A stretch of 64,000 nt of DNA. It comes from a virus (Duplodnaviria > Heunggongvirae > Uroviricota > Caudoviricetes). The stretch lies in the IMG/VR virus record IMGVR_UViG_3300017992_000017, positions 33,418 through 97,417 of that record. One strand, given 5' to 3'. The notes under the pieces were generated by a model. It was given only the letters and a program-made list of their open reading frames with translations, did not search any database and was not told where the DNA came from. Positions 1 through 64,000 of this stretch are shown piece after piece (position 1 is the stretch's first letter; every line of letters begins with the position of its first letter). Position numbers and translations under genes: made by a program.

Positions 1-15
1 TTCTTCATCCAATGC

Positions 16-825
16 ATGGTGGAGCGATACGGCACCGGTCCGAACGCCATGCCGGGACTCAAACGACCCGTGTTGCTCTGGTGTGATGGGAACGAGTATG
101 ACCGGCGACCCTTCTTTCTTGGGAGTCCGGAAGACCATCTCCGTATGTGGCGTGCTTTCTCCTCGGGAGTACGTGCTGGCAATCCCGATGCGTTGGTGCT
201 GAGTAACGGGATTGCGGACGTACGGGATATCCGGAAGGGACGTTGCACCTCCCACGCGTCCGGGTTCTTTCGTGTGATTCTGGACCATCCGGAGTTGTAC
301 GACGTGTTTTGTCATCATGTCTACAGCTACGTGTTGCGTGATCCTGACCGTATTCGCGAGGACGCCAAGTTCATCCGGCAGGAGATGGCCAAACGCGAGT
401 ACACGAAACCGGTTGCCGTACTGGAGTGTTCTGGCGCTTATCTGGGTGACCTGGTTGCCGGGAAAGATCTTCGTAAGACGCTCCAGAATCCCCAGGACGA
501 CCAACACGCTAAAACATTGAAGTGGTATGACCAGGAGTTGGCGCGTGAGATCGTGGCGATTCACTGTCTCCTGTTTGCCAACGGGGTGTCCAGCGTGATG
601 CACTTCCCTTTTCGCGACATGGTGACCGGACCGTGGCAGGACAGCAGCTATGCCGTGTGTGGTCTCGTCAATCCAGGGGAGCCTCCGGTACGAAAACCCG
701 TGTTCGATGTCTACCGTGACTTTGTGGGGAAGGTTCGTGGGTTCTCATCGGCCAAGCAGGTAAGCGCCCGGTGCGTGGAGTTTGCGTTTGACGACGGCCG
801 AGGTCCTGTGTTTGTGTCGTGGTAA
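16..825 (+). CDS. hypothetical protein, possibly 5'-truncated by the window edge
   Basis: 269-codon ORF. The frame has no stop back to base 1. No family recognised by eye. Confidence 0.4.
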   Translation: MVERYGTGPNAMPGLKRPVLLWCDGNEYDRRPFFLGSPEDHLRMWRAFSSGVRAGNPDALVLSNGIADVRDIRKGRCTSHASGFFRVILDHPELYDVFCHHVYSYVLRDPDRIREDAKFIRQEMAKREYTKPVAVLECSGAYLGDLVAGKDLRKTLQNPQDDQHAKTLKWYDQELAREIVAIHCLLFANGVSSVMHFPFRDMVTGPWQDSSYAVCGLVNPGEPPVRKPVFDVYRDFVGKVRGFSSAKQVSARCVEFAFDDGRGPVFVSW

Positions 826-837
826 TGGGAGACCGAA

Positions 838-2124
838 ATGGCGGGTAAAGGCGACCGTACGAGACCCGAAGCAAAACCGGGTTCCTATCGAAGGGGGTGG
901 GAGCGGATCTACGGCAAGAAGAAGTCTGTGAAACGACGAGCGAAGGCAGGGGGCAAGCGTTCCCGACGTAAATCGCCCCGTGCGAAGACGTTTAGTGAGT
1001 TTTTTGCGGGAATCGGATTAGTACGCCTTGGCCTAGAGGAGTCCGGTTGGGAATGTGAATACGCCAACGACAACGACCCGAAAAAGGCGGAGCAGTACCA
1101 AGCTCAATTTGGAGATGAGGAGCATTTCCATTTGGGAGATGTGTGCGACACCGATGCCGTAGCAGCCAGGATGGCGAAAGGCACTTTTCTGGCAACCGCG
1201 TCTTTTCCGTGCATCGACTTGTCGCTTGCCGGTCACTGGCGAGGCTTGAAAGGGGAGCACTCGTCAGCTTTTTTTGGCTTTGCCAATGCAATGGACTTTC
1301 TCGGACGTAGCAGGCCCAAGTTAGTCATGCTTGAAAACGTGACTGGTCTCATTACTTCGCATGGCGGAAAGGACTTTGGCACGATTACTCAGGCTCTTGC
1401 GGAATTTGGCTACTGGCTCGATGCGTTTGTGATTGACGCACGATACTTCGTTCCCCAGAGCCGCCCCCGCATCTTTGTCGTTGGAGTGCATCGCTCGCTA
1501 GACGTTCCGTGGCCCAAGCAGTCAAAGCGATTTCTGCTGTCCGACCCCTGGCTACAGGCAATCGAGGCTGGCGGAGACATTCGCCCGGCCAAGCTGGTTC
1601 GACTAATGGAGAATACCGAACTGGCAACAGGCTGGCTGGCTACTCCGATTGAGACACCGCCGACAAGTCGGCCACCCCTTACAGAGATGATTGACTTGGA
1701 TGATAGACAGGAATGGTGGGACAAGCAGCAAGTCGATAAGCACTACAATATGATGAGCGACCTACACAGGACGCTTGTTGATGGCCTGTTGAAGCAAGAG
1801 GGGGTGCATGTAGGTACGGTCTACCGGCGGAAGCGCTACGGCAAGACGCGAGCGGAAGTCCGCTTTGACGGCATCGCAGGATGCCTACGAACACCGCGAG
1901 GCGGAAGCGCTCGCCAGATTGTGATTGTTGTGGACAATGGCACGCTCAAGTTTCGATGGATGAGCCCGCGTGAATACTCGCGGCTTCAAGGGGCTGGCGA
2001 CTATCCATTAGTCGGCAAACCGAATCAACAGATGTTCGGTTTCGGTGATGCGGTGTGCGTTCCAGTCATCGAGTGGGTAGACAAGCATGTGCTGACACCA
2101 GCTTTTGAACATGCGAACGCTTAG
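838..2124 (+). CDS. dcm: DNA (cytosine-5)-methyltransferase with a basic N-terminal extension
   Basis: C5-MTase motifs in order: FAGIGL (I), SFPCIDLS (IV, PC), MLENV (VI), QSRPRIF (VIII), GFGDAVCVPV (X). Lys/Arg-rich first ~50 aa. Confidence 0.9.
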   Translation: MAGKGDRTRPEAKPGSYRRGWERIYGKKKSVKRRAKAGGKRSRRKSPRAKTFSEFFAGIGLVRLGLEESGWECEYANDNDPKKAEQYQAQFGDEEHFHLGDVCDTDAVAARMAKGTFLATASFPCIDLSLAGHWRGLKGEHSSAFFGFANAMDFLGRSRPKLVMLENVTGLITSHGGKDFGTITQALAEFGYWLDAFVIDARYFVPQSRPRIFVVGVHRSLDVPWPKQSKRFLLSDPWLQAIEAGGDIRPAKLVRLMENTELATGWLATPIETPPTSRPPLTEMIDLDDRQEWWDKQQVDKHYNMMSDLHRTLVDGLLKQEGVHVGTVYRRKRYGKTRAEVRFDGIAGCLRTPRGGSARQIVIVVDNGTLKFRWMSPREYSRLQGAGDYPLVGKPNQQMFGFGDAVCVPVIEWVDKHVLTPAFEHANA

Positions 2125-2126
2125 GT

Positions 2127-2498
2127 ATGGCAGACACGCTCACGCCCGCACAACGAAGCAAGCAAATGGCTCTTGTTCGGGACCGAGACACACAGCCCGA
2201 ACTGGTTGTAAGACGGTTCGTACACAGAAACGGCTACCGCTTCAGACTCCACGTTCGCACGTTGCCCGGTTGTCCTGACTTGGTTCTGCCCCGCCATCGA
2301 AAGATAATCTTTGTTCACGGTTGTTTCTGGCATCAGCACAACTGTAAACGTGGGGGTCGCACGCCAAAATCGAACACCGACTACTGGAAAGGCAAGCTAG
2401 AGCGGAATCGCAAGCGTGACGCAAAACATCGACGGGCACTCAGACAACTCGGCTGGAGGAGGCTGAGGCTGATCGGATGCGAGGTAACTGTAAGATGA
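2127..2498 (+). CDS. vsr: very-short-patch repair endonuclease (Vsr)
   Basis: TQPELVVRR...GYRFR...PDLVLPRHRKIIFVHGCFWHQH core. Starts 3 nt after the dcm stop. Confidence 0.85.
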   Translation: MADTLTPAQRSKQMALVRDRDTQPELVVRRFVHRNGYRFRLHVRTLPGCPDLVLPRHRKIIFVHGCFWHQHNCKRGGRTPKSNTDYWKGKLERNRKRDAKHRRALRQLGWRRLRLIGCEVTVR

Positions 2499-2845
2499 TG
2501 GCAGAGGGCTGTCAGTGCGGCTTGTGCAAGCGGGAACGCGAGATCGAGCGACTGCGGTCTCAACTTGACACCGTAACCCGCCCGGTGCCGAACATGGCGG
2601 ATTACGAGCGGATGCGGGCGAAAGCTGCCTTGTATGACGCGGTCGATTACGCCTGCGAACATCTGCCAGAAGGCACTCACATCGAAATAGGCTTAGAAGG
2701 TGGTGCGGGCTGGCTGGGGTTGCACGGTGAGGGCAATCGACTAGGTGCGGGACCGGTGGACGGTGATGAGTCGCTTGCTGATGGCATCCGGCGGCTGGTT
2801 TCCGAAGCCCGCGAGGCCGCAGAGGAGGACGCGTGTGATGACTGA
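2495..2845 (+). CDS. hypothetical protein
   Basis: ATG overlaps the vsr stop (ATGA). CQCGLC near the N-terminus. An alternative start at 2477 is on the ORF track. Confidence 0.45.
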   Translation: MMAEGCQCGLCKREREIERLRSQLDTVTRPVPNMADYERMRAKAALYDAVDYACEHLPEGTHIEIGLEGGAGWLGLHGEGNRLGAGPVDGDESLADGIRRLVSEAREAAEEDACDD

Positions 2846-3071
2846 CCAGGAACCACACGTGAAGATCGAAAAGCCGCACTTGGCCGAGTGTGCTTCTAAG
2901 ATCGTCGAGCAACTTATGTATCTCGACGACGAAGAAGTCAAGCTCATCCTGGACTTTGTGCTGAGGGTGCTAGACACACAGTTATACGTCGGCAACGTAC
3001 TTCAAGTGAGGAACTGTGTAGCCTACGACATCGAGCTGGACACCGAGGACGTAGTGGGAGATAACGAATGA
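2838..3071 (+). CDS. hypothetical acidic protein
   Basis: ATG at 2838 overlaps the upstream stop. The longer track ORF from 2745 would overlap the previous gene. Confidence 0.4.
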   Translation: MTDQEPHVKIEKPHLAECASKIVEQLMYLDDEEVKLILDFVLRVLDTQLYVGNVLQVRNCVAYDIELDTEDVVGDNE

Positions 3072-4102
3072 CCCGTGTTCTCAAGAAACAACTCGTCGAA
3101 TCGCTGTCTCGGTGCCGTGCTGCGATATCGAGTAAGCCAACGGCCGAGATCCTCAAGAACTTCTGTTTTCGGGGTGCGACCGTCTCAGCGTTCGACGGGG
3201 AGTTGGGGGTCGTGACGGGTTGGCCTTTGCTCCAAGACTTCTGCGTCCCGGCAGCTCGTTTCTTCCGGGTCGTGGATGGTCTTGGCGAGGACCCCGATCT
3301 GGAGGTGAAGGACGACAAGCTCTTCATCACGGCCGGAGGCTACAGGACCCAGATCGCCACGTCCTCCAACGCGTCCTACCCGGAACTGATCCCCCAAGAT
3401 CTCAAGCCATTTCTCCCCGAGTCGGCAGAGGGGGTGATGGCTGCTGCGGCTCAGACGATCTTCTCATCCGACCACAAGGGAGAGGAGAAGTTCGCTGGGG
3501 TGGGGTTTCGGGGAAATTACGTCTATTCCACGGACGGGGATCGACTGACGCGTGTCCCGATCTCCCACGAGGTGTCCGAAGAGACGGTCGTGCCGGGGAA
3601 GGCCGTACGACAGATGGCACGGTTTGGAGAGCCGACTGAGTTTTCGATCTCCAAGGGTGCGATGGTGACATTTTTTGTGGAGACCAAGACGGCCGTGATC
3701 GCTCCTCTCCTGGCTCAGCGGTTTCCGTTTCAGCACATCGACGACCTGCTCTTTCGTCGTGTGGCGCCGGAGCTGGGTGTCGAGATACCGGCCGGGTTTC
3801 TGGCTGCGATTACCCGGGTACGTAATCTGGCACCCGGGAGGGAGGGATCGCAGCTGGTCCTGGAGAATACCGAGGCCGGGTTGCGTGTGGCGTCGAGCGT
3901 GTCCGAGGTGGGAGAGTCCGAGGAGATCCTACCCTGGGATTTCAAACCGTCTTTTCGACTGACGATCCGTGCGAACTATCTGGCTGATGCCGTGAAGCGA
4001 TCGGACCGGATGAACTTCTCGGACGTGATTTCGGGGAAGGGAACGATGCTACGGTTTGAGGGTGAGGATGGTTTTCGGCATCTCGTGGCACTCATGGCAT
4101 AG
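3068..4102 (+). CDS. DNA polymerase sliding clamp (beta-clamp-like)
   Basis: 344 aa. N-terminal PTAEILKNFCFRG..VSAFDGELG resembles the beta-clamp domain I pattern (PIL..v.l......l.atD.e). ATGA coupling. Lies directly upstream of the polymerase. Confidence 0.5.
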   Translation: MTRVLKKQLVESLSRCRAAISSKPTAEILKNFCFRGATVSAFDGELGVVTGWPLLQDFCVPAARFFRVVDGLGEDPDLEVKDDKLFITAGGYRTQIATSSNASYPELIPQDLKPFLPESAEGVMAAAAQTIFSSDHKGEEKFAGVGFRGNYVYSTDGDRLTRVPISHEVSEETVVPGKAVRQMARFGEPTEFSISKGAMVTFFVETKTAVIAPLLAQRFPFQHIDDLLFRRVAPELGVEIPAGFLAAITRVRNLAPGREGSQLVLENTEAGLRVASSVSEVGESEEILPWDFKPSFRLTIRANYLADAVKRSDRMNFSDVISGKGTMLRFEGEDGFRHLVALMA

Positions 4103-4111
4103 GAGATACTG

Positions 4112-6562
4112 TTGCCACAGCTGAGTCTCCTCCACGTAGTCGGGAAAGAAGTCAAGTCGAACATGCGTTGTTCGGCGTGTCCTCTCTGCGAAGATACCCG
4201 GCTCAAAAGCAACAAGATGGACGGTGCCGGATCCTCTGTGCCGACCTACCTGTTTGCCGGGTTTGCGCCGGGTTGGGAGGACGACAAGATAGGTCTTCCC
4301 ATGACCGGGGAGAACGGACGTCTCTTCAAGCAGCTTCTCAAAGAGGCCGGGTATCATCCTGGGGAATACTACATCACCAACTGCTTGAAGTGCTCCACGT
4401 TCGGCCGTGATCCACACAAGCGATGGTGGGACGCGTGCCAGGATTGGATGCGCCAGGAGATCACGAACCTGGCACCCAAGGTCGTCGTGGCCATGGGAGC
4501 CAAGGCACTCGGGATGCTGACCGACCAGAAGGGACTCGGCAAGCTACGTCGGAGAGGACTCCCGTGTGTGATCTCCCCGGGTACGTTGGTATTTCCCGTA
4601 AGACAACCGATGGCGATCAAGCACGCAGAGGGACAGGAGCGTGCGGCATTACGGCAGGAGGTGATCGACGACCTGAAGTGGATCCGGGAGGAAACGCAGG
4701 CAGGTCGAATCTACCGCGCCGGGGATATCGAGACCGACTACCAGCAAGCGAGGACACCTGAAGATGTCGACCGATTCTTCGACGAAATACGGGACGCCAG
4801 TTATATCGCCGTCGATCTTGAGACTACTGCGTTGTTTCCAGATCCAGGTGAGCATGTGGTGGCAGTCGGGTTTTCGACCAGAGCAGGGATGGGTCGTGCA
4901 ATACCGCTCTATGCCAAAGGACTCACCACCCCCACCTACTGGCCAGACGGGTACGTAGAGGAGCTCGTCCTACGGTTTCGGGAGCTCTTTAAGACCAAGC
5001 ACGTCTTTGGCCACAACTTCCTCTCGTTCGATCAGAAGTTCGTCAGACACGAGTTCGGAGTCGACCGGTGCAAGATCGACTTCGACACGATGCTTGCACA
5101 TTACATCCTCAACGAAGAGCCGGGTACGCATGGGTTGGAGAAGGTGGCGCTACTGTTCACGACTATGCCACCGTGGAAAGAGGATGTGGTCAGCATTATC
5201 GACGACACGGACCGGCTGTCACAATATCTCTGCCGGGATGTGGATGCGACGTGGAGGATACGGGAGGCGATCGAACCGCAGCTAACCCCACAGTGGCGTT
5301 GGTTGTTAGACGAGCTCCTAATCCCCGTGTCCTACGAGTTGTGCGATACAGAGTGGCGTGGTGTGTCCGTATCCAGGGAGAAGCTTCAGGAGCTGGACGG
5401 ATACCTGACGCGGCGGATCCAGGAGGAGGAGACCAGTCTACGAGCGTCCGATGCGGTCCGTCGTATGGAGCTGGCCGACAATCTGGAATTTAACCCGGCC
5501 AGTCCCGATCAACTCCGGAGACTAATGAAGGACTTTCTCCGATTACCCACGGTCAAGAAGACCAAGACCGGACTCTACTCGACCGACGCGGAGGTTCTCT
5601 CGGCGCATAAGGACACGGCTGAGATAAGGCACATCCAGCAGCTACGTGGCCTGACGAAGCTACATGGGACTTACTGTACGGGACTGGAGGAGAAGATCCG
5701 GAGTGACGGCCGGGTTCACACCTCGTATCTCATCCATCGTACCGTAACTGGACGATTGGCATCCCGAGATCCGAACCTGCAGAACATCCCGAGACCAGAT
5801 ACGGCAGGGAAGGTCTTGGAGGACGGTGCTGCGATCAAAAACGTCTTCTCGGCATCTTCTGGTTGCGTGCTTATGGAGGCCGACTACAGCCAGATCGAGC
5901 TCCGGGTCCTAGCTTGCCTGTCCCACGACCCAAACATGCTGGAGACGTACCGGGTCGGGGGTGACATTCATACAGCCACAGCAGCTGTCGTCAATGGGAT
6001 CCCGGACGACCAGGTTACCAAGGCCATGCGATCCAATGCCAAGACGATCAACTTTGGTGTGGCGTATGGGATGAGTGAGGAGACGTTGATCCACCGTTTC
6101 CAGGAGGCCGGATCCACAGAGCAGGAAGCGAACCATTTTCTGCGGATGCATAAGGAGAGCTTCCCCCTCGTCTGGAAGTTCATGGATGACCAGGAGCGGA
6201 TCGTCAGGCGCCAACGATACCAGGACAATCCATTTGGAAGACGTCGTCGGTACAGTGAGATCGATGCGAGAGCTACCAGGCAGGCGTACAACTACCTGAT
6301 TCAAAGCACAGCCTCCGACGTGACGCTCCTGGCTCTGGTGAGGTGTTGTCGAGTACTCCGCGGGTTGGGTATGGGTGCCGAGCTGGTTCTCACGGTGCAC
6401 GATTCTCTAATTTTTGACGTGCCGGAATCAGAGCTGGAAGAGACTGCACACATCGTACGTAAGGTCATGGAGAGCTTTGAGTTTACGTGGCTCACCGTTC
6501 CCCTGGTTGCGGACGTTGAGGTGGGACAAACCTGGGGAAATCTGAAAAAATTCCAAGTTTAG
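4112..6562 (+). CDS. polA: family A DNA polymerase with an N-terminal family-4 UDG-like domain and a 3'-5' exonuclease domain
   Basis: UDG4-like: CSACPLC, GFAPGWEDDKIGLPMTGENGRLF, YITNCLKC. Exo I: VDLETT. Pol motif A DYSQIELRV, motif B RSNAKTINFGVAYGMS, motif C LTVHDS. Start uncertain (TTG 4112 or ATG 4163). Confidence 0.9.
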   Translation: MPQLSLLHVVGKEVKSNMRCSACPLCEDTRLKSNKMDGAGSSVPTYLFAGFAPGWEDDKIGLPMTGENGRLFKQLLKEAGYHPGEYYITNCLKCSTFGRDPHKRWWDACQDWMRQEITNLAPKVVVAMGAKALGMLTDQKGLGKLRRRGLPCVISPGTLVFPVRQPMAIKHAEGQERAALRQEVIDDLKWIREETQAGRIYRAGDIETDYQQARTPEDVDRFFDEIRDASYIAVDLETTALFPDPGEHVVAVGFSTRAGMGRAIPLYAKGLTTPTYWPDGYVEELVLRFRELFKTKHVFGHNFLSFDQKFVRHEFGVDRCKIDFDTMLAHYILNEEPGTHGLEKVALLFTTMPPWKEDVVSIIDDTDRLSQYLCRDVDATWRIREAIEPQLTPQWRWLLDELLIPVSYELCDTEWRGVSVSREKLQELDGYLTRRIQEEETSLRASDAVRRMELADNLEFNPASPDQLRRLMKDFLRLPTVKKTKTGLYSTDAEVLSAHKDTAEIRHIQQLRGLTKLHGTYCTGLEEKIRSDGRVHTSYLIHRTVTGRLASRDPNLQNIPRPDTAGKVLEDGAAIKNVFSASSGCVLMEADYSQIELRVLACLSHDPNMLETYRVGGDIHTATAAVVNGIPDDQVTKAMRSNAKTINFGVAYGMSEETLIHRFQEAGSTEQEANHFLRMHKESFPLVWKFMDDQERIVRRQRYQDNPFGRRRRYSEIDARATRQAYNYLIQSTASDVTLLALVRCCRVLRGLGMGAELVLTVHDSLIFDVPESELEETAHIVRKVMESFEFTWLTVPLVADVEVGQTWGNLKKFQV

Positions 6563-6571
6563 GAACGGAAA

Positions 6572-6856
6572 ATGGAAACTTCGGCATATATTATACCTGG
6601 AGGGGATAGCTGGTATAGTTTGCAGGAGGTTATCAAGCTGTGGGACGATGGCTGTGTCAACGCTGCGAGACAGAAGTGGTCGTGTCTGGCAGAGGAGTTT
6701 CGCCTGGCCGTGCTCAAGTTCGCCGTAGCTATTCTGCAAGATCCCGAGAGTGTAGCCAGTTGTCCTCACGTTCACATGGAGTCACTGTGGGGGGAGTTTG
6801 ATCTATCACCTGACCGGCTGAACGCGTTGGGTCGTGTCGTGCCGGAGCTTAACTGA
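6572..6856 (+). CDS. hypothetical protein
   Basis: 94-codon ORF with an AGGAAC-type SD upstream. Confidence 0.45.
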   Translation: METSAYIIPGGDSWYSLQEVIKLWDDGCVNAARQKWSCLAEEFRLAVLKFAVAILQDPESVASCPHVHMESLWGEFDLSPDRLNALGRVVPELN

Positions 6857-6867
6857 GAGGGTAAGAG

Positions 6868-7407
6868 ATGGGAAAGTCGTTGAGAGAACGCTACGCACTA
6901 CTGATTCAAGACGAGGAAGAGTTCGTCAAGGCTGCGAGAGAGGCCACGGAGATCGACACGGACAATCTGATCGACTCCTTGGCTGCACATGCGTCGGAGT
7001 GTGTGGTCTGGGGGTTGATGGCGGCGTGGTCCGAGTTTGATTACGAATCCCAGAAGAGCCTGTTGGAGCGGCTCAAGATGGACCGGCGATTCGCGCTCCG
7101 AGCACTGCACACCCGGAACAAGGAGAAGTTCACCGAGGCCAAGCTGGACGAAGAGGTGGTGCTGACGGAAGACTACCAGACGGCCTTGGGTACGACGACG
7201 ATGCTGCTGTCGATCTACCACGCGTTCAAGGCTGTCGAGAAGGCGCTCGCGTCCAAGACCAAGATGCTTGAGGCAGCAAGCTTCCGACAGGGACGTGAGC
7301 TTGGGATGTATTCTGAGGATCAGGAGACTGTACAAGCCAGGAGGCAGGTGCAGGAGGCCGAGATGGATGCTTTGCGATCGCAGGCGGAGGCGGCTCTACG
7401 GGGTTGA
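6868..7407 (+). CDS. hypothetical protein, helix-rich by composition
   Basis: 179-codon ORF with a GAGGG SD 8 nt upstream. Confidence 0.5.
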   Translation: MGKSLRERYALLIQDEEEFVKAAREATEIDTDNLIDSLAAHASECVVWGLMAAWSEFDYESQKSLLERLKMDRRFALRALHTRNKEKFTEAKLDEEVVLTEDYQTALGTTTMLLSIYHAFKAVEKALASKTKMLEAASFRQGRELGMYSEDQETVQARRQVQEAEMDALRSQAEAALRG

Positions 7408-7459
7408 AGTTCGGGGAATGCCCCAAACATAATCGAAGGCTAGTTTAGTGAGGTACGTG

Positions 7460-8659
7460 ATGAGTGATTCGTTGGCTGAGTATGCCAAGAAGCGTGGTGA
7501 GGAGCTGGACAAGGAACAGGGGGAATTTGCCAAGGCGACCTTCTGGAAGCCAAAGGAGGGACGCAACCTGATTCGTATTCTTCCGGCTGCGGGTGAGGGG
7601 AAGTTTCCGTTCGTCGAGTTCATGCAGTCCTTCAAGGTCGGTCCCAACCAGAAGGCCGTCGTTCCTCGGGGGGCCAACGGACTGGAGGACTGTCCTCTCG
7701 CCAGGAAGATTGCGGAGCTGGAGGAGAAGGGGGACGAGATCTCCCTCAAGGAAGCCGCGAGGATTCGTCCCAAGAAGCGTGCGTCCTTTGCGATCATTGA
7801 CAGGGACGATGAGGCTGCTGGGGTGCAGATCTGGTCGTGTTCAAGCACGGCGTTTCGTGGGTTTCTCACCCTCGCGGCCGACCCGTCCTACCGGGGTCTT
7901 ACGGATGTGCATCCCAACCCCGACGATCACGGCCGAACCGGGGGTAGGAATCTGATCGTCAACTACACTCCCGGGAGCAAGACGGTGAACGGTTTTGCCG
8001 TCACCACGGTCACGGGTGAGGGAGCAACGACTCCGTTGGGAAGCGAGGAGCAGATTGCCGAGTGGACGGCCAAGGATTGGCTTGCCGAGTATCGTATCGG
8101 TGAGCCATACGAGGCAGGAGCCATTGCTGCGATTCTGGCAGGTACTGAAGAGCAGTACTGGGCCGAAAAGAAGGCTGCCAGGGAGGCAGCACGCGCGCCA
8201 GCATCCAGCGAGCCACCCACTTCGGCAGCTCCTCCGGCTTCCATGGCTCCTCCCGCGTCGATGACACCACCGGCTCCTATGACTCCTCCGGGAGCACCTA
8301 CGGTCTCGCTCCCGGAAGGTTACCAGGAGGTCACGGCGATCTGGTTGCTCGACGGGAATCAACCGCGTGCATCCACTGCCGGTGAGGTCTGCTCGCTGGT
8401 GGCTGCCGGGGAGGACCCCACGGTGCAGACCCGGGATCAGTCGTCGGGTTGGGTGAAGGCGTCCGCACTTGGATTCGTTGCTGCGGCTCCGGAAGGTCCT
8501 CCACCCCCTCCGGAATCTGACACACCGCCTCCACCTCCTGCACTTCCGAGTGAGGAGTCGGCGATCAAGGAGCAGTTGGACGCTCTCAAGGCTCAACGTG
8601 AAGTTCAGTCTTCTCGGGTGTCGCAGGATCTCGCGGCCAAGATCCAAGGAGGTGTTTAG
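7460..8659 (+). CDS. gp32-like ssDNA-binding protein with Pro-rich linkers and a GYF-like C-terminal segment
   Basis: FWKPKEGRNLIRILP...CPLARK...RASFAIIDRD parallels the T4 gp32 OB-core pattern (G..vIRfLP, C..CP.C). Pro-rich tracts from about residue 245. ATG 7460 preferred over GTG 7448. Confidence 0.5.
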   Translation: MSDSLAEYAKKRGEELDKEQGEFAKATFWKPKEGRNLIRILPAAGEGKFPFVEFMQSFKVGPNQKAVVPRGANGLEDCPLARKIAELEEKGDEISLKEAARIRPKKRASFAIIDRDDEAAGVQIWSCSSTAFRGFLTLAADPSYRGLTDVHPNPDDHGRTGGRNLIVNYTPGSKTVNGFAVTTVTGEGATTPLGSEEQIAEWTAKDWLAEYRIGEPYEAGAIAAILAGTEEQYWAEKKAAREAARAPASSEPPTSAAPPASMAPPASMTPPAPMTPPGAPTVSLPEGYQEVTAIWLLDGNQPRASTAGEVCSLVAAGEDPTVQTRDQSSGWVKASALGFVAAAPEGPPPPPESDTPPPPPALPSEESAIKEQLDALKAQREVQSSRVSQDLAAKIQGGV

Positions 8660-9777
8660 TGGCCGACTTGCGCAAAGAGCTGGACAAGGCTTTCGGCGCC
8701 AAGTTTCGTGGTGCCAAGTTCGACAGTGGTGAAGGACGGTACGTGGAGGTGATCCCAACCGGCCTTGCTCCTGTCGACTCGGCACTCGGGGGTGGTGTCG
8801 GCAAGGGACGGATCTCGGAGTGGTTTGGTAACGAGTCCACCGGCAAGACAATGCTTCTGTTGCAGTTGCTGGCCAATGTGCAGCAGCGTGGTGGACTTGC
8901 TGTGCTTGGTGATACGGAGGGTGCATTCGACTCCTGGATGTTTGAGCAGCTGGATGGGAATCCGGAGACGCTGATCCTGATCCCCGAGGAGCGGTGCGAC
9001 ACGATCGAGGCCATGTTCGACTTCCAGAAATGGTTCCTGGATGAGATGGCCAAACGGAAAGCGGACGGGGATGAGACGGAAGCTGTCCTCGGCTGGGACT
9101 CGACGGCCGGTACAGCGTCACGGCATTTGATGAAGACGGGGATGGACAAGGCCGACATGTCCGTTCCGCGTGCTATGTCTCAAGGAATGAAGCTGGTGCA
9201 GGGACGCGTCAAGCGGACGAACGTGGCACTGGTATACATCAACCAGGTCAGGGAGAAGATGGATTCGCAGGACTCTTCTCTCCATACCCCGGGTGGACGT
9301 GCGGTAAAGTTCCACGCGTCCACCCGGCTCTCCCTCAAGTTTGACGGTGGATCCAGGACGAGCCAGATCAAGGACGCGTGGGGGAAGAGTAAGGACGAGG
9401 CCAAGCATGCTGAGGATATTGGCCGGTGGACAGAGGGACGCGTCGTCAAGAACCGGTTGACCTCTCCTCAGCAGACCTTCCGACTCCCGATCTACACGGT
9501 GAACGATTGGGAGCATCCGGTCTGGGGTACGCCAACCCAAGTCGGAATCGATCCGGTCGAGGCGATCTGGGACTACTACCTCAATGGTCGTTTCTTCGCG
9601 CCGGGGTTTGAGGAGAAGAAGGAGCGGGTCATCAAGCAGTCCGGGTCGTGGTATCAGGTCCATGAGTCGCTGCACCCGGACGGCAAGAAGTTCCACGCCA
9701 AGGACTGGCCACGGATTTTGGAAGAGGTGCCACGGCTACGGACGTTGATCTACGAGGAAGAGGAGGAGACGGAGTGA
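8659..9777 (+). CDS. RecA-family recombinase
   Basis: PTGLAPVDSALGGGVGKGRISEWFGNESTGKT (Walker A) aligns by eye with the RecA N-terminal core. GTG start overlaps the upstream stop. Confidence 0.8.
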   Translation: MADLRKELDKAFGAKFRGAKFDSGEGRYVEVIPTGLAPVDSALGGGVGKGRISEWFGNESTGKTMLLLQLLANVQQRGGLAVLGDTEGAFDSWMFEQLDGNPETLILIPEERCDTIEAMFDFQKWFLDEMAKRKADGDETEAVLGWDSTAGTASRHLMKTGMDKADMSVPRAMSQGMKLVQGRVKRTNVALVYINQVREKMDSQDSSLHTPGGRAVKFHASTRLSLKFDGGSRTSQIKDAWGKSKDEAKHAEDIGRWTEGRVVKNRLTSPQQTFRLPIYTVNDWEHPVWGTPTQVGIDPVEAIWDYYLNGRFFAPGFEEKKERVIKQSGSWYQVHESLHPDGKKFHAKDWPRILEEVPRLRTLIYEEEEETE

Positions 9778-10118
9778 TCGGCAAATCCGTGATCGTCGAC
9801 ATCCTGAACCGGTGGATGAATGAGCACGACATTCTCATGACCGAGGAGCGTGCTGATCAGCTGGCCGTGTACATCGACCAGACGTTGATTGCCATGACGC
9901 AGCAAGGACACATACCGGACGCGACAACTACCTCGGCGGCGCTTCGGATCTTGGAGCGACAGGTAGCGGACGTGGATGACCTGGTGGTGCGTCTCGTACC
10001 CTCCGGCCTCTTGCAAGCTGAGATTGGGGACACGGTGGCTTACAACCTGAGCGAGCAAGCACCGCTGCAGGATGCGATCGTGCAGTTGGCCAGACAGGTG
10101 GTGAGGAAGACATCATGA
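9774..10118 (+). CDS. hypothetical protein
   Basis: 114-codon ORF with 4-nt overlaps on both sides. Confidence 0.5.
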   Translation: MIGKSVIVDILNRWMNEHDILMTEERADQLAVYIDQTLIAMTQQGHIPDATTTSAALRILERQVADVDDLVVRLVPSGLLQAEIGDTVAYNLSEQAPLQDAIVQLARQVVRKTS

Positions 10119-11152
10119 AGATTCTCGCGTTTGCCGATCTCCAGTGCCACGCGTACCAGCAGTTCCATACCAGGACGGAGCGTGGGCTGAACTCTCGGTT
10201 TCAGGATTGTCTGGATATCGTTCACCAGGCCACGGCGCTGGTTCGGCAGCATGGGGTTGACCTCGTGGTGTTCGCCGGGGACCTGTTCGAGGCGAGGACC
10301 AAGCTGGACATCGACGTATACACGGAGACGTATCGAGCGTTCGAGCTGCTCTCCCGGGCGGTCGACAAGAACCTTTTGATGGTCTGCGGTAACCATGACC
10401 AGCATGTACGTCTCGGCAATATCCATTCGTTGGTGCCGTTTTGTGCGTTGGGTCGAGTGGTGGCTGGGAATGACGAGAGAATTCCGGTCGAAGCAGAGGT
10501 CGTTGCTGCTGCTCACGCCTACACGACCGACATCGACTCGCTCAAGGAATGGCTCAACAACCTACCGAAGACGGATCTCTTGGTCTTGCATCAGACGATC
10601 TCCGAGGCCGTTGCAGGACCGGTTGATACGCACCTGACGGACGGGATCTCGATTGCTGACATCCCCACGGACCGGATCGGCATGGTTATCTCCGGTCATA
10701 TCCACAAACGACAGAACCTCCTGCTCGGTCGTGTCCATATCCCCGGGTCTCCCTTGCAGCTGACGTTCGGGGAGGCAGGTGAGGACAAGGCGTTTTCTCT
10801 GATCGACACAACCACGTGGACGGTGGAAACGATCCCGACTAATGCACCGAGGTTCTTCAAGTTTGACTATCCGGATATGGACCTCTCCGGTGTCAACACA
10901 ATGCGTGACTTCGTCCGTGTGACCTACGACCGGGAGCATGCTGACGCGATCCAGCGGTTGACGGAGCAGTACCCACGGATCGACTTTGTGGAGAATGCGA
11001 AGGATGAGACGATCTTTCGCACGACCGAGAAAGCGGCCGACGACGATCAGCAACTGTTACGTGAGTATCTCCGGCATGCGTCCCTTGATGGGATGGACGA
11101 GGAGATGTTGTTGGAGACGGGACTCGAATTGTTGGCTGGGGAGCAAGCATGA
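10115..11152 (+). CDS. sbcD: SbcD/Mre11-type nuclease (calcineurin-like phosphoesterase)
   Basis: Motifs ADLQCH, FAGDLFE, CGNHDQ, SGHIH in canonical order. Confidence 0.8.
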   Translation: MKILAFADLQCHAYQQFHTRTERGLNSRFQDCLDIVHQATALVRQHGVDLVVFAGDLFEARTKLDIDVYTETYRAFELLSRAVDKNLLMVCGNHDQHVRLGNIHSLVPFCALGRVVAGNDERIPVEAEVVAAAHAYTTDIDSLKEWLNNLPKTDLLVLHQTISEAVAGPVDTHLTDGISIADIPTDRIGMVISGHIHKRQNLLLGRVHIPGSPLQLTFGEAGEDKAFSLIDTTTWTVETIPTNAPRFFKFDYPDMDLSGVNTMRDFVRVTYDREHADAIQRLTEQYPRIDFVENAKDETIFRTTEKAADDDQQLLREYLRHASLDGMDEEMLLETGLELLAGEQA

Positions 11153-11496
11153 GCGGTCGTAGAAGTCGTAACAAGGGTGCTCAGGGTGAACGAGAGCTCT
11201 CCAAGGAACTCAACCGGTTGTTCGGGTGTGAGAGCCATCGCGGTCGGCAGTACCACGGAGGACCTGAGTCCCCGGATATTGCCAAGGCTCCTCCCGGCAC
11301 TCACTGGGAAGTCAAGCGTACCGAAAAGCTGAGTCTCTACAAGGCAATGGATCAAGCCACGGACGACGCGGGAGAGCAAGACATCCCTGTCCTGGCACAT
11401 CGAAGGAACGGAAAACCCTGGCTGTTTGTCTGTTACCTCAACGATCTACCGACGCTGGCCAAGCTGCTGTCGCGTGAACCGGAGGAGACCGAGTGA
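11149..11496 (+). CDS. PD-(D/E)xK nuclease, Holliday-junction-resolvase-like
   Basis: RNKGAQGERELSKEL N-terminus, then D...EVK, as in small phage/archaeal resolvases. Sits between sbcD and sbcC. Confidence 0.45.
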   Translation: MSGRRSRNKGAQGERELSKELNRLFGCESHRGRQYHGGPESPDIAKAPPGTHWEVKRTEKLSLYKAMDQATDDAGEQDIPVLAHRRNGKPWLFVCYLNDLPTLAKLLSREPEETE

Positions 11497-11837
11497 AGTT
11501 TCTTTACTGCAAAGCCTGCTACGACATCTTCCGGTTGTGGGAGGAAGAAAGAACCTGCAAGTGTGGCAAGACCAAGGGACGATACCTTGATCTCTTGGCC
11601 GCTGAATACGTAGGGGATTTCGCCGTTCCGCTTGGTGTGGACAACTTCAGCTTCGTACGAGCGGTCAGGAGACAACCGGAGAAAGGTCGCGGCGAGCAGT
11701 TTGAGGCGTTCGTCATACCAGAGCGATGTCCGACGTTTAAGAGAAAAGGTACTCCGGGAGAGGGTTGGGACGGTGGTGTAAAGGGTAGCACACCGGCTGT
11801 AACTGGAGGTGCGGGTTCAATTCCCGTCCGTCCGTGA
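11493..11837 (+). CDS. hypothetical protein with a CxxC...CxC zinc-ribbon-like N-terminus
   Basis: CKACYD...CKCGK. GTGA overlap with the upstream gene. Confidence 0.45.
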   Translation: MKFLYCKACYDIFRLWEEERTCKCGKTKGRYLDLLAAEYVGDFAVPLGVDNFSFVRAVRRQPEKGRGEQFEAFVIPERCPTFKRKGTPGEGWDGGVKGSTPAVTGGAGSIPVRP

Positions 11838-11856
11838 ACCCCTTATTGAGGCACGT

Positions 11857-12075
11857 ATGGCACGGTTCATCATAGACGTCCGAGATGACATTGATCCGGT
11901 GACGGCGTTGGTGCGAGTAGCCACTGTCATCCGGCAAGGGAAGATCAGTGAAGCCAGAGGGATCAAGCACTACTGCTGGCACACAACATTCAGGACAGAC
12001 AAGATTGCCGTGAGTGCGAGAGAGAAGAAGAAGGATACCTCAGCTGATTCATTTTGGGTGTGGGAGGACGCATGA
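11857..12075 (+). CDS. hypothetical protein
   Basis: ATG 11857 chosen. The longer track ORF from 11809 overlaps the previous gene. Confidence 0.4.
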   Translation: MARFIIDVRDDIDPVTALVRVATVIRQGKISEARGIKHYCWHTTFRTDKIAVSAREKKKDTSADSFWVWEDA

Positions 12076-14207
12076 GTTTGTTATCGCTAGAAGGCACGGA
12101 CATCTTCAGCTACGCGGATATCTCCCTCGATCTCCGGGATCGTGGTCTTGTTCTTCTGGAGGGTGAGAACGGTGCTGGGAAATCCTCCATCTTCCGGATT
12201 CTGGCCTGGACGCTCTATGGTGACCAGCTCCGAAACACCCGAGCCGATGCCGTGGTCCGCAAAGACATGAACCACAAACCGATCACCGGCAAGACCTCCG
12301 GCATCGTACGGTTCGAGCGTAACGGCCAGGAGATCCGCGTTGAACGGTATCGCAAGCACAAGGAGTTTGCCAGCAAGCTTCTCCTCTTCGTAGACGACCG
12401 GGAAATTACCGGAGCCTCCAACAACGAGACGCAGGGACGCATCGTTGATCTCCTGGGTGGGATCGACAGTGACACTTTCTGCTCGGCCGTGTTGTTTCCG
12501 CAATCGGCCAAGGGATTCTGCAGCAAGTCCGACGCCGAGATGAAGGCCGTCTTCGATCGTCTCCTCCAGCTCGATCGCTTCTTCCAGGCCAGAGAGCTCG
12601 CCAAGTCCCGGTCTCGACAGTTCCAGGACCTCACCACGGGACTGCAGGCAACCACCGTATCTCTCGAACAGCAACTTACAGACGGACAGACCAGGATCGA
12701 ACAGCTGCAGTCTGAGGTAGCCAACTTCGATCTCAAGAAACTCCAAGACATCCAGAGCTGCAAGGAGGAGGTCGCCAAGCTAGAAGCCGCAAAGCCAGCT
12801 CCAGTCGATCCAAACATCATCGCCGAGCTGACTACCCTCCAAGGCATGATCACCGAGGCAGCCAACGTAGAGGAGCAATACAACCAGGTCACGACCACTC
12901 AGACCTCCCTCGTCCGTCAACAGGCTGGCCTCGAATCCCAGATCCAGAGTCTCCAATCACAGATTCCGGGAGAGACGCCAGCACCTCCCGTAGCTGAAAA
13001 GACCATAGAAGAGGTTGCCGATTTGCTCTCCGTACTGGGTCGGGAGGAGGCAAGACTGGAGATCGGTCTCACCTCGGCCGAACGTGAGGTGGTTTCGCTC
13101 GACAACAAGATCGCGCAACGGGACTCCATGGACGAGTGTGGTGCGTGTGGACAGGAGCTTACTGACAAGGCCAAGTCCAAGCTATTCGGCGATCTAGACA
13201 GCCAGCGAACCCAGAAGATGGCCGAGATCGAATCGACCACGCAGAAACGCCGGGAAGTGACCCAGCAGCTGGAAGGACTCCGCGACGTCCAGGCTCGAGC
13301 TCTGGCGTACCGGTCGTGGGAGGAGATGACCCAGGATCGACGCCGGATCCAGGACCAGCTCGTTCAGCTACAGGATCAGCTGACAAAAATATCCCTCCAG
13401 TTAGGGGGTGCGGAGGAAGAGGCCGTCAGACTGCGAGATTTGGCTTCTAAGGGACGCGAGGCCAAAGACAGGTACTCGTCCCTCCAGGCTCTGAAAACGC
13501 AGCAGGAGGCCGCACAGGAGCTCTGGGAGACTAAACTAGCATCCATACTATCCCAGCGAAACGAGGCTGAGTCTAGGATCAATCCGTTTGGGGACCTTCT
13601 GCTCCAAGAAACAGGCCGCATGGGGGGTGTGCGCGACAGTCTCGGGTGGTACGGGATGCTGCAGAAACGCACAGACCTGGAGACCGGGATCTTCGACTGG
13701 TGGGTGGACGGGTTTGGCCAGCAGGGAGTGAAGACGTTCCTGATCGAGCGAGCCATCCCCTTCATCAACTCCCGTCTGCAGGAGTATCTGGCGGTACTCT
13801 CAGGGGGGAAGGCTACGGCCACTTTCTCTGCGACGTCCCGACTGGCTGACGGATCGGAGAGGGACAAGCTATCGGTCAACGTGGATTACCGTGGGGGGGA
13901 CGACGAGTACGCCGGGTTGTCGGGGGGAGAAATGGCTCGCGTCGACATTGCTATGATGCTCGCTCTCGGGGATTTGGCGTCGGCGCGGAGCAACATCAAC
14001 TTCGGGGTGCGGTTGCTCGACGAACCGTTCGATGGTCTAGATTCGATCGGTAAAGAGTTGGTAGTCCAGGTGTTACGCGAAAATATCCTCCCGAAATGTG
14101 GCACGATACTTGTCATGACACACGATGATAGTCTCAAGCAATTGTTTCCCCGTATAGTAGGGGTTGACAAACAAGACGGTGTGAGTAGAATTGAAATAGT
14201 AGGGTAA
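12072..14207 (+). CDS. sbcC: SbcC/Rad50-type SMC ATPase
   Basis: Walker A GENGAGKSS, long Gln/Glu-rich coiled coil with a central CGACGQ zinc hook, signature LSGGE, Walker B LLDEPFDGLD. ATGA overlap and GGGAGGA SD. Confidence 0.85.
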   Translation: MSLLSLEGTDIFSYADISLDLRDRGLVLLEGENGAGKSSIFRILAWTLYGDQLRNTRADAVVRKDMNHKPITGKTSGIVRFERNGQEIRVERYRKHKEFASKLLLFVDDREITGASNNETQGRIVDLLGGIDSDTFCSAVLFPQSAKGFCSKSDAEMKAVFDRLLQLDRFFQARELAKSRSRQFQDLTTGLQATTVSLEQQLTDGQTRIEQLQSEVANFDLKKLQDIQSCKEEVAKLEAAKPAPVDPNIIAELTTLQGMITEAANVEEQYNQVTTTQTSLVRQQAGLESQIQSLQSQIPGETPAPPVAEKTIEEVADLLSVLGREEARLEIGLTSAEREVVSLDNKIAQRDSMDECGACGQELTDKAKSKLFGDLDSQRTQKMAEIESTTQKRREVTQQLEGLRDVQARALAYRSWEEMTQDRRRIQDQLVQLQDQLTKISLQLGGAEEEAVRLRDLASKGREAKDRYSSLQALKTQQEAAQELWETKLASILSQRNEAESRINPFGDLLLQETGRMGGVRDSLGWYGMLQKRTDLETGIFDWWVDGFGQQGVKTFLIERAIPFINSRLQEYLAVLSGGKATATFSATSRLADGSERDKLSVNVDYRGGDDEYAGLSGGEMARVDIAMMLALGDLASARSNINFGVRLLDEPFDGLDSIGKELVVQVLRENILPKCGTILVMTHDDSLKQLFPRIVGVDKQDGVSRIEIVG
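14164..14191 (+). promoter_or_regulatory. sigma70-like promoter inside the sbcC 3' end
   Basis: TTGACA (14164-14169), 16-nt spacer, TAGAAT (14186-14191). Followed by AAACTATACC at 14223-14232 and the gene at 14255. Confidence 0.4.
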
Positions 14208-14254
14208 ATAGATGGCCTGGGTAAACTATACCCCAAACTAGAGGAGGTTAGGCG

Positions 14255-14638
14255 ATGCGTGGTGACGGCAATATGGGACGTGCGACCGAGTTTCTGGTTG
14301 CCAATCCACAACCTCCGGAGCTACCACCCGAAGAGAGGCAGCTTCCCAAGATCCCGGCTGTGAAGGGTGGCGAGTCGGTTGATACTCCCGTCCCCGAGTC
14401 GCAGACACAGGTGATGGAGGCGAAAGCGGCCGAGTTGCGGGAAGAGCTGGAGATCCTTCCGGACGAGGATGTTCAGCTGCTGTGTGAGATCGTGAAGGAT
14501 CGTGGACTAGCAAACATCGATGGTCGGTGGGGACGTGAGAACCAGATCAGGGCGCTGGTGGCGTGTGAAGCGTCCCCGTCCTGGCTGGACACGATCCTGC
14601 CGGAGTTGCCTCCTCCACCTCCTCCGGGGGTGGTGTAG
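14255..14638 (+). CDS. hypothetical protein
   Basis: GAGGAGG SD. 127 codons ending in a poly-Pro tail. Confidence 0.5.
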   Translation: MRGDGNMGRATEFLVANPQPPELPPEERQLPKIPAVKGGESVDTPVPESQTQVMEAKAAELREELEILPDEDVQLLCEIVKDRGLANIDGRWGRENQIRALVACEASPSWLDTILPELPPPPPPGVV

Positions 14639-14759
14639 GCGCCAGCGTAGTGCGACGGCGATTAGCGAAAGAAGCGTCGGCGTCCCGAGCACGGTGACCG
14701 AAGCGCAATGCCTCGGGAGTAGCTATCCCCAGGTGATGGTCTGAGCTCGAAGAAAGGGA

Positions 14760-15068
14760 TTGTTTCCGGTGAGTCACCCGGATCCGTCGCGCGATCGTTG
14801 GCAACTAGAAGACCTTGAATCGTACTTGCGCGATCGGCTTCGGGTGTTGTTTGGTGGGGATGAGGACCACCTGGTCTTTGCGCCAGGTGGTCCTCGGCGT
14901 CTCCTGTCGTTGGAGGAGCAAGATGCGTTACCTCGAGAGTCGCCGGATGAGCTGTGTGTGCTATGTTGGAACCGATACGCCGATCACTTTGTCGACGTGG
15001 ACTACTTGAACCATGAAGGACGTCCGTTTCTGCGGACCCTGTGTGACGGGAGAGTGGTGAAGATATGA
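14760..15068 (+). CDS. hypothetical protein
   Basis: 102-codon ORF. Start uncertain (TTG 14760 or GTG 14769). Confidence 0.4.
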   Translation: MFPVSHPDPSRDRWQLEDLESYLRDRLRVLFGGDEDHLVFAPGGPRRLLSLEEQDALPRESPDELCVLCWNRYADHFVDVDYLNHEGRPFLRTLCDGRVVKI

Positions 15069-15289
15069 AGAGACTGAAGTTCTGCATCGGCGCGACCCTG
15101 TTCTGGTTGGGTCTGCCTTTTGCCGCTCTCTCCATCTTGATTATGTTTGCTCTCGGGGTGGTTGGTCTTCTGGGGATACTGGCCGTCATACTCCTCATGT
15201 CGTTTCCGTGTCTGGTGGGTGGTTGGTTGGCGACGGATGGTTGGTTGGAGAGGATCGAAGCCATGTCTGGTTTGGAGGACAAGGAGTGA
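15065..15289 (+). CDS. small membrane protein (two hydrophobic spans)
   Basis: FCIGATLFWLGLPFAALSILIMFALGVVGLLGILAVILLM. ATGA overlap. Confidence 0.5.
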   Translation: MKRLKFCIGATLFWLGLPFAALSILIMFALGVVGLLGILAVILLMSFPCLVGGWLATDGWLERIEAMSGLEDKE

Positions 15290-15954
15290 AAACTGTCGCG
15301 TTCATGCCAATCAAGCTGAACAACCAGCGTCTCTCTGGGAAGAACACCCGGATGCTGAGAGACAAGCCGCTCTGCCAGTGGGCGCTGAACGAGTTGTTGG
15401 AGTTAAAGAACGACGAAGCGGTGGAGGAGGTCTACGTCTACTGCTCCGACCCTAAGATCGAGGACTATCTCCCGAACGGCGTGGAGCTGCTGTTGCGTAA
15501 CCCGTCGCTCGATCATCCACATGTCCAGGGTAATGACATCTACCGGTCGTTCATTGCCGAGGTACCTGCCGATCTGTACATGCTCCATCATGCGACCAGT
15601 CCCTTCGTCAAGGTTGAGACACTGTACCGGTGTCTTACTGCTGTGTCCTCTGGGAAGCACGACTCGGCCCTGACGGTCAAGGAGATGCACGGCCGGTTCT
15701 GGAGAAACAATGCTCCCGTGTGGCATGACCTGGAGACGGTGGGTCGGACGCAGGACATGACTCCCGTGTACTTCGAGACGGAGGCATGCTACGTCTTTCC
15801 TCCGTATCTTCTGGAGATTTACGGAAGACGGGTAGGGTTTAATCCATACCTGTGTCCCGTCGATGCGAAAGAAGCCATCGATATCGATACCCGGGACGAT
15901 TTTGAGCTGGCTCAGTGCGTGGCATGGCCGAGATATGCGTCAACTAACGGCTGA
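15286..15954 (+). CDS. acylneuraminate/nonulosonate cytidylyltransferase family protein
   Basis: GTG start in a GTGA overlap after an AAGGAG SD. VAFMPIKLNNQRLSGKNTRML.DKPL matches the N-terminal CMP-sugar synthetase motif. Confidence 0.6.
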   Translation: MKTVAFMPIKLNNQRLSGKNTRMLRDKPLCQWALNELLELKNDEAVEEVYVYCSDPKIEDYLPNGVELLLRNPSLDHPHVQGNDIYRSFIAEVPADLYMLHHATSPFVKVETLYRCLTAVSSGKHDSALTVKEMHGRFWRNNAPVWHDLETVGRTQDMTPVYFETEACYVFPPYLLEIYGRRVGFNPYLCPVDAKEAIDIDTRDDFELAQCVAWPRYASTNG

Positions 15955-16669
15955 ATACGATCGACTCCGAGACTCCGTGATCTCCAGTACGAGCACGGAT
16001 GCACAGCTGGAGTGTTTGCACAACGCACACGCAGGGGAGACGGCATACCTGGTGGCTTGCGGACCGTCGACAGGACAGTACCGGGAGGAGTTTCTGCGGC
16101 AGCGACTGGCCAACGAACTGGTCATTGCCGTGAAGCAGGCCATGGATCTCGTACCGGGGATCGCTGACTATCACCTGATCAACGCCGTCAACCGGAAAGA
16201 GTACGACTACACACATCCCCGGCCGATCGTGATGTTCGTCTGCGAGATCGAACAGATGGTCCGGTGTCCGATGCTGCACGACGTTTACACCCCGAGACCA
16301 GGACGAGGGGACAAACACATCTACGTTAGCCAGAGCAAGGATTTCGACAGTTGGACGTTGGACAAGATCATTCGACGTCCTCTGGGTCCGACGATCGTGT
16401 TCACGCTGGGTATGTTCCTGGCCGTGCATCTTGGTGTGTCTCGGATCATCACGTTGGGTGTGGACATGGCGCCGGAGGACATGCGGCATTACTACCCGAG
16501 CAATCTGAATGAGGGACAGATCCTGCATTCGGAGTGGGAGGCCGGGTTGGTTCGGGATGCGCATGAGGACTGGGACCGGTGGTTGCGTAGCCGGGGTGTG
16601 AGGTGGTTACGTGCCGAGTCGGATGAACCCAACGGTTTTCCTTCAATCGAGGAGGTGAGTTTGTTGTGA
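15935..16669 (+). CDS. DUF115 / MptE-like (motility-accessory-factor-like) putative nonulosonate transferase
   Basis: GETAYLVACGPSTGQ...VIAVKQAMDLVPGIADYHL resembles the DUF115 core (a.IvgnGPSL...i.a..a...L...gi.PD). Confidence 0.4.
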   Translation: MRQLTAEYDRLRDSVISSTSTDAQLECLHNAHAGETAYLVACGPSTGQYREEFLRQRLANELVIAVKQAMDLVPGIADYHLINAVNRKEYDYTHPRPIVMFVCEIEQMVRCPMLHDVYTPRPGRGDKHIYVSQSKDFDSWTLDKIIRRPLGPTIVFTLGMFLAVHLGVSRIITLGVDMAPEDMRHYYPSNLNEGQILHSEWEAGLVRDAHEDWDRWLRSRGVRWLRAESDEPNGFPSIEEVSLL

Positions 16670-17031
16670 CAGCTAGGACAGTGGAGCAAACAACTAAGGA
16701 TTGGGGAACGGTGCGTACGCTATTCAATCGTGGCGATACGCGGGTGACTCTCATTGATGGACCACGAAAAGACCGGAACGAGGTTTGCTCGGAGCACGTT
16801 CACGCATATACGCATAACCTCTTCTTTGTGCTTCAGGGGTCGTTGGAGGTTCATTGCTGCAACCGAGGTGTGTGGAGCAACAACCTCCTCCAGCCTGGGG
16901 AGAGCTTTCTCGTACCGGCCGGGATGTGGCATTATTTCCGGATCCTAGAAGACCCTACCCAAGCCATCGAGATCTATTGGTCCGACAGCATGGAAAAGGA
17001 CATCGAACGGAGAAACGATGGCTCGAATTGA
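16666..17031 (+). CDS. cupin-fold protein (sugar-nucleotide isomerase/epimerase-like)
   Basis: HVHAYTHNLFFVLQGSLEV and GESFLVPAGMWHYF give a two-motif cupin signature. Confidence 0.5.
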   Translation: MTARTVEQTTKDWGTVRTLFNRGDTRVTLIDGPRKDRNEVCSEHVHAYTHNLFFVLQGSLEVHCCNRGVWSNNLLQPGESFLVPAGMWHYFRILEDPTQAIEIYWSDSMEKDIERRNDGSN

Positions 17032-17527
17032 CCGGAAACAGATCGTTGCGTGGCTCCGACGTGCGTACCAGGTGGGGATGGATCAGTCGGATGACATGGA
17101 CACGAAGGTCGGTGCGATTCTGGTCGTGCCCTGGATGCCGGAGGACTGCGTTGAGGGTGCGAACCGGATACCTACAGGTCTCTCCCGTAGACCGTCGAGA
17201 AAGAAGCGACCCGACAAGTACCGGTATCTCGTCCACGCGGAGGAAGACTCGATCCTCCAAGCAGCCAAGCTCGGGAGGTCCACCAAGGGACTGACCATGA
17301 TCTGTCCGTGGGCGGCTTGTGCTCGGTGTAGTCGGATGATCGTGCAGGCCGGGATCAAACGGGTGATCAACCACAAGTCTTCCATGGACGCTACGCCAGA
17401 TCGATGGAAGGCCGACATCGAGCTGGGACATTCCATGCTGCGTGAGGCGAATGTTGATCTGATCACGTACGACGGTTGGGTTGAGGACGTGAAATCGAAA
17501 TTCGACGGAAAGGTTTGGTATCCATGA
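17018..17527 (+). CDS. deoxycytidylate (dCMP) deaminase
   Basis: Zinc motifs HAEEDSI and PWAACARCSRMIVQAGIKRV (HAE...PCxxC). Confidence 0.8.
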   Translation: MARIDRKQIVAWLRRAYQVGMDQSDDMDTKVGAILVVPWMPEDCVEGANRIPTGLSRRPSRKKRPDKYRYLVHAEEDSILQAAKLGRSTKGLTMICPWAACARCSRMIVQAGIKRVINHKSSMDATPDRWKADIELGHSMLREANVDLITYDGWVEDVKSKFDGKVWYP

Positions 17528-18126
17528 AGACCGTCGCAATCATCGGCAACTCACATCATCTCCTGGGATCACGTCTCGGGGACAAGATCAACTCGCATGA
17601 CGTGGTGATCCGACTGAACAGCTACAAACTGTATCCCTACCAGGCCGACGTAGGGACCAAGACGGACACCATCGTCCTTGTCCAAAATGCAGACAACAAC
17701 ATGCTGGCTCGCAAGGGGTTGTTGCCGGAGGAGCTCCAGACTTGCAACGAGCTCTGGTTCTCTCGTCCTCTTGGAGATCGTGGGGACATGGACAACGACA
17801 TGCGGGTCATCTTGAAAGCGATCGGCCGGTTCAAGGTGAAGGACTGTCGGTTTCCGGACTCGAAGGGTGTGAAGGAGCTCCGTGCCAAGCTGAACTCACC
17901 GTACTATCCGTCGACAGGGATAGTCACGATCTTCATGGTACTGGAAACGTACCCGGATGCTGACATTCGGATCGCTGGTTTCGGGGATCCACAGGAAACA
18001 GCGTTCAAAGAAGGACATTACTATCCGAACGTGCATGGTTTCAAGTGGATCCATGACGGTCTGGGTGAGCGTGCCTTGATCGATCACCTGGTAGACGAGG
18101 GGAAGATCTCGTGGCTGACGTCGTAG
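17524..18126 (+). CDS. GT29-like sialyltransferase
   Basis: Sialyl motif L-like VAIIGNSHHLLGSRLGDKINSHDVVIRLN. Motif S-like YYPSTGIVTIFMVLETYPDADIRIAGFG. Downstream H...E. ATGA overlap. Confidence 0.55.
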   Translation: MKTVAIIGNSHHLLGSRLGDKINSHDVVIRLNSYKLYPYQADVGTKTDTIVLVQNADNNMLARKGLLPEELQTCNELWFSRPLGDRGDMDNDMRVILKAIGRFKVKDCRFPDSKGVKELRAKLNSPYYPSTGIVTIFMVLETYPDADIRIAGFGDPQETAFKEGHYYPNVHGFKWIHDGLGERALIDHLVDEGKISWLTS

Positions 18127-19091
18127 CAATCATCCCGGCTCGTGGTGGGTCGGAGGGTGTGTGGAAGAAGAACCTGCAGAAGGTCGGTGGCGTGCCGTTG
18201 ATTGCGCGTGCCGTCCGTGCTGCCAAGGATGCTGTGTTGGTTGATAAGGTCGTGGTCTCGTCGGACGACAGCGAGATCCTGGACGTTGCGATAGGTGAGG
18301 GAGCGTCCATCTACTACCAGACTCCGGAGGTGAGTGGTCCGGACGATCTGCAGGAGAAAGCGATTCTTGAGTGGCTGGACGTGACAGGACGCACGGAAGG
18401 AACGCTGGCGATGCTCCAGTGTACGGCGCCGTTCATGACCGGTACGGACATAGATGGTGTGATTGTGGAGATGGACGTAAAGGAGGCTGACTGCTGTTTC
18501 GCTGCATGTCGGTTCCAGCATTTCATTTGGAGACACGACGGATCGAGGCAGGCATACGGGATCAATCACGACTCTTGGACGCGTCAGCAGAGACAGAACC
18601 GACACACGGAGTATTTAGAAGCTGGTAGCGTCTACGCTATGGATATCGCTGGGTTTTTGAAGCACAAACACCGGTTTTTCGGGAGGATCGCTATACACCA
18701 GGTGAATCCATCTCGCGTTTTTGAGATCGACACCTACGAGGAGCTGTTGTTAGCCAACCGGATCGCTGGGCTTCCCGAGCCGTTGTCTGGTCAGCGGGTG
18801 TTCGTGGACATCGACGAGACGATCTGCGAGACGCCATCGACCCGGGACTATACGAAGTCGACACCGAACTTGGACGCTATTGCCGAGATCAACCGGATGC
18901 GTGACCGGGGAGTTGTGGTCACCTATTGGACGGCGCGTGGTTCGGGGTGGCCTTCGGCGAGGGTTGAGGAGCTGACCAGGAGACAGATGAAGGAGTGGGG
19001 TGCCGAGTATGACTACCTGCTGTTCGGCAAACCTGTGTACGACCGGCTCTACGACGACAAGGCAGACTATCAGATACCGGGAGTCAACTGA
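18111..19091 (+). CDS. neuA: N-acylneuraminate cytidylyltransferase fused to a HAD-type phosphatase domain
   Basis: N-terminus AIIPARGGSEGVWKKNLQKVGGVPLI (NeuA/KdsB motif). C-terminus VFVDIDETICET (DxDxT), TYWTARG, GKP...DDKA. Confidence 0.75.
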   Translation: MADVVAIIPARGGSEGVWKKNLQKVGGVPLIARAVRAAKDAVLVDKVVVSSDDSEILDVAIGEGASIYYQTPEVSGPDDLQEKAILEWLDVTGRTEGTLAMLQCTAPFMTGTDIDGVIVEMDVKEADCCFAACRFQHFIWRHDGSRQAYGINHDSWTRQQRQNRHTEYLEAGSVYAMDIAGFLKHKHRFFGRIAIHQVNPSRVFEIDTYEELLLANRIAGLPEPLSGQRVFVDIDETICETPSTRDYTKSTPNLDAIAEINRMRDRGVVVTYWTARGSGWPSARVEELTRRQMKEWGAEYDYLLFGKPVYDRLYDDKADYQIPGVN

Positions 19092-20147
19092 ATGACGGAC
19101 GTGAGGTTGGAAACGGGTGACTGTCGTGAAGTGATGTCGGCGTACGAGGAGAGCACGTTCACAGCGTGCGTGACCGATCCTCCCTACGAGCTGGGTTTCA
19201 TGGGTAAGGACTGGGACCAGGCCGGGGTTTCCTACGATTCCGAGACGTGGCGTGCCGTGTTACGTGTCTTGAAGCCGGGTGCGTTTCTCCTGGCGTTTGG
19301 GGGGACCAGGACGTACCACCGGATGACCTGCGCGATTGAAGATGCCGGGTTTGAGGTTCGGGACTGCATGATGTGGCTGTACGGGAATGGGTTTCCTAAG
19401 TCGCATAACATCTCGAAAGCGATCTCCAAATCAGGAGACAGAACAGCGTCTGACATGTGGGACGGCTACGGGACTGCTCTGAAACCCGCCTGGGAGCCGG
19501 TTGTTGTGGCCATGAAATCCTTGTCTGGGACGTTTGCGAAGAACGCTTTAGAGCAGAGGGTGGCTGGATTGAATGTTGATGGCGGGCGAGTGGAGTATGA
19601 GACCGGCGGCAGTCTCGCCAGCAATCCCTCCTTACGTCGCTCGGTCAAGGGTGGCAACGGCGGCCATATCATCGCCACAGAATCCGAAAGCCGCGAGATG
19701 GTTTCTCACGCCAAAGGCCGCTGGCCTGCGAACCTCCTGCTCGATGAAGAGTCGGGGGCGATGCTGGACAAGCAGAGCGGCGAGCGTCCGGGGTGTAGGT
19801 CGCGCAGCAACGCCAAGCCGGAGAGCAAGTTCCGACCCGGTCAAGGCGAGTACATGCCCCAAGGGCCAATCTACCCGGACACGGGCGGCGCGTCTCGGTT
19901 CTTCTACTGCGCCAAATCCAGCAAGAAAGAACGTGGCGAAGGAAACGACCACCCAACCGTCAAACCACTGAGACTGATGAAACATCTACTGACCCTCGTG
20001 ACTTACCCAGAGCAGAACCTGGTTCTCGACCCGTTCTGCGGATCTGGGACGACCCTACTAGCGTGCCGGGAGATGGGGTTGTCGTGCGTGGGTATCGACT
20101 CGGACCCACATGCTGTTGAAATCGCGGAAGCACGGGGAGTCAACTGA
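19092..20147 (+). CDS. DNA methyltransferase, beta-class N6A/N4C (DPPY)
   Basis: CVTDPPYE (motif IV) near the N-terminus and DPFCGSGTT (motif I) near the C-terminus. Confidence 0.85.
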   Translation: MTDVRLETGDCREVMSAYEESTFTACVTDPPYELGFMGKDWDQAGVSYDSETWRAVLRVLKPGAFLLAFGGTRTYHRMTCAIEDAGFEVRDCMMWLYGNGFPKSHNISKAISKSGDRTASDMWDGYGTALKPAWEPVVVAMKSLSGTFAKNALEQRVAGLNVDGGRVEYETGGSLASNPSLRRSVKGGNGGHIIATESESREMVSHAKGRWPANLLLDEESGAMLDKQSGERPGCRSRSNAKPESKFRPGQGEYMPQGPIYPDTGGASRFFYCAKSSKKERGEGNDHPTVKPLRLMKHLLTLVTYPEQNLVLDPFCGSGTTLLACREMGLSCVGIDSDPHAVEIAEARGVN

Positions 20148-20440
20148 TGAAGCAGGAAACGATCGCACGTCTGGTTCGTGAGTGTCCAGACGATGATGAC
20201 CTGGCGAAACTCCTACACGAGCAGCTGGAATTAGAGAAGTCCATCCGTAAACGTCGGTACGAGATCCGTTCGCAAGAGGAGCAGGTGCGGAAACAGCACG
20301 AGGAAGCGATGAAGACCCTCCGTGACCAGTGGCGGCTACTTTGGGAGAACTGTCCTCATCACGAGACGACGTACCATCCCGATCCGGCAGGTGGTTCGGA
20401 CAGTCATATGGCGTGCAATCTCTGTGGGAAGGAGATGTGA
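20147..20440 (+). CDS. hypothetical protein
   Basis: 97-codon ORF. TGATG coupling to the methyltransferase. Confidence 0.45.
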   Translation: MKQETIARLVRECPDDDDLAKLLHEQLELEKSIRKRRYEIRSQEEQVRKQHEEAMKTLRDQWRLLWENCPHHETTYHPDPAGGSDSHMACNLCGKEM

Positions 20441-20655
20441 TGGTGATGACCCGAGAAGAAGCACGTGAGATTTTGGATCAGGTTGTGGCTAACCAGAAGA
20501 CGCTGACTGCCTGCTCCGGTCCCCACGAGTTCGAGCCGGTGAGTAAGGATAAGAAGTTCTCTCGTAGGTATCGTTGTAAGAAGTGTGGGGGTGAAGTTGA
20601 GAGCCTGCATAAGTACTGGTACGAGCAAGGACTGAAACACGGGAGTAGGAAGTGA
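20440..20655 (+). CDS. hypothetical zinc-ribbon protein
   Basis: CSGPHEF...CKKCGG. ATG overlaps the upstream stop. Confidence 0.4.
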   Translation: MVMTREEAREILDQVVANQKTLTACSGPHEFEPVSKDKKFSRRYRCKKCGGEVESLHKYWYEQGLKHGSRK

Positions 20656-21098
20656 AACACTCCGAGATGTGCAATCTGATGGGACAGGTAGTGACAGTAC
20701 GTCAGCAGCTCTGCGCCCGACGTCAGGGTATCCAGAAGAGATGGCTGTCCGAGAAAGTACCTGAGAGAGCTGGCTGGGTTGTCGGGTTCACGATACGGAT
20801 GGATGGACAAATTGAGCAGGGTGGTGACTTCTACAAGCCTCCGTACTTTCGGGAAACCAAGCGTACACCGTGTCTTCTGGTCGCATACTGGCCAACGGTA
20901 AAGCCTGTGCCGGTTCCTCTTGACGGATACGAGCTAGGTGGAACCCCAACGCCTCCGGACTTTGGCGGGTGGAGAGGAATCAATGAGGAAGCACTCCAGC
21001 GATACAAGCGAGAGCTCCGGGACGACATGATTCGCTGGCCTCGTGACAAGAAAGGCCGGTGGTTGAAACAGACTCCGGTACTTGGGAGCCAAACATGA
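20652..21098 (+). CDS. hypothetical protein
   Basis: 148-codon ORF. GTGA overlap. Confidence 0.45.
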   Translation: MKHSEMCNLMGQVVTVRQQLCARRQGIQKRWLSEKVPERAGWVVGFTIRMDGQIEQGGDFYKPPYFRETKRTPCLLVAYWPTVKPVPVPLDGYELGGTPTPPDFGGWRGINEEALQRYKRELRDDMIRWPRDKKGRWLKQTPVLGSQT

Positions 21099-21442
21099 TT
21101 GAGGTCGCGGTCGATTACACCGTTACGATCCTTGTCTTGGCGATTCTGGTTGTTGGCGCCGGGACGTGCGTGGCGGGTGGTCTCTGGCTGCTGGTGAAGT
21201 TCTTTGACTGGATCCTGGTCGGTGGCAATCCCCGTCTTCCTGGTCGAGGTGCTGTAGCTGTTTGTAGCCAGGGGATCGTTGGGATGATCGAGAACGACAA
21301 ACCTCAACGCGTCCATTACCCGGACGGAAACACGGGAAAAGCGTGGGTCGGACGTGCGATCTGGCCACCTGGTGTGTTTGGTGAGAAGTGGTCGAGTCGG
21401 AATCCGCGTGTGCTGTGTAGGATACCAAAGGAGATGCTGTAA
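21095..21442 (+). CDS. membrane protein
   Basis: ATGA overlap. N-terminal TM segment VTILVLAILVVGAGTCVAGGLWLLV. Confidence 0.45.
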   Translation: MIEVAVDYTVTILVLAILVVGAGTCVAGGLWLLVKFFDWILVGGNPRLPGRGAVAVCSQGIVGMIENDKPQRVHYPDGNTGKAWVGRAIWPPGVFGEKWSSRNPRVLCRIPKEML

Positions 21443-22363
21443 ATGAAAGCCAAGAACGTCAAGTCAGTTATCCGTAGCAAGATCAACCATTTCCTGAAGC
21501 ATGTTCGGGACGAGGATGTCCGGAAGGTTCTGGAGAAGAACATCGTTGTTACTGGTGGAGCGATCGCGTCGCTGCTTCTCGGCGAAGAGGTGAACGATTT
21601 CGACATATATCTCCGGTCCAAGGAAGCTGCGTTGACGGTGGCTCAGCACTATGCAGCCGAGTTCGCCAATAATTCGCCACCCAGGCACCGCAATTCAAGC
21701 CAGAAATGCAACGTCGTCGTGGAGGAGCTGCCGGATCGCATACGCATCAAGGTCCAGTCAGCGGGCATTGCATCAGAGCAAGGCGACGAAGACTACGAGT
21801 ACTTCGAGACAACCAACCCCGAAGACGCCGACGCGCACGAGTATGTCAGCAAGGTACTGTCTATCGCACAAGATGCTGAGCCGGATAACGAGAAACCGAA
21901 ATACAGGCCGGTCTTCCGCACGGCCAACGCAATCACACTGAGCGACAAGGTCCAGATCGTGACCCGGTTCTTTGGCGAACCGGACGAGATCCACGAGAAC
22001 TACGACTTTGTACACGTCACCAACTACTGGACCAGCTGGGATAACAAATTGGTGCTTCGGCCGGATGCGATAGAGGCTCTCCTTGCTCGCGAGCTCCGGT
22101 ACGTCGGCAGTAAGTACCCCCTCTGTTCCGTGATCCGCACACGTAAGTTCATCCAGCGGGGGTGGGCCGTTACAGCTGGTCAGTACCTCAAGATGATTAT
22201 GCAGCTCCAGGAATTAGACCTGCATGACATACGTGTGCTGGAGGAGCAACTGACCGGTGTGGATGCAGCGTATTTTGATGAAGTCCTGGCTGCTCTGAAG
22301 AAGAAAGACGCGAAAAGGGTTGACGCGGCGTACTTGGTTGAGCTGATCGACAGGATCTTTTGA
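21443..22363 (+). CDS. hypothetical protein with a possible Pol-beta-superfamily nucleotidyltransferase motif
   Basis: VVTGGAIASLLLGEEVNDFDIYL resembles the GG...D.D head of CCA-adding/poly(A) polymerase-type NTases. Motif-level evidence only. Confidence 0.3.
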   Translation: MKAKNVKSVIRSKINHFLKHVRDEDVRKVLEKNIVVTGGAIASLLLGEEVNDFDIYLRSKEAALTVAQHYAAEFANNSPPRHRNSSQKCNVVVEELPDRIRIKVQSAGIASEQGDEDYEYFETTNPEDADAHEYVSKVLSIAQDAEPDNEKPKYRPVFRTANAITLSDKVQIVTRFFGEPDEIHENYDFVHVTNYWTSWDNKLVLRPDAIEALLARELRYVGSKYPLCSVIRTRKFIQRGWAVTAGQYLKMIMQLQELDLHDIRVLEEQLTGVDAAYFDEVLAALKKKDAKRVDAAYLVELIDRIF

Positions 22364-22884
22364 TGCACGACACACTCTACAACCTCGAACTGGTGAGAGA
22401 AAAGCTAGACCTATGTGATCCTGACGTTTTTACCGAGGTGGTGCACAAGGAGACAAAGGCGCTGACCACGTATGCTCGTGATCTTGTCGGGGACGATCTT
22501 GCGCAGGACGTGGTACAAGAGGTTTGGTTGCATGCGTGGATGAAGCGACACGAGTACGATGGTAATCCCAAACTAATTCGTTGGTGGTTGTGTAGGTTTG
22601 CTTACTACTACGGACTGAAGATCCAGAGGGAGGAGGCACGACAGAGACACTACCATCTTTTCCCAGCCGAACCGGATCCGAAAGAACCTGTGGAAGATGT
22701 CGTGCTTTGTAGTCTCGTTGCGGAGTTTGTCCAGGGTCTTCCACCGAAACAGGAGCAAGCTGTACGTTTATGGTCCTTGGGATACACGTACAAAGAAATC
22801 GCTGGCCAGATGAACATCTCAGTCTCAGCTGCCACGTCGAATGTCAGTCTTGCACGTAAGAAGCTACACGAATTACTCAACTAA
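22363..22884 (+). CDS. sigma-70 family (ECF-like) sigma factor
   Basis: Region 2-like AQDVVQEVWLHAW. Region 4 HTH LPPKQEQAVRLWSLGYTYKEIAGQMNISVSAATSNVSLARKKL. Confidence 0.7.
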   Translation: MHDTLYNLELVREKLDLCDPDVFTEVVHKETKALTTYARDLVGDDLAQDVVQEVWLHAWMKRHEYDGNPKLIRWWLCRFAYYYGLKIQREEARQRHYHLFPAEPDPKEPVEDVVLCSLVAEFVQGLPPKQEQAVRLWSLGYTYKEIAGQMNISVSAATSNVSLARKKLHELLN

Positions 22885-22896
22885 GCAGGAGCCTAC

Positions 22897-23457
22897 ATGA
22901 CGTTCGGACGTGACGACCCCGTTGACCTGACATCCCATGAAGTGTTTGAAGCCGTGGTTCGGAAGTACAAGAACTGGATGTACCGGCTGGCTGGCCAGTA
23001 TGTGGAGCAACCTGCCGACCAGGATGACGTTGTGCAGTATGCGTGGTTGATCGTGTGGCAGGGACGGCACAAGTATACCGGTCCTGTGGGTAAGCTCCCG
23101 TTCTGGTTGAAGAAAGCAATACGCTACGCCGCACTGAATATCTACCGACAGCACCAAAGATTCCCGATGACAGGCTGTGATTTCTCGCGGGAGATCGATC
23201 CGTGTGCAGCAGAACCGGCAGTAGGTAGGGAGAAGGCCGAGCAAACGGAGGATCAGCACCAGCAAATCGACCGTGCTATGGCAACATTTCGGTTTCTCCC
23301 CAAACAACAACGGAGTGTCGTCAGGTTACGGATGGAAGGTCTACGGAATGAGGATATCGCCAAGAAGATGCGCCTCTCCAAGTCGTGCGTAGGCTCCCAT
23401 CTTCATCGTGCCAGGAAGAAGATCCGGCGTGAGATCGAGGAATCTCCAACTCTCTAA
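22897..23457 (+). CDS. sigma-70 family (ECF-like) sigma factor, second copy
   Basis: DQDDVVQYAWLIVWQ. Region 4 LPKQQRSVVRLRMEGLRNEDIAKKMRLSKSCVGSHLHRARKKI. Confidence 0.7.
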   Translation: MTFGRDDPVDLTSHEVFEAVVRKYKNWMYRLAGQYVEQPADQDDVVQYAWLIVWQGRHKYTGPVGKLPFWLKKAIRYAALNIYRQHQRFPMTGCDFSREIDPCAAEPAVGREKAEQTEDQHQQIDRAMATFRFLPKQQRSVVRLRMEGLRNEDIAKKMRLSKSCVGSHLHRARKKIRREIEESPTL

Positions 23458-23485
23458 AACTCTAAGACTACAGAATCGTGTGAAT

Positions 23486-24463
23486 ATGGCTGACAAGAAC
23501 ACTTCCTACACAAGCGCTGACGTCCTACCGATCAAGGTAGTCCTCGATACCCAGACCGTGGACCATATCCGTCGTTACCGCAGGATTCCACCGATCCACG
23601 CTCAGGTCATCCCGACGAATCGCTGCAACAGAAACTGTCCAATGTGCAGCTGTAGCGAACGGACCAAGAACCACGAGATGGATCTGTTCGACGTCGAGAC
23701 CATAGCCAAGGATCTCCGTCGACTGGGGTGTCGAGCCGTGACGTTGACCGGGGGTGGTGAGCCGTTAGTGCATCCGCAGATCGTCGACATCATCCGGCTC
23801 TTTCACGTCCTGGATATCGAGATCGGGATGACCACCAACGGGATGCTGTTGCACGAGCTCCCCGAGGAGGTAGTCGAGCTGCTGACCTGGTGTCGGATCT
23901 CGAACGACGACTCCAGACACATGTCCCCTCTGTACATGGCCAGTCTCGACAAGGTGTTTGTGGGAAGCTCCGTAGGCTGGGGTTTTTCGCACGTGGTCTC
24001 CAAGACCCCTAACTTCGAGGAGATTGCCAGGGTTGTACGGTACGCCAACGAGTGGAAGATCACCCACGTTCGCCTCATCGCTGACCTGTTCGAGCCAAAG
24101 GCCGTCGATCTTACGAAGGTGCGGCAGTATCTCTATGAGGAAGGGATCGACGACTCCCGGGTCATCTACCAGAACCGCCAACAACCAGTCCGGGGAGGTC
24201 CTTGCTACATCGGGTACTTGAAACCCCTGATTTCTGCCGACTGCAAGGTATATGCGTGCTGTGGGGTGCAGTACGCGTTGGATCCCCCTACCCGTGACCT
24301 ACCTCCGGAACTCTGTATCGGGGACGCGTTGGACCTGGGTGCGCTCTATGACAGCAGCGACGTACAGCTCAACGGGGAGATATGCAAGACCTGTTACTAC
24401 GACAATTACAACAACCTTCTCGGGTCGCTCCTGAAAGACACCACGCACGAGGAGTTTGTATGA
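23486..24463 (+). CDS. radical SAM enzyme
   Basis: IPTNRCNRNCPMCS (CxxxCxxC), GGGEPLV glycine motif, extra C-terminal Cys cluster (CKVYACCG, CKTC). Confidence 0.8.
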   Translation: MADKNTSYTSADVLPIKVVLDTQTVDHIRRYRRIPPIHAQVIPTNRCNRNCPMCSCSERTKNHEMDLFDVETIAKDLRRLGCRAVTLTGGGEPLVHPQIVDIIRLFHVLDIEIGMTTNGMLLHELPEEVVELLTWCRISNDDSRHMSPLYMASLDKVFVGSSVGWGFSHVVSKTPNFEEIARVVRYANEWKITHVRLIADLFEPKAVDLTKVRQYLYEEGIDDSRVIYQNRQQPVRGGPCYIGYLKPLISADCKVYACCGVQYALDPPTRDLPPELCIGDALDLGALYDSSDVQLNGEICKTCYYDNYNNLLGSLLKDTTHEEFV

Positions 24464-25143
24464 CCTTCGCTATCATCTCCGGTGCTCGATCTGGCACGCA
24501 CATGCTCCGACTGGCGTTGTCGCAGCATCCGGACATCCACGTCTCTCACGAGTTGTTGAATCCTGATCGTTTAGGACACCGGTTTGGCGAGGAGACAGCG
24601 GAGACGATCATCCGGGAGTGGCAGCAAGAGCACTACCGGGAGGTCAAACAGCTAGGGTCTTTGTTGCATCGGGATCTTTACAACCGATCGGAGGAGATAC
24701 CTGGCGACCCCTGGAGAGATGTTCGTCGGAGTCACGCCAAGTTTATCAGCCTCTACCGGTACAACCTCCTCCGCAAGGTTCTCTCCGGGAGGACTGCGTT
24801 TGTCCACAAGAACTGGCAGTGCACGTCTCCCAGGACCAAGGAGTTGCCACCTATCACTCTGGATCCGGACCATCTTGAATCACATTGTCGCAAGGAGTGG
24901 AGGTCTTTCGGTCTGGTGGACGCGAGACTGCCACGTCACTTCGTCATCTCTTATGAAGATCTGGTGAGTGACTGGACGTATCACACGATGGCCATGCAGG
25001 AGTATTTGGGGGTGACGCCGGTTCAGCTCCACCCCCGAACTCACAAACAAGAAACACGCAGCCTCCGGGAAGCCATTGCGAACTACGACGAGATAGCTGA
25101 CCGGGTTTGTGAAATGGGTTGCGAAGACTGGTTAGAGGAGTAG
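24460..25143 (+). CDS. sulfotransferase (Stf0-like)
   Basis: ATGA overlap. FAIISGARSGTHML (5'-PSB-like loop) and ISLYRYNLLRKVLS (3'-PB-like R...S). Confidence 0.5.
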   Translation: MTFAIISGARSGTHMLRLALSQHPDIHVSHELLNPDRLGHRFGEETAETIIREWQQEHYREVKQLGSLLHRDLYNRSEEIPGDPWRDVRRSHAKFISLYRYNLLRKVLSGRTAFVHKNWQCTSPRTKELPPITLDPDHLESHCRKEWRSFGLVDARLPRHFVISYEDLVSDWTYHTMAMQEYLGVTPVQLHPRTHKQETRSLREAIANYDEIADRVCEMGCEDWLEE

Positions 25144-25145
25144 TC

Positions 25146-25892
25146 ATGCCAACTGTTAGCGTAATCTTGACGTCCCACAACCACGGACCGTTTCTGCGTC
25201 AAGCCATCGAGAGCGTGCTGGCTCAGACGTACACGGACTTCGAGCTATTGATTCTGGATGATGCGTCTACGGATGGGTCAGCAGACATTGCACGGGAGTA
25301 TGTCGGATCCAACGCCTTTCTCCAGGACTACCAAGAAAAGGCATCCAGTCTCGGGGTTGTCCTGAACCGTAGCATTCGTCTGGCTCGTGGAGACTACTGG
25401 GTCTGGGCACCTTCAGATGACGTGCTCAAACCGGATCTCCTAGAGAAGAAGATGGCCACGGCACAGGAGCATCCCGGCGCCGTCCTCTACTCAGACTGGG
25501 AGTACATCAATGAGCGGGGGGACGTGACCGGGACCAAACGTCTACCGGAATGGACCGCCGAGGATATCGCAAGGATGGTGTGGGAGAAGTCCATGCTCGG
25601 GTTCACCGGCATCTGGATACCCATGTCCGTCTTCGATGAGGTGGGGAACTGGCCGACGCACATGCTCTTCTCCGAGGACTTCTCCTGGTTCGTTCGAGCT
25701 ACGATCCACGGAATACCTTTCATCAACTGTCCTGAGGTCCTCTTCCAGAAACGGCTCAACCCTCTGCAGACAGCCAGTAAGGTCGGGACGAAACGCATCC
25801 TTGAGCTGGTACCCGCAATCCATAGTGAGCTCCGTTGGTACCAACATCTCTACCAACAACACCATCCTGACTACGAGGTGCCGAGTCAATGA
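25146..25892 (+). CDS. GT2 family glycosyltransferase
   Basis: VSVILTSHNHGPFLRQAIESVLAQTYTDFELLILDDASTDGS. Confidence 0.8.
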   Translation: MPTVSVILTSHNHGPFLRQAIESVLAQTYTDFELLILDDASTDGSADIAREYVGSNAFLQDYQEKASSLGVVLNRSIRLARGDYWVWAPSDDVLKPDLLEKKMATAQEHPGAVLYSDWEYINERGDVTGTKRLPEWTAEDIARMVWEKSMLGFTGIWIPMSVFDEVGNWPTHMLFSEDFSWFVRATIHGIPFINCPEVLFQKRLNPLQTASKVGTKRILELVPAIHSELRWYQHLYQQHHPDYEVPSQ

Positions 25893-26728
25893 GGGTTGTC
25901 TTCTTCTGGGGAACGTCTCCGTTGTCGTGGATGAGGTACGCCACGATCGCCAGCTTCCGGAAACTCAATCTGGACTGGGAGATCGAGCTGTATCTCTACC
26001 ACCACCAGCACGTCAAGAAGTACTGGACCGACTCCCCGGTGCAGGATTTTTCCGAGTACCGAGGAGCCGACTACTTTCCTTTGCTCACGGACCTTGGTGT
26101 TCGGGTCATTCCGTGGGAGTTGCCGGAGGAGCTGCAGGACAAGAAGCACGTCATCGGTCCTTCCCACGCCAGTAACTTCTTCAAGTGGAGCTGGCTGTCC
26201 GAGAACGTGGGTGTCTACTGCGACCTGGACATCCTCTGGACGTCCCCGCTTACGGACTGGCTTGACTGGGTGGCCACGTACGATGCTGCTCTTGCTTACA
26301 CGCCGGAGTACTTCTCGATCGGCCTTCTCTGGTCGGGACAGCAGCCGAACCCCGTCTACAAGGATATCCTGGCCGAGAGTTACCGCACCTTCACGCACAC
26401 CAAGTACCAGAGTGCCGGGGTCGTGGCACTCTATCGGTTACTGCAGAAGTTCGACCCAGCGTACCGTGAGCACCCGTGGGATAAGGATCTGCTCGCGAGG
26501 TACGACAACGCATACCTCTTCGACATGGACTGGGTCTATCCTTGGCGATTCAACCAGATGGAGGAGGTTTTCAACAAGAAGCACGAGGTCATCCCACCGA
26601 TGTGCAAGGGGATCCACTGGTACGCCGGGTCTCCAATCGCACAGAAGTACAACAACCTGATCACCGAGGACACGTTGGATCAGTACGACAATACGTTCAC
26701 CCATTTCGCGAGACGGGTCCTTGGTTGA
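25889..26728 (+). CDS. DXD glycosyltransferase (GT32 / Gly_transf_sug-like)
   Basis: FKWSWLSENVGVYCDLDILW. Paralog of the next gene. Confidence 0.45.
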   Translation: MRVVFFWGTSPLSWMRYATIASFRKLNLDWEIELYLYHHQHVKKYWTDSPVQDFSEYRGADYFPLLTDLGVRVIPWELPEELQDKKHVIGPSHASNFFKWSWLSENVGVYCDLDILWTSPLTDWLDWVATYDAALAYTPEYFSIGLLWSGQQPNPVYKDILAESYRTFTHTKYQSAGVVALYRLLQKFDPAYREHPWDKDLLARYDNAYLFDMDWVYPWRFNQMEEVFNKKHEVIPPMCKGIHWYAGSPIAQKYNNLITEDTLDQYDNTFTHFARRVLG

Positions 26729-27536
26729 TCCTAAGAAACATATCGTCTTCTTCTGGTCCGGTCGTTCGCTGTCTTGGCTGCGATACCTGACGATCTACTC
26801 GTTTCGTGTCCTGAACCCGGAGTGGAAGATCTCCCTGTACCTGTGTCATACGAGTCTGGTGACGACTTGGCTCGATCATAACCGTCTCGACTTCAGTGAG
26901 TATGAAGGTGAGGACTATCTTCCCAGGCTCCAGTTTCTAGGGGTCGATGTCCAGCAGTGGGAGTTGCCTCCGGAGATCTGTAGTGCCACACCTCCCCACG
27001 CGTGCGATCTATTCGAGTGGCAGTGGCTGTCGGAGAACGTCGGGTACTACGCCGACATGGACATCCTGTGGGTCCGACCGATGAAGGTCCCGGACTCTGA
27101 TGCAGCGATTGTGTACGGCAAGCAATTCAGTATCGGCTTGGTGTGGTCGGGTGTGGCTCCGAATCCTATGTTCCGGGACATCTACCAGGAGAGCCTCCGT
27201 ACGTACACACCCGCCGTCTACCAGAGTGCCGGGGTCGTTCCCATCTACCAGCTCTTAGGACATTCCGGTCCCGAGGTTGACCTGTCCATACCCTGGTTCG
27301 AGCGATTACGAGAGAAGTATCCCACGGTCTCCAAGCTGCCGTTCCCCATGATTCATCCGTGGGATCATGAGCAGCTGGAAGCCATGTACGACGAGCTACA
27401 TACCGAGGTACCAACAGACTGTGTCGGAATTCATTGGTACGGTGCTGCTCCAAGGTCCCAGACGTTCAACCAGGAATACGGACCGAGGACGCAGCAGGAT
27501 AATACGCTAAGTCATTTTGCGAGACGGGTGGCATGA
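26721..27536 (+). CDS. DXD glycosyltransferase (GT32-like), tandem paralog
   Basis: FEWQWLSENVGYYADMDILW and colinear similarity to 25889..26728 (VFFW, SIGL.WSG..PNP, YQSAGVV, GIHWY, HFARRV). Apparent TTG start. Confidence 0.45.
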   Translation: MVDPKKHIVFFWSGRSLSWLRYLTIYSFRVLNPEWKISLYLCHTSLVTTWLDHNRLDFSEYEGEDYLPRLQFLGVDVQQWELPPEICSATPPHACDLFEWQWLSENVGYYADMDILWVRPMKVPDSDAAIVYGKQFSIGLVWSGVAPNPMFRDIYQESLRTYTPAVYQSAGVVPIYQLLGHSGPEVDLSIPWFERLREKYPTVSKLPFPMIHPWDHEQLEAMYDELHTEVPTDCVGIHWYGAAPRSQTFNQEYGPRTQQDNTLSHFARRVA

Positions 27537-28303
27537 AACCCCTGGTGTCCGTGGTGGTGGCGACACGCAACAAGGACAAGATCCTGGCCAAGGTGCTGGC
27601 TAGTATCTACCGTCAGTCGTGTGCCTATCCCTTGGAGGTCGTGGTCGTTGATGACGGATCCACGGACAACACCCGGGAGACCTGCCTCGCGTACCCGGAC
27701 TTGCGATACATCAGGTTGGAGGGTGGGGAGTACCGAAACTCCTGCTTTGCTCGAAACTGTGGGTACTGGGCAGCGAACGGCATGGCGTTGGTACTGCAGT
27801 CGGATGATGTGGTGCATGTCTCCGAGCGTGCCGTCGAGAAGCTGGTCGATCGGTTGGGACCTGGCGAGTTTACGATTGCCACGGTCTACAACTACGACCC
27901 CGAGACCAACGCACCGGTCCTGATGTACACGGGGACGGGATGGAAGCGACCGTTCTTCTTCCTGGGAGCGATACGGACCGAGGACATCTATGCAGTCGGT
28001 GGGAATGAGGAGGAGCTATTGGATGTGGGGGTTGGGTTCGATGATACGTGGTTGGCCGACTGTCTCACGCTAGGACAAGGACTAACCCCGGTATTTATGC
28101 ACACCGTTCTTGGATATCACCAGAATCACCGTCCCCTGATCCCCGGCATCATGAGGGAGAAACACGCCGACGCGAAACTCTGGTACGAGGCAAAGGTGCG
28201 TACGGGAAGGTTCGTGACCTCTACCGGCGCGTGGACAGAACGAATGGATCCTGACGAATGGGTACGGCATTATCACGTGTGTCAAGATCTATCGAGGTAC
28301 TAA
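27533..28303 (+). CDS. GT2 family glycosyltransferase
   Basis: VSVVVATRNKDKILAKVLASIYRQSCAYPLEVVVVDDGSTDNT. Confidence 0.75.
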   Translation: MKPLVSVVVATRNKDKILAKVLASIYRQSCAYPLEVVVVDDGSTDNTRETCLAYPDLRYIRLEGGEYRNSCFARNCGYWAANGMALVLQSDDVVHVSERAVEKLVDRLGPGEFTIATVYNYDPETNAPVLMYTGTGWKRPFFFLGAIRTEDIYAVGGNEEELLDVGVGFDDTWLADCLTLGQGLTPVFMHTVLGYHQNHRPLIPGIMREKHADAKLWYEAKVRTGRFVTSTGAWTERMDPDEWVRHYHVCQDLSRY

Positions 28304-28407
28304 TGTCCGAAGACGTCTACTACCTGACTCCGAAAGCCATCATGGTCGGGGTGCTCAGTGAATATATCCCGCATGAAGAACTTGTAAACGCAGAGGACGA
28401 GGAATGA
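28303..28407 (+). CDS. small ORF (34 aa), translationally coupled on both sides
   Basis: TAATG overlap with the GT2 stop and ATGA overlap with the neuB start. Translation MSEDVYYLTPKAIMVGVLSEYIPHEELVNAEDEE. Not on the ORF track (under 60 aa). Confidence 0.3.
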   Translation: MSEDVYYLTPKAIMVGVLSEYIPHEELVNAEDEE

Positions 28408-29279
28408 GCACCACGATCGTAGCTGAGATCGGGATCAATCACAACGGCTGTCTCGCATTCGCCAAAGAGATGATCGACGCAGCGTATGAGGCTGGTGCCG
28501 ACGTGGTGAAATTCCAGAAGCGTACCCTGCCTGCCGCCGTTCCCATCCACCAGCGACACGCACTCAAAGAGACGCCTTGGGGACAGATGACGTACCTCGA
28601 CTACCGAAACAAGCTGGAGTTCGGGTTCGAGGAGTACTGCACCCTCGATCGGTGGTGTGCCAGGTACCCGATCTCCTGGACTGCGTCGGTGTGGGATGCG
28701 GAGGCTGCCAAGTTCATCGCTCAGTTTGACGTGCCGTACCTCAAGATCCCCTCAGCTGCCATTACGGACGCTCGACTCCTAGATGTCGTACGAGCCACGG
28801 GTAAGCCGGTCGTGATGAGCACCGGCATGTCCACGCTGGAGGAGGTAGACGCTGCGATCAACGTGCTCATGGGTAGCCGGTACTGTGACGGAGACTCCTG
28901 CCGTCGTACGCGTCAGCTACCACCGGCTCAGCTCACGCTCCTGCATTGTGTGAGCACCTATCCGACAGCCATCCCAGACATCAACCTCCGGGTCATGGAC
29001 ACGCTACGAGCTCACACGGGACTCCCAGTAGGCTATTCAGGACACGAGGTAGGGATGGCTGTGAGTATTGCCGCTGTTGCTCGTGGTGCCTGCATGATCG
29101 AGAGACACTTCACCACGTCGCAGACCATGTGGGGTACGGATCAGCGAGCATCTATGGAGCCGGGGGATTTTGCTGCACTGGTCAACGGTATCCGATCGGT
29201 GGAGAGAGCACTCGGTGATGGGGTGAAGATTGTCTGCACCCGAGAACTTCCTATTCGACAGAAGCTACGGGGTGTGTGA
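28404..29279 (+). CDS. neuB: N-acetylneuraminate (nonulosonate) synthase, NeuB family
   Basis: IVAEIGINHNGCLAFAKEMIDAAYEAGADVVKFQ and downstream GYSGHE. At 291 aa it seems to lack a full C-terminal SAF domain. Confidence 0.85.
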   Translation: MSTTIVAEIGINHNGCLAFAKEMIDAAYEAGADVVKFQKRTLPAAVPIHQRHALKETPWGQMTYLDYRNKLEFGFEEYCTLDRWCARYPISWTASVWDAEAAKFIAQFDVPYLKIPSAAITDARLLDVVRATGKPVVMSTGMSTLEEVDAAINVLMGSRYCDGDSCRRTRQLPPAQLTLLHCVSTYPTAIPDINLRVMDTLRAHTGLPVGYSGHEVGMAVSIAAVARGACMIERHFTTSQTMWGTDQRASMEPGDFAALVNGIRSVERALGDGVKIVCTRELPIRQKLRGV

Positions 29280-29566
29280 TGACTACCGTTATGTCCAATA
29301 CGCTGTTCGACATCGTCTCCGAGATCCACGAGAGGCTACAGCAACAGATCGACGAGGGGGTTGTCAGATGGGAAGTGCTCGATACCGGAGGAGCAGCACC
29401 AGTACCGTGTGGGGTCGTCTTTCGGTACGAGTTTGTGTGGAACAATCACAAATACATATGGAAACATGCTTTCTCAGCCATCGAGCTCCTGTGTTGTCCG
29501 GATCCTATCTGGGTGGCTGAGTGGTTGGCCGATAGCTGGTTGCATGATGCTAAGGCTGTGAAATGA
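29276..29566 (+). CDS. hypothetical protein
   Basis: 96-codon ORF with 4-nt overlaps on both sides. Confidence 0.45.
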   Translation: MMTTVMSNTLFDIVSEIHERLQQQIDEGVVRWEVLDTGGAAPVPCGVVFRYEFVWNNHKYIWKHAFSAIELLCCPDPIWVAEWLADSWLHDAKAVK

Positions 29567-30423
29567 AGATTGTCCACTACAAGAAGACCCCCCTGGCTTA
29601 CGCTCCGGACTGGTTGTCGATGGCAATCAACAAGTACTCGGAGCATGAGTCTTCGGTCGTCACGTATCCGAAGCAGCTCCCCAAGCCAGCCAAGGATACG
29701 GTCGTCCATTTTCACAACCGGTTCGTCCCCTACGCCGGTCCCTGTCTGATCCAATACCATTCGGAGCCAGACGAACCGAACCTGATGCATCCGAAAGACC
29801 ACCCCACCGCTCCAGAACGTCGGTTGGTGGTGGCTCATTATCACCCCACGCTCCCCGAATACAAGGACATGCACCCGGTCCGTAACGTGGTGGACTTCAG
29901 ACGTCCTCAGTTTGCATACACCCCGGTTCGGAAGTTCAAGGTCGGTTACTCTCCCTCAGTCACGCGTCGGATCAGCAGGTGGTACGACAAGGGATATGAG
30001 AAGACAGTACAGATCCTCCAGCGTGTTGCCAAAGAAGTCCCGGAGATGGAGGTCGACATTATTGCCGGGGTTTGTCTGGATGAGTGTCTCCGGCGTAAAC
30101 GGGACTGCTCCGTGCTGATCGATGAGTGCGTGACCGGGAGCTATCATCGGAGTGGACTGGAAGGACTGGCGTTGGGGAAGGTGACGATAGCCGGTATGGA
30201 TGCTGCCGTGGTTGATGTGTTTCAGAACGTGTCGGGATCTGTTCTGATTCCGTTTACGATCTGTGGCATCGACTACCTGTGCAACAAGCTGATCCGTCTG
30301 TCCAAGGATATTGATGCGTTGAGAGAACGAGGACTGCACAACCGGCAGTGGTTTGAGAATTTCTGGGCGCCTGAACAGATCGTGGCCGAGTACGTGGAGC
30401 ACTACAAGGAGGTGCTGGCATGA
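29563..30423 (+). CDS. hypothetical protein, possible GT-B-fold glycosyltransferase
   Basis: The C-terminal half (VGYSPS...ILQRVAKEVPEMEVDIIAG...GSYHRSGLEGLALGKVTIAG) resembles the GT1/GT4 C-domain. Weak. Confidence 0.3.
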   Translation: MKIVHYKKTPLAYAPDWLSMAINKYSEHESSVVTYPKQLPKPAKDTVVHFHNRFVPYAGPCLIQYHSEPDEPNLMHPKDHPTAPERRLVVAHYHPTLPEYKDMHPVRNVVDFRRPQFAYTPVRKFKVGYSPSVTRRISRWYDKGYEKTVQILQRVAKEVPEMEVDIIAGVCLDECLRRKRDCSVLIDECVTGSYHRSGLEGLALGKVTIAGMDAAVVDVFQNVSGSVLIPFTICGIDYLCNKLIRLSKDIDALRERGLHNRQWFENFWAPEQIVAEYVEHYKEVLA

Positions 30424-30806
30424 CTAGGATCATTACCCACCCAAGCAACGTGGCCGAGCTACGACGTCACTTTGAGAAGCAGCAGCGTACCAGGTCACCC
30501 TTTGGCATCCTCGGAGCACTGTCCCGGGGTGTGGAGATCCAAGAGAGCGAGCACATGGAGAAGGACCGACCCACCGGCAAGTACATACTACCGGACGGTC
30601 GGGTCGTTGAGAATCAGGACGTCGTGGTCGATACACCGTTCGTCACTTACGGACCAGAGGATATCCCCTCCCTTCTCTACGCCGGGATGATCCAAGAGGA
30701 AAGGGAGGCTCTCTACTATATGCTTAGCGACAGCTGGTGGCTTCATCTGGATCTCCTCCTGGCGGTTCGTAACCCGGCCGTCCTGCTTAGTAGTGCGTGT
30801 TGCTAA
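30420..30806 (+). CDS. hypothetical protein
   Basis: 128-codon ORF. ATGA overlap. Confidence 0.45.
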   Translation: MTRIITHPSNVAELRRHFEKQQRTRSPFGILGALSRGVEIQESEHMEKDRPTGKYILPDGRVVENQDVVVDTPFVTYGPEDIPSLLYAGMIQEEREALYYMLSDSWWLHLDLLLAVRNPAVLLSSACC

Positions 30807-30815
30807 AGGAGTACC

Positions 30816-31055
30816 ATGACCGACAAAGACCGAGAGATCCAACGCCTGCAGGCACTCGTCTACATGCTCTACGACGACGAGGAGTGCAGAATGACCGACC
30901 TTCACGGAGTTCCTTATTGTGAGACCCATGACCACATCTATTGGAATCCTGGCGATATGTGTCCCCATGCCGTAGCTTACGCAGTCCTCCCGGCGTCTGT
31001 GGCATTGGGGCCACCGTGTAACTTTCGAGAGTGGGTAAAGGAGAAACAACAGTGA
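30816..31055 (+). CDS. hypothetical protein
   Basis: 79-codon ORF with an AAAGGAG SD. Confidence 0.45.
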   Translation: MTDKDREIQRLQALVYMLYDDEECRMTDLHGVPYCETHDHIYWNPGDMCPHAVAYAVLPASVALGPPCNFREWVKEKQQ

Positions 31056-31060
31056 CCGTG

Positions 31061-31133
31061 GCCACCGTAGCTCAATTGGCAGAGCAGCGGATTTGTAATT
31101 CGCCGGTTGTGGGTTCAAGTCCCTCCGGTGGCT
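31061..31133 (+). tRNA. tRNA-Thr (anticodon UGU)
   Basis: Hand-folded cloverleaf. Acceptor GCCACCG/CGGTGGC, D arm GCTC-AATTGGCA-GAGC, anticodon arm GCGGA-TTTGTAA-TTCGC, T arm GTGGG-TTCAAGT-CCCTC (one T:T mismatch), discriminator T. No encoded CCA. Confidence 0.85.
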
Positions 31134-31150
31134 TTGACAAGGAGAAGAAC

Positions 31151-31405
31151 GTGAACAACCCCCCAGCGTTTCCCCGTCCGATTGGTGCGGCTATTACGAA
31201 GGATGATGGATATGGTACACGACACCGTACCGTTTCCCCAGCCGCGCCTGGCATGACCCTGCGTGACTACTTCGCTGCACACGCACTGTCTGGCATTATC
31301 GGTAACGGAGCGCTTCATTTCACACATGGACACACACAGAAAACAGTCCGGTGTGCTTACGAACTCGCCGACGAGATGCTGAGACAAAGGGAGGTTAGCG
31401 AATGA
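31151..31405 (+). CDS. hypothetical protein
   Basis: GTG 31151 after an AAGGAGA SD. The track ORF from 31031 would read through the tRNA. Confidence 0.45.
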   Translation: MNNPPAFPRPIGAAITKDDGYGTRHRTVSPAAPGMTLRDYFAAHALSGIIGNGALHFTHGHTQKTVRCAYELADEMLRQREVSE

Positions 31406-31683
31406 GACTGTGCTTTCCGAAACAACAGAATGGATGGAAGACCAAATGCTGGCACGGTATCTTCTCGATCCAACCAGACATCCTTCGTCGTGTAGAGGGA
31501 TGGAACGTCTTTGATCTGGCCTTGTTCTATCTCGACCAGGCACCAGTAGAAGGTGCTTACGTTGCTCCCGCTAACTATCGTGGGTTCTGGCTTCACTTTC
31601 GTTTCTGGCTTCCCGTCATAGGTTGGAGGCTTGGGTTGAGTCTCAAGAAGTGTAAAGACCCTGCATCCTTCGAACAGACATAA
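31402..31683 (+). CDS. hypothetical protein
   Basis: 93-codon ORF. ATGA overlap. Confidence 0.4.
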   Translation: MRLCFPKQQNGWKTKCWHGIFSIQPDILRRVEGWNVFDLALFYLDQAPVEGAYVAPANYRGFWLHFRFWLPVIGWRLGLSLKKCKDPASFEQT

Positions 31684-31696
31684 GTAAAAACCCCCA

Positions 31697-32317
31697 ATGT
31701 CCGGACTTGAATGGCTTGGGGAGCTGGCACACTACCTCGGATCCTGGGTGCCACATCCCCAACGAATTCTGCAACCCCAGCGTGGCGTCAAGCTCCGCAG
31801 CCTGGGTTGGTTCCTGTTCACGTCCAAAGACTGGTGGACCACGTTCTCTTGGCTAACTCCCCCGAGACCCGAACCCCTCCTGCTCACTCCCGGACTCACA
31901 TGGTATCTCCCGGCACTCACAGAGGTCACCATATTCTCCATAGTCGAGGACGAGTACCCAGTACCCAGTCTCCCCACGGTTCTGCGGGGTGGTGTTACCG
32001 TCTGTGTGGGAGGGATCGCGACCGTCAAGATCCAGTCTCCTCGCCGAGCTGTTCTGCGTTGTGTGTCCGTGAAGGAGAAGATCGAGGCAGAAACCCTCCG
32101 AGCCATCCACCAGGTCGTCGCCGGGGTTACAACGAACGAGCTGGCCGAACAGATAGCCAACAAAGCACTCGAAGAAGAGCTCACCGCCACCGTAGCCGAC
32201 AACTTACGGTACTACGGTATCCGGGTACTGCGAGTAACGGCGTTTGTTGGCACGGCGCTGGTACTTCACCATTCGTCTCAGCCACGGGTCGAATACGCAC
32301 TTGAGGACGACTCCTAA
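31697..32317 (+). CDS. SPFH/band-7-like protein
   Basis: An N-terminal hydrophobic segment followed by VKEKIEAETLRAIHQVVAGVTTNELAEQ...YGIRVLRVTAF, as in prohibitin-homology domains. Confidence 0.4.
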   Translation: MSGLEWLGELAHYLGSWVPHPQRILQPQRGVKLRSLGWFLFTSKDWWTTFSWLTPPRPEPLLLTPGLTWYLPALTEVTIFSIVEDEYPVPSLPTVLRGGVTVCVGGIATVKIQSPRRAVLRCVSVKEKIEAETLRAIHQVVAGVTTNELAEQIANKALEEELTATVADNLRYYGIRVLRVTAFVGTALVLHHSSQPRVEYALEDDS

Positions 32318-32347
32318 GGAAGGGGAACTCCTACTATAGGTTCTTAC

Positions 32348-33730
32348 ATGCCGCACCCCCACGAGACGATCCAAAGAGCACTCGAGCTCTACGAACAAGA
32401 GAACTCCATCACGGCCGCCGCAAAGGCTCTGGGGATACCCCGCACTACGGTTCGAGACTGGGTCCACAAGCAAGCCAACGGAGAACCCCTACCGTCCCCC
32501 AGGAAGTCCTCTGCACCTCCTGACGACTTCGTAGAGGACCTTCCCGACACGGACGTCACCAAGACAGGAGAAGGCTATACGAAGGACGTGCGCAAGCGAC
32601 AGACGGTGATCACGTGCCGGTCCAGGACGATCCATACCCTGGACGGAGCTCTTGAGTATGCCGGTGTGGACCTGGAAGAGTGGGAAGTCGACCGGTACGT
32701 TATCAACAAGTGGGATTGTGTAGCAAAGACGGCCATTGAGAAGGTCAGTGACGAGCCGGTTCGATGGGAAAGGGAGCTCACGGCCACGGAGCTCTGGCAG
32801 GTGAAGGTCTGGCTCAAACGGATCGAGACACCCGTAGAGAAACAGAGTCTCCAGGACTTCAAGGACGAACTACTCACAGAGATCCGAGAGCACGCACCTG
32901 AGTACCCAGCATACCCACCCCCACTGTCCGTCTCCGGGAAGTACCTGCTGGAGATCTCTTTACCGGACCTACACTTTGGAAAACTCTCGTGGGCAGCTGA
33001 AACTGGGGAGGACTACGACTGCGAGATCACGGAGAAGAGGTTCCGGGAAGCGATCGAGAACCTACTATCCCACACATCATGCTACCAGCCGGAAAGGATC
33101 CTGTTCCCCGTAGGCAATGACTTCCTGCACATCGACAACCTGGAGTCGACTACAGCTCACGGTACCAGGCAGGACGTAGACACCAGACCGCACCGGATTT
33201 TTCGTCGAGGGTGGCAGCTGTTGGTCGAGGGGGTTGACCGGCTGGCAGAGATCGCGCCGGTGGATGTGGTCGTGATCCCCGGGAACCATGATACGCTGAG
33301 TATGTTCCATGTGGGAGAGGTGCTCGACGCGTGGTATCACAAGACCGACCGGGTGCAGATTGACAACAGTCCCCGGAGCCGGAAGTATGTGGAGTACGGA
33401 CAGAACCTGCTCGGCTTCTGTCACGGCGGGAAAGAGGATCCCAAACCGGACGATCTCCCTCTGATCATGGCGACTCAGGAGAAGGAAGCCTGGGCGCGCA
33501 CGACTCACCACGAATTCCATCTGGGTCACTTCCATACCAAGCGAGAGACGAAGTACCTGGCCGGTGACACGCATAAGGGAGTGATCGTACGAGTGATACC
33601 CAGCCTCTGCGGTACCGACAAGTGGCATTTCGACAAGGGATTCGTGGAGAACCCTCGTGCTGCCGAAGCTTACCTGTACGACCACGAGGCTGGGTACCGG
33701 GGACACTATCTCTGGCAGGCAGTCGCGTAG
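32348..33730 (+). CDS. HTH domain fused to a calcineurin-like metallophosphoesterase
   Basis: N-terminal ITAAAKALGIPRTTVRDWV, then LPDLHFGK, VGNDFLH, IPGNHD, FCHGG, GHFH. Confidence 0.6.
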   Translation: MPHPHETIQRALELYEQENSITAAAKALGIPRTTVRDWVHKQANGEPLPSPRKSSAPPDDFVEDLPDTDVTKTGEGYTKDVRKRQTVITCRSRTIHTLDGALEYAGVDLEEWEVDRYVINKWDCVAKTAIEKVSDEPVRWERELTATELWQVKVWLKRIETPVEKQSLQDFKDELLTEIREHAPEYPAYPPPLSVSGKYLLEISLPDLHFGKLSWAAETGEDYDCEITEKRFREAIENLLSHTSCYQPERILFPVGNDFLHIDNLESTTAHGTRQDVDTRPHRIFRRGWQLLVEGVDRLAEIAPVDVVVIPGNHDTLSMFHVGEVLDAWYHKTDRVQIDNSPRSRKYVEYGQNLLGFCHGGKEDPKPDDLPLIMATQEKEAWARTTHHEFHLGHFHTKRETKYLAGDTHKGVIVRVIPSLCGTDKWHFDKGFVENPRAAEAYLYDHEAGYRGHYLWQAVA

Positions 33731-33934
33731 TTACTGCTCGGCCTCTTCTCTTTCCTGAGCCTTCTCGTACTCGGCCAGGAGATAAGCCAGTTGATCCCGT
33801 CGTCTGGGTCCTGCGTTAGGTGCATGGACACAGACGGGGGTTTCTCCGAGCTTGTAGTACCCGAAAAGCTGAGGCTCAAATCCGTACCGTCTGCAGGCTG
33901 CGATGAATTGAGCTTGGGTCAGATCTCTAGTCAT
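33731..33934 (-). CDS. hypothetical protein
   Basis: 67-codon ORF. Last gene of the minus-strand block, convergent with 32348..33730. Confidence 0.45.
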   Translation of the reverse strand: MTRDLTQAQFIAACRRYGFEPQLFGYYKLGETPVCVHAPNAGPRRRDQLAYLLAEYEKAQEREEAEQ

Positions 33935-34215
33935 TCGCAGACCTCCTCTTCGGTTTCAGGCTCTGAGGGTTGTGCTCCCCCTGTCCTGACGTCCTCCAGG
34001 TCATAGCACAAATAGGAGTGGCAGCCATCGTAGCCAACCCGTCCGTCAGACACCATCACCTCATAGATCGGATCGGGTTTGCTCCACGATCCTCGCAAGT
34101 CCTCAATAGCTCGGTCTGGCTCGTTGTCGTCAAACACCAGCCAGCCATAGAGCGGGTACAGACCGTCGTAGTCCTGTTTCTCCTGCTGGGTTGCTCGGCG
34201 GATCTTCGGTTTCAT
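33931..34215 (-). CDS. hypothetical protein
   Basis: 94-codon ORF. AGGAGA SD (CCCAGGAGAAATTCCC-ATG). Confidence 0.45.
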   Translation of the reverse strand: MKPKIRRATQQEKQDYDGLYPLYGWLVFDDNEPDRAIEDLRGSWSKPDPIYEVMVSDGRVGYDGCHSYLCYDLEDVRTGGAQPSEPETEEEVCE

Positions 34216-34302
34216 GGGAATTTCTCCTGGGTTTCGTCTCGTCCGGATCCACCTTAATTATACAGACTGGTGTGTTTACCCCTGCGTGCCTCACCAATAG
34301 AA

Positions 34303-34337
34303 AAGGACTTAGGACAACAAACCTGTCCTAAGTCCTT
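34303..34337. terminator. bidirectional rho-independent terminator hairpin
   Basis: Perfect 14-bp stem AAGGACTTAGGACA/TGTCCTAAGTCCTT with a 7-nt loop. T-rich run on the minus strand (TTTTCTATT) and GTTTGT on the plus strand. Confidence 0.6.
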
Positions 34338-34405
34338 GTTTGTCGGTAGTCTTATTTCCAAAGTGTCCAGTTCGCAAACTAGACCGGCCGAAAAAATAAT
34401 CCAAC

Positions 34406-34915
34406 CTATTTTCGTTTCTGCGACCCCTCTTTCTGGGAGCGGGTATACCCCTCTTCCCTCATCTGCTCCTCGATCTTGTCCACAATCTTCCTTGCCTCGG
34501 CTGGGGAGAGACCCCACGTGTTCTTCAGCAAGCTCAGCGCCTTGGTTCGGCCGGAGATTGCCACCAAGGCTCCAGGAGTCATGAGTCCGTTACCCTGTGC
34601 ACACTCGACCTGCTCGGCAATTGAACCAGATGTCAATTGCTTTGCAGCAGCTTGGGGATCCTTTGGACCCTTGTTCCGTCCGAAGTAGCCGCTGGCTGAT
34701 CCCCCCAAGTACGAGATCACGCGATAGCATGCTTGCTGGTTGGAAGCTGCCCACACGTACTTGACAATTTCCTTCCCGTCCTCGGAAGGAATGCTGATGA
34801 CGTACAGACACCAGCGTTTCTTCTCTGTTCCGTCGTCTTTGTAGGCTACCGGTGGCCGGTTTTTCAGTGCCTCTTCCGCCGTGTCGTATACTTCTGTCTT
34901 CTTCTGTCGTGGCAT
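34406..34915 (-). CDS. hypothetical protein
   Basis: 169-codon ORF followed by the hairpin at 34303..34337. Confidence 0.5.
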   Translation of the reverse strand: MPRQKKTEVYDTAEEALKNRPPVAYKDDGTEKKRWCLYVISIPSEDGKEIVKYVWAASNQQACYRVISYLGGSASGYFGRNKGPKDPQAAAKQLTSGSIAEQVECAQGNGLMTPGALVAISGRTKALSLLKNTWGLSPAEARKIVDKIEEQMREEGYTRSQKEGSQKRK

Positions 34916-35008
34916 CGTTCTCTTCCTTTGATGCTGTGGCTTTGTCCGTATGCCTTGTATTATACAGCATCCGTCCTGTCCGTACTAGATGTTGGTGTCA
35001 CTGCTACC

Positions 35009-35036
35009 ATTATACAACATATAGTTTCGTCGGCAA
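35009..35036 (-). promoter_or_regulatory. sigma70-like promoter with a TG-extended -10
   Basis: Minus strand reads TTGCCG (35036-35031), 16-nt spacer, TG-TATAAT (35016-35009). Further TGTATAAT boxes on the minus strand at 34966-34959 and 34264-34257. Confidence 0.4.
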
Positions 35037-35080
35037 GAGGGAGAAGAGGAATTTTATCATAACTTTCTGGTAGAATAGTG

Positions 35081-35299
35081 TTAATTCGCTTCATTTCGCA
35101 TATCTTCAAGCATACGAAGGAGGTGTTGATAGCCATTTCCGAGCCACCCCTCTCCATCCCAATACTTCAGGAGTGCCCTGGCTTCGTCCCAGTCCTGCTT
35201 GCGAATCTCGGCCAGAACCATCTCCCGCCTAGCACAACAACGTGCAGGAGACGTGGCATCAAACGCAGCCGCGAACTGGGATAGTATGGTCTCGTTCAT
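35081..35299 (-). CDS. hypothetical protein
   Basis: 72-codon ORF. Confidence 0.4.
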   Translation of the reverse strand: MNETILSQFAAAFDATSPARCCARREMVLAEIRKQDWDEARALLKYWDGEGWLGNGYQHLLRMLEDMRNEAN

Positions 35300-35315
35300 G
35301 TTTGGTGAATTCCCG

Positions 35316-35522
35316 TCAGTTCATTATCTGCTCAATAGAAACGCCAAACAGATCGGCCAACGCGTAGAAGTCCCGGCTCGATAGACAACACGTCCCGGAC
35401 TCGCACTGGATCAACTTGGCCAGCGTCACCCTGGACTTCTCTGCGGTAACGATCTGAGACATCCCCTGTTCTCTCCGGAGAGTCTTGATCCTCCACCCCA
35501 CCATGTCATCCCACGTGAGCAT
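35316..35522 (-). CDS. XRE-family HTH transcriptional regulator
   Basis: IKTLRREQGMSQIVTAEKSRVTLAKLIQCESG...ADLFGVSIEQI. ATG 35522 with a GAGGA SD preferred over TTG 35537. Confidence 0.6.
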   Translation of the reverse strand: MLTWDDMVGWRIKTLRREQGMSQIVTAEKSRVTLAKLIQCESGTCCLSSRDFYALADLFGVSIEQIMN

Positions 35523-36354
35523 GAATTGTCCTCGCAAGCTGTGGCCAACGCTGATACGCCGACGCGGTTATGAACTGCTCCACCCGCTCGATCTCAGCCA
35601 GCGAGTTTGCCAGTGAGCATTGCCGGGGAACTGCTGTCTGGATCTGCTGCACCCACACACGCAACTGCCGAATCTCCTCCAGACGGGACTGTACGTACTT
35701 GAATCCCCGCTCCTGTCCCAGAGCTTTACGGAGGAGGTTGCCGGATCGCTCGGTGACGACCAGCAGCATCGAACTGGCAAAGGATCTCTGTCCCCGGCGA
35801 TCAAAGTAGGCTGACCACGTGCTGATCTGCTCCGGCGATCCAGATGGACTGGCCTCCTGAACTAGCTTGACGACTTTATCCCACTTCTTTACAGACCAGG
35901 GTGGAAGCCAGTAGACTGTCCCGAAAGATCTGAGGGGTAGTCCGTCAAGTTTCCGGATGATGTTTTGCAGATTTCTGGCCAGCACAGTAGGGTCAAGCAT
36001 CTTGAGCGTGGCTGTCCAAGCGCCCTGTACCTCTTCCTTCTGTCCCTCATGATCGTGTTTGACGAGCAATGTCCCATCACCCTTGAGTACAGCCTCAAAC
36101 ACCGGGAGCGTCTGTCCATCCCGTAATACCCGGTATCCGTTGGGGAGAGACCGGATTATGTCGGGATGGGGAAAGACGTCCTGAATGGCCTTCTTGAACG
36201 TCCTCTTGTCGGACGGAACTGCGATGGAGCTGGGCATATCCATCTCTTCAAGACCTGTGTGGATCTTGCGCCGGTCAAAACTCTCGGCCAGATCCCAGTA
36301 GGTCTTGATCCCTACGAGCAGCTCCGGCAGCACACTATTCGATGTCTGGGTCAT
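35506..36354 (-). CDS. hypothetical protein
   Basis: 282-codon ORF. Confidence 0.5.
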   Translation of the reverse strand: MTQTSNSVLPELLVGIKTYWDLAESFDRRKIHTGLEEMDMPSSIAVPSDKRTFKKAIQDVFPHPDIIRSLPNGYRVLRDGQTLPVFEAVLKGDGTLLVKHDHEGQKEEVQGAWTATLKMLDPTVLARNLQNIIRKLDGLPLRSFGTVYWLPPWSVKKWDKVVKLVQEASPSGSPEQISTWSAYFDRRGQRSFASSMLLVVTERSGNLLRKALGQERGFKYVQSRLEEIRQLRVWVQQIQTAVPRQCSLANSLAEIERVEQFITASAYQRWPQLARTIHAHVG

Positions 36355-36667
36355 AGAGAATCTCCAGCTCCCACGTGTCGGGTACTTCGTCGGTTGCGTA
36401 CAGGACGGACGCGAGAAAGTCCGGTTCGTCTGGTTCCTCGGCTCGCTGCATCTGTTCCAGGATCACGTAGTCCCGACAGACGAGTTTCCGGAGGATGTAT
36501 GTCCTGGTGACAAATCGTTCCTTGTCGAAATCCCACCCCGTAATATCGTTGATTCCCCGTCCGTGGACAACCCCCAGAACTGTCTCGGTACACGCTTCCC
36601 CTTTCTCCTCCAGGTCTTTTCGGATCTTGGTCAGTGTCGACATATTGAAGGTCTCTTTTGACCACAT
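36335..36667 (-). CDS. hypothetical protein
   Basis: 110-codon ORF with a GGAGGG SD. Confidence 0.5.
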   Translation of the reverse strand: MWSKETFNMSTLTKIRKDLEEKGEACTETVLGVVHGRGINDITGWDFDKERFVTRTYILRKLVCRDYVILEQMQRAEEPDEPDFLASVLYATDEVPDTWELEILYDPDIE

Positions 36668-36705
36668 ACCTTACCCTCCGGTGAAAGATGTAGAATAGGT
36701 CTCCT

Positions 36706-36948
36706 CTACTCGACGCTAAAACCTCCTTCTTTGGATGAGATACCCATGGCCGATCTCCACCCACACCCGGCACAGCTTCGGTAGGATCCCATGCCGGTCC
36801 CTCCTCGGACGCGTGAGTCTTTCACATCGACTTCGCAGCGGAAGGTCGGCGAGCACCCACAATGCTGGCAGGGTGTGTCATGAAGCGTTTCTACAATACG
36901 CGGTTTGCCGAGTTTTTCGACGTACGGCAGGTCGGGGTTGTCGGCCAT
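36706..36948 (-). CDS. hypothetical Cys-rich protein
   Basis: ATG 36948 after an AAGGAGA SD. CQHCGC...CAGCG. Confidence 0.45.
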   Translation of the reverse strand: MADNPDLPYVEKLGKPRIVETLHDTPCQHCGCSPTFRCEVDVKDSRVRGGTGMGSYRSCAGCGWRSAMGISSKEGGFSVE

Positions 36949-36990
36949 GGGTTCTCCTTGTGGTTTGCGGTCGGAGAGACACCGCATAGA

Positions 36991-37160
36991 TCGGTTTCAA
37001 TCACGCTCACGTCTCTCCGACCGGTTGTAAGGTGAGGGACAGATACACACTCGGTTTCACGATCGTAGTCGTCCCTCGGTTGTGTCTGGCTCGTGACATG
37101 ACTCTTTTCGGATACACAAGTAAGAACGTCTCCGAGCCATAGTGTACGGTCGGTTCGGGG
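36991..37160. repeat. bipartite-motif array, distal part (TCGGTTTCA-N9-TCGYC units)
   Basis: 9-mers at 36991 and 37051 (60-bp spacing). Degenerate copies at about 37108 and 37150. Confidence 0.6.
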
Positions 37161-37212
37161 AGACACTCTGGCGATCGGCTGCAAGACCCACTTCGTCTCC
37201 CCGAACCGTACA

Positions 37213-44708: not shown

Positions 44709-45734
44709 TTAGCTGATCCCTTTCTCAACGAATGTCTGGGGATCGATCAGTCGGACATCCGCCGTACCGTCCGGGTTGCACTTGGCGAACTTCACCCCCG
44801 GTCCATCAGGGAGCTCAGCCATCTTCCGGGACGCATCCTGTAACGCACGTTCGCATGCACCCGCGACACTGGGTCCGTCCGTGTCCCCCCCCTGCACAGC
44901 TTCCTCCAGACACTCCTTGTACTGGCTCTCATGCACCCAGACGGAGAAGTTGGCGTCGAACTGGCCAACCGAGTCCAGGGAGAAGAGAAACCGATCAACA
45001 CCTCGGTCACGGAGGATGTCGGCGATCTTCTCGGGGGAGGCGTCCTGACCGTAGTGGAGTCCGTGCTCGAAACCGTCCTCGATCAATCTGTACCCGGCAT
45101 CCTCAAGATCCACAGACTGCAAGGTGCAGCACTTGCCGTGCTCTCCCTCGATCGACTGCAGGTACTCTTCCAGGAGCAGATCGTCGTGAAGCAAGCAGAC
45201 GTCGCAGATATCGCCACAACCAAAGTCGACATAGGACTTTTGCCAGCAGTACGAGTTGCCTGTGGTACGCACGAGCTTTCCACACTCATCGCAGGTCGTC
45301 CACTCATCGTCCCACTCGATCTCGACCCCTAGTTTCTGCAATAGATCACCAACACGGGACGGGGTGTTGTCGACCACGCGCCGCTTCCCGTTCACGTACC
45401 GGTCCTTGTCATTCCAGTTCCCTGTCGCGATGATCCCTGACTCCGGATCGTCGTACTCAGGCTCGGCGTACCCATTCCCGCACAGAAAAACCTCCTCCCC
45501 GAAATCACCGGCCGCACGTAAGATCGTCTGCACCCGTTCGGCGACCCAAGAGGTGATCGTCGGTGGGTTGTCGCCAATCTTCCGAGCCACGTGGGGTTGC
45601 CGGTCGATGTAGATCACCCGGGACCGGACGGCCTGTACCTCGATCCCCGGGAGGGATAGCTGTTTCTCCCCCCCAAAGAGGGAGCTGAGGGACTCTTGCG
45701 CTTCTTGGATACTAGCAAAGTGGCATGGTTTCAT
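44709..45734 (-). CDS. hypothetical protein
   Basis: ATG 45734 after an AGGAGA SD. Internal CDECGK...CGDICDVC. Confidence 0.5.
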   Translation of the reverse strand: MKPCHFASIQEAQESLSSLFGGEKQLSLPGIEVQAVRSRVIYIDRQPHVARKIGDNPPTITSWVAERVQTILRAAGDFGEEVFLCGNGYAEPEYDDPESGIIATGNWNDKDRYVNGKRRVVDNTPSRVGDLLQKLGVEIEWDDEWTTCDECGKLVRTTGNSYCWQKSYVDFGCGDICDVCLLHDDLLLEEYLQSIEGEHGKCCTLQSVDLEDAGYRLIEDGFEHGLHYGQDASPEKIADILRDRGVDRFLFSLDSVGQFDANFSVWVHESQYKECLEEAVQGGDTDGPSVAGACERALQDASRKMAELPDGPGVKFAKCNPDGTADVRLIDPQTFVEKGIS

Positions 45735-45790
45735 GGTATGTCTCCTGGGAATTTCCCGAAATACCCTCTCAGAGCTCCTGTGCGGCCGTC

Positions 45791-45997
45791 TCACGCGTTT
45801 TCGACCGGTGCAGGGTGACAAAGTCCAGTTTGCAGTAGAGCCGCTCCCAGACGTCCCCAGGAGCCTTGGAGCTTCCAGATCATGTCCGAATCGATTAGGG
45901 ACTGCACCCCGGCGATCAACTCTTCCTCGGAGTCGATCTCCCCAGTCTCGTAAGCTAGGATGAAGTCAAGATCGGTGGTGGTAGGGTCCTGTGGCAT
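45791..45997 (-). CDS. hypothetical acidic protein
   Basis: 68-codon ORF. Confidence 0.4.
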   Translation of the reverse strand: MPQDPTTTDLDFILAYETGEIDSEEELIAGVQSLIDSDMIWKLQGSWGRLGAALLQTGLCHPAPVENA

Positions 45998-46047
45998 GGT
46001 TTGGTGTCCTGGGTTTCGTGAATTCTCGGATAGTTGAGGGTTGAAAA

Positions 46048-46071
46048 CCGGCTCGCCCGAAGGCGAGCCGG
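46048..46071 (-). terminator. rho-independent terminator
   Basis: 10-bp stem CCGGCTCGCC/GGCGAGCCGG with a 4-nt loop, followed on the minus strand by TTTTCAA. Lies just after the stop of 46121..47194. Confidence 0.6.
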
Positions 46072-46120
46072 GTATGGAGACTACCTACTCATTACGGACG
46101 AGGTACTGCTCCAGACTGTA

Positions 46121-47194
46121 CTATCGAGAGAAGTTCTGTCCGTGCCACTCGATCGTGACCAGGACGGAGCGGCTACCTACGGTTCCGTCGCACTGCTCGC
46201 ACTTGCCGTAATGGAGTCGCAGGTCGTGTTGAGCATCATCCGGGATCAGCGTCTGGAGCACCTGGAACCGCTCCCAAGCTTCCTTGTCGAGTGACTCCAG
46301 GTCCTCAACACCGAAGTCAAGATCCCCGTCACACCCGTACCCACACTCCTCGTCGCTGGCGTGGGGTATGTCGTCCGACTTCAACCGCTCGTACCGGGGG
46401 AAGTCGTCCAGAGGGGCGAACAGGTGATTCCGGAGGAGGTTTCTCGCCTCATCGGACGGGAGGAGACCGGCAGCGAGGCGTTCGATCTGGTCCGTGCTCC
46501 CGTGGTGCAGGACAAAGGTGTCGAGTGCTTTGGAGAAGGCTTCCTCCTGTTCTTCCTTGGCTTTCTCCTCAGCCTGTTCTCGCTCGTATTCCTCAATCCG
46601 TTTCTGCACGGCTTGCTGCTTCCGGTCCTCGTTTTCTTTCTCCAGATCCGCGAGCCACCCCTGCGCCTCCGGGGAGCTTGTGACCTCTTCGTCGGTCGGG
46701 AGTTCGTAGCCTACAGGCCAAAACGGTTTAAGCTGTTGGTATTCTCCACTACAGGTTCGCGGATGCTTCCCCGGGTCCAAGACCGTCCACGATCCGTTCT
46801 CCTCTAACCGCAGACCAAAGTATCGCTTCTCGTTTTCTCTGGTACGTCGCTCTCGCAGGACCTCCAAGTGACGCTCTCGCGACTCCGCTCTCTTCTCCTG
46901 TGCTCTCGCGGCTTTCTTGGCCTTCTCCTCTCGTTTTCTCTCGATACGGTGGTCGAGTGCCTTAGCCAACTCCTCGACTGTTGGCTCGACCAGCGAATAG
47001 TCATGGTACTCTTGACCGATCCGTTCGCTGCTGTAGTCTCCGTTGCCAAGTCCTGCGACCCGTGCCAGTTCCTCCCTCTGCTCTTCGGTTAGGTCTGCAA
47101 TCTGTTCCTCCGAGAGGTCCAGGGACTTCGGACCGCTCACGGCCTTACCGGCACGCACCGCAGCAGCAGGACTCACGTAAATAGGTACCAACAT
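46121..47194 (-). CDS. hypothetical Glu/Lys-rich protein
   Basis: ATG 47194 after a GGGGAGGA SD (track start is GTG 47230). Long charged helical region. Confidence 0.5.
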   Translation of the reverse strand: MLVPIYVSPAAAVRAGKAVSGPKSLDLSEEQIADLTEEQREELARVAGLGNGDYSSERIGQEYHDYSLVEPTVEELAKALDHRIERKREEKAKKAARAQEKRAESRERHLEVLRERRTRENEKRYFGLRLEENGSWTVLDPGKHPRTCSGEYQQLKPFWPVGYELPTDEEVTSSPEAQGWLADLEKENEDRKQQAVQKRIEEYEREQAEEKAKEEQEEAFSKALDTFVLHHGSTDQIERLAAGLLPSDEARNLLRNHLFAPLDDFPRYERLKSDDIPHASDEECGYGCDGDLDFGVEDLESLDKEAWERFQVLQTLIPDDAQHDLRLHYGKCEQCDGTVGSRSVLVTIEWHGQNFSR

Positions 47195-47293
47195 CGAAAT
47201 CCTCCCCAGGCCAAGCCTGTTTTCAGCCACCCCAAGAGTGGCTTCTGGTATGTCACCGTCTACCCCCGGTGACTTGGGGTTAGTTGTTCTCTC

Positions 47294-47653
47294 TCACAAG
47301 GCATGCTCGATATCACCCGTCCGCGCCGCATCTTCCGAGTCGTACACCGGCAGCCAGGCGTACCTATCTACGTACGGGTGGTGATACTCCCGCCGCTCGA
47401 CTTCTTCTGCCTCGGTCAGGAGCACTTCCTTGACGATGTGTATGCCAGACGAGGTGGGTATGCTCGTCCAACCCATAATTTCGATGACCTCACCGACGCA
47501 GTTCCCTTGTTCGTCGTACACGTCGTCCCCCTGGATCTCAAACACCGTGTCCGCGAAGTCATCCCCGCAGGCATGTACTGCTTTGTGCGCGTCGTCGAGA
47601 TCATCAAAGACACTTCGTTCACCGTACGCTTCGTGGTCAATTACGATCGCCAT
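47294..47653 (-). CDS. hypothetical protein
   Basis: ATG 47653. The longer track ORF would overlap the upstream gene. Confidence 0.45.
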   Translation of the reverse strand: MAIVIDHEAYGERSVFDDLDDAHKAVHACGDDFADTVFEIQGDDVYDEQGNCVGEVIEIMGWTSIPTSSGIHIVKEVLLTEAEEVERREYHHPYVDRYAWLPVYDSEDAARTGDIEHAL

Positions 47654-47678
47654 AGCAAGTCTCCCTATTCCAATCTCC

Positions 47679-47936
47679 TCAGTCCAATGAAAGCGACCAG
47701 TCATCACCCACTGGGACGATCGTGGCATATTTCAGTTCCCTTGCCTGCACCTCTCCCGGCTGGTTCCCCGTATAGACCAGGATCACGCGTCGACCTTCGC
47801 GAACGTAGTGATCGGCGTCTCCCAGTCGAACCAGAGGCACAAACCCGTTCTTCTGTAGAAACTCCCGGACGTGTTGTGCCGTGGGAAACGCGTCGTCAAC
47901 CTGTCGGACTAGGGTCGTGTTTGCGTAGAGGGACAT
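47679..47936 (-). CDS. hypothetical protein
   Basis: 85-codon ORF. Confidence 0.45.
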   Translation of the reverse strand: MSLYANTTLVRQVDDAFPTAQHVREFLQKNGFVPLVRLGDADHYVREGRRVILVYTGNQPGEVQARELKYATIVPVGDDWSLSLD

Positions 47937-47938
47937 GG

Positions 47939-48142
47939 TCAGTTCTCCTGTTCTCTCCCGTACATTCCGATGGTATTCACGAGGTGTGCCTGCAAGGTCC
48001 TGGTTTCATCCTGATCGATCAGAAAGCACGCGAACTGGATCACGGCGGCGACAATCTCCTCCCCGGACGCCTCGTACTCATCCATCACCCCGCCAATGTC
48101 CTGCACGATGAGGTCGACTTTGGACTCGTTCTGCTCGGTCAT
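47939..48142 (-). CDS. hypothetical protein
   Basis: 67-codon ORF. Confidence 0.4.
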   Translation of the reverse strand: MTEQNESKVDLIVQDIGGVMDEYEASGEEIVAAVIQFACFLIDQDETRTLQAHLVNTIGMYGREQEN

Positions 48143-48342
48143 GCGTCATCTCCGTGGTGTACTTCGTCGATCGCCTTCTGTAAGACACCCCGTATCTTGC
48201 GTGGATCTATCCCGTACCGAAGGAGCACCAGAGAGTCAGCGATTGCGTGGTACAACGTGTTCCGCTCACACCCGATACACCGACTTGTGGTCAGCATATC
48301 CACTTCGAGTCGATTACAGATCTCGCAAGGTTCGTGGTTCAT
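48139..48342 (-). CDS. hypothetical zinc-ribbon protein
   Basis: CEICN...CIGCE. ATGA overlap with the downstream gene. Confidence 0.4.
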   Translation of the reverse strand: MNHEPCEICNRLEVDMLTTSRCIGCERNTLYHAIADSLVLLRYGIDPRKIRGVLQKAIDEVHHGDDA

Positions 48343-48636
48343 TCCTCATCTCCGTCAACCCGTTCCCAGTCTCCCAAAGGCCCCGGCTCGGTCGCGAATC
48401 CGAGTAGTGACCGCTCGCGAAACGGTCCCACGCGTTTTCCGGGGTTCGCCGCTCAGGTTGTACTAGTCACGCATGGCTCGTCCCTCCGTCTACGTAGCTT
48501 AGCAGGTGCCTGGACCCCCTGCCACGGTCTCTATTCGCTCTCTTTCAGCTTCGTTCTCTCATGGCGAATAATGCCAGCTATACCTAGAGAAAACCACTCG
48601 GATATCCCACGATAGGGACGGTTCGGCAGAGCAAGA

Positions 48637-48846
48637 TCAGGACGGATAGTAGGAGCATGAGTCACTCTCAACGCGGATCAGCTTGTAGACGTCGTACCAA
48701 GTCAGGTCGCAGTCGATGCAGACCATTCTCTGAGTCACGTATGGGGGGTTGAGGTCTAGAGACCCGCCCTCGATCTGATAGCTGTGGCAGACGGGACAGA
48801 AACCACCGTCCTTTTCAACGTATTCCTTCTCGAATTGATAACACAT
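48637..48846 (-). CDS. hypothetical zinc-ribbon protein
   Basis: ATG 48846. CPVCH...CIDCD. Confidence 0.4.
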   Translation of the reverse strand: MCYQFEKEYVEKDGGFCPVCHSYQIEGGSLDLNPPYVTQRMVCIDCDLTWYDVYKLIRVESDSCSYYPS

Positions 48847-48848
48847 GG

Positions 48849-49160
48849 CTAGCCCTCCAGGTTGTACTGAATGGAAACGTGGTACCAGATCTCGCTGAAG
48901 TCGTCCCCGAAAGGATCGATCGCTTTGGGTACGGTTGGCCACTCCTCCAGACCGGCATCTTCCAGGAGTTGCTCTTCCAGGTCCTCCGTGTCCACACCCT
49001 CCTCGGCGATCTGTTCAAGGCAGTCCTCGATCGCGTCGGCCGGGTGATTGCCGATACCTGTTCTCACGTGGTCGAACAGGGTGCCGCTGGTCCCACACCC
49101 CTGGAAGTATTGGGAATGCTCTATCCCGTGGTCGATTACTTCAAACTCGGTCACTCGCAT
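48849..49160 (-). CDS. hypothetical acidic protein
   Basis: ATG 49160 (MRVTEFEVIDHG...). The upstream part of the track ORF is translation of the 28-bp repeat. Confidence 0.45.
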   Translation of the reverse strand: MRVTEFEVIDHGIEHSQYFQGCGTSGTLFDHVRTGIGNHPADAIEDCLEQIAEEGVDTEDLEEQLLEDAGLEEWPTVPKAIDPFGDDFSEIWYHVSIQYNLEG

Positions 49161-49294
49161 TCTGACGTGTACCCGTTCCCGTTCCCATTCTGACATGCAC
49201 CTGTTCCCGTTCCCATTCTGACATGCACCTGTTCCCGTTCCCATTCTGACATGCACCTGTTCCCGTTCCCATTCTGACATGCACCTGTTCCCGT
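49159..49294. repeat. 28-bp tandem repeat, ~5 copies: ATTCTGAC(A/G)TG(C/T)ACC(T/C)GTTCCCGTTCCC
   Basis: Head-to-tail copies starting at 49159, 49187, 49215, 49243 and 49271 (last one partial). Noncoding, since the period is not a multiple of 3. Confidence 0.85.
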
Positions 49295-49388
49295 TGGTTT
49301 CGTGTCCTGTACTCATTTTCTCATCCCTGGTATTGTACGGAGTCTAGTTTGAGAGTCAACCCTGTTTGTCGGAGATTCTCGAAATTTC

Positions 49389-49982
49389 TCAACAGTGGCG
49401 AAAGATATGCAACTGCCCACTCGGTCCCTGGAGACTGTAGTTGTCCCCGATGAAGATGTCCCGTGCGAATTTCTCATAGTCGATGTAGAACTGGAGGTAG
49501 TCGGGGACTTCGTAGCACTCGTCGAACAGGTATTCGGCGTAGTCTTGCTCCGAGTCCCATTCCCCGCAATACGCTTCCTCGAAACCCTCAACCGTGGCGT
49601 GGTCGATCCCCTCATGGTCGACATAGCACGCGTAGGCTTCCCCGTACTCAGCGATCTTGGCTGCGAGGTCGGCCACTTCCTCGATTCCCTGGTACTCGGC
49701 GATCTGCACCCCGCCGAACCCTTCGTAGTCGTGGATTGCCCACTCTTCGGAGCTTGGGACCTTCCCGTCCTTGCACTCCTCACACCCTGCACCCTCACAC
49801 TCCGGACAGTCCACAAGCACGTTCGGTTCCGGGGAGGATCGGAGGATGACCCGGATCTCCTCCATGATCTCCTCAGCGTCCCGGTCTGCATCGATCCAGG
49901 CACCGTGCAAGATCCCAGCATTGTAGCTGGCCAAGCAGGCGACATAGATTCTCGGGGTATCGTCGACTTGTGTGATGGTCAT
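49389..49982 (-). CDS. ardA: ArdA-family antirestriction protein with a Cys4 insertion
   Basis: PRIYVACLASYNAGILHGAWIDA, EEWAIHDYEGF, FEEAYCGEWDSEQDYAEYLFDE, YIDYEKFARDIF. Insertion is CPECEGAGCEEC. Confidence 0.8.
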   Translation of the reverse strand: MTITQVDDTPRIYVACLASYNAGILHGAWIDADRDAEEIMEEIRVILRSSPEPNVLVDCPECEGAGCEECKDGKVPSSEEWAIHDYEGFGGVQIAEYQGIEEVADLAAKIAEYGEAYACYVDHEGIDHATVEGFEEAYCGEWDSEQDYAEYLFDECYEVPDYLQFYIDYEKFARDIFIGDNYSLQGPSGQLHIFRHC

Positions 49983-50015
49983 GCTCTCACTCTTGGGGTT
50001 GGAGTAGGCGGTGTA

Positions 50016-50783
50016 TCAACGACTGTACTCAATCTCAGCACTCTTGGCCAACTCCAGTTCGTCGGCGTCCAGGTGACCGGCCATTCCGTTTGTCTCCGGG
50101 TTGTCGCCGTAGAATCCCGAGCAAGAGTCGACATGCTCCCACTCCAGATGTCCACAACACTCGCACGGTTCACACTCCTCGACCACAAACCCGTAGACGT
50201 CTCCCCGAATGTACTGGTCGTAGGTCTCGATCTCGACTTGCAGATGCCTACGCGTACCCTCTCGGATGGTCACCTGTTCTCCGTTGTGGTCCTTGTATGT
50301 GGTATCCCAATCACCCGAACTGCCGATCAGCCAGTTCTGTTTCGCGTCGTCCAGGGATGCGTATATGTACCCGACCTGTCCAGAATCCCAAGGACACTGG
50401 AACGGACTCGTACTGATCGTGATCCCAGAATGGTCGAACAGGTAGACTGGCAGGATGACGTAGTATCGATCCAAAACGGCGTCGACCAGAGACCTTACGT
50501 GCTTGTCAACCTCCTGCCATGCCGTACCGTGGTCCCCGTCGTACTTGTCGATCAGCCTGTAGTAGCCGTCGTTCTGCCAGTACTCGATGATATATCCCAA
50601 CCGTGGGCATACCAGGACGGCTAGATACTCTTGGTACTCTTTCTGGGTCAGTATGGGTTGCTTGTCCCCCAGAGCGTATCGAGAATGCCAGGTTACAACC
50701 GTTCCCAGGTTGTCCCAGTCACGGGGGGTTTCGTGGGCCTCCTCGGCAATGATTCGGACTCGACGTTGTTTGGTGGCTGACAT
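50016..50783 (-). CDS. conserved hypothetical protein
   Basis: 255-codon ORF (PRDWDNLGTVVTWHSRYALGD...LPVYLFDHSGITIS). I recall this pattern next to ardA on plasmids and phages but cannot name the family. Confidence 0.5.
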   Translation of the reverse strand: MSATKQRRVRIIAEEAHETPRDWDNLGTVVTWHSRYALGDKQPILTQKEYQEYLAVLVCPRLGYIIEYWQNDGYYRLIDKYDGDHGTAWQEVDKHVRSLVDAVLDRYYVILPVYLFDHSGITISTSPFQCPWDSGQVGYIYASLDDAKQNWLIGSSGDWDTTYKDHNGEQVTIREGTRRHLQVEIETYDQYIRGDVYGFVVEECEPCECCGHLEWEHVDSCSGFYGDNPETNGMAGHLDADELELAKSAEIEYSR

Positions 50784-50863
50784 CGGTTCTACTCCCTGTT
50801 CTCTTTCCTACAGTTGGGACACTTTCTAGAATTTCCAGGTCGTTGGAAACTCCTCTGTCCTGT

Positions 50864-51190
50864 TCATGCGATCCCCCATTCTGCCTTGTACTGCCGGAGC
50901 CGCTCGATGCACTTCGGATTACCACTCTCCAGGATCAGAAACGCGTACGAATTCTCCCAGGCCGTGAGTCTCTCGAACCGTCCCCAGCCGTACTCTTGCT
51001 CCCTGGACTCGGACCCGTTGCCGATACTGAACGCGTGAGGATTGGCCGAGGGAGAGAACTGGATCATCACCTCCCCGTTCTCAAAGGTGGTCTCCTGCCA
51101 TCGCCATCCCTTATTGGCGAACTTGGCCTGGAGAGCGGCAACTCTCGCGAAACCGGACATGGGGATCGGCCGTTTGCAGGCGGTGGACAT
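50864..51190 (-). CDS. hypothetical protein
   Basis: 108-codon ORF. AAACTATACC motif 16 nt upstream of the ATG. Confidence 0.5.
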   Translation of the reverse strand: MSTACKRPIPMSGFARVAALQAKFANKGWRWQETTFENGEVMIQFSPSANPHAFSIGNGSESREQEYGWGRFERLTAWENSYAFLILESGNPKCIERLRQYKAEWGIA

Positions 51191-51254
51191 TAGGTTCCCT
51201 TTCTAGGTATAGTTTGCACGCTGGACACTTTGGTTTCGGGAATTCTCAGAAGAG

Positions 51255-51587
51255 CTAGTTGAAGTCAGGTAGGTCTCCGTTGGCCAGGTAGCAGAGACAA
51301 TCCTGACAAGCTCGCTCCCCGTGGACAATTTCGTTGTTTTCGTTCACTCCATGCCACGGCTCAAAGTCCCCACCCAGAACGGAGCTACAGATATCACACC
51401 CCAACCGGGAAAAGAACGGCTCAGCATGTACCTCCCCAGACGACCAGAGATCTTCAAACTCTTCCGGGGTCGAGTCCGGTGCGTATTCTTCCCGGCAAGT
51501 CTCACACCCAGGACAGATACCCACCGACACGAATTCCAGTCCCTCCAGGTTCGATTCGACGGCTTCCACGTATTCGTCAACGGTCAT
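51255..51587 (-). CDS. hypothetical Cys-rich protein
   Basis: ATG 51587 lies inside a 20-nt cassette (TGAGAAAGGGTACATCATGA) that recurs at 52452-52433. Confidence 0.5.
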   Translation of the reverse strand: MTVDEYVEAVESNLEGLEFVSVGICPGCETCREEYAPDSTPEEFEDLWSSGEVHAEPFFSRLGCDICSSVLGGDFEPWHGVNENNEIVHGERACQDCLCYLANGDLPDFN

Positions 51588-51600
51588 GATGTACCCTTTC

Positions 51601-51891
51601 TCACGCCGGGTTTCGTAGGTGATTGAGGTTCCGGGAGACTGTCCGACCGCTCCCACGCATGACGCTACAGAAGAGGTCCCTGTTCTCCTCGATCGTCTGG
51701 AGAGCACAAAGTACCCATCCCCGGCGAAGAGCTACCGGTACGCGTCGGAAGTCCTTTGGTCGGCACTCGCGCAACTGTTCTTGGACCGGCGACATGCAAT
51801 GCACCCGGCCGAGGATCTGACGTACGATCCCATAGTTGCTCCCGGTAAGCTCTTCCAGGGGACGTTCGGGGTTGATGTTGAGGTCTAGCAT
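51601..51891 (-). CDS. hypothetical protein
   Basis: 96-codon ORF. Confidence 0.35.
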   Translation of the reverse strand: MLDLNINPERPLEELTGSNYGIVRQILGRVHCMSPVQEQLRECRPKDFRRVPVALRRGWVLCALQTIEENRDLFCSVMRGSGRTVSRNLNHLRNPA

Positions 51892-51929
51892 GGGCTCCCT
51901 TTGGTCATGCCACAGAAAATGTGACGTTG

Positions 51930-52142
51930 CTACACGAAAAGTGGCAAGCTCTTCAATGCGTCTCGGACCTGTTCTCCACGATCACAACAGGCCAAGAGAT
52001 GCACGGTTTGGGGATCTTGAGGTCTCGCGGCCAGAGATCGCCACGGTACGCTCCGACCCATGAGAGACGCAGCCCGACGCAGATAGACCCGGTGCCGGTG
52101 GGAGATAGGCTCGCCGTCATGCCTGGAGTAGTGATTGGCCAT
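51930..52142 (-). CDS. hypothetical Arg-rich protein
   Basis: GGAAAGGGA SD upstream. The composition is atypical. Confidence 0.3.
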   Translation of the reverse strand: MANHYSRHDGEPISHRHRVYLRRAASLMGRSVPWRSLAARPQDPQTVHLLACCDRGEQVRDALKSLPLFV

Positions 52143-52208
52143 TTTAGATCCCTTTCCTATTCGAGAATCGATTCGATTTGCAGTACTTTGACGGACACGC
52201 TGTACCCT

Positions 52209-52436
52209 TTATCTGATACTGTTTCCGACTGCCAGAAACGCGCCGACCAGTTCCTGAGACGGATGGACAACGCGTGGCTCGACCAGGGGAAAGTCACGGT
52301 GGTGGTTCTCGATCGTATCTTGCCGGTACCGAAACGCGACTCTCCGATCCCCGGTCACAAGCTCCGTCACCCATGCACCCTGACGATATCCCACGTCAGA
52401 GAACACTTTGACGGCAAACAGGTCTTTCCGGATCAT
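52209..52436 (-). CDS. hypothetical protein
   Basis: ATG 52436 lies inside the conserved 20-nt initiation cassette, directly downstream of tRNA-like unit 2. Confidence 0.4.
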   Translation of the reverse strand: MIRKDLFAVKVFSDVGYRQGAWVTELVTGDRRVAFRYRQDTIENHHRDFPLVEPRVVHPSQELVGAFLAVGNSIR

Positions 52437-52475
52437 GATGTACCCTTTCTCAGTCTCTCAAGTGAAGGTGTAGGC

Positions 52476-52583
52476 TGGGACGGCAAGGGACTCGAACCCT
52501 GTACCCGGTTGCAGTCGTGGAGATGAGCACTTTCCCCGGCGACTGCTTGTGCTCGCCGAATAGTCTCCCGTTAGACCCGTCCC
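52476..52583 (-). ncRNA. tRNA-like RNA, unit 2 (108 nt)
   Basis: Minus strand: perfect 7-bp acceptor GGGACGG/CCGTCCC, discriminator A, T-loop GGGTTCGAGTCCC. Internal helices GGAGA/TCTCC and GAGCAC/GTGCTC. No canonical D arm or anticodon loop. Confidence 0.5.
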
Positions 52584-52595
52584 GTGATGTAGGCG

Positions 52596-52676
52596 TGGGT
52601 AGGTGAGGCTGCGAACCTCAACTGCCATGGTCGTCCGGTACCTGGACTGACTGGCGTGTCCCGTCGAACCCTACCC
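52596..52676 (-). ncRNA. tRNA-like RNA, unit 1 (81 nt)
   Basis: Minus strand: perfect 7-bp acceptor GGGTAGG/CCTACCC, T arm TGAGG-TTCGCAG-CCTCA, discriminator A. The 5' GTTCGACGGGA resembles the tmRNA D-loop analogue. The central hairpin GTCC-AGGTACC-GGAC lacks U33 and R37. Confidence 0.55.
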
Positions 52677-52681
52677 GTGAT

Positions 52682-52787
52682 GTATTATGGTGCCGGGGGA
52701 TCGAGCAAGCAGGCTATACCTCGCAAGTCCCGACTCCCCCGGACACCCTTGTTTGTGATCTTGTTCCCGCTCGCACCACCATAATAC
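52682..52787 (-). other. long structured element upstream of the tRNA-like units
   Basis: 11-bp outer stem GTATTATGGTG/CACCATAATAC encloses an 8-bp stem CCGGGGGA/TCCCCCGG. The 3' side reads ...TCCCCCGGCACCA. Confidence 0.35.
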
Positions 52788-52924
52788 CAGTATCGCCAAA
52801 CAAGACAAGACCCCGACAGTGATTTTCCGAGAATCGCTATAATTGGCTGGTTTCGTGGGTATAGTTTCTAGAAAAGTTTTCACTGGACACTTTAGAAAAC
52901 GGGAATCATACCTGCCTTGCGCAT

Positions 52925-53233
52925 AGTACCCAGTCTGACATGCACCCGTTCCCATACCTGTACCCGTTCCCTCATGCACCCACGGGCCTGTTCTCTCCTG
53001 CACCCACGCGAGGACCTGCACCCATGCACCCGTTCCCATACTTTCACTACGTAGGAAAACAAGGCATCCCAGTGAAATACCTGTTCCCGTTCCCATTCTG
53101 ACGTGTACCCGTTCCCGTTCCCGTTCCCGTTCCCATTCTGACGTGTACCCGTTCCCGTTCCCGTTCCCATTCTGACGTGTACCCGTTCCCGTTCCCGTTC
53201 CCATTCTGACGTGTACCCGTTCCCGTTTCCTGT
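52925..53233. repeat. (GTTCCC)n-ATTCTGACGTGTACC array, n = 2,4,3,3, with degenerate copies
   Basis: Clean units span 53081-53233. Decayed copies (TCTGACATGCACCCGTTCCC etc.) span 52925-53040. Same unit family as 49159..49294. Confidence 0.85.
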
Positions 53234-53235
53234 GG

Positions 53236-53349
53236 CCAGACCGAGCTTCCAGAACCAGACCGAGCTTCCAGAACCAGACCGAGCTTCCAGAACCAGACCG
53301 AGCTTCCAGAACCAGACCGAGCTTCCAGAACCAGACCGAGCTTCCAGAA
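53236..53349. repeat. 19-bp tandem repeat x6: CCAGACCGAGCTTCCAGAA
   Basis: Six identical head-to-tail copies plus a degenerate seventh (53350-53370). Confidence 0.9.
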
Positions 53350-53393
53350 CCAGACAGAATCCTCCCAGAATCGATTCTCCCCCAGCGCATAGA

Positions 53394-53421
53394 AAACCCC
53401 CGGGGTATTGTCCGGGGGTTT
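53394..53421 (-). terminator. rho-independent terminator
   Basis: 10-bp stem AAACCCCCGG/CCGGGGGTTT with an 8-nt loop. The minus strand continues TTTTCTAT. Lies just after the stop of 53441..53935. Confidence 0.6.
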
Positions 53422-53440
53422 CTAGGGGGTATCTTGACGC

Positions 53441-53935
53441 TTACATCGGGAACATTTCGCGGAGTCGCGCCACGGTCAGCGCTGCCGTTTCAAAATACGT
53501 TCCATCGTCACCGTGTTTTGCGGCCGCGCGCCAATAGATCGAATCGGCGGTTACAACCACCGTTGCGGCCGATACCGATTGCAGACAACCATCGGGCCAC
53601 CGGTGGTTGTCGGGTATTTGCACCCACTCCCTATCCGAGTCAATCAACTCGCTGGTTTCATCGTCCAGCGCGCCCGGTGTCAGGCCAATCGCCGAACCGT
53701 ATTCGACGGCCGAGTCAAACAATTCGACCGCATAGAATCCGTCATGCGCCCCCTTGAGTGTTTCCGCTTCGGCAACCAGCCGAAGCAACCACGCCACGTA
53801 GTCGGGTGTCAAGTCGACGGTTGCGTACTCGAAAGTGAAACCGTCCCCGTTAGTCAAACTGCAGGCTAATCGCATTGTTGGGCCTTCCGTTCTGCAATGG
53901 TCTTGATACAGGTTTCGACATTGCCGATCCCCCAT
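53441..53935 (-). CDS. hypothetical protein
   Basis: 164-codon ORF. Alternative ATG at 53875 with a GGAAGG SD. Confidence 0.5.
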   Translation of the reverse strand: MGDRQCRNLYQDHCRTEGPTMRLACSLTNGDGFTFEYATVDLTPDYVAWLLRLVAEAETLKGAHDGFYAVELFDSAVEYGSAIGLTPGALDDETSELIDSDREWVQIPDNHRWPDGCLQSVSAATVVVTADSIYWRAAAKHGDDGTYFETAALTVARLREMFPM

Positions 53936-53947
53936 GGCGTTTACTCT

Positions 53948-54895
53948 CTAGCTGCAAGGCCACGGGGCGATATGCAACAAACCGCCGCAATAGGGGCAAT
54001 GCCCGTTGCGGTCATCGTCTACCCAAACCACGCCCGCGCACGGTTCGGGCCGTTCGGGCAAGTCGATCGGCAAGCTACGCTGCGCCGGGTCGGGCCGTTC
54101 GGGGTAGTCGGGCCGTTCATCGGTTGCGGGGTAGTCTTCCAGCTCCGTGTATCCCTGGCCGCAGCACCCGTCGGGATACCAATTGCAACTATCGTCGGTG
54201 TCCCAATGCTTGCCGCAATCGTCGCAATAGATCGACGCATGGGCATTGTCGAAGATGCTCAGCCCCTCATAATCGGTCACATCAAACGCGACGGGATCGG
54301 TGTAGCCCCCACGAACATCGCAACCTCCGTGGATCTGCAGCAAGACGTGTGCCCCGTCATCGTCGCACCAATAGACGTACTGAATCGTCTGGCTGAGCAG
54401 GTCTTCGCCGTTGTACGTGTTCACGGTCACAGGGTCTCCCTCCCCGTAGATGCCCCCAGCGCCGTCCAGGGACTCCACAAATGCTTCTGCAGAGGGTAAC
54501 CACAGCTCCACGCCCTCGTGCTCAGCGAACTCCCTGTAGCGATCGTCGAGTTCTTCGTTGTACTCAAGTCGATCCTTAAGGAAATGGTATACGTTCACGG
54601 TGGCCAGTATGTCGGCCTCTTCCCCCCGGAGCCAGAACTCGAGCTGCCCCTCTGGCTGCGCCTCGAGGTCCACTCCCTGGTTTCGCTCCCAGTGGCGACC
54701 GTAGCCGTACCGGAAGCTGCCGTCGGGTTGCTGCTCGCCCCCGGAGTCCAGAATGCTCCGACCCGTGTTCTCTTGGAGCATTTCGGCCAGTTTGTCGGCG
54801 GTTGTATCGGTTGTGTCGGTTTGCGTTGCGGTCATGTTCGTTTTCTCCCGTTGTCGGTTGTGGTTGGTTGCGTTTAGCGTTGTCCAGGTTTCCAT
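53948..54895 (-). CDS. hypothetical protein
   Basis: 315-codon ORF. AAAGGAG SD before ATG 54895, alternative ATG at 54835. First gene of the minus-strand block. Confidence 0.5.
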   Translation of the reverse strand: METWTTLNATNHNRQREKTNMTATQTDTTDTTADKLAEMLQENTGRSILDSGGEQQPDGSFRYGYGRHWERNQGVDLEAQPEGQLEFWLRGEEADILATVNVYHFLKDRLEYNEELDDRYREFAEHEGVELWLPSAEAFVESLDGAGGIYGEGDPVTVNTYNGEDLLSQTIQYVYWCDDDGAHVLLQIHGGCDVRGGYTDPVAFDVTDYEGLSIFDNAHASIYCDDCGKHWDTDDSCNWYPDGCCGQGYTELEDYPATDERPDYPERPDPAQRSLPIDLPERPEPCAGVVWVDDDRNGHCPYCGGLLHIAPWPCS

Positions 54896-55661
54896 AATTA
54901 GACTCCTTTGCGTAGAATAGATTGGTGGGGAAACTATGTTTGATTATCGGTGGTATAGTTTAGCTGTCAATAGCACAGGGGAGCAAATAGTCTATTTTGT
55001 GGTGAATTCTCTAAAATCAGTAAGATATAGGGGGAAGGTTTGCGGGGGTTGCCCAGTCTGCGCAGATTACCATTGTGGGGGGTGTCATACAATATATTGT
55101 GCGGGAAGGTATCGTCGCCGGTGGAATCGTCCGGATATTGCGCGGCCGGTGAGTGCGCTAGCACGCTAGTACAGTTGCCCCGGGATAGCTTCCAGTCTGG
55201 CCCGATAAAGCCTACCCCCAGGGTGAATTTTAGCCTCCGCTAATGCAGATTTTCGGAACCACGGCCGATGCGGACCGAAAGCTAGGCGCTCTGGGGATTT
55301 AGGGACGGGAGGGGAATCCGGGGAAACCCCCTCCCCGGTGGTGCCTTAGTCCCTCGCTGGCGCTCGGTCCACCACAGTAGTCCATATTTCCGAGGTCCAT
55401 CTCCACACCTACCACGAGCTCCCATAACCCCCTGTAACCCCACACCTCTCCTGGTAACTTCTGGTCAACCCCCCAGAAAGAGTATATAGGATGTCTACAT
55501 AGTGCTCCATCTCCTTGCACAGTACCAAACCTCCTGGGACTGTGCAGACGTCTTTTCCCTACTCCTCCTCCCATGTCTCTAGAAATATCCCACCAAAATT
55601 CTGGGAAGGTCATATTTCCGGGGTCGAGCGAGAAAAATCCGGAAAAGTATAGTTTCTGGGG

Positions 55662-55689
55662 TTGCCTGCCGAAACTATACCGGTAGAAT
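55662..55689 (+). promoter_or_regulatory. sigma70-like promoter for the right-hand plus-strand block
   Basis: TTGCCT (55662-55667), 16-nt spacer containing AAACTATACC, then TAGAAT (55684-55689). The first gene starts at 55735. Confidence 0.45.
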
Positions 55690-55734
55690 GGTATCAGTGG
55701 GGGTTACTAGATTGATCTGCTGGGAGACTCTGAC

Positions 55735-55995
55735 ATGGCGAAAGACCCGGTACTGAAGCTTGCGAGTGAGGTGGAAGACCCGGTTACCACCCTGTACTTG
55801 GAGAGAATGCCAAACGGAAACATCGCGCTCAAGGCACGCGCTCCAAGGGGTAATGTCTGGCGCCTGTTCGAGATCCACACGCATACCGGCGACATCGTGG
55901 GGTATGACGACATTCCCGACGACATTGGACTACCGGCGGATGAGGACGGCCAGTTGGTGATCTCGAATGTTTCTGTACCGGAGAACTCCCTATGA
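55735..55995 (+). CDS. hypothetical protein
   Basis: 86-codon ORF. Confidence 0.5.
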   Translation: MAKDPVLKLASEVEDPVTTLYLERMPNGNIALKARAPRGNVWRLFEIHTHTGDIVGYDDIPDDIGLPADEDGQLVISNVSVPENSL

Positions 55996-56123
55996 CCCTC
56001 ACTACCAAACAACCGGGTGACCTGGTCGTTATCGAGCTGGAAGAGGACGAGGAGGATATCAACTTGCTCGCCACGAAGAACGGTCACAGCTGGGTACTCG
56101 CTCTGTTTATTACGCTGGCCTAG
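55992..56123 (+). CDS. small ORF (43 aa)
   Basis: ATGA overlap with the upstream stop. Translation MTLTTKQPGDLVVIELEEDEEDINLLATKNGHSWVLALFITLA. Not on the ORF track. Confidence 0.3.
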   Translation: MTLTTKQPGDLVVIELEEDEEDINLLATKNGHSWVLALFITLA

Positions 56124-56174
56124 ACCGATCTCTTTTCCGATAAACCTGCCTCTTGGTAACCCTGGAGTATTTCT

Positions 56175-56747
56175 ATGACTAATACCGTGCCTGTTAGTAC
56201 TTCACACCTTGGTTGGCGACCGCAAGCGAGGATCGAACTGCCTGTTGGAACAATCTTCGTTTCGACGGAAGAGACAACAACCGAGAAGGAACTGAGGGTT
56301 CTTGCTCGTCGGATCAAGGTGTGCATGGAAGCTCTGGCTGATGTTTCTCTAGATCTGTTTGAGGAGGGGTTCTTCGACGACGCGTTTCTGAAGATGGCTC
56401 CGGCTGCCAAGGACGAACTCGCGAAACGATCTGCCTTCGATGAGGTGCCGGAACAGCTGCGAAAGCACTACTCCCGTTACGACGATCTCTCCTGTAACGG
56501 CTGTGATGGCGTTCGTGGGGATCATGAAGAGGACTGTCCCGTCGCCGATCTGGAGGAGCTCTACGCAAAGACCCAGGCAGACGTCGTGCATATCTCCGAG
56601 TGTGTCGTCAAGAACTGTCAGGCTGAGAGCGTGCCTGGTGGTAAGTACGACACCCCCCAGACATGTCGCTGTGGCCGGGAGTGCTGGGAGACGGGACGAG
56701 ACGGAACAACGCGGTGTGTCTACTGTGCGTCCCTGAGGAAAGAGTAA
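56175..56747 (+). CDS. hypothetical Cys-rich protein
   Basis: 190-codon ORF. Confidence 0.5.
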   Translation: MTNTVPVSTSHLGWRPQARIELPVGTIFVSTEETTTEKELRVLARRIKVCMEALADVSLDLFEEGFFDDAFLKMAPAAKDELAKRSAFDEVPEQLRKHYSRYDDLSCNGCDGVRGDHEEDCPVADLEELYAKTQADVVHISECVVKNCQAESVPGGKYDTPQTCRCGRECWETGRDGTTRCVYCASLRKE

Positions 56748-56749
56748 CC

Positions 56750-56923
56750 ATGGCCGAACCTGAAAATCCGCTCGGCCTGACTCCGGAAGAGATTGAGGCT
56801 TTGCTGCCGCCACCGATCGATCTGCAAAACGAAGAGCGAGTTGGTGTGCGTTACGACTACTGTCCTGAGTGCGGCCGAGATCCCAAAGATCCCGGCTCCA
56901 AAGGTTGCTGTTACTGTGGATAA
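56750..56923 (+). CDS. hypothetical zinc-ribbon protein
   Basis: ATG 56750. CPECG...CCYCG. Confidence 0.4.
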   Translation: MAEPENPLGLTPEEIEALLPPPIDLQNEERVGVRYDYCPECGRDPKDPGSKGCCYCG

Positions 56924-56932
56924 GGAGATGCA

Positions 56933-57277
56933 ATGAAAGACGTGACAATCAAGATCTGGGTAACCAAGTCCTGGAAGTTCCGTGCGCGGGTTATGCCACG
57001 AGATGGACTGGCGTATGAGGTGACTGTCGGTGGGAAACAATGGCGACAAGGCAAAGGATGTCCGTATCAAAGAGAGATCCTGGACAGATGCCAATGTCTG
57101 AAAACCACGCTCGCAGAGATCTTGCTGGAGCTTGAGATTGCTGACGAACGGCGAAGGGAAGACGACACGATCTCCGATGGCTTTGGGAATGCCTGGGATG
57201 CTATTTGTCTTAATTGTGGCCGGAGGTCTATGGAGGTCGTCCGTCCCGGCAAAGTTCAATGTGCGTACTGTGGATAA
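56933..57277 (+). CDS. hypothetical zinc-ribbon protein
   Basis: AAGGAGA SD. C-terminal CLNCG...CAYCG. Confidence 0.5.
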   Translation: MKDVTIKIWVTKSWKFRARVMPRDGLAYEVTVGGKQWRQGKGCPYQREILDRCQCLKTTLAEILLELEIADERRREDDTISDGFGNAWDAICLNCGRRSMEVVRPGKVQCAYCG

Positions 57278-57286
57278 GGAGAACTC

Positions 57287-57388
57287 ATGTTTGATTCAGA
57301 CTGTCCCGCTACCGTATTTGCGATCCTGTCTAGCACCTTTGCCGTTATCTCCCCAGTGTGTGCCGTTCTCTCGCTAGCTCTGTCATGA
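57287..57388 (+). CDS. small hydrophobic ORF (33 aa)
   Basis: AAGGAGA SD. Translation MFDSDCPATVFAILSSTFAVISPVCAVLSLALS. Not on the ORF track. Confidence 0.25.
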   Translation: MFDSDCPATVFAILSSTFAVISPVCAVLSLALS

Positions 57389-57399
57389 AAGGAGAACCC

Positions 57400-57738
57400 A
57401 TGGTCACCTATGACAGCGTAGAAGAAGCGGAATTTGTCAGCTGGCTAGAAGAGGAGCTCCTGCATCCTACGCGATGGAAGAGAGCTCGGTTCCAAAAGCA
57501 GAACTACGGCACCGAGTCTGTCAGCTACTTCTACACGCTGGTACACCCGATAGCCAAGATCAAGATCCATCGTTGGCTTGCGGGTGTAGAAGTCTATGAC
57601 GGACGCAAGACCTTCGCGGTTGAGTCAGAACAAGCTCGGGATGCCTTGGACAAGCTCGAGAAGGACCACAAGGCACACGAACGCCAACGTCTTATTTCCA
57701 GGATCCTCGAACGTATCTTCGTCGGGAGAACCCCATGA
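57400..57738 (+). CDS. hypothetical protein
   Basis: ATG 57400 after an AAAGGAGA SD. Confidence 0.5.
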   Translation: MVTYDSVEEAEFVSWLEEELLHPTRWKRARFQKQNYGTESVSYFYTLVHPIAKIKIHRWLAGVEVYDGRKTFAVESEQARDALDKLEKDHKAHERQRLISRILERIFVGRTP

Positions 57739-58175
57739 CCCAACAACTACGACTCGGACTACAGCTGGTCGATCGGCAAGCTCGGTATGACAATTCGCCG
57801 GGTGCTTGGACGACGGCTGCAGACCTGATCGAGCTGTCCTTGCGAGAAGCCGAACGATGGACAAGACGGTGCGACGATGCCAAAAGGATCCCGGACATGC
57901 TGTGGGAAGCATGCCAGGACCTTCGCGCACGTGCCAAGGACTGTCTGGCTGAGTTCTCGCAACGAAGCGTGTCACCGCTCAAACTGGCTCAACGGCGCAT
58001 CCATCTTTTAGGACACGACCATTACCAGCTGAACGAGGTCGGGATCCTGGCAGCCGAGGTACTAAGACTCACCACAGAGCTTGCAGAAGCCAACCATACC
58101 ACGGAACTGTACGAGTCCGAAGTGGCCGGTCTGCAACGAGAGCTCGACCTCGAATACGGAAGGGACGAGAACTGA
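57735..58175 (+). CDS. hypothetical protein
   Basis: 146-codon ORF. ATGA overlap. Confidence 0.5.
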   Translation: MTQQLRLGLQLVDRQARYDNSPGAWTTAADLIELSLREAERWTRRCDDAKRIPDMLWEACQDLRARAKDCLAEFSQRSVSPLKLAQRRIHLLGHDHYQLNEVGILAAEVLRLTTELAEANHTTELYESEVAGLQRELDLEYGRDEN

Positions 58176-58178
58176 CTC

Positions 58179-58364
58179 ATGCACTTCAATATCTTCTTCA
58201 CCCTCAAAGGACCTGGCGGGAAGATCGATGCGCCGAACAACAGCAACCCGGTTGAATGCAAGGACCTATACACCCTACTACACGATCTGGCCGAGCAACT
58301 ACCAAATAACTGGCTGGTAGAAACGATCGGCGTACGCATCGAAAAGACGGGGGGGACATGGTAG
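58179..58364 (+). CDS. hypothetical small protein
   Basis: 61-codon ORF. Confidence 0.4.
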   Translation: MHFNIFFTLKGPGGKIDAPNNSNPVECKDLYTLLHDLAEQLPNNWLVETIGVRIEKTGGTW

Positions 58365-58915
58365 ACACACAAGCACAGGGAGTCGCACCCGCAATCTGCC
58401 TCATCAACCCGAAGACGGAAATCAACGTCGGGATGGTCGTACGTCTGGCATCCTGTTACGGAATCTCGCAGGTGTGGTGGACCGGGCACAGAGTCAACTT
58501 GGATCGCAGCGGAAAGCGTCGACTCCCACGAGAAGAGAGACTCCGGGGGTATCAGGACGTGACCATGATCCAACATGATCGTCCGTTCGATCACTTTCCT
58601 GGTGCAGTACCGGTGGCTGTTGAGGTACGCGAGAACGCCGAGAACCTCCTTGCCTTCGAGCACCCGGAGAACGCCTTGTACGTGTTTGGTCCGGAAGACG
58701 GGGGACTACGAGCGGTGGACGTGCGTCATTGCCATCGCTTCCTGATCATCCCCACGGACCACTGCCTCAACCTCGCAACTGCTGTGGCTACCGTGCTGTG
58801 GGATCGGACCGTGAAGGCGCATCTGAACGGCGACGTATCCCGTGTTGGAAGGTCCCCGGCAACGTGCGAGAACCGAGGATTTGTAGACAGTCCGATCGTA
58901 GAGGAGGTACCGTGA
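58358..58915 (+). CDS. SPOUT-class (SpoU/TrmH-like) RNA 2'-O-methyltransferase
   Basis: LINPKTEINVGMVVRLASCYG, ALYVFGPEDGGL, FLIIPTDHCLNLATAVATVLWD (the three SpoU motifs). Confidence 0.7.
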   Translation: MVDTQAQGVAPAICLINPKTEINVGMVVRLASCYGISQVWWTGHRVNLDRSGKRRLPREERLRGYQDVTMIQHDRPFDHFPGAVPVAVEVRENAENLLAFEHPENALYVFGPEDGGLRAVDVRHCHRFLIIPTDHCLNLATAVATVLWDRTVKAHLNGDVSRVGRSPATCENRGFVDSPIVEEVP

Positions 58916-59100
58916 AAAGACTACTCGACTACCTGGCTATCGTGATTGTTGCTGCGATCTATCTGGCAGTGGCGACGTTGGCATTTCTCGCTTTCACAGG
59001 GTTGATTATTCACGAGCCGGAGACAGCTGCTGGATGCACGGCGATTACTGCTGTGGTCGTACTGTTTATCTGGTCAATGCACAGACTGGAGAACAGGTGA
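58912..59100 (+). CDS. small membrane protein
   Basis: GTG in a GTGA overlap after a GAGGAGG SD. Two hydrophobic spans. Confidence 0.4.
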   Translation: MKRLLDYLAIVIVAAIYLAVATLAFLAFTGLIIHEPETAAGCTAITAVVVLFIWSMHRLENR

Positions 59101-59420
59101 TGCAAGAACGTACTGTAGATGTCGATTGTGTCCGGTTCAGTTGCTTCTCCGGGGCGCCAAAGCTCGTGCAGGACTACCTCATCCTGCGAGAGAACGAGAC
59201 CCTGGACGCGTGGGTTCTCGAGTTCAAGCGTGGGGTGACCGGATACGAGTCTCTCATCGTGACCGGACCAGGCGCCGCAGATCTGGAGAGACTGTGCGAG
59301 GTCGGATGGTGGGCCTGTGCTGGTACGACGGGTTGCTGGGATAGTCTCTTTGTACATCCACTCCAGCTGAAACGGGTCTTTGAGGATCTAGGACTTCTCG
59401 AAAAGGAGACGACGCAGTGA
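59100..59420 (+). CDS. hypothetical protein
   Basis: ATG overlaps the upstream stop (TGATG). Confidence 0.45.
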   Translation: MQERTVDVDCVRFSCFSGAPKLVQDYLILRENETLDAWVLEFKRGVTGYESLIVTGPGAADLERLCEVGWWACAGTTGCWDSLFVHPLQLKRVFEDLGLLEKETTQ

Positions 59421-60175
59421 AATTCGATGACCTAGACGCCAAGATGCGGGTCTTCGAGACTGTGGCCGATACCTGCGTTCTGCCTGAGCTCTACATGGTT
59501 GCTCGACTGGATGGACGTAGCTTCACCCGGCTGACGAAAGAGACCCACCCATTTGACACGCCGTTTGACAGCCGGTTTCGGGACATGATGGTCGCAACCA
59601 CGGAATCGCTGATGACCTGCGGCTTCCGGGTGATCTACGGGTATACCGAGAGCGACGAAATCTCCTTGCTGTTTGCACGTAACGAGAACACGTTTGGCCG
59701 GAAACTGCGTAAGTACAACTCAGTACTGGCAGGAGAAGCGAGTGCCAAATTCTCATTACTGTGTGGGAGCGTCGGGGCATTTGACTGTCGTGTCTCCCAG
59801 CTGCCAACCCCAGATCTGGTGGTTGACTACTTTCGCTGGCGTAGTGCGGACGCCACCAGGAACGCCTTGAACTCCTGGTGTTACTGGATGCTAAGAAGAA
59901 AGACCGGCAAGAGTAAACGCCAAGCCACGTCACAGCTCCTTGGACTCTCGATAAGCGAAAAGAACGAGCTGCTCTTCCAGTACGAGATCAACTTCAACGA
60001 TCTCCCTGCGTGGCAAAAACGTGGGGTCGGCGTGTACTGGGAACACTACGACAAGCCGTCCGTGAACCCGGTTACAGGCGAGTGTGTTGTGGCCGGTCGT
60101 CGTCGCATTCGGAGAGAGTATGAGCTGCCAATGAAGGACGAGTACAGCGAGTTCATTCGTGCTATTCTCGGTTAG
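59417..60175 (+). CDS. Thg1-like protein (tRNA-His guanylyltransferase / 3'-5' polymerase family)
   Basis: MKFDDLDAKMRVFE...YMVARLDGRSFTRLTKE...PFDSRF...GYTESDEISLLF...FGRKLRKYNSVLAGEASAKF matches the Thg1 N-terminal catalytic core (RiDGr.F, SDEiS, GR..Ki.S). Confidence 0.85.
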   Translation: MKFDDLDAKMRVFETVADTCVLPELYMVARLDGRSFTRLTKETHPFDTPFDSRFRDMMVATTESLMTCGFRVIYGYTESDEISLLFARNENTFGRKLRKYNSVLAGEASAKFSLLCGSVGAFDCRVSQLPTPDLVVDYFRWRSADATRNALNSWCYWMLRRKTGKSKRQATSQLLGLSISEKNELLFQYEINFNDLPAWQKRGVGVYWEHYDKPSVNPVTGECVVAGRRRIRREYELPMKDEYSEFIRAILG

Positions 60176-60183
60176 GAGAAACC

Positions 60184-60441
60184 ATGGCTGACATCGTAGA
60201 CCTTTGCCGTACTGTAGCTGACGGCGCCTCCTCTGCCTGGGGTGACGCGTCGGAGCAGTTGAAACCGATCCTCACGGCTGCCAGCAATACCTTGTTGGAT
60301 GCTGCCAAGGAGATTGAATGTCTCCGATCTGCATACCACGGGTCCTGCTACGCGTGTGAGATCCGAAAGACCTGTGACTGCGCGTGGGACATCTACAACC
60401 TGAACACGGTCGCCGGGATTGACTGCCTGGCGAGTAAGTAA
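60184..60441 (+). CDS. hypothetical protein
   Basis: 85-codon ORF. Confidence 0.45.
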   Translation: MADIVDLCRTVADGASSAWGDASEQLKPILTAASNTLLDAAKEIECLRSAYHGSCYACEIRKTCDCAWDIYNLNTVAGIDCLASK

Positions 60442-60629
60442 TGCCTAGACTTCATGTAAGCTGCAACAAGTTCGCGTGCCGGGTAGTCGTCGATGAAGCT
60501 ACCCAGACCATCACCGACGCAGAACCGGCCATGCGCAGATTCGTTGGACAGCCGATCCGGAACCTCTACGCCTGGTTCGCGAAGTTTGGCAACCTCCGGA
60601 TTGTTGATCTGGATGAGTATAGTCTGTGA
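60441..60629 (+). CDS. hypothetical protein
   Basis: 62-codon ORF. TAATG overlap. Confidence 0.45.
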   Translation: MPRLHVSCNKFACRVVVDEATQTITDAEPAMRRFVGQPIRNLYAWFAKFGNLRIVDLDEYSL

Positions 60630-60645
60630 AACCTAGTTTTGGTTA

Positions 60646-60674
60646 TTGCCAGACACCTCGTTTTCGGGTATAAT
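60646..60674 (+). promoter_or_regulatory. near-consensus sigma70 promoter upstream of the integrase
   Basis: TTGCCA (60646-60651), 17-nt spacer, TATAAT (60669-60674). AAGGAGA SD and ATG at 60706. Confidence 0.55.
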
Positions 60675-60705
60675 ATGGGTAGTTCAAGATCCAAGGAGAA
60701 CCCCC

Positions 60706-61650
60706 ATGTACGACCTGATCCCAGCAGCTTCCAATACCCTCGTCCAGCACGACTACAACCGGCTTGTGGCGCAGTGGCTGTCCGGACGCAAGGATACCAC
60801 GCTCAACACGTACAAGTCGGCTCTCCGGGACTTTGCGGCCTGGTTGGACGTCCGATCCATGGCCGAAGTCGCTGAAAGTCTCCTCACGCTGGATGCTGGC
60901 CAGGCGAACGCGAAGATCCTGGACTACAAGAACGCTCTGATCGCTAGAGAGCTGGCACCTGGGACGGTCAACCTGCGTCTTGCTGCGATCCGGTCCTTGG
61001 TGTCTCTGGCTGCCATGCTCGGGATTGTGTCTTGGACGGTCCGGATCAAGGGACTGAAACAACGAGTCTACCGGGACACGCGAGGTCCTGGTGCTGACGG
61101 ATACCGATCGATCGTCTCCAACCTTGACACGACCACGAAACCCGGCAAACGGGACGCGGCGATCGTACGGCTCCTCTACGTGCTGGGTCTCCGTCGTGGT
61201 GAGGTCGTCTCCCTGGATCTGGAGGATGTGGACTTCTCAGCTGGACGCGTCGAGATCTTGGGGAAGGGACGTCTGCAGAAGGAGTGGGTGACCATCCCCC
61301 CGGAGACGCTCGAGACGCTCCGTGAGTGGGTGGATGCTCGGGGGTGGCACTGCGGTCCTCTCTTCGTCTCCTTGGCCAGAGGGAGCTACGGGAAGCGGCT
61401 CACGGGTCGTAGCGTGGCCAGTGTGGTACAGAAGGCTGGTGTCGCGGCTGAGCTCGATCGACCGGTGCGTCCCCATGGTCTCCGGCATGCTGCTATCACC
61501 GAGCTCCGGGACCAGGGCGCCAGCGATCGGGACGTGATCCGGTTCTCTCGGCACCGCTCTCCCGACGTCCTGCAGTACTATGATGACAACCGAGACGATA
61601 TCGCTGGGAGACTCGCTACCAAATTGGAGATACTCGATGAAAGCCGCTGA
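60706..61650 (+). CDS. int: tyrosine recombinase / phage integrase (XerC/D-like)
   Basis: N-terminal SAM-like core-binding region. Catalytic residues in LGLRRGE (R), HGLRHAAIT (HxxR), RHRS...LQYY (H, Y). Confidence 0.85.
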   Translation: MYDLIPAASNTLVQHDYNRLVAQWLSGRKDTTLNTYKSALRDFAAWLDVRSMAEVAESLLTLDAGQANAKILDYKNALIARELAPGTVNLRLAAIRSLVSLAAMLGIVSWTVRIKGLKQRVYRDTRGPGADGYRSIVSNLDTTTKPGKRDAAIVRLLYVLGLRRGEVVSLDLEDVDFSAGRVEILGKGRLQKEWVTIPPETLETLREWVDARGWHCGPLFVSLARGSYGKRLTGRSVASVVQKAGVAAELDRPVRPHGLRHAAITELRDQGASDRDVIRFSRHRSPDVLQYYDDNRDDIAGRLATKLEILDESR

Positions 61651-61906
61651 ACTGAGAGAACGACTACGGAAGGTCAAGGGTGCCGAGGAGAAGGTCGACG
61701 CTCTGCTGGCCAAGTCCTTCTCCCGGGACGACAAAGACAGGATCCTTACCCGGATTGGAAAGCTGGCTCGGGAATGGTTGGAGTGTATCCGGGAAGAGGG
61801 TCGCGTCTCGCACCACGTGACCGACGCGTTCGAGGCAGTGGTCCTGATGGCTTTCTACGGTGATGACATCTATCGTGTCACCGAGCCGTTGCGGGATGAT
61901 TGGTAG
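61637..61906 (+). CDS. hypothetical protein
   Basis: ATG 61637 overlaps the integrase 3' end. Confidence 0.4.
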   Translation: MKAAELRERLRKVKGAEEKVDALLAKSFSRDDKDRILTRIGKLAREWLECIREEGRVSHHVTDAFEAVVLMAFYGDDIYRVTEPLRDDW

Positions 61907-62001
61907 ACCGCTATCACACTTCAGGGGGGTTGTTTCTCCGTCCACTGTCGGTAGAATTATGGTAGGCTGTCGGTCTACTGTTCATTTACCGGGGGTGCAT
62001 C

Positions 62002-62370
62002 ATGAAACGACTCATCTGTCTGCTGGCAATTCTTCTCGTGTGCATGGGTGCTCGTTGGCGATCCTACTACCACACCAGGGTCGTCTCTGATCTCGGGTAT
62101 GCAGAGAAGAAGGTCCCACTCTACGCCGAGAAGACCGAGATCAACATCGTCTACCCGGGTGAGAGCCGGTTGACGGTGGAACTGCGGGGTCCGAACGGTG
62201 AGCTGGCCAAGAAGCTGGTCGATCGCAAGGAGGGTCCGGTCAAGGTCTCCTTCAAGGACGACGACGAGCTCGAACTGCTGGTCAAGGGTTATTGGCGGGT
62301 CCGTGTCCACGCCGACGATGACAAGAAGTGGGCAATCCAGTTCAAGCAGACGATCATCCGGAAACGCTAG
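62002..62370 (+). CDS. putative secreted protein or lipoprotein
   Basis: MKRLICLLAILLVCMG is a signal peptide with an L-L-V-C lipobox-like site. Confidence 0.45.
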   Translation: MKRLICLLAILLVCMGARWRSYYHTRVVSDLGYAEKKVPLYAEKTEINIVYPGESRLTVELRGPNGELAKKLVDRKEGPVKVSFKDDDELELLVKGYWRVRVHADDDKKWAIQFKQTIIRKR

Positions 62371-62645
62371 CCGACCGAGGAGACCATCATGTCTCCGGCT
62401 GCCAGAACACGATCGAGCTGCTGCGATACGAGTCTGACCCGACTGCTGATATCGTCTTCTATCGCAGTCCACTCTTCGTACATGCTTCTTTCACCTCGCC
62501 AGTGTTTTGGGCCGACACTGTTGGAGTGTTGGCGTCTTTGCAGATCCATGGCGTAATCAAAGACGTCCACAAAGATTTCGTCCACAAGATCTGCGAGCAC
62601 CTCTGTTTCCTGATCAAACTTCACGGCCTCGGTAGTGGTATCCAT
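62367..62645 (-). CDS. hypothetical protein
   Basis: ATG 62645. Convergent with 62002..62370. The upstream part of the track ORF has Arg/Pro-rich, noncoding-like composition. Confidence 0.35.
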   Translation of the reverse strand: MDTTTEAVKFDQETEVLADLVDEIFVDVFDYAMDLQRRQHSNSVGPKHWRGERSMYEEWTAIEDDISSRVRLVSQQLDRVLAAGDMMVSSVG

Positions 62646-62830
62646 GAGGGGACTCCGGGGAGGGATGGGATTGGTATGCCAGGATACTACAGTGTATGCA
62701 GGATGCTGTGATGAGTCAATCCTCGTTTCATGATCGTTTAACAGCCAGTAAACTGTGCTGCCGTTGTTTTTGCCTGTACAGCGTGACAAAAATACTTGAC
62801 GATGGTCTCGCTGTATCGTAAGGTTACACC

Positions 62831-63139
62831 ATGAGCAGCAAAGACAATGGCACAGAATCACTGAAGCCTCCCCTTCCCCCGGCGAAATTTCTTGCGATTG
62901 TCCAGGAGGTGGAGCAGGAGGCACGAGAGCTGCGGGAGACCTACGAGCTGCTGCGCAGTCTCGAGGGTGCGGTCCCAAATGTCGCGAACCAAAGAATGCT
63001 CCGGCCGTCTCTCAACCGGCTACACAAGTTCGCGGTCGCAGCTGCCGAGGCCGTCAGGGAGCTCCGAATCGCCGATACCGAACGTCGTCTGGATGCTGAG
63101 GTATCGGGAAATCGTCAAGGAAATGCTCTCCCTAAATGA
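62831..63139 (+). CDS. hypothetical protein
   Basis: 102-codon ORF. TTGACG-N17-TAAGGT lies immediately upstream, so the leader is very short. Confidence 0.4.
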   Translation: MSSKDNGTESLKPPLPPAKFLAIVQEVEQEARELRETYELLRSLEGAVPNVANQRMLRPSLNRLHKFAVAAAEAVRELRIADTERRLDAEVSGNRQGNALPK

Positions 63140-63258
63140 TTTTACAACAAGGGTCTCGCTGATCCTGCCACTGTGGACACCACTGCTCCGCGTACGGACC
63201 GGGGATTAGAGCACATCGCCAACTGTCTGCGTAAATTGCGTTGAACACCTCGGCGTAG

Positions 63259-63714
63259 TCAGTAAGCTTGAGCGAGTGAACAGGTGACAAACAGAAAGCG
63301 GCGTTGGTTTCCACGTACAATCCAGACTTCGGTGCTGTAGGGACACGAAGGTGGCAGCGGTACCCGTTGCAAACTGTCTACGCCCAACACGGCAACTATA
63401 TCACCAGTTCGACCAACGATCGCGGTATGTGTAACTTGCATATTCGCAGCACCAAGTCCGAGAGCTGGCACCGTAACGGCCAGTACGATGTTCTCTTTTC
63501 CGAAATGCGCCAGGCGATGTGACTGGCAAACAGCATCTCGGGTACAAGGCACGGCAAGGTTAGGCGTACGGACCCCGGCAAAGCTCGTTGAGATGTCCGT
63601 GGTATGGGGGCCAAGAGAGATGTCGTGCAGACGGAAGTTACGGTCGGTGATTCCCACAATGTCGCTGGACGTTTCAAGCAGCCTCTCTGCCTCCTCTACC
63701 GTGTAGGTTCGCAC
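63259..63714 (-). CDS. hypothetical protein
   Basis: 151-codon ORF. Confidence 0.35.
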   Translation of the reverse strand: MRTYTVEEAERLLETSSDIVGITDRNFRLHDISLGPHTTDISTSFAGVRTPNLAVPCTRDAVCQSHRLAHFGKENIVLAVTVPALGLGAANMQVTHTAIVGRTGDIVAVLGVDSLQRVPLPPSCPYSTEVWIVRGNQRRFLFVTCSLAQAY

Positions 63715-63795
63715 AGATTGCCTCTTGGTGGTCTGGGAGGGTCGTGGGAGGAACAGTTTACCCCTATCTCGTCGCCGGAGTCAAGTAAATCCGAG

Positions 63796-63819
63796 TTGGC
63801 AGTAAATTTGGCAGTAAAT
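63796..63819. repeat. 12-bp direct repeat x2 (TTGGCAGTAAAT), with a third AGTAAAT at 63784
   Basis: Two exact adjacent copies in a noncoding stretch ~2 kb from the integrase. Confidence 0.7.
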
Positions 63820-63883
63820 GCCTGCATTCCCCGGCCTTTTACTGCTGTTTCCTACCACTACAACACACCCGAAAACAACGAAA

Positions 63884-63916
63884 AACCCCGTAAAACAGGG
63901 GTTTTCTTTGTTTTGT
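63884..63916. terminator. rho-independent terminator-like hairpin
   Basis: AACCCC-GTAAAACA-GGGGTT followed by TTCTTTGTTTTGTT. An A-run precedes it, so it could act on both strands. Confidence 0.5.
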
Positions 63917-64000
63917 TGAAGTACCAGCGGTAGTTCTGCACGGCAGTTTTTTATCACTTGACAAATAAAGGACTTACGGCTATAGGAGAAGCGTCGGGGC

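Follow-up and report, generated by a model that had tools for sequence, protein, structure and literature searches.

Thg1-like proteins (TLPs) of bacteria and archaea, such as 5axk (Methanosarcina acetivorans) and 4kgk, are enzymes that repair tRNA 5' ends in vitro, and it is the presence or absence of the HINNLYN motif that separates Thg1 from the TLPs. A first-pass annotation of the DNA described here credited bacterial TLPs with rebuilding tRNA 5' ends, and such a repair role is indeed the standard inference for bacterial-type TLPs. Anantharaman, Iyer and Aravind (2010; PMC2904730) reported gene neighborhoods that combine Thg1, PNK and ligase, and suggested that phage Thg1 may serve in RNA repair against host defenses; Thg1 also appears among the RNA-repair enzymes of jumbo phages (PMC7824862). 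The view of phage TLPs as putative anti-defense RNA repair is, then, already in the literature, the idea itself dating from 2010, and we found no published test of it. Phage-encoded Thg1/TLP genes occur in 152 GenBank phage records and in at least 570 IMG/VR stretches.

The TLP gene considered here sits in a large, phage-like and probably temperate replicon of ~105 kb (105,746 bp), and the gene content of the window (the whole 64-kb stretch of DNA analyzed) and its flanks agrees with the earlier assignment to a phage. The protein shares its family with other phage TLPs, namely PHROG 4717 and those of the Bacillus phages BSP38, Bcp1, TsarBomba and G and of Pseudomonas phage 201phi2-1, and the role proposed for it is the same, RNA repair or tRNA-His maturation. 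It is, however, only ~30% identical to the TLPs of those isolates and goes back to an acquisition of its own from a bacterial repair operon. With the bacterial and archaeal TLPs it has in common the Thg1 + Thg1C architecture, the catalytic D, SDE and RLDGR motifs and the lack of HINNLYN. Unlike the bacterial TLPs, it is phage-encoded, ends a little earlier at the C-terminus than the proteins closest to it, and is without the AAA_33 polynucleotide kinase, which precedes the TLP in 62 of the 75 bacterial loci from its clade. The features of the locus are collected in the table below.

Features of the TLP/SPOUT locus and of the tRNA-related elements in the window
Feature	Coordinates	Strand	Size, start	Basis or description
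Odd tRNA	11767-11835			G1-G72 mismatch topping the acceptor stem; 6-nt anticodon loop
Two tRNA-like elements	52476-52676	-		low-threshold ARAGORN "intron" models
SpoU-class SPOUT RNA methyltransferase (predicted)	58358..58915	+	185 aa	PF00588 match
Small hydrophobic ORF (orf62)	58912..59100	+	62 aa, GTG start	independent gene callers
ORFan directly upstream of TLP (orf106)	59100..59420	+	106 aa, ATG start	no family match
TLP, templated 3'-5' nucleotidyltransferase (predicted)	59417..60175	+	252 aa, GTG start	family and structure matches
Two small ORFs ending the co-directional block	60184..60629	+	85 + 62 aa	no significant family match
Tyrosine integrase	60646..61650	+		PF00589 E 4e-22; PHROG 1 integrase

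Both enzyme ORFs are present at these coordinates, and the same genes have been called independently on identical metagenome contigs. The reading of the downstream one as a clear Thg1/TLP protein is borne out by an HMM search, in which both Thg1 domains score above the Pfam gathering thresholds: Thg1 (PF04446) with E 4.7e-30 and 104.6 bits (cutoff 29.2), and Thg1C (PF14413) with E 3.7e-17 and 63.1 bits (cutoff 26.3). The protein also matches PHROG 4717, "tRNA-His guanylyltransferase" (E 3e-39), and the solved structures of the Methanosarcina TLP (5axk, E 3e-27), human THG1 (3otb, E 7e-26) and the Bacillus thuringiensis TLP (4kgk, E 1.7e-17). Residues D32, D80 and E81 align with D29, D76 and E77 of human THG1; together with S79 they are invariant in an alignment of 20 close relatives, and these metal-binding carboxylates are invariant, too, across 11 diverse relatives, so that the catalytic residues to which the earlier annotation had tied its assignment are all intact. 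Where the human enzyme has HINNLYN the phage protein reads TRNALNS, the eukaryotic motif being absent, and judged from its sequence the protein is of the TLP type rather than the eukaryotic Thg1 type. It matches at every position that is invariant among the 20 close relatives. Values of dN of 0.14-0.15 against a saturated dS give a dN/dS of ~0.06, which argues that the gene has been kept under selection; the possibility of a non-functional passenger was ruled out on this value, the intact ORF, the retained invariant residues and the ribosome-binding site.

As for where the gene came from, identity between the phage protein and bacterial TLPs is 70-80%, the best matches being from Planctomycetota, and it is 73-78% for TLPs located inside a kinase-TLP(-RNA ligase-HD/kinase) RNA-repair operon. 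In a neighbor-joining tree it nests with four TLPs (P0002, P0004, P0006 and P0009). The genomic context was looked up for two of these, P0004 and P0006, and both have the kinase directly upstream of the TLP; P0006 has the RNA ligase and HD/kinase genes downstream as well, while the P0004 contig stops just past the TLP. Among the 75 bacterial loci of the clade, 16 have an RNA ligase downstream, and in Symmachiella dynata the four-gene TLP operon adjoins Pnkp/Hen1 and RlaP genes. The phage, on the other hand, holds the TLP ORF only. Similarity to the bacterial operon by blastn (72% and 69%) is confined to window positions 59418-60153, ending at the ORF borders, and around the phage TLP neither tblastn nor blastn turned up any remnant of the kinase, ligase or HD genes of the host. 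No AAA_33 kinase lies immediately upstream, where one finds instead an ORFan that, judged from its sequence, has no P-loop; host kinases gave nothing better than E 0.2 by tblastn against the whole window, and RNA ligase (PF09414) and HD/kinase had no match in the window or in the 10 kb to each side. In all, ~84 kb of the ~105-kb genome was searched (the window plus 10 kb of each flank, recovered via other window proteins) with no kinase, ligase or HD protein found. These comparisons point to the TLP as a lone ORF captured from a bacterial RNA-repair operon, and make of the locus a clear case of a single enzyme lifted from a conserved operon and kept under strong selection.

The host of the phage is probably a planctomycete. 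An assignment from the TLP alone would be weak, since identity within its clade stays at 66-73% over at least seven phyla; Planctomycetota are favored on two grounds only, the best TLP matches and a phage sigma factor that matches Pfam PF07638 (Sigma70_ECF).

With moderate confidence, we read the TLP and SPOUT genes as accessory genes that act on RNA, each functional by itself and acquired on its own, near an integrase, the first of them captured from a repair operon. As regards substrates, timing and role, the TLP, which retains its full two-metal active site, would restore nucleotides lost from the 5' side of tRNA acceptor stems, or add the templated G-1 of tRNA-His, activating a 5'-monophosphate with ATP or using a 5'-triphosphate, and adding NTPs templated by the 3' strand. 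In this way the trimming of tRNA 5' ends by a nuclease or toxin would be made good and the tRNA pool kept usable, and, were this to happen during infection, one would have a case of in vivo 3'-5' polymerization in virus-host conflict. Because no phage kinase or ligase is found in the sequence examined, the enzyme would either be restricted to 5'-phosphorylated ends or lean on end-healing enzymes of the host. Several points weigh against such an account. The kinase that usually accompanies TLPs of this clade is missing, and should 5'-OH ends be what most tRNA-targeting toxins produce, a lone TLP would be of limited use; the host, moreover, seems already to have a nearly identical TLP operon of its own, which puts the benefit to the phage in doubt. 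The remaining ~21 kb of the genome could itself hold a kinase or a ligase.

The earlier annotation also raised the possibility that the TLP matures the phage's own tRNA-like RNAs. Maturation of these or of the phage's tRNAs might take the form of 5' editing in the style of protist mitochondria or of G-1 addition to a tRNA-His. The phage does encode a tRNA-Thr, the odd tRNA with its mismatched first pair, and the two tRNA-like elements on the minus strand. The acceptor stems of the latter are, however, already fully paired (GGGACGG/CCGUCCC-A and GGGUAGG/CCUACCC-A, the discriminator being A in both), and there is therefore nothing for a TLP to template or fill in; on this point the proposal is not supported. 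ARAGORN at its default settings reports nothing between 52.4 and 52.7 kb, and Rfam, searched with relaxed settings over 47.5-64 kb, also came up empty, the elements failing the Rfam tRNA model even at E<=1, so that they are not recognizable tRNAs. The odd tRNA may be non-functional, given its 6-nt anticodon loop and its overlap with an ORF end, and an exact-match viral scan with its 3' half found no relatives. Further, no tRNA-His was found in the window, and the TLP is an ordinary member of the bacterial repair-operon clade: none of the positions invariant among the 20 sequences has a change peculiar to the phage. We regard maturation of the phage's own tRNAs as highly improbable.

Turning to the second enzyme, its earlier description as SpoU/TrmH-like stands: it matches SpoU_methylase (PF00588) above threshold (E 9e-14, 52.2 bits, cutoff 29.7), and SPOUT motifs 1-3 are present (N23-x5-R29, VFGPEDG and IPxxHCLNLA), align to those of TrmL and TrmJ, and include residues N23, R29, E113 and N138 that are invariant in the family alignment. 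A single-sequence phmmer search of the PDB returned no match; a profile built on the protein reached TrmJ at 4e-5 and TrmL at 9e-5. An AlphaFold model (pLDDT 83, pTM 0.81) matches TrmH, TrmL, TrmJ, TARBP1 and AviRb with a Foldseek probability of 1.0 and TM ~0.6; of its 123 matches in the PDB (E<=0.001) the best 50 are all SpoU-class, and among the matches listed those with an assigned function are all RNA 2'-O-ribose methyltransferases. The model thus presents the product as a SpoU-class enzyme with the alpha/beta SPOUT fold, and we infer that the enzyme transfers methyl groups from SAM to the 2'-O of ribose, its target being tRNA or, with lower probability, rRNA.

In being a minimal single-domain SPOUT protein with motifs 1-3 and the predicted fold, the enzyme resembles TrmL (Cm34/Um34), TrmJ (Cm32/Um32) and TrmH (Gm18), but it is only 17-22% identical to them and carries a family-specific basic insert, RLPREERxxGY, at residues 55-65. 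Orthology to TrmL, TrmJ or TrmH is not supported, the NCBIfam scores falling far under the family cutoffs (37.5 versus 167 for TIGR00050, TrmJ/YjtD; 22.2 versus 350 for NF041077). The protein belongs to an uncharacterized SpoU subfamily that has this insert as its signature and is common in large uncultured phages. IMG/VR has at least 155 stretches encoding relatives, most of them on large contigs, and the locus points to an abundant subfamily in huge phages.

The arrangement of the two genes is as the first-pass annotation gave it, with two small genes between them and four genes joined by overlapping stops and starts: the junctions, read from the sequence, are GTGA (SPOUT/orf62), TGATG (orf62/orf106) and GTGA (orf106/TLP), preceded by ATGGTAG between a further ORF, orf61, and SPOUT, and a GGAG-type ribosome-binding site precedes each of the four junction starts. 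Such overlap is not special to the run from SPOUT to TLP, because the whole plus-strand block from ~56.9 to 60.6 kb is packed equally tightly. The intervening ORFs are ORFans found elsewhere without either enzyme. The first, orf62, shows two hydrophobic stretches by eye in its translation and has no Pfam, PHROG or NCBIfam match. The second, orf106, has no family match in PHROG, NCBIfam or further family searches and only three weak homologs among 5.8 billion proteins, one of which comes after a RecA-like gene on a different, phage-like contig with neither a TLP nor a SPOUT gene called in its 4 kb. Downstream of the TLP, the 85-aa ORF has only 16 small homologs among 1.84 billion cluster representatives; it and orf106 are ORFan-like, and their homologs show no association with a TLP or SPOUT gene. 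PADLOC found no defense-system match in the block, and among GenBank phages the region has no blastn match.

Could the two enzymes nevertheless act as a pair, the one rebuilding the 5' end of a cleaved tRNA and the other 2'-O-methylating the target nucleotide against a second cut by the host nuclease? They lie 502 bp apart in a single translationally coupled run, and tRNA is a plausible substrate of both. The conceptual precedent is Pnkp/Hen1, in which repair is joined to 2'-O-methyl "immunization" of the repaired junction, and whose genes adjoin the TLP operon of S. dynata. The likeness goes no further than a repair enzyme beside a 2'-O-methyltransferase: the phage has no kinase/phosphatase or ligase, its methyltransferase is a SPOUT rather than a Rossmann-fold Hen1 protein, and the pairing is not conserved. 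Counting 10 kb to each side of each locus, a TLP is found near 1 of 80 viral SPOUT genes, and a SPOUT gene near 2 of 80 viral TLPs (0 of 18 in a smaller set) and 0 of 80 bacterial TLPs, never adjacent. Both genes do fall within 10 kb of one another on three unrelated, large viral contigs (L030, L209 and L217). The nearest phage SPOUT relative, at 63% identity, has no TLP within 10 kb, and neighbor clustering around the 80 viral SPOUT genes yields no universal partner. One apparent cluster of SPOUT neighbors proved to be an artifact, its ORFs running antisense to SPOUT itself.

The TLP-SPOUT pairing is not a conserved module, and here the earlier annotation, which had presented the two as a possible one, is not upheld; this negative outcome is itself a contribution of the analysis, and current understanding is not overturned by the locus. 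We accordingly consider joint repair and methylation decidedly unlikely. Against full independence of the two genes, on the other hand, stands the fact that tight adjacency with translational coupling is unique to this locus among the ~240 examined, which leaves room for a lineage-specific functional pairing. Bolder still, and in our estimation very unlikely, would be a scheme in which the TLP rebuilds the tRNA 5' end, the SPOUT 2'-O-methyl group blocks re-cleavage, and the RLPREERxxGY subfamily serves as a general tRNA-immunizing enzyme of phages. If true, a two-step rescue could defeat a host acceptor-stem or anticodon tRNase with neither kinase nor ligase.

The integrase next to the two accessory genes raises the prospect of lysogenic conversion: the prophage might express the genes to protect the lysogen's tRNAs from other phages or from tRNase toxins that competitors deploy, be they colicin D-like or contact-dependent, and not for counter-defense in the lytic cycle. 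The genes do adjoin the integrase in an accessory block, and on another IMG/VR contig (L001, = L105) a kinase-TLP pair lies beside HipA and a colicin D-domain protein. A promoter scan, however, gave no separate promoter for the block, which shares its direction with ~10 further small ORFs of the phage, of the sort usual among early genes, and we hold such cargo to be unlikely. Other gene callers start the integrase ~60 nt later (314 aa). The same scan places a sigma-70-like promoter match (11/12) at 60646-60674, which suggests that the integrase is transcribed separately.

That the Thg1-like protein (TLP) is a true member of its family, as the first-pass annotation held, is confirmed by Pfam, where Thg1 (E 4.7e-30) and its C-terminal family Thg1C (E 3.7e-17) both match the ORF far over their curated cutoffs. 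It also matches PHROG 4717, "tRNA-His guanylyltransferase" (E 3e-39), and the solved structures that it matches best are 5axk, the Methanosarcina TLP (E 3e-27), and 3otb, human THG1 (E 7e-26). The catalytic carboxylates that the annotation's reading of the gene presupposes are present. Upon alignment to human THG1, D32 corresponds to D29 and S79-D80-E81 to S75-D76-E77, and all four residues are invariant across 20 close relatives and also when aligned with viral TLPs of just 30–49% identity. At the position of human HINNLYN one reads TRNALNS, which marks the protein as a TLP and not a eukaryotic-type Thg1. The TLPs of bacteria and archaea repair tRNA 5' ends in vitro, which we take to be the most likely activity of the phage enzyme as well. 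After activating a 5'-monophosphate with ATP, or starting from a 5'-triphosphate, it would add nucleotides using the 3' strand of the acceptor stem as template, and so restore tRNA 5' ends that had been truncated, or else the templated G-1 of tRNA-His.

Thousands of bacterial TLPs share 70–80% identity with the phage protein, the best named matches coming from Planctomycetota (Symmachiella, Gimesia, Pirellulaceae). The phage TLP's clade spans, at 66–73% identity, Planctomycetota, Chloroflexota, Bacteroidota, Acidobacteriota, Cyanobacteria, Bacillota and Myxococcota; the clade is clearly mobile, and host assignment from the TLP alone is tentative. S. dynata and a planctomycete contig of 722 kb both carry a cassette of four genes whose stops and starts overlap, with the TLP in second place; in order, it encodes an AAA_33 kinase (146 aa), the TLP (259 aa), an RNA ligase (PF09414, 246 aa) and an HD plus AAA_33 protein (~370 aa). 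The S. dynata cassette adjoins Pnkp/Hen1 and two RlaP genes; a third contig, of 4.4 kb, carries the kinase-TLP pair and then ends. Across 80 representative bacterial TLP loci, the kinase lies directly upstream in 62 of the 75 with room for it, the ligase downstream in 16/75 and the HD/kinase gene in 15/68. It was from such Thg1-polynucleotide kinase(-ligase) neighbourhoods that an RNA-repair role was inferred by Anantharaman, Iyer and Aravind (PMC2904730), who also suggested that phage Thg1 copies possibly act against host defences; Iyer et al. (PMC7824862) count Thg1 among jumbo-phage RNA-repair enzymes. TLPs encoded by phages, and the anti-defence repair role proposed for them, have been published and annotated before; what is new here, if modest, is the documented capture of one gene out of the bacterial kinase-TLP(-ligase) operon and its retention by strong purifying selection.

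The evidence for this capture is as follows. In a neighbour-joining tree, the phage TLP, on a somewhat longer branch, nests within a subclade of bacterial relatives (P0002, P0004, P0006, P0009), and the two members whose context was looked up (P0004 and P0006) are of the operon type. Other viral TLPs (L102–L105 and more distant ones) fall elsewhere, and these separate branches argue that phages captured the gene several times. Similarity to the bacterial operon by blastn (72% and 69%) is confined to the ORF, at 59418–60153; tblastn queries with the kinase, ligase and HD/kinase of the host have no match anywhere in the window, and none of the three is annotated in the 10 kb flanking either side. 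Between phage and host TLP genes dN is 0.14–0.15 with dS saturated, giving a dN/dS of ~0.06 or less, within the range of host-versus-host comparisons, which makes the gene an old acquisition kept by selection rather than a passenger in decay. Most metal-independent ribotoxins leave 5'-OH ends. Having no kinase, the TLP cannot start from these, and would either depend on host enzymes for them or handle 5'-P ends only.

Two side observations concern the bacterial cassette. The kinase-TLP unit recurs at 66–73% protein identity over at least seven phyla (bacterial loci L120–L199), which implies that the RNA-repair operon has been transferred horizontally on an extensive scale. In IMGVR_UViG_3300003323_001438 (L001/L105), a contig that may be bacterial rather than viral, the pair has a HipA toxin gene on one side and, on the other, the gene of a protein bearing the domain of colicin D, a tRNA-Arg anticodon nuclease, placing a tRNA-repair pair beside toxins that hit tRNA and translation.

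Coordinates of the features discussed
Feature	Position	Strand	Particulars
Odd tRNA	11767–11835	+	Rfam 41 bits; ARAGORN "tRNA-???"
Sugar-modification cluster	15863–30423	+	NeuB (E 1e-76), cytidylyltransferase with C-terminal HAD-like domain, GT29 sialyltransferase-like protein, several GT2 glycosyltransferases, radical SAM protein, cupin, dCMP deaminase
PHROG 4400 protein	21443–22363	+	306 aa
Transposase-like ORF	37213–38097	-	PHROG transposase families, E 8e-11
Metallophos	39984–40568	-	calcineurin-type phosphoesterase
Repeat ORF	41129–41842	-	
Repeat ORF	42859–43902	-	
Tandem array	49141–49330		28-nt units
tRNA-like element	52476–52590	-	from folding; paralogue of next, common 5' leader ACAUCACGGG
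tRNA-like element	52594–52680	-	as preceding
Tandem array	53049–53262		34-nt units
Tandem array	53217–53368		19-nt units
SPOUT	58358–58915	+	185 aa
orf62	58912–59100	+	
orf106	59100–59420	+	
TLP	59417–60175	+	GTG start, 252 aa
Tyrosine integrase	60646–61650		
Promoter match	60646–60674	+	TTGCCA-17-TATAAT (11/12)

The putative methyltransferase upstream (SPOUT) matches SpoU_methylase (E 9e-14). A single-sequence search found no solved relative, and in NCBIfam TrmJ/YjtD stays below threshold (37.5 bits against a cutoff of 167). A profile built from 20 homologues reaches TrmJ (4e-5), TrmL (9e-5) and TrmH (0.02) with motifs 1, 2 and 3 aligned; no member of the family departs from N23, R29, E113 and N138. 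The AlphaFold model (pLDDT 83, pTM 0.81) matches TARBP1, TrmH, AviRb, TrmL, TrmJ, RlmB and the thiostrepton/nosiheptide-resistance enzymes about equally (probability 1.0, TM ~0.6, 17–22% identity). Every one of these methylates RNA at the ribose 2'-O, so that chemistry is a fair inference for SPOUT, though a substrate does not follow from it; tRNA, less likely rRNA, would most likely be what it methylates. A 2'-O-methyl group blocks transesterifying RNases, the established chemistry on which Hen1 relies, so shielding from a tRNase is one plausible role, which we hold loosely.

Members of this family are ~60% identical to each other and carry the signature RLPREERxxGY with a C-terminal TPGEFEGRG. 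In genomes of Gemmataceae and Pyrinomonadaceae the gene stands alone and its context varies; members also occur in at least 155 IMG/VR stretches (including loci L022–L101), mostly on contigs of 50–545 kb, and in just two GenBank phage records; the jumbo-phage review (PMC7824862) makes no mention of them. The subfamily seems to be an RNA methyltransferase that is abundant in phages and uncharacterised, and its recognition as abundant and unstudied in huge phages is a second modest novelty. Homologues of the window's Metallophos gene lie beside SPOUT or within ~2 kb of it in several unrelated viral contigs (L084, where they are directly adjacent, L031, L082, L086–L091 and L100), an association that may be recurrent; in the window the two are 18 kb apart on opposite strands.

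The first-pass annotation had joined TLP and SPOUT into a possible tRNA repair or editing module. Its ORF coordinates for both hold, and on identical metagenome contigs other, independent gene calls yield the order SPOUT, orf62, orf106, TLP, orf85, orf62b (the last two small ORFs in 60184–60629), integrase. The overlapping stops and starts that it saw between the four genes are likewise real: the junctions, read directly from the sequence and including that with the ORF before SPOUT, are ATGGTAG, GTGA, TGATG and GTGA, with a GGAG-type ribosome-binding site 5' of each. Packing is equally tight throughout the plus-strand block at ~56.9–60.6 kb, so packing per se is no evidence that the four genes work jointly. 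The block has no PADLOC matches. At the annotated integrase start lies a near-consensus sigma-70 promoter match, suggesting that the integrase is transcribed apart from the block and has a later true start codon.

Linkage was tested from both sides, and the module is not conserved. Within 10 kb either side of 80 viral SPOUT genes, a TLP appears once (L030, 6.4 kb off, with PARG-like and Metallophos genes intervening). The SPOUT family is found near 0/18 close viral TLPs, 2/80 more diverse ones (L209 and L217, 8–9 kb off) and 0/80 bacterial TLPs; the closest phage SPOUT (63% identity; contigs L007–L009, same sample series) has no TLP within 10 kb. No other gene of the block recurs near either family elsewhere, and clustering the neighbours of the 80 viral SPOUT genes yields no universal partner; orf106 has three weak homologues, one beside a RecA-like gene, and orf85 a handful of small ones. 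With TLPs in at least 570 IMG/VR stretches, both families are common in large phages, and occasional co-residence is expected by chance. Linkage is thus rare, and adjacency, among ~240 loci examined, is unique to this phage, a negative result on the TLP-SPOUT "module" that is also modestly new. We somewhat favour the view that these are accessory RNA enzymes independent of each other, the TLP serving to repair or maintain tRNA 5' ends. That same unique adjacency could reflect a genuine lineage-specific pair, one enzyme repairing and the other immunising, which we consider improbable.

Maturation of phage tRNA or tRNA-like RNAs by the TLP is, to our minds, very improbable. The paired GGG/CCC ends and discriminator A that the first-pass annotation described at 52476–52676 do stand: the two elements have 7-bp acceptor stems, GGGACGG/CCGUCCC and GGGUAGG/CCUACCC, discriminator A, and a T-arm-like hairpin each (GGUUCGAGUCC / GGUUCGCAGCC), and the second folds as a cloverleaf (z-score -3.1). 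Rfam misses both, even at E<=1, and so does ARAGORN at its default settings. The maturation role proposed for them lacks specific support, since their 5' ends are fully paired and a templated 3'-5' polymerase would have nothing to add unless they were damaged first. The odd tRNA, which overlaps the 3' end of ORF 11493–11837, has a 6-nt anticodon loop and a G1-G72 mismatch topping its acceptor stem, the sole acceptor-stem irregularity noticed; this tRNA shares its 5' acceptor strand, GGGACGG, with the tRNA-like element at ~52.58 kb, and an exact-match scan of IMG/VR finds no relatives. Tandem arrays sharing the core GTTCCCATTCTGAC(A/G)TG(C/T)ACC(C/T)GTTCCCGTTCC flank the tRNA-like region at two places 3.8 kb apart and encode repetitive peptides in the ORFs called there.

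The replicon is a large phage-like genome. Identical proteins belong to a contig of 105,746 bp, and the ~84 kb of it that was inspected shows no capsid, portal or terminase genes. The window encodes a family A DNA polymerase, a sliding-clamp-like processivity factor, SSB, a UvsX/RecA-like recombinase, SbcCD-like nucleases, two DNA methyltransferases, Vsr, dCMP deaminase, two sigma factors and several PHROG families without assigned function; 10 kb past one end lie helicases, DnaB, a 5'-3' exonuclease and ThyX, and past the other trypsin-like, MazG, CsrA, peptide deformylase and RGP genes. The tyrosine integrase makes the phage probably temperate, and a lysogenic-conversion variant, in which the enzymes would serve the lysogen, is unlikely.

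An insertion-sequence-like element may lie within the phage genome at the transposase-like ORF. The two repeat ORFs consist mostly of short peptide repeats, (M/W)(H/R)(D/S)SSQVGE/K x ~11 and AESCSIQN/Y-type x ~25, and their weak Cornifin-like Pfam match probably reflects these repeats only. The PHROG 4400 protein (function unknown; E 2.5e-66, no Pfam match) bears a nucleotidyltransferase-like motif, GGAIASLLLGEEVNDFDIY, spotted by eye, and viral contig L043 has a 62%-identical fragment close to its SPOUT gene. The large sugar-modification cluster suggests synthesis of a sialic-acid-like sugar, or phage-driven glycosylation.
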